This document shows positions 1 to 46,934 of a stretch of DNA of 46,934 bases, in pieces. Position 1 is the first letter of the stretch. Every line of letters begins with the position of its first letter. Origin of the DNA: a virus (taxonomy: Duplodnaviria > Caudoviricetes); the IMG/VR virus record IMGVR_UViG_3300017965_000001, positions 1-46,934 of that record; one strand, written 5' to 3'. The position numbers were made by a program, and so were the translations under genes. The notes under the pieces were generated by a model. That model did no database searches. It had not been told where the DNA came from and saw only the letters and a program-made list of their open reading frames with translations.

Positions 1-123
1 GGCATGGCGTGCGTGTGGTCGCTGCGGACAAGCGACGTTGCCGAGCCTTGCGCGTTGGCGCCGCCGACCGTGAGCGCGACGGGCGTGCCGATGCTCACGG
101 TGTGCCGATGGTCGTGCCGCGCA
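1..123. repeat. Terminal direct repeat, copy 1 (assembly overlap of a circular contig)
   Basis: 1-123 is identical to 46812-46934, and the minus-strand reading frame continues in phase across the junction. Confidence 0.95.
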
Positions 124-2147
124 GCGGTCGTGCCGACGCCGACGGCGTTGGTCGCGTTGTCGACGTTGACCGGCGCCGTGCTCGTGAGAGCCGCGGCGGC
201 CGCTGCGATGCCGTCGAGTTTGGTTTTGTCGGCCGCGCTGAGAAAGCCCGGGACGCTGGCCGTTGCGACGTCCGGCATCGCGTGCTGGTGGTCGCTTCGC
301 GCGAGCGACGTGGCCGAGCCTGTGCTCTGCGCGCCGGCGACGGCGAGCGCCGACGGCGCTCCCGTCGAGACGCTGTGCACGTGGTCGCCCCTGGCTGCGG
401 CCGTCTCGACGCCGACAGCGGCGGTCGTGACAGTGATTTGCGTCGGCGCGGTCGCCGTGAGCGCCGCGGCGCCGCTCGAGACGCCGTCGAGTTTTGTCTT
501 GTCGCCGGCCGAGAGGAATCCGGCCACGGATGTGGTCGCCGGGGCGTGCAGCGTGCCGTCGGTCTGCGCGGCGTGCGCGTGCACGTGGTCGGCTCGAGCC
601 GCTGTCGTGCCGACGCCGACCGAGCCCGAGAACGCAACGGCCGCCGGCGCCGTGCTCGCGAGCGCCGCAGCGCCGCTCGAGACGCCGTCGAGTTTTGTCT
701 TGTCGCCGGCCGAGAGGAATCCGGCCGCGGATGTGGTCGCCGGGGCGTGCAGCGTGCCGTCGGTCTGCGCGGCGTGCGCGTGCACGTGGTCGCTTCGAGC
801 GGCAGTCGTGCCGACGCCGACAGCTGCGGTCGTGCCGACGTTGGCCGGCGCCGAGCTCGTGAGCGCGGCCGCCGAGCTGGCAACGCCGTCGAGTTTTGTC
901 TTGTCCGCGGCGGAGATGAATCCGGGCACGCTCGGCGTTGCTGCGGCGTGCTGGGTGCCGCCGCCGCGGGCCCCGTGCTGGGCATCGGTTGCGAGCGTGC
1001 CGACCTGCACGGCGTCGGCAGACACGACAACGGACCCGTCGGCGTGCGCGACGACGTCGAGCGAGTTGGCGGTCTTCGTCAGACCGGCACCGGCGACTAC
1101 CTGCGACGCACCCGTAAAGCGGGTGAACGTGAGCGGCGAGGTGCCGAGCGCGATGGGTGCGTCGGTCGAGAGTATCCACCCGCTGTCTGCATTGACGGTG
1201 CCGGCGGTGATAAATATCACCATGCCCGGAAGCAGCTCCTCGCTCGAGTCCGCGTCGGTGCTGCGCACCCATGCGCCGGCGTCGTTCGCGATGTAGATGC
1301 CGTTGGCCGCGGCCGATGCCTGCGCGGTGAGCAAGACACGGTCGCCGTTGACCGTGGCTATCGAGTCGATGACTTGCGTATTCGACGCCGTGATAGGCGT
1401 CGTCGCGACGAGTCGACACGGCGTGCGCGTTCCGGCGCGGTTGACTGCAGCGAGCACGGTCGCAAGCGGCACGGCGTCGTCTGGTAGCAGCGGTGTGCCG
1501 ACGTTGTGGATGATGTGCCCGGCGGCGTCCTGGTTGCCGGTAAACGGTATCGTCCCGTCGGCGCGCAAGAGGTTGTCTGACAGCTCGGGCGCGAGCTTGT
1601 CTTCGGTGATGCTGCCATCCGGGATGACGCCGCCGCCGCCGCTGCCACCGGTCTCGATGGCTTCGACCATCTGCCGGTGAAAGTCGACAAGGGGCCGATT
1701 CGTTGACCCTTCGTTCATCTCGGTCTGCTCGACCGAGGGCACAGTGGGAACTAACGTCGCGTTCGGGTCGTAGCGCTCGGCGAGCCCCGGGTAGTCGATG
1801 TGGTAGCCGGGCGAGCGGATGCTTATCCGCCGCGTGACAGACGACACGACTTCGCCGCTCGCGGTCGCTGTCACGCGCACACGGAAAGGGCCCCAACAGC
1901 CGACATCGTACTCGAGCGTCCAGGTCTCGGGCGCGAGCTCGGTGAGCAGCGGGTTAGAGTTGGGCGGCTCGTCGAGCAGCACGACGTCGACGAGTGCGCC
2001 GGTGGGAATCGAGCCGACCGTAATCGTCACTGGGTACGCGCGCGTCGCAGCGATGGCACCGGTGCTCTTGATGTCAGTGCGGCCGCGGTCGACAGCGCCA
2101 GCGGGAATGCCGGCGTCGGGTTGGTCGAACGTGAGTGTGATTGCCAT
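1..2147 (-). CDS. 5' part of a giant (~1832 aa) repeat-rich tail fibre-like protein; continues at 46811 down to 43460
   Basis: ATG at 2147, just after the stop of the upstream baseplate gene (MAITLTFDQPDAGIP...). The frame is open to base 1 and in phase with ORF 43460..46909. Contains RxDHxH and GFxSAADKTKLDG repeats. Missing from the ORF track because it runs off the edge. Confidence 0.85.
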   Translation of the reverse strand, partial: MAITLTFDQPDAGIPAGAVDRGRTDIKSTGAIAATRAYPVTITVGSIPTGALVDVVLLDEPPNSNPLLTELAPETWTLEYDVGCWGPFRVRVTATASGEVVSSVTRRISIRSPGYHIDYPGLAERYDPNATLVPTVPSVEQTEMNEGSTNRPLVDFHRQMVEAIETGGSGGGGVIPDGSITEDKLAPELSDNLLRADGTIPFTGNQDAAGHIIHNVGTPLLPDDAVPLATVLAAVNRAGTRTPCRLVATTPITASNTQVIDSIATVNGDRVLLTAQASAAANGIYIANDAGAWVRSTDADSSEELLPGMVIFITAGTVNADSGWILSTDAPIALGTSPLTFTRFTGASQVVAGAGLTKTANSLDVVAHADGSVVVSADAVQVGTLATDAQHGARGGGTQHAAATPSVPGFISAADKTKLDGVASSAAALTSSAPANVGTTAAVGVGTTAARSDHVHAHAAQTDGTLHAPATTSAAGFLSAGDKTKLDGVSSGAAALASTAPAAVAFSGSVGVGTTAARADHVHAHAAQTDGTLHAPATTSVAGFLSAGDKTKLDGVSSGAAALTATAPTQITVTTAAVGVETAAARGDHVHSVSTGAPSALAVAGAQSTGSATSLARSDHQHAMPDVATASVPGFLSAADKTKLDGIAAAAAALTSTAPVNVDNATNAVGVGTTAARHDHRHTVSIGTPVALTVGGANAQGSATSLVRSDHTHAM
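459..792. repeat. Near-identical ~133-bp intragenic direct repeats (459-591 and 660-792)
   Basis: Both encode DHVHAHAAQTDGTLHAPATTSxAGFLSAGDKTKLDGVSSGAAAL; a related copy lies at ~45890-45985. Confidence 0.85.
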
Positions 2148-2149
2148 AG

Positions 2150-2749
2150 CTACACCACACCGGCGAGCGCGCCGCCGGTCGTTTGCGAGACGTCTGAAAA
2201 GCCCTGAAATACGTTGATGTCGGGTGTGAACGCGACGCCGCCGAGCGTGAACTGCTCGCCGACAGGGAAGGCCGAGTACGTGACGTCAATGCGCACGCCG
2301 GCAGCTTTCGCCTCATTGAACAGGTCGTGCAGCTGCACGGCGGTGGTGTCCGGCGGCAGACCGATGAGCTCGAGCTTGAACGCGCCGGGGAAGTACTCGG
2401 TCAGGATGACAGTGCCGCTCGCCGGCATGATGGTGCGAGCGATGCCGAGGATGTCAGGCGGCCGGCCGCTCGAGGCGTTGAGCAGCACGCGCGCAGATAT
2501 CCATATCTTGTACGTCTCGTCGTCGCGTCCGGCGCGTGGTTGCCCGACGAGCTCGCCGAGCATGTCGAGCGCATCGCCTTCGGCGCCGGGCAACATGGTG
2601 CCGACGAACACGTCGTAGATGGCGTCTTCGAGCTGTTGAATCTGCTCGAGATAGGTGCCGAGCAGTGCGAGAAACTTCGGGGTGCGCAAGTCGTAGATGG
2701 GCAACGCTTGCCCTTGTGCGACGACTTGCGGGTTGTGCGTGAGCGTCAC
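2150..2749 (-). CDS. Baseplate wedge protein (DUF2612 / P2 gpI-like)
   Basis: AEGDALDMLGELVGQPR..DDETYK and AAGVRI motifs; directly follows baseplate J. Confidence 0.8.
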   Translation of the reverse strand: MTLTHNPQVVAQGQALPIYDLRTPKFLALLGTYLEQIQQLEDAIYDVFVGTMLPGAEGDALDMLGELVGQPRAGRDDETYKIWISARVLLNASSGRPPDILGIARTIMPASGTVILTEYFPGAFKLELIGLPPDTTAVQLHDLFNEAKAAGVRIDVTYSAFPVGEQFTLGGVAFTPDINVFQGFSDVSQTTGGALAGVV

Positions 2750-3924
2750 GGACCGACCCAGCTGGCGCCGGTGAACGTCGCGACCTCTCGCGAGTTAATC
2801 GGCAGCACGTTGTCTGGCGAGGTCGGGATGGCATCCGGTGGCACCGCCGGCGCGAGCGCGATGTCGAGCGTGACGTTGACGACGCCGCGCACTTCGGAGG
2901 CGATAGCGAGCAGCCGAACGAGATAGACGGGCGCGCCGATGGCGAAGTGCGCCGGGCTCGTGACGTCGACGCTGGCTTGCTCGAGCGTCGAGCGGATGCT
3001 GCCGGCGACGTAGCTCGCGTCGACGGTTGCGGCGTAGTTGACGTTGACGATCTTCGTCACTGGGCGAGAGAAGCGCACGTCGTGCGTGATGCCTTCACTG
3101 TCAGTGATGGTCACTGTGGTCGTGCCGTAGGTCTCGATACCCGCGGGCTTGTTGCGCCAGATGGATTGCGCGATGACGCTGTCGGTGCCGCCCGAGACGA
3201 CGATTTCGAAACTGTGAGGCGGCAGTGAGTTGACGACCACGTCGCTGGTGTTTTCGTAGCCGGCGGCCGTGATGACGTTCGGGAGCAGCCGCACGTCGGC
3301 GACGATGCCGGAGAGCGTCGAGCCTTCGCTTGTCGCGCGCAGCTCGGCTTGGCGAATGCGGTACTCTTCGTCGGTCTCGACGTCTTGCCCCGGGATGGCC
3401 GTGGCTGGGTTTGTGACAGCCGTCCAACCCGATGCCGGGCTTTCGATCTTGGTAAGCGTGTCGGCGCCGGCAGTGAGCACGCCGGCCGTCTCCGCGGCTG
3501 CAGCGACGTCGACGCTTGTCGACGTGGTCGAGGTGAGCGCGTCGACGAGCGTCACGAAGCGCACTGTAGGGCGCGCTGGGTCCGACACGACGCTACCCGA
3601 GGGTACGAGCGTGTTCGGCGCCATGGTGAGGTGTAGCGTCGTGAGGGCTTTGGTCGCCGGGCGCCGCGGCACGCCGACGAGCGAGCCGTTGGCGTCGGCG
3701 GCGATGCCTTCGGCGCTCACCGGGTCGTGCGCGTCGTAGACTTCGGCGATCGCCTCCCAGCACGCGGCGAGCTCGAGGGCGAAGGCCATGTTCAAGTTGG
3801 CGATGACGCCGGTCGCCGACGTGTTGAGAGAGCCGTCGACGTTGGAGCGCTGCGACTGGCGAAGCTCGGCGAGTATCTCGTCGACGGTTTTCGCGACGAA
3901 GCCTTCGGGGGTTAGACCGCTCAC
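2746..3924 (-). CDS. Baseplate J-like protein
   Basis: GLTPEGF N-terminus; AEGIAAD, GWTAVTNP, GQDVETDEEYRIR, LPPHSFEIVVSGG and KPAGIETYG motifs. Confidence 0.9.
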   Translation of the reverse strand: MSGLTPEGFVAKTVDEILAELRQSQRSNVDGSLNTSATGVIANLNMAFALELAACWEAIAEVYDAHDPVSAEGIAADANGSLVGVPRRPATKALTTLHLTMAPNTLVPSGSVVSDPARPTVRFVTLVDALTSTTSTSVDVAAAAETAGVLTAGADTLTKIESPASGWTAVTNPATAIPGQDVETDEEYRIRQAELRATSEGSTLSGIVADVRLLPNVITAAGYENTSDVVVNSLPPHSFEIVVSGGTDSVIAQSIWRNKPAGIETYGTTTVTITDSEGITHDVRFSRPVTKIVNVNYAATVDASYVAGSIRSTLEQASVDVTSPAHFAIGAPVYLVRLLAIASEVRGVVNVTLDIALAPAVPPDAIPTSPDNVLPINSREVATFTGASWVGP

Positions 3925-4373
3925 AGGGTGCCCCCTAGAAAGTGCGCGTTGGGCGGGGTGGCGCCGGACGGGGCTCCGGAGTCTTCGGGCACGCCGGCGC
4001 CGTCGAGCGTCACGAGCACGTCGCGGTACACCGGGACTACGGTCCCGTCGGTCGTGGTGACGGTCGCCGAGACGTTGAGCGAGCGCGTCGCGCGGTCGAA
4101 AGCAACCTGCATGCGGTCGACAGTGGCGACGCCGGCGGTCTCCCTAAGGACCTGGCCGAAGACGGCGCGCACGACTTGCTCGGGCGGCCGGCGGTCGAAG
4201 AAGATGGCGCGGTAGTCGATGCCGACGCGGGTATCCAGCGCCCACTCGCCCTTGAATAGGGCCACGCGCAGATTGGCGTCTTGAGCGACGGCGTCGGCGC
4301 CCGTGATGAGCACCAGGTCGCCGCCGGCGATGACGATGTCCCCGTCGAGCGGGTCGAGCGCGAGGTCGGTCAC
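3921..4373 (-). CDS. Baseplate wedge / sheath initiator (gp25/W-like)
   Basis: DLALDP..GDIVI, AVAQD..LR..LFKGEWALDTRVGIDY. I prefer the GTG at 4373 to the 4430 start, which lies inside a repeat array. Confidence 0.75.
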   Translation of the reverse strand: MTDLALDPLDGDIVIAGGDLVLITGADAVAQDANLRVALFKGEWALDTRVGIDYRAIFFDRRPPEQVVRAVFGQVLRETAGVATVDRMQVAFDRATRSLNVSATVTTTDGTVVPVYRDVLVTLDGAGVPEDSGAPSGATPPNAHFLGGTL

Positions 4374-4392
4374 GACGGCCTTTACAGGTAGA

Positions 4393-4448
4393 GTCGACCG
4401 AAGCGCAAGAGCACCGGTGCGCCAGAGCACCGATGCACCGGTGGCTCG
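4393..4448. repeat. 8-bp tandem repeat array A (RTGCACCG family)
   Basis: gtcgaccg aagcgcaa gagcaccg gtgcgcca gagcaccg atgcaccg gtggctcg; intergenic. Confidence 0.75.
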
Positions 4449-4454
4449 AGCCGC

Positions 4455-5228
4455 TTAGTCGCTGCCGACCACGCTCGAGCCGACGGGGGCGGGGTTGGAT
4501 GGGACCTTGGTTGCGGGCAACGCGGTCGAGCCGACGGCGAGCGCGAAAGCGGTCTTGGCAGCGCCGCCGCCGGGAATAGCGCCGATGGCCGTCTCGGTGG
4601 CGATGGTGAGCCGCGAGAGGTCGGCGGCGATGCGCGCGAGCTCGGCGTCGACCTTGCTGGCGAGCGCGACGTGGTCGGTCGGCGCGGCGCTGCCGAGGTT
4701 GACGGCGGTCGCCGTGACATAAATCGCCTTGCCCGTGTCGGAACCGAGCTTTATCGCGTCTGTCGGAACGGTGCTCAACAGGTGACCGTAGGGCGCTGGG
4801 CCGAGCGGTAGGGCGATAGCCCCGTCGAGCGTGTGTGTCCCGAGGTCGCCCGTCGAGATGGCGACCTGGCGACTCTTAGACGCCACGGAGAGCCATTGGT
4901 CAATCGAGCGTTCCGCAAACACGAGCAGCACGAAGTCGCCCGGGGCGAGCGGCCATGTGATCGCGAAACCCCCGCCCTGCGGGTAGGCGATCGGCACACG
5001 GAGAATGACCGGCAGGTCTTCTTCGGCGTAGGGCTCGAAGCCTTCCACGTTGTCGGCGGTCGGCAGTGTGTTGCGCAGCGAGGGCCGCACGTCGGCGCTT
5101 TGCCCGCGGCCGTTGGCATCGGTGTACACCGCGACGATTTGCCCCGGCAGGGCCGTGTGTGCGTCGGCGAGCGACGAAGCGATGGCGAGCTGCACAAGCT
5201 CGGCGAGGTCTGGCGTCGCGAGCGACAT
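4455..5228 (-). CDS. Baseplate central spike (Gp138/gpV-like)
   Basis: HTALPGQIV, VPIAYPQGGGFAITWPLAPGD..LLVFAERSIDQW, HTLDGAIA. Confidence 0.85.
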   Translation of the reverse strand: MSLATPDLAELVQLAIASSLADAHTALPGQIVAVYTDANGRGQSADVRPSLRNTLPTADNVEGFEPYAEEDLPVILRVPIAYPQGGGFAITWPLAPGDFVLLVFAERSIDQWLSVASKSRQVAISTGDLGTHTLDGAIALPLGPAPYGHLLSTVPTDAIKLGSDTGKAIYVTATAVNLGSAAPTDHVALASKVDAELARIAADLSRLTIATETAIGAIPGGGAAKTAFALAVGSTALPATKVPSNPAPVGSSVVGSD

Positions 5229-5269
5229 CTAGGCGCGTAGCGGCAGAGTCGAGCTGCGCGCAAGAGGTG

Positions 5270-6127
5270 TCAGCGCTTGATCGCACTGAGCTCGAGCTCT
5301 GTGCCCCACGAAGCGCCGAACCACTCGCCCTTGTAGGTGACGGTGTCGACGCGATAGACGCCGGAGACATAGCGCGTCTTTAGCTCGACCTGGCGCCCGG
5401 GATACAAGCCCGGGAGCATGAGCGTGCGCGCTTTGACAAGTTGGTCCTTACCGAGCTCTGGCGACTCAATCAGCCCGCTGTGCGGCGACAGCAAGATAGG
5501 CGGGTCCGGCAGCGCCGCGTCACGCGTTGGCAGGAACTGCAGCTCGCCATCTTGAATCGACCACGACAGTCCGCACGAGCGCGTGATGCGGTCTAGCTGC
5601 GCCACGGCGGCGCCACTGGTGGTGATGCCTTTGCCGACCGAGGCTTGACCTGTTTTCCAGTAGCGTGCAGCGTCGGCGACGCTCGCGACGTTGCCCGCGC
5701 CGACGTGCATGGCTGCAGCGATGTCGGTGATAATCTTCGCGAGCGAGGTGCCGGGCACGTAGTTGCGCTGCACGCGCGCGCTCTTCTTCTTGCGCCCGCC
5801 GTCGTCGCTGGTGATGGTGGTTGTCCATTCGGTGTTTTCCCGCGCGCTCCAAGCTTCGGCGAGGTCGCCGCGAAAGATGAGACTGAGACCGGTTTCGGTG
5901 TAGCCTGCTTCGAGCGACACGAAGACTTCGCGCATCGCATGCAGCCGCTTGCGCGTCTCTTCGGAGAGGTTGTGAATGGTGAGGTCACAGCGTCCCGAGA
6001 TTTTGGCCGACAGCGAGCGCTTGACGTTGAACTGAATGTTGAGCTCGGTAATCACCATGTCTTCGACCTGCAGCGAATAGGTGCGGTCGAAGAGCGCGTC
6101 TGCCGGTATGACGGTCTGGTCGGACAT
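5270..6127 (-). CDS. Baseplate hub protein
   Basis: LTIHNLS, VSLEAGY, LIFRGD, WSIQDGELQ, SGLIESP and YKGEWFG motifs; synteny. Confidence 0.8.
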   Translation of the reverse strand: MSDQTVIPADALFDRTYSLQVEDMVITELNIQFNVKRSLSAKISGRCDLTIHNLSEETRKRLHAMREVFVSLEAGYTETGLSLIFRGDLAEAWSARENTEWTTTITSDDGGRKKKSARVQRNYVPGTSLAKIITDIAAAMHVGAGNVASVADAARYWKTGQASVGKGITTSGAAVAQLDRITRSCGLSWSIQDGELQFLPTRDAALPDPPILLSPHSGLIESPELGKDQLVKARTLMLPGLYPGRQVELKTRYVSGVYRVDTVTYKGEWFGASWGTELELSAIKR

Positions 6128-6130
6128 GCG

Positions 6131-6457
6131 TCACCACGTGTCGTCTGTGACGTAGTAAAGCCGAAACCGCTCACCCATCTCGGCGAGCGTAGGCTTCGCG
6201 CCGACGTCGCGCATGTCGAGAAACCAGAGGTCGCCCGGCGGTAGCGCCGTGTTGTAGTGGTATCTGTCGAGCAGCGGATACAGGGTGACCATGCGCACGC
6301 CGACAATCAGCGGGACGCCAGCGCTGTCAGACACATGCATGTGGAAGCATGCGCCGCGCTGGCTCCAGACGATGCGCAGCGCGTAGCTCGAGCCGCTGAG
6401 TTGCACGCGCTGGGTCGAGTCGACGTCGGGCGTCGTGACGATGCGAATGCTTGCCAT
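6131..6457 (-). CDS. Small baseplate plug-like protein
   Basis: QRVQLSGSSYALRIVWSQR..GVRMV..RLYY pattern; lies between Dit-like and hub genes. Confidence 0.7.
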   Translation of the reverse strand: MASIRIVTTPDVDSTQRVQLSGSSYALRIVWSQRGACFHMHVSDSAGVPLIVGVRMVTLYPLLDRYHYNTALPPGDLWFLDMRDVGAKPTLAEMGERFRLYYVTDDTW

Positions 6458-6461
6458 TGGG

Positions 6462-7376
6462 TTAGGGTGTGGTTGCGAGTCCTTCGAGCTTTTCGCGTAG
6501 GGCGGTCAATCCCTGCTTGAAGAGCGTCGTCTTCTTCTTCTGCTCGGGCGAGATTTCCCCGGGCTTGGTGGGTACGGTGTTTTGCGTCCCCTTGGCTTTG
6601 GCCGGCGTCGCGCGGACTTGTGCCGGCAACGGCGTGCCATAGGTCACGCCGACGACGTTGACCATCTGACATTGCGCCGTGAACATGAGTGCGTTGCGTG
6701 AGCCGGACGCGTCACGGGTGACCGACAGCTCGACCATAACGGCGTTCTGATAGACCCGGTAAGCGGTGACGACCTGCACGGGTCTGCGGCGCGCGAACGA
6801 GTCGCGCAGCGCGGCCGCCACAGCGCCGACGCGGTCGACAGAGGCGGAAGCGCTCGGGTCGCCGCCGCGGGCTGCAGCGGGCGAGACGAGCATCTGGGGC
6901 GCGGTCATGGCGAGGTTGTTGAGGATGTTGCGCGGCTGCGAGCGCTCCATGGCGAGCTTGATTTTCGGCCATCTCGGGTCCGAGCCGCGGCGTGTGAGGT
7001 CAGATGCCTGGCCTACGAACGGCAGCACGCTTAACCACGCACCGACTGGCTCGCCTTCGATGGTCTGCGAGACGTACTGGTCGAACGTCGTCGTGATTTT
7101 CTGGCCGTGCGCATCGCGCAGCGCGTAGCTCGACTTGTCGTCGAAGACGAGCCCTTCGGTGTGCGACTTCGGCGCGGTGAGGGGCGTATTGGTGACGATG
7201 CCTTCGAGGTGTAGCGTCTCGGGCGACGTGCGCACGTGGTCGCTCACGTTGGGCCCATCCTCGACCGGAAACTGTGTGCACTGCGCACTCATGCCGTGGC
7301 TCTCGCGGATGCTGCAATCGATCCATATGCGGTCGATTTGCAGGTGGGTGACTTCGCGTTGATAGGCGTCCGCCAT
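6462..7376 (-). CDS. Dit-like / tube initiator baseplate protein
   Basis: DCSIRESH..TQFPVEDG..VSDH..P..LHLEGIVTNTP and VVTAYRVYQN; follows the tape measure. Confidence 0.8.
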   Translation of the reverse strand: MADAYQREVTHLQIDRIWIDCSIRESHGMSAQCTQFPVEDGPNVSDHVRTSPETLHLEGIVTNTPLTAPKSHTEGLVFDDKSSYALRDAHGQKITTTFDQYVSQTIEGEPVGAWLSVLPFVGQASDLTRRGSDPRWPKIKLAMERSQPRNILNNLAMTAPQMLVSPAAARGGDPSASASVDRVGAVAAALRDSFARRRPVQVVTAYRVYQNAVMVELSVTRDASGSRNALMFTAQCQMVNVVGVTYGTPLPAQVRATPAKAKGTQNTVPTKPGEISPEQKKKTTLFKQGLTALREKLEGLATTP

Positions 7377-7384
7377 GTGTCCCC

Positions 7385-9130
7385 CTATGGCGCCGTGCGG
7401 CCGAGCGCGTCTTGAGCGCGGCGCAGTTGGATGTCGGCTGCGCGTTGCTGCGCGCGCGTGAAGTCGGTCACGTTCGCGTTAGGCGGCAGGATGTTGGTGA
7501 TGTTGAGCGGTTGGTTGACGGTCGCGCCGGTTGCCGGTGGGGGGAGCGGCGCCGACATGGATGCACCGCCGGCATACGTGGCGAAGGGGTTGGAGTAGGC
7601 GAGGTCTGGGCGCCCCATGTTTTCCGTGGCTTCGGCTTCGAGCTGGCGCTGCGCAGCGGCGCGCTGTTCGGCTTCGCGCTGCAGGCGCTTGGCGCGCGCG
7701 GCATCGAAGCGCAGTCGACGCTCGCCGGCGGCGGCCGCTTCTTCCGACTCGGCGGCGATGTCTTGCGACTCTTCGTCGGTGATCGGCTTCTCGTAGGTGG
7801 CGCCAAAGAAGTAGCGCCACTGCTTCGCGAGTAGCTTGAGCGTCTCGCCAAACACCCGCAGCCGGCGGTCGTAGCGTTGGAAGGTATCTTCCCAAGGGAA
7901 GTTTTTGACCGCGCGCGTAAACGACGTCCAAGCGACCTCCGCCGCGCCGAGCGCTTCCTTGAACGCCGCGAGGGCCTTCGCCGAGCTGCCGTCGCCGAAT
8001 AGGCCGTCGAGCAGGTCACCGAAGGCCGAGTCGTCGCCGTCGAACCACCCCATGAGGTCTTCGACGATGCCGACGAGCAGAAGCATCTGAGCGGCGACGA
8101 TGCCAATCGCCAGCGCCGCGGGTCCGAAGGCCGAGAGCAGCACGACGCCAAGCACGACCATCGCCGCCTTGAGCACGTGAGTTGTCTTCGTGAGCTCGGC
8201 GAGTTTCTTGATGCCAGTGAGCACCCATCCGAGCATCTTGGTCGCGACCGGCAGAAGCTTTTTTCCGATGTCGGTGGCGAGGTCGCGAATGGAGTCGCCG
8301 AGAGCGCGCTGTCGGTTGGCGAAGCCGTCGGCGGTGCGTGTCGCATCGCCTTGCGCTTTGGTCGTCTGGCTCAGGATGTACGCGTATCGAAGCTCGGTCT
8401 TCTCCGCGACGCTCATGGCCGCAAACTTCTTTTCGATGCCCTCCTTGTGCGCATACTCCTGCAGCGTCGCGTCTTGCATCACGATGCCGAACCTTTTCAG
8501 CGGCTCGCTCTCGCCCGAGATGCCGCTCTTGAGCGCGGCGAGCGCATCGTCGTCGGTGGCATTGAAGAAGCTTGCGAGGTCGACAGCGAGCCCGGCGAAG
8601 CGCGTAGACATCTCTTGCGCTTTGGCGGCATTGCCAGTCATGGGCTCGAGCATGGCGCCGAGCGCGCCGGCGTTGGCTTCTAGCGCGTACTTCGAGCGAC
8701 CCATCTCGCGCGCGGCAGTCTCCGCCCATTGATGCACTTCGGCTTCGCCGTCGGGCCCGAAGACTTGCTGGAGCACGTTGTTGGTTTCATCGGCCGAGCT
8801 CGCCAGCTCGGTCATGTGGGCGATCGCGGAGACGACGGCCGCGCCGCCGATGTACTTGCCGAGCGTCGCGCCGATGGCGGCGCCGATGCCACTCGACCCG
8901 CCCGCATTCTTGGCGATGGCCTTCGCACTGGCGCCGGCGGCAGAGGCAGCGCCGTCGCCGAGGCTACGGCCGGCGCCGATAAAGCGCCCCTTGGCGTCGC
9001 GCATCTTGCCGTCGACGCCTTCGAGCCCTTTCTTGACGCGGTCGAGCCCGGCGTCGGCTTTCTTGAACGCCGCTTCGTCGACCGTTAGGCCGAGCTGCGC
9101 GACGAGCTCGCGCACGACTACGGCGCTCAC
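7385..9130 (-). CDS. Tail tape measure protein
   Basis: VVRELVAQLG start; DLASFFN..ALKSGISGESEPLKRFG; Ala-rich helical protein with a hydrophobic segment; synteny. Confidence 0.9.
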   Translation of the reverse strand: MSAVVVRELVAQLGLTVDEAAFKKADAGLDRVKKGLEGVDGKMRDAKGRFIGAGRSLGDGAASAAGASAKAIAKNAGGSSGIGAAIGATLGKYIGGAAVVSAIAHMTELASSADETNNVLQQVFGPDGEAEVHQWAETAAREMGRSKYALEANAGALGAMLEPMTGNAAKAQEMSTRFAGLAVDLASFFNATDDDALAALKSGISGESEPLKRFGIVMQDATLQEYAHKEGIEKKFAAMSVAEKTELRYAYILSQTTKAQGDATRTADGFANRQRALGDSIRDLATDIGKKLLPVATKMLGWVLTGIKKLAELTKTTHVLKAAMVVLGVVLLSAFGPAALAIGIVAAQMLLLVGIVEDLMGWFDGDDSAFGDLLDGLFGDGSSAKALAAFKEALGAAEVAWTSFTRAVKNFPWEDTFQRYDRRLRVFGETLKLLAKQWRYFFGATYEKPITDEESQDIAAESEEAAAAGERRLRFDAARAKRLQREAEQRAAAQRQLEAEATENMGRPDLAYSNPFATYAGGASMSAPLPPPATGATVNQPLNITNILPPNANVTDFTRAQQRAADIQLRRAQDALGRTAP

Positions 9131-9378
9131 TGGCGGTCCCTTGCTGCGGCGGCTTGGCGGCGGTCTAGTTCATCGTACATGTCGAGCACCGCATGAGCGT
9201 CGTAAAGGTCGTCTAGGCTCCAGTCGTACAAAATCTCCGTTAGGCCGCTGTGGTAGTGGGTGCTGGTTGCGACTCTGTGGATGTCCCAATCGACCCCGGC
9301 GGGGATGGGGCAAGTAACGACATCAGGCCCTTGAGCCGTTCCGCAAGCGTGCTCTTGCCGCTCGCGGTGCCGGCGAAA
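9127..9378 (-). CDS. -1 frameshift extension (gpT-like) of the tail assembly chaperone
   Basis: Open -1 frame from slippery T TTT TTC (9381-9375): ...VDWDIHRVATSTHYHSGLTEILYDWSLDDLYDAHAVLDMYDELDRRQ..., with TGA overlapping the tape measure GTG. Confidence 0.75.
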   Translation of the reverse strand, partial: FRRHRERQEHACGTAQGPDVVTCPIPAGVDWDIHRVATSTHYHSGLTEILYDWSLDDLYDAHAVLDMYDELDRRQAAAARDRQ

Positions 9379-9773
9379 AAACTCGAGAAGTTAGCCTCTA
9401 GCGCAAACCCAAACCAGTGGAGCATCACGTCGTAGCGCCCAGCGAAGTGCTCTTCGAACACGTCGAAGAGCTTCGGCGCGTGCTCATGGTCGATATGCAC
9501 AACGGTAAATCGTGCGAGCTCGTCGCTTACGGCGGCGAACTCGGCTTCGGTGATGCGCTGCGACAGCTCGCGAATGGCATCGGATGCGCCGGACGCGAGC
9601 GACACAGTCAGATCGCCCTTGGCGTGCAGCGTGCCTTCGATGAATCCGGCCGTGGCGGGGCCCATAAGCCGCACGAGCCGCACGAGCATCGCACGTCCCT
9701 GCTTCGCGCCGAGCAGAGTCACCTCGTAGCGATGGCCGCCTATCACCTTGTCTTTGACCGCGCGGGTCGCCAT
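9240..9773 (-). CDS. Tail assembly chaperone (gpG-like)
   Basis: Between tube and tape measure; FEEHFAGRY..ALEANFSSFF ends at the slippery site. Confidence 0.8.
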   Translation of the reverse strand: MATRAVKDKVIGGHRYEVTLLGAKQGRAMLVRLVRLMGPATAGFIEGTLHAKGDLTVSLASGASDAIRELSQRITEAEFAAVSDELARFTVVHIDHEHAPKLFDVFEEHFAGRYDVMLHWFGFALEANFSSFFAGTASGKSTLAERLKGLMSLLAPSPPGSIGTSTESQPAPTTTAA

Positions 9774-9776
9774 CCG

Positions 9777-10214
9777 TTAGCGCCCCCCGAAGAATGAGGT
9801 GCGGGCGTCGGCTAGGTCGATTTTCCATTCGTAGACTTGAACGGTTTTGCCGATCTTGATGGCCGGCGGCGCGACGATCCATGCGCGCGCACTGGTGACG
9901 AGCAAGCGTCCGGAGAGGTCGCGCGCGAGAAACACGCCGGCCGCAGCGCCGTTTAGCACGGCTATATCGGCCGTGAGCATGGCGCTCAAGCGGTCGTTGG
10001 CATCGGCCGTCTGCGCATACTTGAGAGTCGCGGTCGCTGAGAAGTTGTTCGTCCGCGTTCTGGTGACCTCACCGTCGGCGCCGACGTATTTCGCGAACCA
10101 ATCTTCTGTCCAGTCGATTGTGAGCACTTCGTCTTCGGCGTAGCCGCCGCCATCCAATGGCACGGCATTCAAGCTGAGTGCGAGTTCGTTGATGTTCCAG
10201 GCTTTGAAACCCAT
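9777..10214 (-). CDS. Tail tube protein (DUF3277-like)
   Basis: 145 aa after the sheath; VGADGEV, ATLKYAQT..ANDRLS, AWIVAPP. Confidence 0.8.
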   Translation of the reverse strand: MGFKAWNINELALSLNAVPLDGGGYAEDEVLTIDWTEDWFAKYVGADGEVTRTRTNNFSATATLKYAQTADANDRLSAMLTADIAVLNGAAAGVFLARDLSGRLLVTSARAWIVAPPAIKIGKTVQVYEWKIDLADARTSFFGGR

Positions 10215-10249
10215 GTGAGTGGCTCCTATTGGCTGCTAACTGTTGGGTC

Positions 10250-11560
10250 CTAGACCTGAACGAGCCCGACAACGCGGACTTGGTGGATAGCGCCAGAGAG
10301 CGCGTACGTGTAACGCATGTCCGGCAGGATGCGCTGAGTCTTGAGCGCGGGGTCGATGGCAGTCAGCGCCGGCGCGGTCACGCTGTAGGGCTGCTGGCCG
10401 TCGATGATGCCGAGCGCGATGCCGTCGAGGATTTGTCCGTTGATTTGCGAGCGCACGAGCTCGATGCCGCTCTCGGTATACGGCACGACGTCGTTGTTGC
10501 GCAGCAAGGACACAATCCGGTCCTCGATGTTGACGTCGAACCAATCGATCGCGACGGTGACGTCGAGAAAGCGCCCGCTCGCCGCCCATCCCCACAGCGT
10601 GAAGCCTAAGCCCTTGATGTTGACGTAACAGTTCGCGTGCTTGGCTTTGAGTGACAGCCGCTGCGTCGCGTTGGGATTCTGCATCGTCACGGCCGCCAAG
10701 CCCTTATTGGCGAACGTGATGGGTCCTGGGAGCTTTGGCAGGATGGCGCCGACGACAGCCGCGTCGAGATACTCTGAGGGATTCGGGTGGTACCAGATAG
10801 ACGAGCGCGTCATTGACTGCGACTGCAGCACGCTCGCGATGTCCGTGGTCGCCGACGTCGGGATGGCGCTGTCAGAGCTCGCCGCTAGATAGATGGCGCG
10901 CTCGAGCTGGGTCCAAGCCGCGGCGCTCGAGATGGCGGCCGTGCTGGGAGTGAGCAGAAGCAGCGCATACCAATCGCCATCGGCCGCGCGGATAGCGGCG
11001 AGGTCCACGGCCGGCAGCACGGTAGGTGCGAGCGTCGTGTCGGCGTAGACGATGTTGGGCGAGACGTTCGATATCGAGTGCGTGACGTTGGCCGTGTCGC
11101 TCGTGACGACGACGTTCGACGTACCGGTGGCCGTCACGTCGGTAATCGCGTTGATGGCCGTGATGAGCTGCGCGGACACTTCCGCGGCGGTGGCCGGTGG
11201 CGAGGCGACGATGTCGACGACGATGCCGTCGATGGTCACGGTGTAGTGTTGGTTGGGCGCAGTGGGCGCCGCCGGGGTGAGCGTGAACGTCTGCGTAAAG
11301 CCGCCGGTGAGCCGGCCGACCTTGTACGATGGCGGGCTCGGCGACTGCGACTTGAGCTGCTTCGCGGCGAGGTAGAGCGCGCTCGACTGCGGCACGTTGT
11401 AAGGCGGCAGCGTGAGCTCGTCGGCGGTGTTGAAAGTCCGCACGAGCTCGGGCCAGTAGGAGTGATTGACGGCGATGAGCGCGATGCCGAAACCAAAGCG
11501 CGTCACGGTAGCGTCGGCGACTACGACAGTGTGTTGGATGACTTCGATTTCAGTTCCCAC
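10250..11560 (-). CDS. Contractile tail sheath protein (DUF3383-like)
   Basis: GFGIAL, PGPITFANKGL, SGRFLDVTVAIDW, VPYTESGI, LSGAIHQV. Confidence 0.88.
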   Translation of the reverse strand: MGTEIEVIQHTVVVADATVTRFGFGIALIAVNHSYWPELVRTFNTADELTLPPYNVPQSSALYLAAKQLKSQSPSPPSYKVGRLTGGFTQTFTLTPAAPTAPNQHYTVTIDGIVVDIVASPPATAAEVSAQLITAINAITDVTATGTSNVVVTSDTANVTHSISNVSPNIVYADTTLAPTVLPAVDLAAIRAADGDWYALLLLTPSTAAISSAAAWTQLERAIYLAASSDSAIPTSATTDIASVLQSQSMTRSSIWYHPNPSEYLDAAVVGAILPKLPGPITFANKGLAAVTMQNPNATQRLSLKAKHANCYVNIKGLGFTLWGWAASGRFLDVTVAIDWFDVNIEDRIVSLLRNNDVVPYTESGIELVRSQINGQILDGIALGIIDGQQPYSVTAPALTAIDPALKTQRILPDMRYTYALSGAIHQVRVVGLVQV

Positions 11561-11563
11561 GTT

Positions 11564-12163
11564 TCACCTATCTATTTGTCTTTCGGGGACCTGCACGACG
11601 TCGACATCGCCGCCGAATGGGGTGTTGACGGTGCCGGCGACGCGCACGTGTTCGATGGTGCCGATGGTTTCCGGCACGAGCGCTTCGCCGCACTCGCACA
11701 TGGTGTCGAACGTGTAGAGGAATCGAACGTCGAGGCTCCCGGCCGACTCCTTCCGGAAGTCGAAAAACCGCAGGAGGTCGACGAGTATGCCGGGGCCTTC
11801 GAGCCCCACATTCAGCTTGGCGAAGAGCGATTGCGTGCTCGGCAGGTAGAGCGAGTCGCGGATGCGCTCGAGATACCGAAACGCGCGCCCCCACGGAGTG
11901 CCGTCGCGGGTCTGCACGATGATGTTCAAGGTGATGGCGCGGTTGCCGACGATGCGCACTTGGGCGTCTTGGTCGGGCCCCTGCGACACGAGCCGCACTT
12001 CGTCATTCGTGACCGGAGCATTCGCGCCGAGCAGGTTGAGGCGAGCGCACGGCCGGGTGAGCATGCCTTCGGGCTCGCCGGTCCAAACGACATCGGCGCA
12101 CGGGATGTGCGACGTCGAAGCGACCCAGCTGCGCATGCTGTCGGCGAAGACTTGCCAATCCAC
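11564..12163 (-). CDS. Tail terminator / neck protein
   Basis: Position upstream of the sheath and size; sequence support is weak. Confidence 0.6.
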   Translation of the reverse strand: MDWQVFADSMRSWVASTSHIPCADVVWTGEPEGMLTRPCARLNLLGANAPVTNDEVRLVSQGPDQDAQVRIVGNRAITLNIIVQTRDGTPWGRAFRYLERIRDSLYLPSTQSLFAKLNVGLEGPGILVDLLRFFDFRKESAGSLDVRFLYTFDTMCECGEALVPETIGTIEHVRVAGTVNTPFGGDVDVVQVPERQIDR

Positions 12164-12164
12164 G

Positions 12165-12623
12165 CTACTTACCCAGCTCCCATGTGATGGAGTTGATAAG
12201 CGTGCCGTGCTCGACGAGCGGCGTCGTGATGCCGCCCTTTTGCGCGATGCGCGCAGCGGTGAGCGGCGGCGGGATGTGCGCGAGGATGCGGTCCTTGATG
12301 ATGTCGACGGCGTATTCGCCCGTGACGCCGAGCGCGGCGGCTTCGGTGATTTCGCCTAACAGCACCCGCTGGCCGAGCTTCGCCAGCATGTCGGTGAGCG
12401 GCTTTTGGTTGTCGTCGACGCCGGCGCGAATGAACGAGCGCTCCGGCACGCCTAGGCCGAACTCATGGATCGTTCCCAGCTCGACGTTCGACAAGCCGTC
12501 TGCGCCATGCTGCGCGGAGCCCTTGGCGCCTTGAATACCGACGAGCACGTGAGGCCCGCTGCCGAGCTTCTTCACGGCCGTCTCAAGCTTCTTCCACCCC
12601 TTGTCTTTGTCGATGACGGTCAA
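12165..12623 (-). CDS. Neck / tail completion protein
   Basis: VLVGI, IHEFG..VPERSFIR, PPL..I..KG..PLVEHGTLINSITW. Confidence 0.8.
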   Translation of the reverse strand: MTVIDKDKGWKKLETAVKKLGSGPHVLVGIQGAKGSAQHGADGLSNVELGTIHEFGLGVPERSFIRAGVDDNQKPLTDMLAKLGQRVLLGEITEAAALGVTGEYAVDIIKDRILAHIPPPLTAARIAQKGGITTPLVEHGTLINSITWELGK

Positions 12624-12626
12624 GGG

Positions 12627-12974
12627 TCACAGCACCATGCCGAGGGGGTTGTAGCTGCGGTCGATTTCCATGCGGCGCCGCTCGTAGATGGACCGCGCGC
12701 CGTCTGGTTCTTTGCTCGGGTCCAAGCGCGCAAACTCACCGGCCGGCGTGAGCACGAGTAGCTCTGCGGTGAGGTATTTAACGCGCATGTCGCGAGCGGT
12801 GTCGACGTAGACGAAGCTGCCGAGCGTGACGCCGTCGGGCCTTTGGATGGGGTTGGCGCCGGAGTAGGACGCCGCGGTGAGCGCTTCGGCGTCGTCGAGC
12901 TTGGCTTGAACGAGCGGATACGCGCAGCGCGCGAACTCCGGGAACTCGACCAAGATTTGCTCGACGGTCACCAT
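12627..12974 (-). CDS. Head-tail adaptor (DUF4054-like)
   Basis: FPEF N-terminal motif, YLTAELL; synteny. Confidence 0.7.
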   Translation of the reverse strand: MVTVEQILVEFPEFARCAYPLVQAKLDDAEALTAASYSGANPIQRPDGVTLGSFVYVDTARDMRVKYLTAELLVLTPAGEFARLDPSKEPDGARSIYERRRMEIDRSYNPLGMVL

Positions 12975-12977
12975 GCG

Positions 12978-13229
12978 CTAGGCCTTCGTGACAGTCTTTG
13001 CGGCTGCTCTGAGCGCACCGCCTTCCGGCGGCGGCGGCTCCGGCGGCGTGAAGACAAGCTCGCCGATGTCGACGAACGGCTTAAAAGGCCCGGCGAGCGT
13101 GGCGTTGACGCGGTCGAGCTCGGCCGCTGGAATCGCCACGACCGCGAGGGGGTCGAAGCGTACGAGGCCGTTGCTGCCCTGTATCCAGAAGATACGCGCC
13201 GAGTTGTTCGTGATGGTGGGGTCTGCCAT
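12978..13229 (-). CDS. Small hypothetical virion-associated protein
   Basis: 83-aa ORF tightly packed between capsid and adaptor. Confidence 0.6.
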   Translation of the reverse strand: MADPTITNNSARIFWIQGSNGLVRFDPLAVVAIPAAELDRVNATLAGPFKPFVDIGELVFTPPEPPPPEGGALRAAAKTVTKA

Positions 13230-13287
13230 GTGCTTGTGTCCTGTGCCGTGTGTGCCGTGTGATGCGTGTTAGGCGAGCGTGAGACGG

Positions 13288-14358
13288 CTAGATGCCGTCC
13301 ATGTAGACGGCCGACAGCGGATACTCCCAAGCGACGCCGCCTGCTCGAGCCCAGCTCTCGACGCTGAGTGCGAGGTTTTTTGCCTGGGGCGGCAACTCGC
13401 GCGGCGGCATGGTGAGCTCGAGATGCACGTACCGCGCGTCTCGGCGATACCAGATGCCACGCGGGCCTGTGCCGGCGGCGTCCGCTTTGTCGAGCGGCAG
13501 CCACCAATCGACGCTCGTGACGAAGGCCGTGCGCGCCAGATAGACGCTCAGAATGGTGTCAGTGGGGTCAGACCCAGCGCCCGTGTAGAGCGGCGTGTTC
13601 TGGATGTAGCGGAACTCGCTTAGTGGAAGAATCAGCGTATCGGGCGACTCGACACCGTTGGTGGCTGCGAGGATAGAGTCCTCTGCAGCCATCAGGTCCT
13701 TGAGCACGTCGTCTGGTGTCTTCGTGCCCGTGCCCCACTGCGACGTCGCGCCGACGACAGCGGCTGCGATGATGGGCACGTTGGGGTGGTTGACGAGCCC
13801 CTTGATGTTCGTGCCGGTTTGTCCGGTCGCGGCGAGTTTCTCGAGCCGACGCTCGAAGCCGACGCGGACCGCTTCTGCTTCTTTGTTCTGGTAGTCGACG
13901 CCGGCCATAGCGGCGCGCTCGATGTCGAGCACGGAGTAGTCGTAGCCGAGCGCATAGGTGGCGATGTCGTAGCTCTGCTTTTTCGCAGTGACTGCGACGC
14001 GGCGAATGTCGTCGGCGAAGTTTGCGACGATCTCGGCCATGCCGAGCGAATCCCACATGCGGTAAGACCATGTCTCTGCGCCCGGTGGCGCTTCTGAGCT
14101 CACCGGCACGAACTGCCTCCACTTGAGTGTGGTGCTGTGCACTTCGCGCAGGCGTGCACTGATAAACTCTAGGTCTCGCCCGAAGAGCGCTGTCTCATTC
14201 GCGTCTAGGCGGTCGATGCCGTGGACGGATGCGCGCGTGTGGGCGATGGCGCGCACGACTTGAGCGAACTCGGTCGCGTCGAAGCGCTTGCCTAGTTGAG
14301 CGAGCTGGTCTTCGAGTCCACGCCAGTCGAGCCTATCGAGAATGTGTTGAGCGGGCAT
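13288..14358 (-). CDS. Major capsid protein (DUF2184-like, HK97 fold)
   Basis: DA..LFGRDLEFI, GAETWSYRMWD..GMA, GYDYSVLDI, KGLVNHPNV, PDTLILP, RAGGVAWEYP..YMDGI. Confidence 0.9.
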   Translation of the reverse strand: MPAQHILDRLDWRGLEDQLAQLGKRFDATEFAQVVRAIAHTRASVHGIDRLDANETALFGRDLEFISARLREVHSTTLKWRQFVPVSSEAPPGAETWSYRMWDSLGMAEIVANFADDIRRVAVTAKKQSYDIATYALGYDYSVLDIERAAMAGVDYQNKEAEAVRVGFERRLEKLAATGQTGTNIKGLVNHPNVPIIAAAVVGATSQWGTGTKTPDDVLKDLMAAEDSILAATNGVESPDTLILPLSEFRYIQNTPLYTGAGSDPTDTILSVYLARTAFVTSVDWWLPLDKADAAGTGPRGIWYRRDARYVHLELTMPPRELPPQAKNLALSVESWARAGGVAWEYPLSAVYMDGI

Positions 14359-14391
14359 GTCCTTAGCTTTCGGCGGCGGCGCGTTGGCGCG

Positions 14392-14877
14392 TTACAGGTT
14401 GATTTCGACGATGGCGACGCCGCCGGCAGCGGCGCCGACGATCACATTGAGGTATGGCGCTGCGACGGCGTTGCCGGCGTCGGAGTCGCCGCGAAGCTCG
14501 CCGAGCAGGGTGCCGGCGCCGACGACTGCGAAGCGGACGAAGGGGACTGTGTGCGCGGTGAGTGCGGTCGCGGAGACGATTGCAATCCGCCCCTTGCGCA
14601 TGACGGGCAAGCTGGCGCCGACGCGGTATGGCGGCTCCGGATAGGTGTGGTCCCACAGCGTGATGCCGGCGACGCCGATGGTCGTGGTGACTTCGCCCGT
14701 GGTAGCGGGTGCCCTAACTGAATGGGGGTCTCGACCGGCGGCGGTGTCGAAGACGACCACGACGCCGACGTTGACGACCGCTGCGGACGCTAGGCCAGTA
14801 GCGATGGCGCTAGGCCAGTTTTCAATGCGTTGCCCGTGGACGCCGATCGGCTCCGGATACGGGTAGGTGAGCTGCAT
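14392..14877 (-). CDS. Capsid decoration / cement protein
   Basis: 161-aa beta-rich ORF between protease and capsid; VMRKGRI, VAIVEINL. Confidence 0.7.
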   Translation of the reverse strand: MQLTYPYPEPIGVHGQRIENWPSAIATGLASAAVVNVGVVVVFDTAAGRDPHSVRAPATTGEVTTTIGVAGITLWDHTYPEPPYRVGASLPVMRKGRIAIVSATALTAHTVPFVRFAVVGAGTLLGELRGDSDAGNAVAAPYLNVIVGAAAGGVAIVEINL

Positions 14878-14919
14878 GGTGGTTGTGTCCTTTTCTTCGT
14901 CCGCAGTGCGTTGTGCCGG

Positions 14920-16122
14920 CTATTTTTTGCGGGAGACCGCGAGCGGTTGGCGCCATGGTGGCGTCTGGTATTCGCGCTTGAGCGGCTCGACGCCGTCTGC
15001 GCGGCGACCGTCCAGAATCGCGCGCACGTCGTTGTCTGCGTTGCCACCGTCGAAGTGCGGCGCCGGGTCGGCGCTGCGCGGGGTATGTTTCTTCTGCGCG
15101 GCGAGCCACGGGTCGACCGTCAAGTCGAAGAGAGCGTCGACGTAGCTATCTGAGCGGTCCGACAGCTTGCCCCCGGTTTTCATCTTCTCGAGGGCGAGCT
15201 CTTTGATTTCGCGCGGCGTCTTGCCGTCGAGCTTCACTTCGCGGCCGAGCACAGGGCGGGCCCGCTCGAGCAAGTCGAGCCGCTCGCGCAGCTCGGTCTC
15301 GAAGCGCTTCGGGTCGGCGGCGTGCGCGAGCTGGGTCTTGGTCGCGTCGAGCTCGGCGTTCTGCGTGTCGAAGCGTTTTTGCAGGTCGGCGAGCTTCGCC
15401 GCGGCATCGCGCACCGCGGTGTCACGCGCGTCGAGCGTGCGTTGCATGACTTGCGCGGCAGTCGGCGAGACTTGCGCTTCGATGCCGTCGATGCGGATGG
15501 TAACCAGATCCATGTTGCTGTCTTTCCTGGGCTCGTCGGTGAGCACTGCTCGCGCGGCGCCTTCGCCGAGCGCAAAGTCGTCGGGCGCCTTGCTGTCGAG
15601 TCGCAGCGCGACTTCGGCGCCGGCGCGCCCCCAATTGCGCGGACCAAGCCCGACGTGGTTGTAAACGATGTTGGTCTGCTCGGCGTCGTAGCGCTCGCCG
15701 TTGAAGGTGCCGCCGCCGTGCTTCAAGTCGCACGTGTAGCCGCAGCTGACTTCGGTCCGGTCACCGGCTTCGATGGCCGCAATCATCCCGGCGTCTGTGA
15801 TGACGAGCTGCGCTTCGACGAACTTGCCGGCGTCTGCGCGAGCCGAAGCGCCGGAGACGTGTCCGACGGCGAGCTGTTTCGCGTTGGTGGGCGACAGCAT
15901 GTCGCGCGGATGCAGGTCGGTGACGGGCGCATCGGCGAGCGTCGCGAGCGAGTCGGCCGCGAACACGCTGTCGGGTCGCCGCAGTTCGCGTACGACCGTG
16001 CCGTCGGCGCGGTGGTAGGTGAGCACGCCGGTGCGGGTGACGCGCGCCGGAGCCCGCAGAAAGCCCTGAGACGTCTTTTTGACGTTGCCGAGCCGGGCTG
16101 CATCGTAGCGCGTGACTGTCAC
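14920..16122 (-). CDS. DUF2213 prohead protease / scaffold
   Basis: GFL..ARVTRTGVLTY, ELRRPDSVF..SLATL..PVTDLHP, EVSCGY, YDAEQTNIVYNHVGL..GRAG; coiled-coil C-terminus. Start is GTG at 16122 or 16140. Confidence 0.88.
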   Translation of the reverse strand: MTVTRYDAARLGNVKKTSQGFLRAPARVTRTGVLTYHRADGTVVRELRRPDSVFAADSLATLADAPVTDLHPRDMLSPTNAKQLAVGHVSGASARADAGKFVEAQLVITDAGMIAAIEAGDRTEVSCGYTCDLKHGGGTFNGERYDAEQTNIVYNHVGLGPRNWGRAGAEVALRLDSKAPDDFALGEGAARAVLTDEPRKDSNMDLVTIRIDGIEAQVSPTAAQVMQRTLDARDTAVRDAAAKLADLQKRFDTQNAELDATKTQLAHAADPKRFETELRERLDLLERARPVLGREVKLDGKTPREIKELALEKMKTGGKLSDRSDSYVDALFDLTVDPWLAAQKKHTPRSADPAPHFDGGNADNDVRAILDGRRADGVEPLKREYQTPPWRQPLAVSRKK

Positions 16123-16156
16123 GCGCTCGCGTAACGGCACGCTGCTCGGTTGTCAA
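16123..16156 (-). promoter_or_regulatory. Repeated promoter-like element upstream of the DUF2213 gene
   Basis: TTGACA-17 nt-TACGCG-5 nt-GTG. Confidence 0.6.
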
Positions 16157-16196
16157 GAGCACCGATGGATCGGTGCACCGGTCGACCGCCGCACCG
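16157..16196. repeat. 8-bp repeat array B1
   Basis: gagcaccg atggatcg gtgcaccg gtcgaccg ccgcaccg, abutting the TTGACA. Confidence 0.7.
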
Positions 16197-16338
16197 CTAG
16201 CAACCTACCCGCTAGCCCCCAAATACGGCCGGGATGTCGAGCGGTCGGTCGCCCCGGGGGCCCGCGCAACCCGTAAGCGCGGCTTACAGGTTCCCGCCCC
16301 CCCCGGGCGAGCGCCCGGCCCGGCGGGTCGGTTGCCAG
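16197..16338. other. Long imperfect inverted repeat / stem-loop
   Basis: Nested pairings: 16197-16212 with 16323-16338 (14/16), 16227-16233 with 16314-16320, 16249-16260 with 16300-16310, and apical gtaagc-gcg-gcttac. Confidence 0.65.
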
Positions 16339-16393
16339 ATGCGCCGATGCACCGGTCAACCAGAGCACCGAAGCACCGGTGCACTTATCCACA
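16339..16393. repeat. 8-bp repeat array B2 ending in a perfect DnaA-box sequence
   Basis: atgcgccg atgcaccg gtcaacca gagcaccg aagcaccg gtgcactt; TTATCCACA at 16385-16393. Confidence 0.75.
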
Positions 16394-16495
16394 CATTGCA
16401 CACAGCCGACCTGCACACCGTTTTGCGTGCGCGACCGTGTTGACCGCGCTAGAGCCCGGACGCTATAGCTTGCAGCACACAGGAGGCGTTAGGCC

Positions 16496-16891
16496 ATGTC
16501 GTTATGGATCGTGTCAGAGGACGCAACACCGTATACCGCGCTCGAGAGCCCGACTGCGGAGCTGGCGCTTGCCGAAGCGCTCGCGCGGGTCGACGTGGAT
16601 TCGCAGCGAGCGCGCAGCTATTCGACCTGGCTGCTCGAAGTGTCGGTCGTGTGCGAGTCGAGCGGCGAAGCGGGCTCGGCGTATGTGGAAGTACCGCCGC
16701 GCGAGCCGCTGTGCCCGACTCACGGCGTACATGCGTGGTTGCCGGTGCTCGCCGGCAGCGGCGTGCAGGTCGAATCGTGCAAGCGTTGCGCGTGCGTGCG
16801 CGAGCTTGACGAGCGGGCCATGGGCCCCGGTGGCCAGCGCTACACGCGTGTGACGTACCGCGCCGCAACGCCGCCGACGGGCTATCAGTGA
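16496..16891 (+). CDS. Hypothetical Cys/His-containing protein, antisense to the head operon
   Basis: AGGAGG RBS; TTGACC-18-TATAGC at 16440-16469; CPTHGVH and CKRCAC motifs; fills the gap between MuF and DUF2213. Confidence 0.7.
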   Translation: MSLWIVSEDATPYTALESPTAELALAEALARVDVDSQRARSYSTWLLEVSVVCESSGEAGSAYVEVPPREPLCPTHGVHAWLPVLAGSGVQVESCKRCACVRELDERAMGPGGQRYTRVTYRAATPPTGYQ

Positions 16892-16902
16892 GCGGCAGGG
16901 TG

Positions 16903-18867
16903 CTAACGCGGAATCGGAATCACCCGCAGGTATTCGCGCCCGCCGGGTGTCTTGATGCGCGCAAGAATCCGCGTCGCCCCGGCAGCGCGAGCCGCCGCCA
17001 TACGGTGCCGACCGTCTGTCAGCTCCAGATAGCCCGGCTCGGCCGATATCACGATCGGCTCGAAAGCTTGCCCCGTTTTCGTCCGGCTTTGCCCCGTCGC
17101 AATGAGGTCGACTTCCGCCGCCGTAGCACCGGCGTATGCGTTGCTGATTTCAGTGATGTCCCGCATACCTTCACGCAAATACGACAGCTGCGCATCCGGT
17201 ACGCCATACTCGAGCGGTGCGAGTAGCGCGCGGTCGGCGGCCGGTACGTCCGGCAGAGGGGCGGGTGTCGGTAGCGGTGCACGCGGCGGCAGCGGCGCAG
17301 CGGTCGGCGGCGTGAGCGTGAGCTGCGGCAGTGCCGGCGCTGCGGGCTTCTTCCGCTTCGATACCCTCGTGGGCCTAGGCGGCTGCGTGACGACCGGCAG
17401 CGGCCCCCGTGGATACGGCGGCGGCGTGACTCCCGGCAGTGGTAGCTGCGTTCGCGGCGTGGCGGCAGTGCGAGAGAAGGGGCTGTCAGTCGGCGGCGCA
17501 ATGGTTGCAGGGTCGATGACCGGCGAAGCACTGCAGCGGCACGCGTAGTAATGGGTGTCGAACCCCGGATGCGCCCGCTTGCCCGTGTTCGGATTCGTGA
17601 CCGGCGGCTCGGCCCATGACTGCACGGAGCCTTCGAGCGCGCGATGGCCGGGGCGCACTTTCAGGTCGCGGACAGTGCGCCATCTGTAGTGTGTGATGCC
17701 GAGCGATTGTTGCCGCAGCTTGGTTTGCTGGCCGTGAAACTTGCCCACGGCGTCGTTGGCGATGATGGTCGCCTGCGTCGCGCTCAGTTCTTTGTTTCTC
17801 GAGAGCAGTATGCTCGCGAGTGCTTCGGGTCTCAGCCCTTGCTCGAGCCCCTTGCGCACGTCCGCTTCGACGCTCGCGTACACGCTGTCGGTCATGGTGC
17901 CGACGCGCGAGACGTTGCTTGTGATGAACTGGTCGAGCTTCGCAGCGATGGGGCTGCCGGGCGCGAGCGGGTCGATGGCCGCGAGCTTTTGCCGCGGCGT
18001 CTTCTTCCTTGCGTCCATGCGCGCGGCGTCCGTGCGCACCGGCGCAAGCGCTTTGCGAATCTGAAAGCGCGGCAAGCCCAGTGCTTCGGCGACCTGGCGC
18101 TCGAGCGTCTCGCGCGCATGCTCGTCGACGCGCATGCCGGCGAGCAGCGCGGCGGGCCGGATGTCGAAGCGGTGCGCAGCACGAGCCCGGGCGAAGAGCT
18201 CGCCGAGCAGCGGGTCGCGCGCGTCGAGTCGCGGGGTGATGCCGGCCGCCGCCGTGAACGTGAGCGCGGCGCGCGCGGTGAGCCCTTGCGCCGGCAGCTC
18301 GAGCACGCGCACGCCGCGGCGCTCCAGTTCGGGCACGATGGCGTCGAAGACGCGGTCGTGACCCGCTGCCATGGCCGCTTGCCCCGGCGTGAGCACGGCG
18401 TAGGGCGCGCGCATGCGCACGACGGCGTCGAGCGGTTGCCCCGGGTCTAGCTCGAGCAGTTTTCTGAGAGCGCGCGCGATGGCCACGCCTTCGAAGATTC
18501 CGCCATCGGACAAGCGCATTTCATGCGCCAGCTGCTCACTCGCACGGCTCCAGCCCAGCGGTATCAGGTCGTCTGCGTGTCGCAGCGGCAGTGCGTGCGC
18601 GTCGGCGAGCGCCCGAGCGGCTGTAGACTTGCCGGTGCGCGGCCCGCCGACGACAGCGACGCGCATGCGCCGCCCGTCGGTGCGCCGGGCTGCGGTGGCG
18701 GCGTAGTGGTGCACGAGCGTCGGCAGATGCGGCCATACGTACGCGCGCAGCGTGCGCTCGACTTCGCGGCCGCTCGCGAGCAGCGCCGAGAGATACCCGT
18801 GCAGCGCCGTCGTGGGAAAGTCGGGCGCCGAGCTTGAGCGGGAGAGCTTCGCCGCCGCCGCGCTCAT
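16903..18867 (-). CDS. MuF minor head protein fused to an N-terminal P-loop domain and a C-terminal ParB/Srx-like domain
   Basis: VAVVGGPRTGKST; MuF core GITHYRWRTVRDLKVRPGH..HPG..CRC; Pro-rich linker; PIVI..LTDGRHRMAAARAAG. Confidence 0.85.
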   Translation of the reverse strand: MSAAAAKLSRSSSAPDFPTTALHGYLSALLASGREVERTLRAYVWPHLPTLVHHYAATAARRTDGRRMRVAVVGGPRTGKSTAARALADAHALPLRHADDLIPLGWSRASEQLAHEMRLSDGGIFEGVAIARALRKLLELDPGQPLDAVVRMRAPYAVLTPGQAAMAAGHDRVFDAIVPELERRGVRVLELPAQGLTARAALTFTAAAGITPRLDARDPLLGELFARARAAHRFDIRPAALLAGMRVDEHARETLERQVAEALGLPRFQIRKALAPVRTDAARMDARKKTPRQKLAAIDPLAPGSPIAAKLDQFITSNVSRVGTMTDSVYASVEADVRKGLEQGLRPEALASILLSRNKELSATQATIIANDAVGKFHGQQTKLRQQSLGITHYRWRTVRDLKVRPGHRALEGSVQSWAEPPVTNPNTGKRAHPGFDTHYYACRCSASPVIDPATIAPPTDSPFSRTAATPRTQLPLPGVTPPPYPRGPLPVVTQPPRPTRVSKRKKPAAPALPQLTLTPPTAAPLPPRAPLPTPAPLPDVPAADRALLAPLEYGVPDAQLSYLREGMRDITEISNAYAGATAAEVDLIATGQSRTKTGQAFEPIVISAEPGYLELTDGRHRMAAARAAGATRILARIKTPGGREYLRVIPIPR

Positions 18868-20294
18868 GCGTCGTAGGGCTCGACAGGTGGGCGACCGTTA
18901 GGGAGCGCCGGCGGCAGCATGGGCGGCTCGGGCTCTGGCTCTGGCTCGGCGAGCCGCTCAAGCTCGTACTGCAGCGCCGCTTCGCGAGCTTCGAGGTCGA
19001 GCTCGTCGAAGTCGCTGCAGTGTGCGAGCTTGATGGCGGCTTCTTCCGGCAGGATGATTTTTGACGCGACGAGCGTCGAAAGCGCGTCGGCGGTTATCTT
19101 GAGTGTCTCCGCGTATTCTTTGGCCGTGGGCTGCCACAGCGCCGGATACGTGACCTCGAAGCTGTCGAGCACCTTGCCGGCCGTGGGCCCCTTGTTGGTC
19201 GCCATGATGACGCGCACGAGCTTGTCTATCTGCGGTGTGAGTCGCTTTCCGCGCTCGGCTGCGACTTGGTCGTACCATGTCCGAATGTCACTCTCGCCGG
19301 TGGCATTCATCCCCGCGGGACTGCGCCCGAAGAGCACCGTCACCGGCATCTGCGCAGCGCTCGCGACGCGCATCATGAACCTATCGAGTAGCTCGGGAAT
19401 GCCCGAGAACGGCGTCGCAATGCGCTCGAAGCTCTCGCGCTCGTCGAGCAAGATGGCGCGCGCCACGCTGCGGCAGATATCTAAAAACTTGATGCGCGCG
19501 CGCAGCTTCTCTTCGCCGGCCGCGGTCATCAGCTGCATGAGGTTGGCGATCTTGAGCACGCCTTGCGACGCGTCTGTCATCAAGTGCGCCGCACCCATCC
19601 AGCTCGACGAGCTCGCCTGCACGGCTTGAAACACGCGCTGCAGAATCGAGTCATCCCAGTAGCACGCCGACTGCGCACCGAAGCGGGATGTCAGCACGCC
19701 GCGGAAGGACAGCAAGCGCGACTCGTGAATGACGAGCTGTCGAGCGCTCGCGACCACCGGCGTCGCCGTGCTGCCGGATGGCACCGCGAGACTTGTTACG
19801 CGATAGGTCGCGACCTTGCCGTAGTTGGGCGCCGAGATGTCGCCATAGTAGGTGTGCTGCTGGAGCTGCGTGCGGCGGAAGACGTTGAGGTGAGTGAGCC
19901 GCACGACTCGGGTAAGGTCGAGCGGCTCGTCGGGTGTGACGCCGTCGTCTACGCCGAGATAGACCGCGCCGAATCCGTAGAGCCGACCCCACACCCACGC
20001 TTCGCGCAGCGCTTGTTCGGCGCCTAGAGCGTTGAGCGCGTCGTCGATGTCTTTGCCTACGGTCGCAGTGTCGGCGACCTGGTTGGCGGCGACGGCGATG
20101 GAAAAGCCCTCACGAAGCGCATCGGCGGGAAGCTGCTCGACGATGCGCGCGCAGATGTCGTCTTCGGTGTGGAGGGCTTCGAGCGCACTGTCTGACAGCT
20201 GACTGCGCAGCCGCGGCGTGTGCGCTTGGAGTTTGTCTCTCAGCGTGCCGAGCCCCGTTACCGCGTTTTCCCAGCTGTCGGAGCGCCAATCCAT
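18864..20294 (-). CDS. Portal protein (DUF1073-like)
   Basis: DSWENAVTGLG, WGRLYG, IHESRLL, PVTVLFGRSPAGMNATGESD..WYD, LWQPT. Confidence 0.92.
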   Translation of the reverse strand: MDWRSDSWENAVTGLGTLRDKLQAHTPRLRSQLSDSALEALHTEDDICARIVEQLPADALREGFSIAVAANQVADTATVGKDIDDALNALGAEQALREAWVWGRLYGFGAVYLGVDDGVTPDEPLDLTRVVRLTHLNVFRRTQLQQHTYYGDISAPNYGKVATYRVTSLAVPSGSTATPVVASARQLVIHESRLLSFRGVLTSRFGAQSACYWDDSILQRVFQAVQASSSSWMGAAHLMTDASQGVLKIANLMQLMTAAGEEKLRARIKFLDICRSVARAILLDERESFERIATPFSGIPELLDRFMMRVASAAQMPVTVLFGRSPAGMNATGESDIRTWYDQVAAERGKRLTPQIDKLVRVIMATNKGPTAGKVLDSFEVTYPALWQPTAKEYAETLKITADALSTLVASKIILPEEAAIKLAHCSDFDELDLEAREAALQYELERLAEPEPEPEPPMLPPALPNGRPPVEPYDA

Positions 20295-20328
20295 GCCGGG
20301 CTGTATTGGCAGGGTTTGCGGGTGTCAA
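20295..20328 (-). promoter_or_regulatory. Repeated promoter-like element upstream of the portal gene
   Basis: TTGACA-17 nt (ending TGCCAA)-TACAGC-CCGGC-ATG. Confidence 0.65.
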
Positions 20329-21233
20329 TGGGCGCAGAGCTCCCGTATTACGTGCCCGATAACTTGGGCGCACTGCGGCACGACGGAGTTGCCAAGCGCG
20401 GCGATTCTTGCTCGAGGGCTGTCCAACCGTCTGGGAATCCCAGAAACCACTCGCACCATGTCGGGCTGAGTTTTCCGCCAGTGGCGAACGTGCAGACGCG
20501 CGGCGACTTTCGGTTTGAATCCGCCGGCGACGCCCCTTTTGCGTCGTGACGCGTCAGCGTCGGCAGACGCCGGTGAGCGGGCCATTTCTTCATGGCCGGA
20601 GAAAGCAAGTTGGCCTTGCGTATTAGCGTCGGCAGTAACCCCTTGCGGGCCATCGTTTGGAGCGACATGCGAACCTTCCCTGTTCTGCCTGCGGCGCCGC
20701 CGTGATTCGTCCCGTATGAGTGTCGCGTTAGCGTGGGCAGCAACGATAAAGACTCGCTGCCGCTCATGCGGAGCGCCGACATCCGACGCCGCAAGCGGGA
20801 TCGGTAGACACGCATAGCCGTGCTGTTCCAATCCTTCGCGCACAACGTCAACCCATGCACGCGCGCCGCTGGCGACGTTTTCGACCACAACCCATTGAGG
20901 TCGAAGCTCGTCGACGATTCGGAGGTACTCAAACCATAAGCCGCTGCGAGCACCGCTAAGGCCCGCTCGCTTGCCAGCGCTGCTGACGTCTTGGCAAGGG
21001 AAACCACCGCAAATGAGGTCGACGACGGGCAAAACGGTAGAGCCAACTGTGCTGACATCGTCATACCTCAGTGCGTTAGGCCAATGCTTGGCGAGCACCG
21101 CGCGGCAATAGGCATCCTGCTCGACTTGCCAAATTGTGTGACCAAGCCCGGCCATTTCGAGACCGAGCTCGAGACCGCCAATGCCGGAAAAGAGCGAGCC
21201 GATTGTCAAGTTGCTGCCGGCTTGCGTCCGCAT
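20325..21233 (-). CDS. DNA (cytosine-5) methyltransferase, alpha chain
   Basis: Motifs I FSGIGG, IV GGFPCQ, VI ENV, VIII PHERQRVFIV and X LGNSVVPQ; no motif IX in this frame. ATG 21233 chosen as start. Confidence 0.92.
   Translation of the reverse strand: MRTQAGSNLTIGSLFSGIGGLELGLEMAGLGHTIWQVEQDAYCRAVLAKHWPNALRYDDVSTVGSTVLPVVDLICGGFPCQDVSSAGKRAGLSGARSGLWFEYLRIVDELRPQWVVVENVASGARAWVDVVREGLEQHGYACLPIPLAASDVGAPHERQRVFIVAAHANATLIRDESRRRRRQNREGSHVAPNDGPQGVTADANTQGQLAFSGHEEMARSPASADADASRRKRGVAGGFKPKVAARLHVRHWRKTQPDMVRVVSGIPRRLDSPRARIAALGNSVVPQCAQVIGHVIRELCAH
20348..21064 (-). CDS. Overprinted methyltransferase beta chain (alternative frame inside alpha)
   Basis: 238 codons fully nested on the same strand; three LPTL repeats and motif IX-like KLSPTWCEWFLGFPDGWT. 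Confidence 0.75.
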   Translation of the reverse strand: MTMSAQLALPFCPSSTSFAVVSLAKTSAALASERALAVLAAAYGLSTSESSTSFDLNGLWSKTSPAARVHGLTLCAKDWNSTAMRVYRSRLRRRMSALRMSGSESLSLLPTLTRHSYGTNHGGAAGRTGKVRMSLQTMARKGLLPTLIRKANLLSPAMKKWPAHRRLPTLTRHDAKGASPADSNRKSPRVCTFATGGKLSPTWCEWFLGFPDGWTALEQESPRLATPSCRSAPKLSGT

Positions 21234-21267
21234 GCCGGCGTGTATTGGCACGGGCCCCCGGTGTCAA
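21234..21267 (-). promoter_or_regulatory. Repeated promoter-like element upstream of the methyltransferase
   Basis: TTGACA-17 nt (ending TGCCAA)-TACACG-CCGGC-ATG. Confidence 0.65.
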
Positions 21268-21272
21268 TCGGC

Positions 21273-22739
21273 TCATACATCGAGCGATTCGAGCCCGGCG
21301 TAGTAGTCGCCGAAGCCACCTTTCAAGCACCACCTGATGGCTTGAGTCTGGGCGTCCACGCGGTCGTTTGCGATGCCGCGGGGGAAGCGCTTGTGCTCGG
21401 TCACCCAGTCGAGAATCCAAGGCGCGAACGAAGCGTCAGGAAGCCACACATTGCCGCTCGCGAATATCGGCTGCGTCGCGTAGGCGCGCGCTTCCTTTGA
21501 CCCGTCGGGCTCGATAGCGAGCACGCCGGGTATGCTCGACTTGAGCATTTCAATCACGGCCGGACCGTTCGCCTTGTCCTCGACTAACACCGCAGACGCC
21601 TCCGGAAACTGCGCATACATGGACTTGACCGCGGCGATGGTGCCGACGAAGTCGAGGTGCTCGCGCACTTCGGCGAGCAAGAAAAAGTTGGGCGGCTTGA
21701 ACGCCCACGCTTGCCCGGCGACGTAAGAGCTCGTCTCGTGAGACTTGAATGCGCAGTCAAAAGAGATAACGACGAGCGCCCCTTCGAGCCGCGGCCGCGC
21801 GGTGTAGTAGTTATGGAACCACTCTTGTTTGTAGATTGCGCCGCCTTCCGGCACCGGGTCCTGCTGGTCTTGAGCCGCCCAACCGTCCGGACCAAATTCC
21901 TTTTTCCGCCGCTCGACTTCGGCTTCGTCCCAGCGGGTAGGGCAGAGCAGTTCGCCGTCGCTCGAGCGCGGGTCAAGCCACCCTAGCGGCGTCGGCTCGC
22001 GCGCGGCCGCGCTGTAGTAGCGCATTGGAATCGACAGCGTCGCATAGCCTTGCTCCGCCGCTAGCCCGGCAAGGTCGCGGTCGTGCAGCCGCTGCATGAT
22101 GATGGTGCGTGTGTTTTGCCCCGGCAAGACACGGCTCGCCATCGTTTCAAACCACCAACGCGTGCAGCGCTCGAGTGCCGCCGGCGAGTGTGCTTCTAGT
22201 GGTTTGATCGGGTCGTCGACGACTTGCCTGTGTGCATGAAAACCCGTCGGGGAGCCGCCGACTGATATCGCTTGGCGAATGCCCCCCTTGTCATTCTGGA
22301 GCCAGTTTGCGAGCCACCGGCCGCGCTGCGGTTTCCATTTTTCGCCGAACAGGTCGCGGTACCATTCGGTCTCGAAGAGCCCGCGACAGCGGAGGGAATC
22401 GCGCACGGCGAGCGTGTCAGCGTACGCGCCGAACTGCCATTGCGACCCGGGATTCCAGGTCCATTCGAACGCGGGCCACATGACGCATACAGTTGTACTT
22501 TTGCTGCTGCCGGGTGGCACGTTGATGACCAGGCGCGGCAGTTGTCCGCGCGACTGCGCCTCTAAGTGTTCGCACAGAGCGCCGAGATGCCAGTTGTCGA
22601 CGAATGGCGCGTTGGGCACGACGAGCGGCCACGCCTGCTTGATAAAGCTATGCAGCGTGGTTGGGCGTCGTGCCGCGCGCGTCGCTCGGCGATGGCTCTC
22701 GGCGATGAGCGTGGATAGGTCGTGTCTAGGGTGTGTCAC
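21273..22739 (-). CDS. terL: Terminase large subunit
   Basis: INVPPGSSKST, VVDDPIK, IIMQRLHDRDL, SFDCAFK, VEDKANG, FPRGIANDRVDA. Confidence 0.93.
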   Translation of the reverse strand: MTHPRHDLSTLIAESHRRATRAARRPTTLHSFIKQAWPLVVPNAPFVDNWHLGALCEHLEAQSRGQLPRLVINVPPGSSKSTTVCVMWPAFEWTWNPGSQWQFGAYADTLAVRDSLRCRGLFETEWYRDLFGEKWKPQRGRWLANWLQNDKGGIRQAISVGGSPTGFHAHRQVVDDPIKPLEAHSPAALERCTRWWFETMASRVLPGQNTRTIIMQRLHDRDLAGLAAEQGYATLSIPMRYYSAAAREPTPLGWLDPRSSDGELLCPTRWDEAEVERRKKEFGPDGWAAQDQQDPVPEGGAIYKQEWFHNYYTARPRLEGALVVISFDCAFKSHETSSYVAGQAWAFKPPNFFLLAEVREHLDFVGTIAAVKSMYAQFPEASAVLVEDKANGPAVIEMLKSSIPGVLAIEPDGSKEARAYATQPIFASGNVWLPDASFAPWILDWVTEHKRFPRGIANDRVDAQTQAIRWCLKGGFGDYYAGLESLDV

Positions 22740-23220
22740 CTACAGAGTCGCGCTCTGAGGATTGCTCATTGATTGGTGCGTCCGGCACGTATGCGATGAC
22801 GTTGGGTGCGAAATAGCTACAAGCCTTGGCGATAACCATGCCGGCCGTGAGGAATACCGGCGCTCGGTCCGGATGGCTCAATATGAGCCGAGCGAGGTCG
22901 ATATTGAGAGAGCCGAGGATGCCAATGGCATTGGCGCATAGGCTACGCCAGCAGATGACCGAGCCTAAGCCTGACTGTTCGTCGCCCAACACCCTGCCGA
23001 CGGATATCTGCAGCATAGCGCCCTGCAGCAACGCATGGACTGCTAGCAAGGGAATGGCGGGGGCGGCGCCGTCGAGGTCGGCTTCGGCTTCGGCTTCGGC
23101 TTCGGCGGCTTCGAGTAGTTTCAAGCCTGAACCTCCGATGTTTGAAGCATTCACAGCCAGGCACGTATAACCGTCGTTGAAGCGTGCGAACCATGGGTCA
23201 TCTGTTGTGTTCGTTGTCAT
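22726..23220 (-). CDS. Hypothetical protein (visibly more AT-rich; (EA)n tract)
   Basis: Fills the gap between the fibre-like gene and terL; (TCGGCT)4 at 23078-23101. Confidence 0.55.
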   Translation of the reverse strand: MTTNTTDDPWFARFNDGYTCLAVNASNIGGSGLKLLEAAEAEAEAEADLDGAAPAIPLLAVHALLQGAMLQISVGRVLGDEQSGLGSVICWRSLCANAIGILGSLNIDLARLILSHPDRAPVFLTAGMVIAKACSYFAPNVIAYVPDAPINEQSSERDSVGDTP

Positions 23221-23232
23221 TCGATTGTGTTC

Positions 23233-24474
23233 CTACCCGTTGCGCGCGCCCGGGTCGTCGTACGTGGCAGCGACCGCATACAGCCGATTGAATCCGGCGG
23301 CGTTGGACTTGAGAGTTATCTGCACGTAGTAGGATTCGTTGTAAGGCTCCGAGGCGCCCGGGAGCACCAGCGTGAACCGGTTGGCGAACGTCGTCGCGTA
23401 GAGGTTGCAGGTCACTGAGACGAGCAGTTCTGGAGTGGGTGGATCGCTAGCGACCACCGTCATGTCGCGAATCGCGCGGTACACTTCGATCACGTTTTGG
23501 TGCGATGCGTCCTGACTCATTTGCAAGACCTCGACGTTACGGTTGACTGCTTCTCGAGGCCAATGCAGCGGGTACTCGAGAATGCGATCGCCGCCGGTCG
23601 TAGTGTGCAGATAGCCGTCGGCGTAGTTGTAGTTGGCCGAGATGGTGCTGCCGTTGACCTGCTGGCCGGCCATGAGTGGTATGTGCACGCGACGTCGCGG
23701 CTGCGGACTCGTGTGCACGATGTCGACGTCGTCGTCGAGATAGAGGTGCGCAGCGTTGAACGTCGCGTCGCCGTTGAATACGGCAGAGCCGTTGGAGGTG
23801 AACGCGCCGGCGACGGTGATGGTGCCGGCGGTGTCGATGCCGGTCACGACGTTGAGCCCGGCGTTCATGAGCACATGGCCTTCGAACACCGCAGATACGG
23901 CAGGGTCTGGCGTGGTGACGTGTAGCGTCTGGGTGTTGAGGTTGGTGAAGCCCGCCACGGTCCAAGCGCTGTCCAACCAGGTCGAAGCCGTGGCCGCGTG
24001 CCAGAGAAGCTCGAGCACGCCGCTCGTGCCGTTGTTGACGAGCGCGATCGCCGACGCGGTCGATGCCGCGACTTCGCAGACCCAGCTCGAGCCACCCCAT
24101 GTGGCGTTGTGCGTAAAGATGAGCCGGCGAGTCGCCGTGTTGCCGGCGTAGACGTTCACGTGCTGGGTCGCGTTGACGAGCACGCGCTGCAGCAAGCGAT
24201 ACCCGCTCGCGGCCGGCGCCGTCGTGACGTCGAGCAGCGGCGCGAACATGTCCGTGTTGGCGAAGTTGAGTTTTAGGTCCGGAGTCGGCGAGCCGTTCGT
24301 CGCATCGGCGAGAAACTGCAGCCATGCGCCGGCCGAGTTTTGCAGCCAGTTGAGCCACTCGGCCGGTGGCCGTTCGTTGACGAGCCAGCCTTGCGACTTC
24401 TTACCGGCGCCGGGTTCGACGTTCGTGCCGGCGGTCGACCAACTAGGGATGGCAATCGTGGGGCGCGTGGACAT
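23233..24474 (-). CDS. Tail fibre-like protein located between the terminase genes
   Basis: N-terminal W..EPGAGKKSQGW..ERPPAEWLNWLQN resembles myophage fibre baseplate-attachment segments; the remainder is beta-rich. Confidence 0.7.
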   Translation of the reverse strand: MSTRPTIAIPSWSTAGTNVEPGAGKKSQGWLVNERPPAEWLNWLQNSAGAWLQFLADATNGSPTPDLKLNFANTDMFAPLLDVTTAPAASGYRLLQRVLVNATQHVNVYAGNTATRRLIFTHNATWGGSSWVCEVAASTASAIALVNNGTSGVLELLWHAATASTWLDSAWTVAGFTNLNTQTLHVTTPDPAVSAVFEGHVLMNAGLNVVTGIDTAGTITVAGAFTSNGSAVFNGDATFNAAHLYLDDDVDIVHTSPQPRRRVHIPLMAGQQVNGSTISANYNYADGYLHTTTGGDRILEYPLHWPREAVNRNVEVLQMSQDASHQNVIEVYRAIRDMTVVASDPPTPELLVSVTCNLYATTFANRFTLVLPGASEPYNESYYVQITLKSNAAGFNRLYAVAATYDDPGARNG

Positions 24475-24477
24475 TGT

Positions 24478-25053
24478 CTATGTGTTCTCTTCGGTGAGCA
24501 GTGGGTCCGTTGGCAATGCACGCACATACCCATGCGCTGCAATGGCCGCTTCGAGCTCTTCGTCGGTCATTTCAGCCGGGGCTTTGGTCACGCGCAGCTG
24601 TTGCTTAGCGCCGTAGCGCTTCGGGAAGCGACGCTCGAGCCACCACGCGTTCGCCTTCCAGTTGTCCGCGGCGGCCGTCGCAATGAACTGCACGGCCGTG
24701 GCTTCCGCGCGTGCGACGGCGATCGCCAAGTCTTGGTCGAACGTGGCGAAGGGCTCTTCGCCGTGCTTGCCGCGCTCGCGCCAGTCGTAGAGCGTGCGCG
24801 CGCCGATGCCTTCGAGCTGGCAAGCGGTGCGGATGGGCACGCGCACGGCGACGAGCGCGCAGACGCGTTCGTGCAGCGCCGGCGTGTAGAGGCTCGGCCG
24901 GCCGCCGACGTTCGGCGCCGGTGGTAGAGCGGGCGGGTCGGGATGTTTCCGCACTCGCGGGGGCCGCCTACGCGCGCGCGATGGTGCGGAAACCCGTGTG
25001 TCAGCTGTCTTACGCTTGCGCTTCTTCGCGGTCTTTTTGGACTTAGGTGGCAT
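24478..25053 (-). CDS. terS: Terminase small subunit
   Basis: GRPSLYTP, HTH-like TACQLEGIGARTLYDW, WKANAWWLERRFPKRYG, EMTDEEL. Confidence 0.78.
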   Translation of the reverse strand: MPPKSKKTAKKRKRKTADTRVSAPSRARRRPPRVRKHPDPPALPPAPNVGGRPSLYTPALHERVCALVAVRVPIRTACQLEGIGARTLYDWRERGKHGEEPFATFDQDLAIAVARAEATAVQFIATAAADNWKANAWWLERRFPKRYGAKQQLRVTKAPAEMTDEELEAAIAAHGYVRALPTDPLLTEENT

Positions 25054-25387
25054 TGGCGAGCCCTCCGGTACCGCGGCGCTCGCGGCGCATGCGGCAGCGG
25101 TTACAACGTGCCGAGCGGCGCTGTCGCCACGCCGACGCGGCAATCAAGCGCTCGACGCCACAGCGGCAGCGGATGCGCATGCACGTCTCGAGCTCGCCGT
25201 TCGACCGCCGGCGTGTGCTCGTGTGGATGATGACCCAATCGCGCTCGAGCGGGTCGACGAGCGGCGGCGCGCGGTGCGTGACAACGCAGTGTTCGCACAA
25301 GCCGCCCCACCTACGCAACGGCGGCAGCTCGCGCGCGCATGCGCGGCAGTGCGTCGGCGTGGCTGGGATGGGCTTGAGCGCGAGCAT
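25043..25387 (-). CDS. Cys-rich (zinc-finger-like) hypothetical protein
   Basis: CRAC, CEHC, CRCG, CNRC; tightly packed with neighbours. Confidence 0.6.
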   Translation of the reverse strand: MLALKPIPATPTHCRACARELPPLRRWGGLCEHCVVTHRAPPLVDPLERDWVIIHTSTRRRSNGELETCMRIRCRCGVERLIAASAWRQRRSARCNRCRMRRERRGTGGLANAT

Positions 25388-25390
25388 GGG

Positions 25391-26095
25391 TTAGTCGGTA
25401 AGCCTTGGGTCTCCGAACCTGACATCGGTGAGGCGCGGCTCGTCTGGCTGTGGGCGCGCAGCGAGCCGCGTTTCTCGCGCGTGCTTGGTGAGCGCGTCGG
25501 CGTAGCGGATGGCGAGCTCGCAGTGCTCGGCCGTGAATGGCTCGGCGCCCTGAGATAGAAAGGCGCGCACGCGCGCAAGTAGCTCGGCGGCGACGGTGTC
25601 GACCTGCTTCGCCGCGGCGTCTCGGTCGCGCTTGAGACCGGCGAGCTCGGTGCGGAGGTCGCGCACGCTGCGGCGGAGCGCCATGTCGTCTTGAACGAGC
25701 GCGTTGTGTCGGGTTTGCAGCGCGGCGAGCCCCGTAGTGAGCTCGCTCTTGCGCCGCTCGGCCCAAGCGGCGTGCTCGCGCTTCTTCGCGGCTTGGTGCT
25801 CGAGAGTGGCTTGCGCTCGCGCCGCTTGTTGCACCGGGTCGTGCATCGGGCAAGTCGTGCCGTTCCGGATTGCGATGCGCGGACAGGGTTGGTTGGCGAT
25901 AGTGTTGACGCCGCAGCGCCGAATGCCGCGCTCGGCGTCGCTTCGATCGCGTTCGGCTCGCCGGTGCGCGGCGCGCTCGAGTTGCTCGTGTCGATGCGAG
26001 TAGCACCGGGGCCCGTTGGCGTCTTCGTAGTAGGCGGCGCCGCGGCACTTGAATGCGCCGTTGACGTAGCCGCAGCGCGCCGGTGGTCTCGTCAT
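25391..26095 (-). CDS. Hypothetical protein with two C-C-C-H fingers and a coiled coil
   Basis: ATG at 26095 overlaps the upstream stop (ATGA); RCG..C..CYSH and RCG..C..CPMH. Confidence 0.65.
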   Translation of the reverse strand: MTRPPARCGYVNGAFKCRGAAYYEDANGPRCYSHRHEQLERAAHRRAERDRSDAERGIRRCGVNTIANQPCPRIAIRNGTTCPMHDPVQQAARAQATLEHQAAKKREHAAWAERRKSELTTGLAALQTRHNALVQDDMALRRSVRDLRTELAGLKRDRDAAAKQVDTVAAELLARVRAFLSQGAEPFTAEHCELAIRYADALTKHARETRLAARPQPDEPRLTDVRFGDPRLTD

Positions 26096-26769
26096 GGTCG
26101 ACGTGCCCCCATGGGTCGAAGAAGCTTCGAGGTCTCGACGATGTCGCAGCGGAGCGCGGACTGCAGCTCGACGCTGGAGCGCGCGACGTACCCGAAGCAG
26201 ATGGCGGCGGCGGCGTCGGGTCCGATGTTGGCTAGACCGAGCGCGGGTTGATGCTCGAGCACGATGCGTTGCGCCGTGAGTTGCTCGAGCCGCCGAGCGG
26301 CGTCGCGCGGCATCCTGCCGGACCCGAAGAGATGGCGGCGCCATTCGCCCGCCTGCACGTCGAGACAAGCCCGAAGCGGCTCGCCGTGCGCGCGCCATGT
26401 GTCGCGCCACAGCGCGGCGCTGGTCGCGAGCGAGACGATGGTCTGCAGAGCGCCGCCGAAGGGTGTCTCGACTGCGATGGCGGCCGGGAGCGTGGCAGCG
26501 CCGGAGGCCCGCAGTGCCATGGTTATGACGTGGTCGCGTTGGTGCGCGATGTTTGCGGCGCACTCGCCGTAGGCGATGAGCGTGCCGCGGTCGTAGAGTG
26601 CCCAGCCGCTTTTGCGGGCCGAGTCGATGGCGAGCACGACAGCTCGAAGCGGTCGCAGCGTGACGGCGATAGGGGCGCGGCGAGTGCGCCCGAAGCGCAG
26701 CACGCGCCACTTGGTGCGCGCTTCCCGGCTCGGTCTCAGCGGCGGCAGCGGCGGGGGCTTGCTCGTCAT
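26092..26769 (-). CDS. RuvC-like (RNase H fold) Holliday junction resolvase
   Basis: VLAIDSARKSGWA, IAVETP, EWRR, PDAAAAI (last acidic position degenerate). Confidence 0.7.
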   Translation of the reverse strand: MTSKPPPLPPLRPSREARTKWRVLRFGRTRRAPIAVTLRPLRAVVLAIDSARKSGWALYDRGTLIAYGECAANIAHQRDHVITMALRASGAATLPAAIAVETPFGGALQTIVSLATSAALWRDTWRAHGEPLRACLDVQAGEWRRHLFGSGRMPRDAARRLEQLTAQRIVLEHQPALGLANIGPDAAAAICFGYVARSSVELQSALRCDIVETSKLLRPMGARRP

Positions 26770-26987
26770 AGCGTGGCGCTCCGTGGGTTTGCGGGGGTCG
26801 GGTCGGGTCGAATCCAGCACCCGCACTTCGAGCGTCTGGAGTAGCTACCGCGCGCGTCGATGAGCACGACGGAGACGAGTTTTGGGCGGCCGCACCGCTC
26901 GCACCTGGCGTCCGGACACGCGCATGCATGGTCGACGCGCATGTGCACGCGCGAGCCATGAAGCAGGCATCGCGGGCAAAGCCTCAC
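26766..26987 (-). CDS. Small Cys-rich protein (73 aa)
   Basis: GTGA and ATGA overlaps at both ends; AAGGGGG RBS; CPRC, CAC, CERC, CGC. Confidence 0.55.
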   Translation of the reverse strand: MRLCPRCLLHGSRVHMRVDHACACPDARCERCGRPKLVSVVLIDARGSYSRRSKCGCWIRPDPTPANPRSATL

Positions 26988-27688
26988 GGTGCCCCCTTGC
27001 GCATGTCGCCGGTAGGGATGGCGATGAGGTCTGCGCACTCGACGAAGAGACTCGAGAGCGGCGGTGATGTGTAGCGCTTGGCAAAGACCGTGTCGGTCAT
27101 GCGCGTGGTGACGATGGTGCGCTGGTGCGTGCGATGCGCGAGCATGTCGAGCAGCGCATCGGCCATGCTGTCGGCGCGGTCTGGTCGCTCGTCGCCGATG
27201 CCGTCGAGCACGAGCAGCCGCGACGTCTGGAGCATGGCGCGGCGCTGCAGTACTTCGCCGAAGCTCGAGACGTAGCACTCGAGCAGGGTGCGCCCAGAAG
27301 CCCACCTGGCGCCGCTTGTCAGCGCGAGCACGGCGGCTGCGGCGACCGACTTGCCGGACCCGGTGACGCCGTGCAGCACGAGAATCGGCCGCGACGGCGG
27401 CACGCCGGGCTGTCGCGGCACCGGCGAGCCGGGGGCGCTGTCGCGCCAGAGCAAGGCGGCGTTCAGGGCGTAGCTGCCGCTGAGAGTCCCGCGCACGATG
27501 GCGTCGTGCATCGCCGGCGTGATTGGCAGTGGATGGCCGGCGCGCTCGAGCGCAGCCTTGCGGGCGGCGCGCTCGGCGAGCCGCATGTCGTCGCTGGCCT
27601 GGGCTTCGGTCTGCTTGCTGTTGGCGATAAACGCCCGTTGCAGCCGCTGCAGGACGGTCGCAAGGCGCTCGCCGGCATGCTCGGTCAT
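26984..27688 (-). CDS. DnaC/IstB-like helicase loader ATPase
   Basis: LHGVTGSGKS, LLVLDGIGDE, TIVTT; follows the initiator. Confidence 0.82.
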   Translation of the reverse strand: MTEHAGERLATVLQRLQRAFIANSKQTEAQASDDMRLAERAARKAALERAGHPLPITPAMHDAIVRGTLSGSYALNAALLWRDSAPGSPVPRQPGVPPSRPILVLHGVTGSGKSVAAAAVLALTSGARWASGRTLLECYVSSFGEVLQRRAMLQTSRLLVLDGIGDERPDRADSMADALLDMLAHRTHQRTIVTTRMTDTVFAKRYTSPPLSSLFVECADLIAIPTGDMRKGAP

Positions 27689-28875
27689 GACGCACCCCGG
27701 GCGCCGTCGACGCGCGCCGTGAGCCAGCTGGGCTGATTGGTGGCGGCGGAGCGCTCGAGCTCGGCGCGCGTCTGGTCGAGCTCGGCTTGCGTGTCGCCGG
27801 GTCTAGGTAGCGGCGCCGAGCCCCGTAGTCGCGGCGGGTTGCCGCTCAGGTAGTGGGCCCAGTGGTCCATGACGTGCGAAGGGGTGAACCAAAACGGCGA
27901 CTCTGAGAGGTTGGTGAGCACGGTGCGGGCGCACGCGGCGACCCGCTCGCGCTCGGCGGCGGGGGCCTTCCCCATGTATTGGTAGGCTTCGAAGTGCTTG
28001 GAGCTGGGCGTCGGCGACGGCGCGGTGAGCGTGCAGGTGGTCCAGATGAGCTCGTGATACCAGCGGTGCCCGACGACCTCGCTCGGGATTGGAAAAACGC
28101 CGCTGTCATGCGGGCGCGCGCGCGCGGCAGTTGTGAATTGAGTAAGAGCGGCGGCGGTTAAGATCTGAGATTCTTCTCTCTCTTTAAGATCTGAGAACGC
28201 GCGCGCGAGGGCGTGACCGTCACGCTTCGGCGCGTGACTGTCCCCGTGACTGTCACGCTCGCATGCGGCGTGACTGTCCCCGTGACTGTCACGCTTTTTT
28301 CGGGCCCGCTGGCGACGCTTGCGCTCGGTCCCGGGGCTCTCTTGGGTGAGTGCGTATTCCTCCAAAACGTAGGCGCCATCGAGACTTCGCGCGACTTCGC
28401 CGGCGGCTTCGAGCTGCGCGATCGCGTGCTGCACTTGGTGGCGTTGGATTTTCACGAAGCGCGCTATCGCGGCGAGCGTGAGCGGCTGCATGTCTGCGTC
28501 GCGAATGGACTGCGCCGGGTGCACGTCGCCGCGCTCCATCTCTGCGTGACAGTCACGCTCGCGCGGTGCGTGACTGTCCCCGTGACTGTCACGCATGCGG
28601 GCGCGCTCTTCGGAGCGCCGGGCGAGCTGCAGCAAGCCGACCCAGACGGCCAGTGTGATACCGTCGAGCGGCGAGTCGGCCGCCCAGTACCGAGACGAAA
28701 CCTTGACCGTGAGCTGGCGCTCCGGCGCGTGCGTTGGTCGTGGTCTGGTCGAGGCTTTTGCCATAGGCTGTGACCTGCTCATTTCGGAAACGCCGGGCTC
28801 GCCGCTATCCCCCACCCACACACTGGAAAGCGGCGGGCTCGGCGGCGACGGTTGCACCACGCAGTGGAGCGTCAA
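27685..28875 (-). CDS. Phage replication initiator / replisome organiser (start may be 28782 or 28764)
   Basis: wHTH-like segment, ERKRRQRARKK, internal DNA repeats; lies upstream of the DnaC-like gene. Confidence 0.75.
   Translation of the reverse strand: MTLHCVVQPSPPSPPLSSVWVGDSGEPGVSEMSRSQPMAKASTRPRPTHAPERQLTVKVSSRYWAADSPLDGITLAVWVGLLQLARRSEERARMRDSHGDSHAPRERDCHAEMERGDVHPAQSIRDADMQPLTLAAIARFVKIQRHQVQHAIAQLEAAGEVARSLDGAYVLEEYALTQESPGTERKRRQRARKKRDSHGDSHAACERDSHGDSHAPKRDGHALARAFSDLKEREESQILTAAALTQFTTAARARPHDSGVFPIPSEVVGHRWYHELIWTTCTLTAPSPTPSSKHFEAYQYMGKAPAAERERVAACARTVLTNLSESPFWFTPSHVMDHWAHYLSGNPPRLRGSAPLPRPGDTQAELDQTRAELERSAATNQPSWLTARVDGARGAS
28158..28594. repeat. Putative lytic origin: iterons within the initiator gene
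   Basis: GCGTGACTGTCCCCGTGACTGTCACGC at 28232, 28268 and 28568; GCGTGAC-n-GTCACGC at 28211 and 28544; AT-rich TTAAGATCTGAGA at 28158 and 28184. Confidence 0.75.
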
Positions 28876-29177
28876 GCGGTCGCAGCCGACAGCTGCACGG
28901 CGCGCTTGCGCTTCGCGGGCTTCTTGCCGGCAGCGGGCTTCGGCGGCGGCGCTTTCTTGCGCTTGCGTTTGGGCGCCGGCGGCAGCGGTGACGCGCAGAT
29001 TTCGTCGACGGTGACGACGTAGTTCGTGGCCGCGGCAATCTTGTGGGCCGTCGTGTAGAGCGGCTTCACGCGCCGATGCACGGCGCGCAGAATGGCGGTG
29101 TAGCTAAGCCCCGTTTGCAGCTGCAGCCGCGTCAACACGCCGGCGTCTTGTGTCTCGACCCATTGCGCCAATTGCAT
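28872..29177 (-). CDS. Cro-like HTH regulator
   Basis: LQLQTGLSYTAILR..TAHKIAAATNYVVTVDEI; divergent from an Xre repressor. Confidence 0.7.
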   Translation of the reverse strand: MQLAQWVETQDAGVLTRLQLQTGLSYTAILRAVHRRVKPLYTTAHKIAAATNYVVTVDEICASPLPPAPKRKRKKAPPPKPAAGKKPAKRKRAVQLSAATA

Positions 29178-29191
29178 GGGTCCGATGTAAT

Positions 29192-29207
29192 ATGGCCACG
29201 TGGCCAT
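29192..29207. promoter_or_regulatory. Palindromic operator candidate ATGGCCACGTGGCCAT
   Basis: Perfect 16-bp palindrome upstream of the cro-like ATG; variants at 31479 and 39304. Confidence 0.6.
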
Positions 29208-29273
29208 GTATAGCCCGAATGCGACGACTCACGAATGCGCATGCGGACGCACACCCGCGCACCGTGCACACGT

Positions 29274-29313
29274 GTGCACTTGAGCACTGGTGCTCCGGTG
29301 CTCTAGTGCTCTG
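29274..29313. repeat. 8-bp repeat array C in the cro/repressor intergenic region
   Basis: gtgcactt gagcactg gtgctccg gtgctcta gtgctctg. Confidence 0.7.
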
Positions 29314-29506
29314 GATTGGCTAATGCTCGGCGGCCACTGGCCTTTTGGGCTAGGTGCCGTAGGCTAGTGTGTGAGACGTTTTTTCGGGCGCGTTTTGGGA
29401 CTGCCGCTAGAGCTTGCGCGCGTGACCTAAAACCGCTAGGTCGCGGTTTGTGGGTTGGAAAGGGAAGATAGCTCGCGAGCCAGCGCCGGCGCTGGACGCG
29501 GACCCG

Positions 29507-30046
29507 ATGAGCGAATCGACGCTCGGCCGGCGGATATGGGCGCTCTTCATGCGCGAGGGCTATACGAAAGGCGCGTTCGCGGCGGTGCTTGGCGTGTCGT
29601 ACGGTGCCGTCGACAACTGGACGCTCGGGCACACGCTGCCGAGCATCCCGACGTTGATGCGGATTGCGCTGATGTTCGAAGAGTCGCTCGAAGACTTGTG
29701 TTTCGGAAGCGAGGGGCGGGAGCGATACCGAGCCGGGCTTGAGCTGCCGTCGGTGCTCACGGGTGCGGACGTCGCGGCGTGGCTCGCCGAGCGCAAGGCG
29801 ACGCCGCGGCAAGTCGCGGCAGTGATGCGCGCGTGTGCGCAGCGACCTGCCACGATGCCGTGGCTCGAGACGTATTGGAGCGAGCGCACGCCGAAGTCGA
29901 AGTCGAAGGGCGAAGGGCGGGCGAGTCTGCAAGAGATTCGCGAGCTGGCGCGAGCGGATGGGCGTGCGCCGTACTCGCCGGAGACGATCACCGCCGCGGT
30001 CGAGCAATCGCAGGTGAGACGGTCAAAGTCACGTCGACGGGCCTAG
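29507..30046 (+). CDS. Xre-family HTH repressor (CI-like, no peptidase domain seen)
   Basis: LGRRI..GYTKGAFAAVLGVSYGAVDNW..PSIPTLMRIA..SLEDL. Confidence 0.8.
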   Translation: MSESTLGRRIWALFMREGYTKGAFAAVLGVSYGAVDNWTLGHTLPSIPTLMRIALMFEESLEDLCFGSEGRERYRAGLELPSVLTGADVAAWLAERKATPRQVAAVMRACAQRPATMPWLETYWSERTPKSKSKGEGRASLQEIRELARADGRAPYSPETITAAVEQSQVRRSKSRRRA

Positions 30047-30422
30047 GGTAGCGGCAGTGGTTTGCGAACATGGCGAGTATGGCGCGCGCCATATCGTCGA
30101 GCTCGAAGCCGCACCACTCGAGCACCGCGGCGGTGAGGCAGAGCGCGCTTGGACTGCTCGGCGCGAGTCTGCGGATGGCGTGCGCGATGTCAGCGGCGAC
30201 GCGTATCGGAGCACGGAAAGCGGCGGCCATACAGTCGGCTTCCGACAGTCCGGCCCAAGTAGCCAAGACTCGCAAGCGGGTGCGTCTCGGCGTGAGCTTG
30301 CGACTCTTGAGCCGCGAGCGAGCGGCGGCAATGGCTGCGACGGCGGCCCGGGCGTCGTCGAGGTCGGCGAACTCTTGCGACTCGATGTCGGGCGGGCTTA
30401 TGGCGCTGCGACTATCCCCCAT
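29988..30422 (-). CDS. Hypothetical protein
   Basis: Plausible helical composition; competes with a plus-strand ORF. Confidence 0.4.
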   Translation of the reverse strand: MGDSRSAISPPDIESQEFADLDDARAAVAAIAAARSRLKSRKLTPRRTRLRVLATWAGLSEADCMAAAFRAPIRVAADIAHAIRRLAPSSPSALCLTAAVLEWCGFELDDMARAILAMFANHCRYPRPVDVTLTVSPAIARPRR

Positions 30423-30652
30423 GGCTGATTCGGGCCCCCACGTTGCAAGTCATCGCGACCGCACGACACGCATAGGGGGGGGCGCGTTGTTGGATGCGCG
30501 CGCGACCGGAACGGCGTGGGTCGTAGTTAGACCTGGATAGTCCGTCTCTCACACTTAGCGCTCCGCCGGAACAGTCGTGTGGTGCCTGGGCCGACAAATT
30601 CGACACACGCACATCGCCGCACACTAGGCGGGCGCGGTAAGATCATGAACGG

Positions 30653-31411
30653 ATGACGCCGCACATCCAAACGCGCGCAATCGTGTGTTCGCGCAGCCAA
30701 GTGCGAAGGCTTCGCGCGGGTCGTCAGTGGCAGTTGCGTCGACCGGTGCAAGTGGCGGCAGGTCTGACGATAGATGGATGGGTTCGTGACGCCAACGACC
30801 GCGACCGCGCTCGCGTCGTATGCTCAAGCTCGAGTTGTGACGCTGAGCCCCCAAAGCTTATGCCTTGCCCGTATGGAGCGCCGCACGACTGGTTGTCGGT
30901 GCGCGAGCGTTGGTCCGTCGCGGGTCGCGGGCGCGAGCGCACGGTTGTGTACGAAGCCGACGCTGACAGCGCGGAGACCTGGCGCGCGCATTCTTGGATA
31001 TCACCGTTGCTCATGCCGCCATCAGCTGCACGGCTGTGGCTGCGTCTGTACGACGTGCGCGCGCAGCGATTGAGTGAGACTCGTCATTTCGACCTGGCCG
31101 CCGAAGGCGTGGCATGTCCGGAGCACGACACAAGCTACAGCTACTGTCAGGCGGAGTGTCCGATACGCCGGCAGCTGTTTGAGCAGCGGTGGGCGCTGTC
31201 GTATCCACAGGTCGACTACCGGGTCGAGGTCGACCCATGGGTGTGGGCGCTGAGTTTCACTCGGCACGACCATGCGTCGATGTTGCTGTGCGCCGAAGCC
31301 GACCGGATAGCGCTCGAAGTGCCGCCTCCGGCGCGCAGACGATCCGTCGGGCGCTCGCTGCGGCCGAACGGGTCGGTCGTAAAAGCCCGCCAAGCCGCCC
31401 GCAAGCGGTAG
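30653..31411 (+). CDS. Conserved phage protein (ASCH/PUA-like family), divergent copy
   Basis: CPYGAPHDWLSVRERW, YEAD, WISPLLMP..ARLWL..DVRAQRL, AEG, DPWVWALSF. Confidence 0.7.
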   Translation: MTPHIQTRAIVCSRSQVRRLRAGRQWQLRRPVQVAAGLTIDGWVRDANDRDRARVVCSSSSCDAEPPKLMPCPYGAPHDWLSVRERWSVAGRGRERTVVYEADADSAETWRAHSWISPLLMPPSAARLWLRLYDVRAQRLSETRHFDLAAEGVACPEHDTSYSYCQAECPIRRQLFEQRWALSYPQVDYRVEVDPWVWALSFTRHDHASMLLCAEADRIALEVPPPARRRSVGRSLRPNGSVVKARQAARKR

Positions 31412-31567
31412 GCAATCATCCGCACATTGCCGATTTTCTTTGCCTACTGGGTGTCCGCCGGGCTCTACTCGGGCGTACATGGCCGAGTGGCCATAGGGCG
31501 ACACCGCACTGTTACTAGCAGCGCGGTGTCATGAATCGGCGGGTATTGCCCCCGCTCAGGGATTCAG

Positions 31568-32371
31568 ATGACGAGTGAAGCAGATGACGGGATTCAGAGC
31601 AAGAGTGTCCGCGAGCGAGTAGCGCTGATGGCGGCTAAGGCCGGCGGTGGGTTGCCGCGGAGAGTCCCGTGCTATAACGCGAGGTTTTTGGCGATGCCTA
31701 AGCTGTTTTTGACCGCTCGTGTGTTCGGGGTCGCGCCAGCGCAGTCCGCGCCCGTGAAGGTGGATCAGATGCCGCTAGCTGCCGCGGAGGGGTACGTTGT
31801 CCACTACACTGGCCGATTGCTCACCCAGACGCATGGCGATGTGCTGATGGCGTTGATGTCGCTGTTAGGTGGGGTTGAGCAGGGTAACGAGATCAATGTG
31901 CGAATCTGCGACCTCGAGCGCGTGCTGTGCCGCTCGAGCGGCAAGCGGAACCGTGACTATCTATGGGACCAGATTGTGGATCTAGGCACCGCCTGGTTGC
32001 GTGTTCGGCACGATGGTGTTGAGAGCTTCGGGGCCCTGGTGCCGTTTGGGCGCTGGGATGGGCAGGCCGTCACGCTCGAAGTGAACCGCGACCTGATAGA
32101 GTTCGCGCACGGTGGGTTTACGCTGATTGACAGAGACGCGCGGCGGCAGCTGGTTCGCAAGCCATTGGCCCAGTGGCTGCAGCTTTATACCGCGTGGCTT
32201 GCCTCTGACGGTCGCCGAGCCGTCGAGCTCGCTGAGGTGCACGAGGCATCTCGTAGCGAGATGGTGCGGCGCAAGCTGCGGTTTCGCGCCAAGGAGGCGC
32301 TTTACGAGTTGGCGGCTGTGGGCGCGCCTGCTTGGCGTCTCGATGCTGACGACTGGCTGCGCGCGGTGTAG
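31568..32371 (+). CDS. TrfA-like plasmid replication initiator
   Basis: YTGRLLTQTHGDVLMAL and TLID..RRQL..KPLAQWL..Y resemble TrfA-family motifs; followed by iterons. Confidence 0.72.
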   Translation: MTSEADDGIQSKSVRERVALMAAKAGGGLPRRVPCYNARFLAMPKLFLTARVFGVAPAQSAPVKVDQMPLAAAEGYVVHYTGRLLTQTHGDVLMALMSLLGGVEQGNEINVRICDLERVLCRSSGKRNRDYLWDQIVDLGTAWLRVRHDGVESFGALVPFGRWDGQAVTLEVNRDLIEFAHGGFTLIDRDARRQLVRKPLAQWLQLYTAWLASDGRRAVELAEVHEASRSEMVRRKLRFRAKEALYELAAVGAPAWRLDADDWLRAV

Positions 32372-32399
32372 GCGCAGTCAAGATAACGCCGGCGCGCAG

Positions 32400-32444
32400 A
32401 GCGCCCGCGCGATACGTCCAGACGGATCGCGCGGGCGCTTTTTT
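32400..32444 (+). terminator. Intrinsic terminator after the trfA-like gene
   Basis: agcgcccgcgcgat / atcgcgcgggcgct stem followed by a T6 tract. Confidence 0.8.
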
Positions 32445-32470
32445 GCGTCCGGAAGCGTGCCGAGTGCGGC

Positions 32471-32730
32471 TGTGGATAAGTCACGGAGGAGGAACGCTGT
32501 CCCCACGGAGGAGGAACGCTGTCCCCACGGAAGACGAACGCCTCCCCGTCTGGGAATCGCGCGCGCGCCCGCATGTATCGGCGCTTCGACGCGTTAACTT
32601 CCGTCTGTACGTCTTCTGCAGATTCAGCAGAATCTGCAGATTCAGAAATCTGCAGGAGAACCAGATCCAATCTGGGATCTTGCTCTGTGTGGGTTGGGTT
32701 AAGAGCTAGAAGCGTATTGCCTACGTTTCT
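32471..32730. other. Putative plasmid origin (oriV)
   Basis: DnaA box TGTGGATAA at 32471-32479; 22-bp repeats CACGGAGGAGGAACGCTGTCCC at 32482 and 32504, degenerate at 32526; TCTGCAGATTCAG at 32615 and 32633 in an AT-richer tract. Confidence 0.78.
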
Positions 32731-33038
32731 AGAGACCGCGCACGCGCGAGCGTACATGCGCGGTCGGGCCACGTGTCAAGCAAATAGCGCTCGGCGGCTC
32801 TAGCGCCGGGCTCTATCTCGCGCGCTAGCGCGCCAAGGCTCTAGCTCGCGAGCGCGTGCAGCCATGTCGCTGAAACACCTGTTGCACGCACGACGTTCGC
32901 GCAAGAAGGCTTCGAGTGAAGGGTGACTCCTACAGAGCGGTCGCGGTCTCGCGCGGCTTGTGGAGGCGTTTGGCAGTTCGCAGCGCGCGCGACCGGTGAT
33001 GCCTAGCGGCGATTGCGCCAGCGGGCTATACGGCAGCG

Positions 33039-33419
33039 ATGTCGGCAGTCGTGGGATTTGGCGCGCGTCTCACGGCGGCTCGTGAGAGAGCGGGGTTGAC
33101 GCAAGAGGGGATGGCCGGTCGGATGGGTGTCGTCTCCGCGACCGTGTCGCGTTGGGAGCGCGAGCTGGTGCTGCCGCAGTCCGAGCAGTTGGTCGGGCTC
33201 GCTGAGACGCTCGGCGCGAGCCTCGACTACCTGCTGCGCGGACTCGGCACTCACGACGCCAACACGTTGATCTTTCGAGCGTTCCTTGCGACGACGCTAG
33301 GACAGATTGCGCAAGAGCGTCGCTACATCGAAGTGTTGCTGTCGGTGCGAACGACCCGGCCGTCGGTCGGGCTCTACAAAGCGGTCACGGCCGGACTTCT
33401 GATGGCCGACGACGAGTGA
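33039..33419 (+). CDS. Xre-family HTH regulator
   Basis: FGARLTAARERAGLTQEGMAGRMGV..TVSRWER..P..LAETLGASLDYLL. Confidence 0.88.
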   Translation: MSAVVGFGARLTAARERAGLTQEGMAGRMGVVSATVSRWERELVLPQSEQLVGLAETLGASLDYLLRGLGTHDANTLIFRAFLATTLGQIAQERRYIEVLLSVRTTRPSVGLYKAVTAGLLMADDE

Positions 33420-33421
33420 GG

Positions 33422-33886
33422 TCACGGAACGCGCACCGCGTCGACCTCCCATCGTAGCTTCGTCTGCAGCGGATGCGTATCGACGCGCGGGCGCCCGGCG
33501 CGGGACCACGTGCCCCCCCCCGCTTCACCAATCAAACGCCAACCAGCGCCGCGCAGACTGCCGCCGGTCTCGGTCGCAAGGGTGTAGGTAACGCATCGGC
33601 GGTAGCCCATCGCGCGCGCCGCTCGCCATGCCGCCGCGTAGAGCTTCGAGCACGCGTTCTGCGCATCGTCGAGCACACACAGGCGTGTGACTTCGGCGGT
33701 GAAGCCATCGTCCGACATGCGGGCGATGGGTCGGCCGACGATAGCCACACCGACGACCGCGTTGTCCCGCGCGACGGCCAAAGCAAACAAGCCGCCTTGT
33801 GGCGCGTCATGGTGACGATGGTGCTGGGTCACGAAGGCGGATGCTTCGCGCAGCGTTGTCGGGACGAGCACGAGCGCGACCTGCAC
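33422..33886 (-). CDS. XF1762-family protein (GNAT-like fold)
   Basis: AFVTQHHRHH, GVAIVGRPIAR..DDG..EVTRLC, NACSKLYAAAWRAARAMGY..TYTL..E.G.SLRGAGW. Confidence 0.8.
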   Translation of the reverse strand: MQVALVLVPTTLREASAFVTQHHRHHDAPQGGLFALAVARDNAVVGVAIVGRPIARMSDDGFTAEVTRLCVLDDAQNACSKLYAAAWRAARAMGYRRCVTYTLATETGGSLRGAGWRLIGEAGGGTWSRAGRPRVDTHPLQTKLRWEVDAVRVP

Positions 33887-33967
33887 GTCGACGCGTATTG
33901 GCAGCGGCAGCGACTGTCAAGCGACAGGTTGCTCGGTGACTCGGTCGACCGGTGCACCGATGCACTT
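33887..33967 (-). promoter_or_regulatory. Repeated promoter-like element plus 8-bp array D (33928-33967)
   Basis: TTGACA-17 nt (TGCCAA)-TACGCG-5 nt-GTG; array gttgctcg gtgactcg gtcgaccg gtgcaccg atgcactt (plus strand). Confidence 0.7.
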
Positions 33968-33968
33968 G

Positions 33969-34277
33969 TCACTTCGGCTCGAAGCCGCGCTCGGTGAACA
34001 CGGCGTCAATGCATGTGTTGAGCTCGCGGGCGTTCTGCTCGGCGAGCGCAGCCCTGATGGCTGCGTCGAACGGCCGTGTAACGCGCACGAAGTCGGCCGC
34101 TTCGCGCATCGCGATCGGGTCGCCGGTCGCGATGCTCGCGCGCATCGCGTCGCATTGTCGTATCAGCTCGGCGAGCCCTTCGAGCAGCTCGGCGCGTTGC
34201 TCGGCGGCTGTCGGCTCCGTGGTTGGCTTCGCCGGCGAGCGGCGGCGATGGCGTCGGGTTCGGGTCTTCGGCGACAT
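33969..34277 (-). CDS. Hypothetical protein
   Basis: 102-aa helical ORF filling the gap. Confidence 0.5.
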   Translation of the reverse strand: MSPKTRTRRHRRRSPAKPTTEPTAAEQRAELLEGLAELIRQCDAMRASIATGDPIAMREAADFVRVTRPFDAAIRAALAEQNARELNTCIDAVFTERGFEPK

Positions 34278-34367
34278 GTGGCGGTTACAGCGCGACGGAT
34301 CACACGCGCTAATAACCTTTAGCGGGGCTGACTTGCGTAGGTCCCCGGAGCCATACTAGGCTCTAGT

Positions 34368-34637
34368 ATGGCCAAAACGACCAGCTTCATTCTCGGCGAC
34401 GAGCTCGACAAGTACGTGCGCGAGCAGGTCGACTCGGGTGAGTACGCGACAGCCAGCGATGTGATCCGCCATGCGCTCGGCCGGATGGTGGACGAAGACC
34501 GCAAGCTCGAGTGGGTGCACGCCGCGCTCGACGAAGCGCTTGCGAGCGGGCCCGCGCGCGAAGGTGGTTTCGACCGCGTGCTCAAGCGGCTCGAAGCGCT
34601 CGAGCAGAGTGAGCCGCGCCGGGCGGCGGCGAAGTGA
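34368..34637 (+). CDS. parD: ParD-family (RHH) antitoxin
   Basis: TSFILG..YVREQVDSGEYATASDVIRHAL..ALDEALASG. Confidence 0.9.
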   Translation: MAKTTSFILGDELDKYVREQVDSGEYATASDVIRHALGRMVDEDRKLEWVHAALDEALASGPAREGGFDRVLKRLEALEQSEPRRAAAK

Positions 34638-34921
34638 GGGTGCTTCTGCGACCGCGTGCCGAAGATGACCTCGACGGCATCGCGCTCTACACGCGGCGGG
34701 AATGGGGGCACGCGCAAGCGGTGCAGTACATCGGGCAGCTACGGGCTACGTGCGAGCACGTACTGCCCGAATGTCACCGGCTTGCGCGGCCGCTCGGCGA
34801 GCGACCCGACGTGCTTCGATGGCGCTGCGAGCGGCATGTTATCTACTTTCAGCGCGTACACGACGGGCTCGAGGTCATGCGCATTCTGCACGAGCGCATG
34901 GTCCCGGGTCTGCACTTGTAG
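34634..34921 (+). CDS. parE: ParE-family toxin
   Basis: RAEDDLDGIALYT..WG..QA..Y, RHVIYF, EVMRILHERM; overlaps the antitoxin stop. Confidence 0.9.
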   Translation: MRVLLRPRAEDDLDGIALYTRREWGHAQAVQYIGQLRATCEHVLPECHRLARPLGERPDVLRWRCERHVIYFQRVHDGLEVMRILHERMVPGLHL

Positions 34922-34929
34922 CGACTGGG

Positions 34930-35118
34930 TTAGCCGCCGCTCGGTCGTGCCTTCAATCGGGCAACGAACGCCGCCATCCGTTCAGGGTCTGCGTCGAGTG
35001 CGTCGAGTTCCTTGGTGACGACCTCGACGAGCAGCTCGACGGGGTCGCGGCCGAGCTCGCGTGCGCGCTCGAGCAGTAGACGTTCCGTGTCGGGCTTGAG
35101 GGTGAACGTGTCGGCCAT
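34930..35118 (-). CDS. Small RHH/CopG-like protein
   Basis: TFTLKPDTERLLLERARELGRDPVELLVEVV; GAGG upstream. Confidence 0.5.
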   Translation of the reverse strand: MADTFTLKPDTERLLLERARELGRDPVELLVEVVTKELDALDADPERMAAFVARLKARPSGG

Positions 35119-35126
35119 CGCCCTAG

Positions 35127-35933
35127 CTATTCCTCGGCCGCCTCGACACTCGCGCATCCCGGGCACATGCGATCGAGCACGCGGAAGCAGCACACACACC
35201 GTCGTTGCAGTTTTTCGTTTTGCTCTGCCGATGTTGCCCAACGGCAGTTGCTCGGCTCGTAGTTGCCGTCGCCGTCGATGCGATCGAGAGACGTCCTCTC
35301 TGGGCGTGGCCCCATGTCTGCATAGAAGTTGTCAAATGACGCCAGCCATCGCGTGCAGATTATGATGCCTCGCCCGCCATAGTACGGGTAGGCATGGTGA
35401 TTGCGATTCAGGCACCTACTGCGCATCCCCTGATAGGTGCGATACTCGCGACTTTTGCTCATGCCGTGTGTCGTCACGGGAGCACGGTCGGCGGGCCTGT
35501 AGAGTTTCTTGTCGCGAGCGCATCCGCACGACCTGCGGTTTCCAAGTCGCAACTGCTGTGCGCTAATAACACGCTCTGCACCGCATTCGCAGCGACACAG
35601 CCACAGGCCTTGGCGCGTTCGCTGGCCGTGCGCTTTTGCGATTACGCGATAGAGGCCAAACAATTGGCCGACCTCGATTTTGCCTCCCGTGTGAAGCGGC
35701 AGCTCTATTTGTTGCGAGCTGGCTCGTTTTTCGGCTCGAGCATTCTGCTGGCCCTCGCCGCGGCATCCACACGACTTGCTCAATCCGCCCGTGAGGTTTG
35801 ACTGATAGACGACGCGCTCATTTCGACAGACGCAGCGACAAAGCCACCTAGTCGCGTTCCGTAGAGCCGGAGCAGCCTTTGCAATCACACGATAGTGACC
35901 AAAGACCGAGCCGACCTTGACAGTGGGCGTCAT
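35127..35933 (-). CDS. HNH-type endonuclease with two Cys-rich repeats
   Basis: Two FG.YRVI..WLCRC.C..SCGC repeats; YGGRGI..C..W..F..DMG; SLDRID.DGNYEPSNCRWAT. Confidence 0.85.
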   Translation of the reverse strand: MTPTVKVGSVFGHYRVIAKAAPALRNATRWLCRCVCRNERVVYQSNLTGGLSKSCGCRGEGQQNARAEKRASSQQIELPLHTGGKIEVGQLFGLYRVIAKAHGQRTRQGLWLCRCECGAERVISAQQLRLGNRRSCGCARDKKLYRPADRAPVTTHGMSKSREYRTYQGMRSRCLNRNHHAYPYYGGRGIIICTRWLASFDNFYADMGPRPERTSLDRIDGDGNYEPSNCRWATSAEQNEKLQRRCVCCFRVLDRMCPGCASVEAAEE

Positions 35934-36019
35934 CGCGCTGCTCTCGCGGCGTTCGCAGCGACCCCCATTCGAAAGGAAGGCGGCGCCGGGCTCGTCGTCT
36001 TGCGTTGAAGGGGCCTCAC

Positions 36020-36100
36020 TCGAGTCAGTATTGGCAGCCTGCTCGACCGTCAAGCGCCAAGTGGCTCGGCGCATCTATGCACCGGTGCACCGGTGATCCG
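36020..36100 (-). promoter_or_regulatory. Repeated promoter-like element plus 8-bp array E (36061-36100)
   Basis: TTGACG-17 nt (TGCCAA)-TACTGA; array gtggctcg gcgcatct atgcaccg gtgcaccg gtgatccg (plus strand). Confidence 0.65.
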
Positions 36101-36204
36101 GACCGCTTTTTCTTAAGCCTCTGCGTCCGGGCGTCGAACAGTTCCGCAGGCTTAGCGGTGCAGATCGGAAGGCCCTGAGCGCGAGCACACCCATAGTGTG
36201 GGTG

Positions 36205-36232
36205 AGTTTACATAATGGTTGTTATCGGGCGT
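36205..36232 (-). other. dif-like XerC/XerD recombination site
   Basis: ACGCCCGATAA-CAACCA-TTATGTAAACT: 11-6-11 layout with ATAA/TTAT inner repeat and a XerD-like arm; intergenic. Confidence 0.8.
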
Positions 36233-36295
36233 AAACCCGGAAATCTCAGAAAAGGCGGGATGTCAACGGCGTCACGGCGTTGTCCGCAGTCGCGC

Positions 36296-37048
36296 CTATG
36301 CACCGGCGTGTCTGGTCGCAACCGGTGGCAAAAGATACGTGAGCCGGCCGCGTACGTGCGTACTGTCAACCCACGCCTGCAAGCGCGGCCGCCCCTTGCT
36401 TCGGTCAACGCGGGCGCTCCAAATGTGCACCGGGGGCGTCGCTCGCGGGTCTTCGAGCATGACCAAGACGGCTTCTTCGCGTTGCGGGTCGAACCGTGGC
36501 TCTCTGGTGCGCCGCGGCTCTCCGACTACCTGGCTCGATACCCACACTTCGCTCACTGCGTACAGAGCGACGGCGTGCTCCGCCGAAGCTAAGCCACGCA
36601 CGAGCGCCGGCAGTTCTTTCGCGTTTTCGTAGGTGTCGCCAACGGGCGACGCGAAGACTAGGCCGGCGGGCGTCACAAGGACGAAGAGCGGGGCTTCGAG
36701 CACACGCGCGGCGCGAAACTTGTCGCACGCCCATTGCAGCATGATGGGCACCAACACTTCAGGGTGCTCGCACGGCGACAGGTCGGTCGACGCGACCTCC
36801 GGGTATGGCGCACGGATGCATTGAAAACCGAGCATGCGAGACCTTCGCCCAACCCGGGCGCGGACGCAATCCGGATGCATCACACCTCCGACGACATCGT
36901 CTCGAAGCGCTCGAGACGCTTGCCGCTCAAGCTCGACGACACCGGCGCGCATGCTTTCGCGCAGCTCGGCGCGACGTGGCGTTAGCGTGGTGTTCGTCAC
37001 TTCGGTCGCCTCTCGGCCTTCCGTGGCTTTGCTGCTTCGAGCGCTCAT
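36296..37048 (-). CDS. Hypothetical protein
   Basis: ATG 37048 preceded by TTGACC-18-GACACT; globular C-terminal half with SEVW and DPQREEAVLVMLE. Confidence 0.6.
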   Translation of the reverse strand: MSARSSKATEGREATEVTNTTLTPRRAELRESMRAGVVELERQASRALRDDVVGGVMHPDCVRARVGRRSRMLGFQCIRAPYPEVASTDLSPCEHPEVLVPIMLQWACDKFRAARVLEAPLFVLVTPAGLVFASPVGDTYENAKELPALVRGLASAEHAVALYAVSEVWVSSQVVGEPRRTREPRFDPQREEAVLVMLEDPRATPPVHIWSARVDRSKGRPRLQAWVDSTHVRGRLTYLLPPVATRHAGA

Positions 37049-37093
37049 GAATCTAGTGTCGGCCGAACCATCGACCCGGGTCAATACGTTCCG

Positions 37094-37133
37094 ATGCTCT
37101 TGTGCACCGGTACACCGGTCGCCAGATGCGCCG
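37094..37133. repeat. 8-bp repeat array F upstream of parA, between divergent -35 boxes
   Basis: atgctctt gtgcaccg gtacaccg gtcgccag atgcgccg. Confidence 0.7.
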
Positions 37134-37183
37134 AGCGACAGTAGCATTGACGCTCGCGGGCTCTAGCGCTACGGCTAGTGCCT

Positions 37184-37900
37184 ATGAGCTACACCGTTGC
37201 TATCGCAAACCATAAAGGCGGAGTCGGCAAGACGACTACAGCCGTGTCGCTCGGCGTCGAATGGCGCACGCGCGGCGTGAGCGTGCTGATCGTCGACACT
37301 GACTACCCACAACACCATGTGGTGACGTGGCTTGGTCTCGCGTCTGAGCTGGGCCATCTAGATAACGCGCCAGTGGTGCGAGCGATGCCGGCGGCGGCGC
37401 TCGCGAAGCAGTTGCGGAAGGTCGGCGCCGGCTTCGACCTGGTGATTCTGGACACGCCCCCACGCCAACCCGAAGTGCAAGCGGCCGCCGTCGCGATGGC
37501 GGACCTCGTAGTCGTTCCGACGGGCTCGCAAGCGCAAGAGATGTGGGCTCTTTACGATACGGCCGCGCTTGTGCAGGCTGAGATGAGGCGTCGCCCGGCG
37601 TGCGTCACCGTGGCGCTGCTCACGCGGTGGAAGGGGCAAACCGTGATGGGTCGACATGCCGCGGCCGCGATCGCCGAAGTCGGACTGCCGACGCTCGAAG
37701 CGCGGTGCTGTGACCGCGTCGACTATCCCTATGCGTTTGCGGCCGGGCTCGGCGTCACCGAATACGCGCCGATGAGCGAGGCAGCTCGCGAGGTGCGTGA
37801 GCTCGCCAACGAGCTCGAAGAGCTTGCGGACGGCGGCATACCCAAGCGCGCCGCAGCGTCGACCCGGAAGGGCTTGCGCCCGGTGGAGGTGCGCTCATGA
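37184..37900 (+). CDS. parA: ParA partition ATPase (short, type Ib/ParF-like)
   Basis: NHKGGVGKTT, VLIVDTD, DLVILDTPP, ADLVVVP, AAREVRELA. Confidence 0.92.
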   Translation: MSYTVAIANHKGGVGKTTTAVSLGVEWRTRGVSVLIVDTDYPQHHVVTWLGLASELGHLDNAPVVRAMPAAALAKQLRKVGAGFDLVILDTPPRQPEVQAAAVAMADLVVVPTGSQAQEMWALYDTAALVQAEMRRRPACVTVALLTRWKGQTVMGRHAAAAIAEVGLPTLEARCCDRVDYPYAFAAGLGVTEYAPMSEAAREVRELANELEELADGGIPKRAAASTRKGLRPVEVRS

Positions 37901-38316
37901 AGTCGCGTCCGATGGCATCGCCGCGCTCGGCGCGACAAACAGCAATCCCGGGCTCGGGCGTCGACGACCTGGCGCTCGAGCTCGTCGACAAGCCCACCGG
38001 CGTCAAGGGCTCGGCGCGCGGGCTCGTGCACCGGCGGCGCAAGGCTGAGCTCGACCGGGTCACGAGCTACTTGCCCAAGGCGATCGGCGAGAAGCTGCGC
38101 GCCCATTGCGCGAGCCGTCGTATCGAGATGTCGACCGTCGTCGCGGATGCGCTCGAGCGATTCTTCGGCGGCGGCGCCGCGCTGCTCACCACGGCGACGC
38201 TCGAGCGGCTCGGCGAGCGGGCCGACGCGCTCGACCTGAGCGCATCCGAAGCGGCCGAGACGGCTGCGAAGGAGTGGATTGCGCGTAACGAGCTGGCGTC
38301 GCGCAAGCGACGTTAG
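37897..38316 (+). CDS. Ribbon-helix-helix partition partner (ParG/omega-like)
   Basis: ATGA-coupled to parA; unstructured N-tail, then RVTSYLPKAIGEKLRAHCASRRIEMSTVVADALERF. Confidence 0.72.
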   Translation: MKSRPMASPRSARQTAIPGSGVDDLALELVDKPTGVKGSARGLVHRRRKAELDRVTSYLPKAIGEKLRAHCASRRIEMSTVVADALERFFGGGAALLTTATLERLGERADALDLSASEAAETAAKEWIARNELASRKRR

Positions 38317-38381
38317 GCGGCTGTATCCGGCGGTGTAGAGCCCCTGGACTCGGGCCGGGCGGCGCTTATGTCCGACGTGTG

Positions 38382-38437
38382 GTATACCAGTGCACCGAAG
38401 CATCGATGCACTGGCGCACCGATGCTTCGGTAGACTG
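38382..38437. repeat. 8-bp repeat array G downstream of the par operon
   Basis: gtatacca gtgcaccg aagcatcg atgcactg gcgcaccg atgcttcg gtagactg. Confidence 0.75.
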
Positions 38438-38448
38438 ATGGGTGCCCG

Positions 38449-38775
38449 ATGGAACTCACGATTGAGCAGCTCGAGCGGCGCGGTGTGCAGTGCGAGGGGC
38501 TCGAGATTCGCCGATGGCGGCATCTGCAGCGGCTGCCGAGCGGCCGGCGCATGCGTCTGTGCGACCTGGCGCGGCTCGCCGGCTGCACGGTCGACACGCT
38601 GTCGATGGTCGAGCGCGGCGTGCAGCGTCCCGGGGCGCGGCTGCGGGCTCGACTGTGGGCCGTGATTATCGCGAGCTCGGCCGATGGCGGCAAGCTCCGG
38701 CCGCTCGCCAAGTGCTCGCCGGCGGCGGTCGAGCCCGGCAGCGGTGCGCAGCTGGGGCTCCCGTTGGTAGGGTAG
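38449..38775 (+). CDS. Xre-like HTH protein
   Basis: MRLCDLARLAGCTVDTLSMVERGVQRP. Confidence 0.7.
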   Translation: MELTIEQLERRGVQCEGLEIRRWRHLQRLPSGRRMRLCDLARLAGCTVDTLSMVERGVQRPGARLRARLWAVIIASSADGGKLRPLAKCSPAAVEPGSGAQLGLPLVG

Positions 38776-38779
38776 GGCG

Positions 38780-39064
38780 ATGAGCGCGACGCTTAGCTTT
38801 CCGCTGCCCTACGGCCGGTCACTGTTGCTCGACGCGCTGCCGAAGCTGCGGCGCGGCGAGGTCGAGCGGCGGTGGTTGGTGCTCGGTCGCATGCCGTCGC
38901 CGCGCGGTGTGCGGCCTACGCTCGCGGCCGGCGCGCTGCGCGTAGTCGACGGGCGCATGACGGTGGACCGTGGGTGTGCGTCGCTCGAGCTGCTCGAGCA
39001 TCTTCGGTGCGTGCTCGAAGGTGCGCCGACGGCGAGCGCTAGCCGGCCGCCGCATACACGATGA
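38780..39064 (+). CDS. Hypothetical protein
   Basis: Starts 4 nt after the previous stop. Confidence 0.45.
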   Translation: MSATLSFPLPYGRSLLLDALPKLRRGEVERRWLVLGRMPSPRGVRPTLAAGALRVVDGRMTVDRGCASLELLEHLRCVLEGAPTASASRPPHTR

Positions 39065-39542
39065 CGTAGCGCGTCACCTGGCGACTGCGGCTGCCGGTCG
39101 CGCGTACGCGTCGAATGTGCGCCGGCGCGCGCGTCGGGTGACACCAGTGGCTGCACTCGAATGAATAGCGGTACCCTGCGGCGCGCAGCTCGGCGTCGGC
39201 TTCGATGTAGCTGGCGTGCGTATCACCATCGGACGCGAGCGGGCATGATGACGGCTCCATTCGACCGAGCATTGCTGCTAGCGCGGCCGCATGTCCAGCG
39301 GATATGGCCACTAGGCCAAGTGAGTTTTTGGGTCCAATGTCTGGCGATTTCGCACGGTGTGCGCCGTCTGGTGCCTTGCGGGCTCTAGCGGCCGGGCTAT
39401 AGCTCGCGGAGCGTCTATCTGTCGGCGCAACTCGTGCGCGTGTGGTCGCGCGGGGGCTTCGCGGGTGAGCTCGTCGTGAGCCGGGGCGACGGGGCGCGGG
39501 TGTGCTGCGTGATGATGCAACTCGAGGCTGACGACGGCTGAA

Positions 39543-40700
39543 TCAGTCGAAAACGGGCGGGGACGGATTCACGGGCCTCACCTCGAGTATCACAGCGCCG
39601 TCCGAACCCCTGCCGCCTGCACCGCCTGCACCGCCACGACCCGCTACGAATCCCGATGGTGCACCGCCACCGCCGCCGCCGCCCGCACCGCCGCCGCCGC
39701 CGCGGCCCATGCTGCCGGACTGACCGTCACCACCAGGCAAGCCGTCATTACCGTTAGCACCCGCCACTGCGCCCAGACCGCCCGTCCCGCCTGCGCCGCC
39801 GTTGCCTGAGCCGGGGCCGGTCTGCGGTGGGAAGGCGCCGAGTAATCGGGACTCCCAACCGTAGAAGGATGGGATCCCGTTGGCGCCCGCGCCACCGCCA
39901 CCACCGCCACCGGCGCCGCCACCCGTCCCGCCTGATTGCTGCGCCGCGGTGATAACCCAGTCGGGCGCGCCAAGCCCTTGTGACGTGGTCAAGGTCGGAA
40001 AGACGACCTTAATGCTGGCGAGCCCGTTCGCTACGCCAGTGCCACCCGCGCCGCCGTTGTTGGCTGCCAGTGCGTGCGTTTGTGGGTAGGGCCAGTGAGC
40101 GCTGAAGTTCACGCCGATCGTCGAGGTGGAACCCGCTCCACCAGATGCGCCGCCCGTGCTGCCGCCCGGCGTCGCAGCGGCTTGGTTGTTGACCGGCGGA
40201 CCTGTCATCACCACTAACCCCGCGGGTGCAGTTACGCTTGATGGCAACCCCGCTACGGAGGATGTGCTTGCCGACCCCGCCGCGCCCGCGTTGCCGCCCG
40301 CACCGCCCGCGGAACCAGTTCCACCAGCCCCCACCACGATCGTAAGCGATTCCCCCGCCGCGAGCGTTACGGGGGCGTTCACTAACGAACAGGACCCGCC
40401 TGGCCCACCGCGACCACCACCACCGCCGCCCGAGGTGTTGGGCGAGGTTGCGCCGCCGCCTCCGCCCGAACCGCCCGAACCGCCGCCCGCACCGGGCGCA
40501 ATCCATATCCCTGTCACGATGTAATCGGTTGGCACTACATACGAATACGTACCGGCTACCAAATAGCCCACCCTAAAACCGCCCCCGCCTCCCGACCCCG
40601 GTATGCCCTGCGGCCCTTGCGGGCCCGGCTCGCCTTGCGGGCCCGGCGGACCCATGGGGCCTTCGGTAGCCGGCGGATTATAGAGCGGCATGTTATGCAA
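39543..40700 (-). CDS. Collagen-like, glycine-rich tail accessory / adhesin protein
   Basis: Gly-X-Y run, GAGGGSGG loops, C-terminal GRGSDGAVIL. Confidence 0.75.
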   Translation of the reverse strand: MHNMPLYNPPATEGPMGPPGPQGEPGPQGPQGIPGSGGGGGFRVGYLVAGTYSYVVPTDYIVTGIWIAPGAGGGSGGSGGGGGATSPNTSGGGGGGRGGPGGSCSLVNAPVTLAAGESLTIVVGAGGTGSAGGAGGNAGAAGSASTSSVAGLPSSVTAPAGLVVMTGPPVNNQAAATPGGSTGGASGGAGSTSTIGVNFSAHWPYPQTHALAANNGGAGGTGVANGLASIKVVFPTLTTSQGLGAPDWVITAAQQSGGTGGGAGGGGGGGAGANGIPSFYGWESRLLGAFPPQTGPGSGNGGAGGTGGLGAVAGANGNDGLPGGDGQSGSMGRGGGGGAGGGGGGGAPSGFVAGRGGAGGAGGRGSDGAVILEVRPVNPSPPVFD

Positions 40701-41676
40701 CCTCCGTGACTAGCGCGGCACCCACTGCCGAGGCCCATGCGCCAGTGATGATCCCGGTGTAACCGTACGGCGTCTCATAGTAGGAGCCAGCTGGCACCAG
40801 GCACGTGTAGCTGGTGGCTGAAGCGGCGCTGCCTAACTTCAAGTACAGCGCTGACGCGGAGTCGTTCTGCACCGTCGAACCCCTGCGTAGCGCGTTGCTA
40901 GCGAGCAGCGTAACGCTAGTGACCGACGCCGCAACGCTGGCGACAGACGCCGCGGCAGGCCCAGCTGGTGAAGCTGGTAGATTCGACACAGTGACCGTGC
41001 CGTCGACGGCAACGGCACCCGAAGGGGTCACCTTGACATCGACATATCCGCCGCCGCCCTGCGTCGTTCTGCCTGTGATAACGGATTTTACGGTCGTCGC
41101 ATCGGCTTCGGGGCTGGTGACATCTGAAATTCGTGTCGTGCCGGTCCGTACCACCGTGTAATGCAGGATGGTCTGTATGTGGAACGTAGTCTGTGCCGTG
41201 CCACCGTTCGTGAAAACGACGCGGAAATACGCAGCTCGCGGTCCGACCGTATAGGAGCCTGCAATGCTCGGCAGCAGCGTAAATGCCAGCGTTTCACTCC
41301 ACACCACGCCGTCCGTGGACCACTGCATTTTCAGCCCGTCAACGGCTGAGCCCACGTTCGCAAACACATGCACGCCGATCGCTGCGTAGTCTTGCACGAA
41401 CACCGCGGCGCCCGTGAAAACACCCCCGCCGGGCAACGGCGTCGCGGTGCTGTTGCCTGTATCTGCCACGGACGGCACCGATATCCGCAACGGCATGCCG
41501 CCGTCTGAGATCTTCACTCGGCCATCGGCTTCCGTAGCGATGAACTGCGCGTGGTTGGTCCCGTCCACGCCCGCGATGAGCTCGGCCGCTTCGGTGCCGG
41601 TTAGCAGCGCGCCATCCACCACCGCTGTGGTGGTCGTCCCGGGTGGTATATCGATCTGCTTCAGCTTGATAGGCAT
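40693..41676 (-). CDS. Putative virion structural protein (beta-rich)
   Basis: Co-oriented with tail genes; NSTATPL..FTG and LLASNALRRG..VQNDS..LYLKLG..YYETP modules. Confidence 0.65.
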   Translation of the reverse strand: MPIKLKQIDIPPGTTTTAVVDGALLTGTEAAELIAGVDGTNHAQFIATEADGRVKISDGGMPLRISVPSVADTGNSTATPLPGGGVFTGAAVFVQDYAAIGVHVFANVGSAVDGLKMQWSTDGVVWSETLAFTLLPSIAGSYTVGPRAAYFRVVFTNGGTAQTTFHIQTILHYTVVRTGTTRISDVTSPEADATTVKSVITGRTTQGGGGYVDVKVTPSGAVAVDGTVTVSNLPASPAGPAAASVASVAASVTSVTLLASNALRRGSTVQNDSASALYLKLGSAASATSYTCLVPAGSYYETPYGYTGIITGAWASAVGAALVTEVA

Positions 41677-41683
41677 AGCGTGC

Positions 41684-42172
41684 TCACGGCGTCGCGAGTG
41701 TTAGGTATGTAATCACATCAGTGGTATCGAGGCTAAACGGGAGCCCGCTGCCCTGGTACAGCAAGTCGCCCGCTGTCAGGTTCGCGATCGCCCGGGGGGT
41801 GGTGCCAGCATCCGCCGAAAAGTAAAAATCGCTTGTCCGCAGCGCATCCCCAATCGCATACGCCACACCGTTTACAAACACGTGCAGGTACCCGTCTGCA
41901 GCGGGGGTCACAGCAAGCGGCGTTGCACATGCCAGCATGTACGGCGCACTGGTGACCGCCGCTGTCATGTTTTTGTTGGACAGAGGAATCGCCACGCTAC
42001 CGCCGCCGCCCGTGCCCGGCTCGCCTTGTGGACCCTGCGGGCCCACGTCGCCTTGTGGCCCTTCGGGTCCGACCGGCCCGGGGTCACCCTGCGGGCCCGC
42101 TGGCCCGGCCGGACCGGGGCTGCCGGCGGGTGACACAACGACTGTTAGTTCGCAGAACTCGTCGGCGGCCAT
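41684..42172 (-). CDS. Collagen-like virion protein
   Basis: About 12 Gly-X-Y triplets; VFVNGV, LDTTDVI. Confidence 0.7.
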
Positions 42173-42181
42173 TGCATCACC

Positions 42182-43000
42182 TCACGCTGGAAACCAAGAC
42201 CCGTAGGGGTATTGACGTATGAAGTCGAGCTCGACCCACGAGTACCGCGCGGGCGCGGTGAGCACCTCGAAACCCGCGTAGCTCGGCGTCGCCGAAAGCA
42301 TGTTCACCGGTGCAAGGTCGAGCCACGTGATGCGGCCCGACGTAGCGTCGACGACGGCGTTACGCCAATCCCAAGACGCACCCGGGTGTTGCACTTCGAG
42401 CATGAAGACCTGTTGCGAAATCCCCGCGGGCGGCACCGCTTGGCGCTCCGTGTACCAGAACTGGTTTTCGTACATGGTCGCGTAGACGTGTTTGCCCCAC
42501 GCGTATCCAGACGTCACGCGCTCGCACGTGGCGTTGAGCGCGGTGTTGTATGTTGTCAGCTGTAGCGTGACGTAGTGATTTGCGCTCACGAGCGGGTCAC
42601 CCAGCCGAGCTGCGACCTGCAGCGGTGCGGTGACGGGCTTGAGCACCATCATCCCGCTCGTCGCCTGCACGCGGAGCACGCCGCCGACCAGCGTCGAGTT
42701 ATATTGCGAGCCGGTGAGCGTGGGTACCTGCGTCGTGACGTCGCCTAAGCGGGTCATAGCGACGCCGCTGACAGAGTTGAAAGTTTGCCATCCGCGCGCT
42801 TCGAGTGCTGGCGAACCGCTGTCGAACTCGTCATTGAACGGAGCTGGCACGAGCGGCGGCGTGAGATATGGCGACAGTATGCCCCCCGTGCCCGCTGGGC
42901 CGGTTGCGCCCGGCGGGCCCGCTGGGCCGGTCGGCCCGATTGGCCCGGGGCTTCCCGCGGGTTGAGCCGAGACGGTGACCGTGCATCGTTGACTCGCCAT
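42182..43000 (-). CDS. Collagen-like protein with a beta-sandwich (lectin-like) C-terminal domain
   Basis: Gly-X-Y run; FNDEFD..W at the domain start and ELDFIRQY at the end. Confidence 0.65.
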
Positions 43001-43009
43001 GTGTTTACC

Positions 43010-43393
43010 TCACGGTGTGAGCAGGCTGAGGTCGCCATGCGCGTAGAGCAAGCGCTCGGGCGCGAGCGTGTTTGACAGCCACACGTCCCAATGCCAAGTG
43101 ATGGACAGTCCGGCGGGCGCTAGTGTCAGGGTGTCGGCCGGCGAGAGCGTGAGCAGCACGGCTGAATCTTCGACGGTGACCGCCCAACCGGCGAGCGGCG
43201 GCACGGGCCCATGCTTGCCCGAGAACGGGGCGGTGACGGTGTAGGGTGCCAGGTCAAACGCTGCGCCGTCTGCGGTGGTCGCGGTCAAGCGAAGGCCGAC
43301 CGATGCGCCGATGGCGACGCGAAGGATGACAGACGCTGGGTAGAGGTTGATGGTCGTGGTTGCGGGGCTCGTTTGCCAGCTTGGGCAGCTCAC
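43010..43393 (-). CDS. Small Ig-like tail accessory / adaptor protein
   Basis: FDL..Y, LTLSPADT..L, WDVWL..RLLY.G; directly after the fibre. Confidence 0.55.
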   Translation of the reverse strand: MSCPSWQTSPATTTINLYPASVILRVAIGASVGLRLTATTADGAAFDLAPYTVTAPFSGKHGPVPPLAGWAVTVEDSAVLLTLSPADTLTLAPAGLSITWHWDVWLSNTLAPERLLYAHGDLSLLTP

Positions 43394-43459
43394 GGCGGCA
43401 CCTCGTAGTTGCGTGTGTGGAGTGTTGTATGCGTCGCCGTCACGACCTTCCCCTTCGCG

Positions 43460-46400
43460 CTAACACATGACGATGGCAAGCATGCCGGGGTGGTTGGTCG
43501 AGCTGTCTGAGTTACCCGCCCACGTGTTAGTGCCGGCGCCGGTGCCACGCTCGAGCCACAGATAGGCCGTAACGCCGAGCGGTACGGTGCCGTTTAGCGC
43601 AGCGAATAGCTCGACGCGTCCGAGGGCCGAAAAGACTGACGGTGCCGTGCGGATGCCGTCTTGCGTGGTGTTGTTGACGCCGATGGCCACGGTTGCTTTG
43701 CCACCTGTGCCTGCGTCACTGCTCGAGACGGCGCTCGTGACGACGAGGTTTATACTGTCGGTCGCGGGTAGTCCGGCGATCGTGTCGATCTGACACTGCA
43801 CACTGCCGCCGGCTTGGCGGTACGAAGCCGTGTTGTATGTGTAGTCGCTGCCGGCCGAGCGGATAGACACGGCGACGGGCTTGCGATTGTCCACGTTCCA
43901 GATGTCGATGCCACCTGGCCCAATGGATCCGGCGCTACCCTGATCGGTCGCGAATCGCTTGATTTGGTAGGTCGTCGCGCTGCGCGGTCGCACTGTGCCG
44001 AGATAGCGGCGGGAGCTGTCGCCTGACTTTGTCCAGACGCCGTCGACCATCGTGAGCGCAGTAGCGCGAGCGCCGGGCGTTGCCGTTGTCCAGTTCACCA
44101 CTTCGAGCGCAACAACGCCGGCGGTCTGGTACGCGAAGACGTCGAACGGCAGACCCGCGGTGCGCCCCGTCACGGCATAGCTCACGGATGACGGCGTGTA
44201 GAGCCGCCAAGAAGCTGTCGGCGTGTCATACAAGGCCAACCGGTTGCCGCGCACGGCGGCAAGGTAAACGGTCGAAAACGTACCATCGCCTGGCACGCTG
44301 TCGTCAGCGGTCGGCGCGAGCCGGAATCCGTTCGTGGCTGGGTCGCTCGCGAGCTGGGTGAGCTGGAAAGCCTCTTGAATCTCCCATGTGCCTAAGTTGA
44401 CACAGTATGTCCATGTGATGCTGCCATCGCCGCTCGTGAACGCGAGGGACGTGGCCGCAGCTCGGGTGCCAAGCGGGTCGCGCAGCAGTTTAGGGGATGC
44501 TGATACGGTCCAAGTGAATGGCGTATTGGGGACGCATACAACGGTGATAGTGTCACCGTTACCGGGCGATGCCGGGAAGGTAACGCTGAGAGGTCCGGGC
44601 CCTTGCAGCACGGCGATCGATCCGGCGGTTGGCGAGGTCGGCGTAGGTGCTATCGCCCACGCGACACCTTCCCGCATGATGTCGAACTGGAATTTGTCCA
44701 GGGCCGCCATGAATCCGGCGAGTGAGCCGGTGGCCACGGCGTGGTTGGTCTGGTCGCTGTGAGAGCCGTGCGCGTGCACGTGGTTGTGACGAGCGGCAGT
44801 TGTGCCGACGCCTATCTCGTTTGCGGTGCCGACGGTATTGGGCGCGGTGCTCGACAAAGCGGCGGCGCCGCTCGCCATTGAGTCGAGTCGCACCTTGTCG
44901 GTGGCGGCAAAGAATCCATCCACCGATATCGACGCCAACCCCGGCATGGCGTGCACGTGGTCGGAGCGTGGGATGGTGACAGCGGCGCCGGCCGAGCTCG
45001 CGGCGCCGACGGTGAGCGCAGCGGGCGCGGAAGTCGCCGGCAGCGCGTGCACGTGGTCGCTAAGCGCGAGCGTTGCTGCGCTGCCGGGGGCGTTGGCGCC
45101 GGCGAGCGTGAGTGCAACAGGCGTGCCTGCGGATGGCATGGCGTGCTTGTGATCGGCGCGTGCGAGCGAGTTGCTCGTGCCGTCGGCGGCGGTGCCCGGA
45201 ACGGTGAGCGCCGCCGGCGATCCGGTGGTGACCTGGTGCCGATGGTCGACGCGCGATGCTGTCGTTGCAACGCCGCCGTTGCCAGTGCTGCCGTCGACAG
45301 CTAGCGGTTGTGTGCTCGCAACGGCCGCGGCACTTGTCGCGATGCCGTCCAATTTCGTCTTGTCGCTCCCGGTCATGAAGCCGGATGCACCGGCAGCGAT
45401 GACAGCGGCGTGCAGCGAGCCGCCGCCACGCGTCCCGTGCTGCGCGTCGGTGCCGAGCGCCGCGGTGTGTTGCGCCCAAGTCTGCAGCGTGGCGCCTAGG
45501 TTGATTGTGCCTAGCGTGGTGAGTTGCCACCATTGGCCCGCATGCGTACCCTCTGCGACGTACACAACCGAGCCGGTGACGAGCTCGCCGGTAGCGTCCG
45601 ACTCAGTCGAGCGCAACCACGTGCCGTCCGAGCCGGTGCCCACGACAGTCACGTAATAGATGCCGTGCCTCCACTCGCTCGACGCCGATGCATCTTTGTA
45701 GAGGATGCGATCCCCTACGGCGAGCGCGATACCGTCGATGGTATTCGGCTGCATGCCGGGGATCTGAATGTTTGGGATATTCGTGACGGACGCGACACGC
45801 ACGGAGGATTTGAAGCTTGCCGAGAGAGAGTCGAGTCGCGCCTTGTCCGCGGCCGCCATGAAGCCGGCGACGCTCGTTGTCGCAGCCGCGTGCAGCGTGC
45901 CGTCGGTCTGCGCGGCGTGAGCGTGCACGTGGTCGCTTCGAGCGGCGGTCGTACCGACGCCGACAGCTGCGGTCGTTCCGACGTTTGCCGGGGCCGTGCC
46001 GGTGAGCGCAGCCGCGCTCGCGGCGACGCCGTCGAGCTTCGTCTTGTCGAGCCCGGTCATGAAACCGGATGCCCCACCGGCGATAACCGCGGCGTGCGTA
46101 GTGCCGCCGGCGCGCGCGCCGTGCTGCGCATCGGTCGCAATCACGCCGAGCTGCAGGCTGTCAGCGGTGACGACAATCGAGCCGTCGCCGTGCACTGCCA
46201 CGTCGAGCACGTTGCCCGTCTTCGTCAACGCAGCGCCGGCGGTGATTTGCCCGGCGCCGGAGACCTGCGTGAACACGAGGGGCGTTGTGCCGAGAATGAT
46301 GGGGTCGTTGGTGGTGAGCGCCCAACCGCTGTCGGCGTTCGCGGTGCCCTCCGTGATGTACGTATAGAGACCGGACGTGACTTCGGCCGATACGTCGGCG

Positions 46401-46811
46401 TCTGTTGTGCGAAGCCATGTGCCAGAACTGGTTAGGTAGATGCCATTGGATGCGGCGACAGCTTGGGCGGTGACGAGCACACGCTCGCCGGGCGCTGTCG
46501 TGAATCCGTCGACAGTCTGAGTCCCTGATAGGGCAGGCAGGTTTGAGGTGGCGACAAGCCTGCACGACGCCTTGATGTCGAGCCCCGATGCAATGGCGTC
46601 TACGTACGCTTTAGTCGCAACCTCTTGAGCTGCCGTCGGGTCGGCGACACCCGTTAGCTTCTGCGCATTGAAACTTACCGGCGAGCTCGCAGCGGCAAGC
46701 GCGGTCTGGACACGCGCAAAAGACGTGACTTGCGCGCCGGTCTCGACGCCGTCGAGCTTGGTCTTGTCTGCAGCCGAAGCGAAGCCGTCGACGCCGGTCG
46801 TCACGAGCCCC
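43460..46811 (-). CDS. 3' part of the giant tail fibre-like protein (joined to 1..2147)
   Basis: Continuous frame; ATKAYVD, two more GxR(V/I)L..GIY..W.R domains, DHxH repeats, unique C-terminal domain. Confidence 0.85.
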
Positions 46812-46934
46812 GGCATGGCGTGCGTGTGGTCGCTGCGGACAAGCGACGTTGCCGAGCCTTGCGCGTTGGCGCCGCCGACCGTGAGCGCGACGGGCGTGCC
46901 GATGCTCACGGTGTGCCGATGGTCGTGCCGCGCA
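46812..46934. repeat. Terminal direct repeat, copy 2
   Basis: Identical to 1-123. Confidence 0.95.

Follow-up and report, generated by a model that had tools for sequence, protein, structure and literature searches.

A soil myophage genome with a TrfA-like Rep, an iteron origin, partition genes and a dif-like site is probably maintained as a circular plasmid

How does a temperate phage in which no recombinase is found persist in its host? The question is raised by the DNA analyzed here (herein the window: the whole 46,934-nt stretch, record G000 in IMG/VR, a ~46.8-kb complete circle from soil). A sequence-only reading had proposed a small phage-plasmid of possibly undescribed type, and the comparison of relatives both backs and strengthens that proposal. 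We infer that the window represents the whole genome of a temperate myophage and that this phage is kept at low copy number as a circular plasmid, not as an integrated prophage, in a host that is likely a soil myxobacterium (probability roughly 0.8). Persistence as a free plasmid is likely because the genome carries a Rep and its origin, genes for partition and for a toxin-antitoxin pair, and a host-type, dif-like site instead of a recombinase.

The circularity claimed earlier is borne out by an exact 123-nt terminal repeat at the two ends of the window and by a 1878-codon tail-fiber frame that spans the end junction once the repeat is collapsed; IMG/VR classes the record as having direct terminal repeats and as 100% complete. 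Such a repeat in an assembly is equally compatible with circularly permuted virion DNA and with a plasmid. The claim of a full virion module, terminase through baseplate and fibers, also holds. The virion and lysogeny-control regions are as follows:

2150..25143, minus strand: myophage packaging, head, tail and baseplate module (PHROG and Pfam matches)
26984..30046, no strand assigned: likely immunity and lytic-replication block (PHROG repressor matches)
29450..30046, plus strand: CI-like HTH repressor, divergent from a Cro-like gene

The module encodes TerS/TerL, portal, protease, major capsid, neck, sheath, tube, chaperone, tape measure, baseplate and fibers. Neither an endolysin nor a holin was recognized among the window ORFs scanned against PHROG and Pfam, several small genes being without assignment. 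Besides the repressor and the Cro-like gene, the second block encodes two proteins with weak MarR/AAA/IstB matches only: one is O-like with an HTH, the other a loader-like P-loop protein. A PDB profile search was negative, and the lambdoid layout of the block is likely, judging from gene order. Of the features in the Pfeifer definition of phage-plasmids, the window has genes for the virion, packaging and lysogeny control (terminase to baseplate, CI-like repressor), a plasmid replication initiator with an origin, and a partition system. The replication region and the two accessory genes beyond it are laid out as follows:

31568..32371, plus strand: divergent TrfA-like replication initiator (Rep), predicted to be iteron-binding, 267 aa, predicted tandem winged helices
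32400..32444, plus strand: intrinsic-terminator-like hairpin (32400-32439, 19-bp arms) and T-tract closing rep
32471..32479, minus strand: DnaA box TTATCCACA (motif match and family position)
32482..32547, plus strand: three iterons with a 22-bp period (repeat search and comparison of relatives)
32548..32790, no strand assigned: GC-rich spacer, AT-richer candidate unwinding element and conserved downstream block
33039..33419, plus strand: XRE-type helix-turn-helix regulator, accessory (Pfam HTH_3/HTH_31); 87% in L009, 36% in G007
33422..33886, minus strand: Mom-like DNA modification gene, accessory (phrog_1384, E = 3.5e-37); located elsewhere in G005

The first gene of this region had been called trfA-like; the relationship to TrfA stands, whereas membership of the Pfam family does not. 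Rep has no direct match in Pfam, NCBIfam or PHROG, and neither it nor its 12 close relatives match PF07042 (TrfA) at the gathering cut-off. Homology and fold are nevertheless common to Rep and TrfA proteins: identity to a plasmid TrfA is 27% (tblastn, E = 5e-11) and to annotated TrfA proteins 22-27%; 28 of the 40 scanned phmmer relatives match PF07042 (27 over the cut-off); and an Atlas structure gives TM scores of 0.84-0.90 to PF07042 clusters. The AlphaFold model (pLDDT 90) shows the tandem winged helices of iteron-type theta replicons and superposes on pi (Z 12.9, rmsd 3.4, 199 aligned) and RctB (Z 12.9, rmsd 4.3, 211 aligned), with RepE also among the structural matches. By sequence and model, Rep is a divergent TrfA-like, double winged-helix initiator with a fold like that of pi, RctB and RepE, and is predicted to bind iterons.

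Downstream of rep, the terminator, DnaA box and three 22-bp repeats named in the sequence-only reading were recovered. The hairpin scores z = -5.3 against 200 shuffles and has an equivalent in L001, L003 and L009; a consensus terminator scanner missed it. By count alone the DnaA box is weak evidence, since the window has 2 boxes of the TTATCCACA type against 0.46 expected, yet its position is kept in 6 of the 7 family origins. Three repeats at 21-22-bp spacing recur in all seven, with a sequence that differs by Rep type; because they are always present and change with the Rep swap, we take the origin to be real. The candidate unwinding element (32631-32730) is the lowest-GC 100 bp of the genome (46% GC vs. 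~66%), and the block downstream of it is conserved in 7/7 family origins. The 13-mers are only partly confirmed: two copies of one sequence lie at 32615 and 32633, on the edge of this AT-richest segment, but their copy number varies among relatives. RK2 resembles the window in having a TrfA-like initiator and in placing a DnaA box first, then iterons, then an AT-rich element with repeats. Its oriV, however, has five 17-bp iterons, four DnaA boxes and four 13-mers (PMC4980987), compared with three 22-bp-period iterons, one box and two variable 13-mers here; in the window the origin directly follows rep, and there are no conjugation genes. The origin is accordingly not of the RK2 type; its elements are those of a generic iteron origin.

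Related TerL loci number 17, at 81-94% identity. Rep was found in all five relative records that are at least 84% complete (G002, G003, G005, G006 and G007) and in the fragments L001 and L009; G008 and G009, whose records do not extend to the rep region, were excluded from this count. Type-A Reps pair with GAACG/CAACG-core repeats; next to type-B Reps (G005 and G007) the repeats have a TTCCAGACA core and the DnaA box is inverted. Between G005 and L009 the neighboring gene is 98% identical and the Reps only 29%; G005 groups with G007 in the Rep tree (100/100) and with L009 in the neighbor-gene tree (98/100). Rep and iterons are conserved and co-vary across the family. These sequences indicate that Rep-iteron cassettes have diversified and been swapped, matching the expectation under plasmid incompatibility.

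The remaining maintenance features are listed below:

34368..34637, plus strand: ParD antitoxin (PF03693 and TIGR02606 over cut-off)
34634..34921, plus strand: ParE toxin (PF05016 over cut-off)
35127..36074, minus strand: HNH endonuclease gene (phrog_374, E = 7e-69) in the slot that holds a Cre-like recombinase in L009
36063..36102, no strand assigned: 8-bp repeat array beside dif
36205..36232, minus strand: dif-like XerCD site (11-6-11), XerD arm equal to that of M. xanthus dif
37096..37125, no strand assigned: array of GCACCGRT-type octamers 5' of parA, likely a centromere/operator
37184..37900, plus strand: short ParA partition ATPase, type Ib, ParF-like, 238 aa (NCBIfam NF041546)
37897..38316, plus strand: likely ribbon-helix-helix (RHH) centromere-binding protein (weak RHH profile matches)
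38392..38431, no strand assigned: octamer array 3' of the RHH gene, likely a centromere/operator
Near 33940, 16159, 16365 and 4411: further 8-bp arrays

The ParDE, ParA and RHH genes proposed previously are all supported, the last as a likely assignment. ParDE is also present in L009 and G010. ParA matches NF041546 with E = 3.5e-48 and 163.8 bits (cut-off 180), and its best plasmid matches, among 1917 records, are pMF1 and pSa001 (37-38% identity). The RHH protein resembles the product of the gene after pSa001 parA (HH probability 84%, E = 7.8e-6) and has no significant match to pMF1 ParB (probability 1.8%). A short ParA lacking an N-terminal HTH with a small RHH adaptor (weak to moderate support for the RHH) is the type Ib arrangement, and the pair keeps its position in G002, the G003 contig, L009, G006, G007 and G010. 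In pMF1 and pSa001 a small DNA-binding partner likewise lies downstream of ParA, but these plasmids, unlike the window, are not phages; pMF1 also has parC and an initiator unrelated to the window Rep (PMC11610982).

Octamer arrays occur at five loci of the window (seven with a looser threshold) vs. none in 20 Markov controls. They flank parA-RHH, and their sequence differs in distant members. The placement is that of pMF1, whose ParB binds dispersed 8-bp imperfect-palindrome repeats on both flanks of its operon (PMC3235114), and by this analogy the dispersed arrays are likely centromeres. Alternatively, they could serve as operators for an HTH protein, one whose divergence follows the same pattern. 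In TP228, a ParA-family ATPase and an RHH protein act on an array of short spaced boxes (ParF/ParG/parH; PMC3130281); the window arrays differ in being GC-rich, near-palindromic and genome-dispersed, and RHH binding to them is a prediction.

Against the M. xanthus dif sequence (PMC2731167), the dif-like site, also claimed earlier, matches in 11/11 positions of the XerD arm and 9/11 of the XerC arm. It has XerCD dif architecture with both arms conserved, and recombination by host XerCD is predicted. The L009 site is identical; that of G010 has the same XerD arm and another spacer. The reported lack of a recombinase is true of the window but not of the family. In the window, neither PF00589 (tyrosine recombinase; 14/14 control genomes matched) nor PF00239 (13/14 matched) was found, and a profile of the relatives' Cre-like family detected nothing in six frames. 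In five relatives (G002, the G003 contig, G006, G007 and L009), the slot occupied here by the HNH gene holds a Cre-like recombinase, all 17 of whose PDB matches are Cre or Tre; the 91%-identical segment shared by the window and L009 stops at the HNH gene boundary. Four of these relatives have the recombinase only, the window and G001+G010 have dif only, and L009 has both (G005, whose record lacks the interval, was left out). Relatives of the Cre-like protein sit on plasmids, Alicyclobacillus (46%) giving the top match, ahead of Myxococcus pYRE (43%); a search beside the Cre-like genes turned up no lox-like site. Because five relatives encode such an enzyme in the same slot, the family is closer to P1 than previously assumed.

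In the proposed mode of maintenance, the three iterons immediately 3' of rep would be bound by Rep monomers, which, together with host DnaA on the neighboring box, would melt the AT-richer element so that theta replication can start. Copies would be segregated by ParA and the RHH protein through the octamer arrays, as in pMF1; ParDE would kill cells that lose the element; and host XerCD would resolve dimers at the dif-like site, a task for which most relatives would use their own Cre-like recombinase. On induction, the separate cI/cro/O/loader-like block would drive lytic replication and packaging into contractile-tailed virions.

An intact dif-like site in a genome without a recombinase also invites the view that the phage integrates by XerCD at the chromosomal dif, in the manner of IMEX, and uses its plasmid module only during a transient extrachromosomal phase. 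Dif-type arms at no fewer than 119 viral loci fit this view, as would an HTH match to the Xer-activation-factor family NF040522, which is far under cut-off (E = 0.001) and probably generic. We nonetheless consider it unlikely. The site is intact and internal in 3/3 bearers, flanked by phage genes on either side; in run X1 (a soil metagenome, possibly the source sample) one contig reads straight across it and leaves no loose end; the site is absent from four relatives; its spacer is not the same in the window and G010; and the complete Rep, Par and toxin-antitoxin set is retained. No attL/attR junctions at dif were seen in the three members or in the assembled contigs of two runs, contigs being prone to drop rare variants.

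If instead the tyrosine recombinase were an integrase, the relatives would be integrating temperate phages and the window, having lost the gene to HNH, might be lysogeny-defective. In G002, G006 and G007 the enzyme scores above the PF00589 cut-off, IMG/VR labels G002, G003, G005 and G007 "provirus", and G002 begins exactly at the recombinase start; the G005 record stops where the RHH gene starts. Yet the enzyme is Cre-like, with kin on plasmids; the trimmed "host" flank of G003 consists of phage DNA that matches the window parA region at 84% identity; the gene has an internal position in G007 and is part of a closed circle in G006, which is closed as the window is; and a second, distant member (G001+G010) has dif and no recombinase, all of which makes this very unlikely. 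The least probable account is that Rep and origin serve lytic replication only, with Par and toxin-antitoxin genes as passengers of past plasmid contact: the O-like and loader-like identities are tenuous and the assembly could derive from virions, but the swapped Rep-iteron cassettes, the constant parA-RHH position and the CI-like repressor speak against it. Maintenance as a plasmid accommodates the data best.

A Myxococcota host, likely a soil myxobacterium, is probable. The sequence-only reading had ventured this as an impression; it is now backed by ParA, whose best plasmid matches are the myxobacterial pMF1 and pSa001, by the RHH comparison, and by the Uma2 gene of the close relative L010, which lies in Myxococcota-dominated clusters. 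Composition (~66% GC) and provenance (both listed runs are soil metagenomes) also point this way. The dif site cannot single out a host, since it scores alike against Acidobacteria Ellin345 and M. xanthus (22/28 each) and only 6 of the 119 viral loci listed with its arms reach a GC content of 60%. A genome scan for a host carrying the element returned only distant Reps. Both the low ParA identity to pMF1/pSa001 and the Alicyclobacillus top match of the Cre-like protein run against the host call.

Known phage-plasmids had been set apart from the window by initiator and recombinase; the initiator type does differ, but the contrast is smaller than claimed, given the SSU5 Reps and a Piscirickettsia element. 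P1, like this family, is a myophage kept as a circle with an iteron-type Rep, partition, toxin-antitoxin and Cre. It is about twice the size of the window genome and its partition relies on ParB, unlike the type Ib ParA and RHH here. The family further differs in its TrfA-like initiator and in that some members have a dif site in place of Cre or alongside it. One P1-like locus can hold either of two replicases, which define the compatible types IncY and p0111 (PMC7969092), resembling types A and B here. Reps of the SSU5 supercommunity are double winged-helix proteins of the same broad initiator class, but belong to Rep_3/phrog_775, which the window Rep does not match. Their elements are larger and come from Enterobacterales. 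Rep profiles of the SSU5 group (SSU5_pHCM2, pCAV, pKpn, pMT1) bear the geNomad label "TrfA protein" (tyPPing Table S2). In PLSDB, Piscirickettsia salmonis NZ_CP039224.1 is a 42.7-kb myophage-plasmid with a DUF3383 sheath, a Rep adjoining par genes and no tyrosine recombinase, as in the window; it is distantly related (matches for 7/58 window proteins, with identities of 23-39% overall and 23% for Rep), has ParAB with a Spo0J-type ParB, and yielded no dif-like site with matching arms. It probably belongs to the PiSa community. The best TerL match among 50,697 GenBank phages is 40%, the best plasmid matches among 72,556 plasmids are 36% (major capsid) and 35% (sheath), and Rep has no match among phages. 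Judged by TerL, capsid, sheath and Rep as a proxy for type profiles, membership of the curated types AB_1, P1, N15, SSU5 group and cp32 is unlikely.

The window and its relatives therefore appear to form a phage-plasmid group of which we found no description in the literature, nor of any for myxobacteria. We give even odds that this is the first Myxococcota phage-plasmid family, in which a conserved myophage backbone trades maintenance cassettes: two or more TrfA-like Rep-iteron types (perhaps several) that are compatible with one another, 8-bp centromere codes particular to each lineage, and a resolution function that is either its own Cre-like resolvase or borrowed host XerCD/dif. If so, the window would exemplify a tailed phage-plasmid that hands dimer resolution to its host, and the family would be a source of compatible replicons for myxobacterial vectors.

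The window is the entire virus record (G000) and carries an exact direct repeat of 123 nt at its ends. Collapsing this repeat joins two broken frames into a single 1878-codon tail-fibre frame that is continuous across the junction, so the sequence closes to a circle of 46,811 bp, as the sequence-only reading had proposed. The virion module described there is likewise confirmed, with PHROG and Pfam matches for terminase subunits, portal, protease, capsid, neck, sheath, tube, chaperone, tape measure and baseplate, and by its predicted genes the phage is a myophage. PHROG and Pfam scans of the window recognized neither a lysin nor a holin. The tail-fibre gene (~1830 aa; window:43460-46811 + 1-2135) contains 201/273-bp repeats, is variable among relatives and is followed by collagen- and glycine-rich genes. 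Between TerL and portal lies a C5 cytosine methyltransferase gene (window:20325-21251) with no homologue in the relative records G002, G003, G005, G006 and G007; its slot in G005 holds a Mom-like gene. A CI-like gene (29450-30046) is divergent from genes for a small Cro-like protein, an HTH protein and a P-loop protein; from gene order and weak matches, we read this region as a lambdoid cI-cro-O-loader block. A PDB profile search gave no support for the loader-like P-loop protein.

The putative initiator (Rep; 31568-32371, + strand) had been called TrfA-like, with a profile search proposed as the check. That check fails: the ORF has no match to PF07042 or to other Pfam, NCBIfam or PHROG models, and its 12 close relatives do not match PF07042 either. 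PDB searches with sequence and profile were negative. TrfA homology and fold are nevertheless indicated by three other approaches. Rep matches 90 plasmid records by tblastn (best E 2e-11 to 5e-11, 23-27%), with a trfA annotation on most plasmid rows among the matches listed; TrfA clusters rank top by structure in the ESM Atlas (TM 0.84-0.90); and PF07042 matches 28 of 40 phmmer relatives scanned (P0015-P0056 minus P0035 and P0053, from 150 listed), 27 of them above cut-off, with none in 12. A first AlphaFold model from a 13-sequence alignment was discarded as poor (pLDDT 52). For the model from a 128-sequence alignment (pLDDT 90), the strongest matches, at Z 12.9 and clearly ahead of the following entries, are to pi and RctB, both initiators that bind iterons; it also matches RepE. 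Rep is TrfA-like despite the missing PF07042 match. Among 50,697 GenBank phage records, no relative of Rep or TrfA was found. Distant TrfA-like Reps (33-45%) adjoin a short ParA in other contigs or stretches of 5-39 kb (L004/L013, L014, L017, L040, L041 and L042). One sequence with this pairing belongs to IMG/VR (record G014), and there may thus be more phage-plasmids with a TrfA-like Rep. Directly 5' of rep, in 7/7 relatives covering the region, is a conserved gene (window:30653-31411, phrog_874) whose phylogeny tracks the phage backbone, not Rep.

The rep-proximal origin reads, in order:
3' of the rep stop: a hairpin and T-tract (z -5.3)
3' of the hairpin: a perfect DnaA box
3' of the DnaA box: three repeats with a 22-bp period
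3' of the three repeats: a GC block, then the 100 bp with the highest AT content in the genome

The terminator, DnaA box and three 22-bp repeats that had been noted are therefore all present downstream of rep. The "13-mer" pair is also real, but relatives carry one or two copies. What does not survive is the equation with RK2, whose origin is described as having five 17-bp iterons, four DnaA boxes and four 13-mers (PMC4980987); because iteron length and number and the box and 13-mer counts all differ, the window origin is of iteron type but not of RK2 type. Three repeats at 21-22-bp spacing and the downstream block are kept in 7/7 available family origins and the DnaA box in 6/7, the register in G005 and G007 being read by eye. 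A second perfect DnaA box (16385-16393) lies in window:16140-16900, a stretch of variable length among members that is located between the protease and head-morphogenesis genes and flanked by octamer arrays (16159, 16365); since the equivalent array of the G003 contig has no box, this one is probably there by chance.

The addiction module stands as described, with ParD and ParE both above cut-offs. In the ParA plus RHH pair, ParA is short, lacks an N-terminal HTH and matches NF041546 just below cut-off, and the following gene (37897-38316) has weak RHH profile matches, a match to the gene following parA in Sandaracinus pSa001 (probability 84%) and none to pMF1 ParB. Overlooked previously were tandem 8-bp arrays (GCACCGRT) at five loci, or seven when the threshold is relaxed, with parA-RHH flanked on both sides; Markov controls gave 0 in 20. 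Arrays of this type are common to close relatives. G001+G010 has a different octamer at five loci, and G006 and G007 have only one or two arrays of another unit. As pMF1 ParB is reported to bind imperfect palindromes of 8 bp that flank its operon and are scattered across the plasmid (PMC3235114), we infer by analogy that the arrays are centromeres; they could instead be operators of an HTH protein.

Relatives were gathered through Rep and TerL searches. Rep lies at the same place in all five relative records that are at least 84% complete, and also in the fragments L001 and L009. G001 (L001) and G010 share an identical 126-base overlap and appear to belong to a single genome. Rep falls into two types (A in the window, B in G005 and G007), ~30% identical and each with a separate iteron core. 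Between G005 and L009 the neighbouring gene is 98% identical and Rep 29%, and trees of Rep and of the neighbour gene conflict (support starred). Close relatives share about 80-94% with the window in structural genes and 52-53% in Rep. Diversification to escape incompatibility has been reported for the P1 replicases IncY and p0111 (PMC7969092). Rep-iteron divergence on a conserved backbone would be the pattern expected of functional replicons escaping incompatibility, and from it we infer function.

The stated absence of a recombinase holds for the window but not for the family. In the window, neither PF00589 (tyrosine recombinase; control genomes positive 14/14) nor PF00239 (serine recombinase; 13/14) has a match, and a six-frame search with a Cre-like profile built from 120 relatives yields no significant match. 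A Cre-like enzyme is, however, encoded in G002, the G003 contig, G006, G007 and L009; the PDB matches of the L009 homologue are 17/17 Cre or Tre. The dif-like site (36205-36232) was correctly recognized: it has an 11-6-11 layout and an XerD arm identical to that of M. xanthus dif (table of PMC2731167). The window and G001+G010 have dif without recombinase, G002, the G003 contig, G006 and G007 have the recombinase without dif, and L009 has both; the G005 record does not include the resolution interval. The HNH gene of the window occupies the slot of Cre in L009. On the simplest reading of this distribution, the Cre-like enzyme and dif would be two interchangeable means of circle-dimer resolution. 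A search around the Cre-like genes detected no inverted repeat resembling lox. The exact window dif site does not recur in other viral contigs, and an E. coli-type dif pattern gave no matches. Dif-type arms occur at at least 119 viral loci (L080-L198), mostly low-GC and with varied spacers, and dif sites on or next to phages may be frequent.

Against this reading, IMG/VR calls four family members (G002, G003, G005 and G007) proviruses. The "host" flank trimmed from G003 is the phage's own par region (parA-RHH, L010:14619-20580 of its source contig), and G002, G005 and G007 may have been trimmed likewise. The recombinase of G007 is internal, and G006 is a closed circle including its recombinase. 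In run X1, possibly the source sample, a single contig spans dif with no loose end, although contigs may miss rare integrants. We place the probability of a phage-plasmid mechanism for the window at roughly 0.8. A 47-nt X1 record (depth 7.8) shares 30 bases exactly with window:36143-36172, ~30 bp from dif, and then diverges; a relative present in the sample or a CRISPR spacer could account for it.

A Myxococcota host, previously an impression from composition, is quite likely. Among 1917 plasmid records, the best three ParA matches belong to pMF1 and to two entries of pSa001, Myxococcota is the commonest phylum in each of three clusters for the Uma2 of L010, and GC content and soil origin fit; the RHH match to pSa001 agrees. 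Against this, or neutral to it, ParA identities to pMF1 and pSa001 are only 37-38%, and the best plasmid match of the Cre-like protein is Alicyclobacillus. The dif sequence alone was rejected as a host marker, being equally close to an acidobacterial dif (supplement of PMC3025954) and having arms common in low-GC viral loci. The Uma2-family endonuclease gene, of myxobacterial type, lies directly upstream of the Cre-like gene (L010:13048-13629). Searching plasmids with Uma2 and HTH proteins did not inform on the host, a host genome scan returned distant Reps only (22-45%), found in four MAGs and probably belonging to other plasmids, and no RNA run is listed as containing the sequence.

The element shares its overall plan with P1, its initiator is related to that of RK2, although the replicon is not IncP-1, and its partition system resembles that of pMF1. 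By proxy tests, it would fall outside the ten curated phage-plasmid types, which come from few hosts (tyPPing preprint). Two precedents make its novelty less surprising: SSU5-group Reps are labelled "TrfA protein" by geNomad (PMC12977533 Table S2), and a tyrosine recombinase is also missing from a Piscirickettsia myophage-plasmid of 42.7 kb, though that element shares only 7/58 proteins at 23-39%. Myxococcus stipitatus pYRE was rejected as a known relative, having no virion genes and only the Cre-like gene in common; two Arsenophonus TrfA plasmids, the first of them viewed over 27/34 kb, are conjugative-type and not phages. "Myxo" is absent from the main text of Pfeifer 2021 (PMC7969092). A literature search, mostly of titles and abstract openings and with supplementary element lists outside it, gave no description of the group or of a myxobacterial phage-plasmid. 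Known myxophages, e.g. Mx8, integrate. For myxobacteria, a 2023 review lists no more than two plasmids that replicate autonomously and a single lineage of shuttle vectors (PMC11610982).

The proposal of a small phage-plasmid of undescribed type is upheld by a coherent maintenance module in a complete phage genome, within a soil family that is apparently undescribed and whose replicon and resolution cassettes are exchangeable. Such a family is easily overlooked, because no Pfam, PHROG or NCBIfam model detects Rep and the plasmid module of at least one member was trimmed as "host" by IMG/VR. A soil family with swappable replicons would extend the phage-plasmid lifestyle to a new phylum, and its minimal, possibly compatible replicons are testable for a group in which plasmid tools are scarce. 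The family would also be a natural experiment in dimer resolution by Cre versus host XerCD and in Rep-iteron co-evolution.
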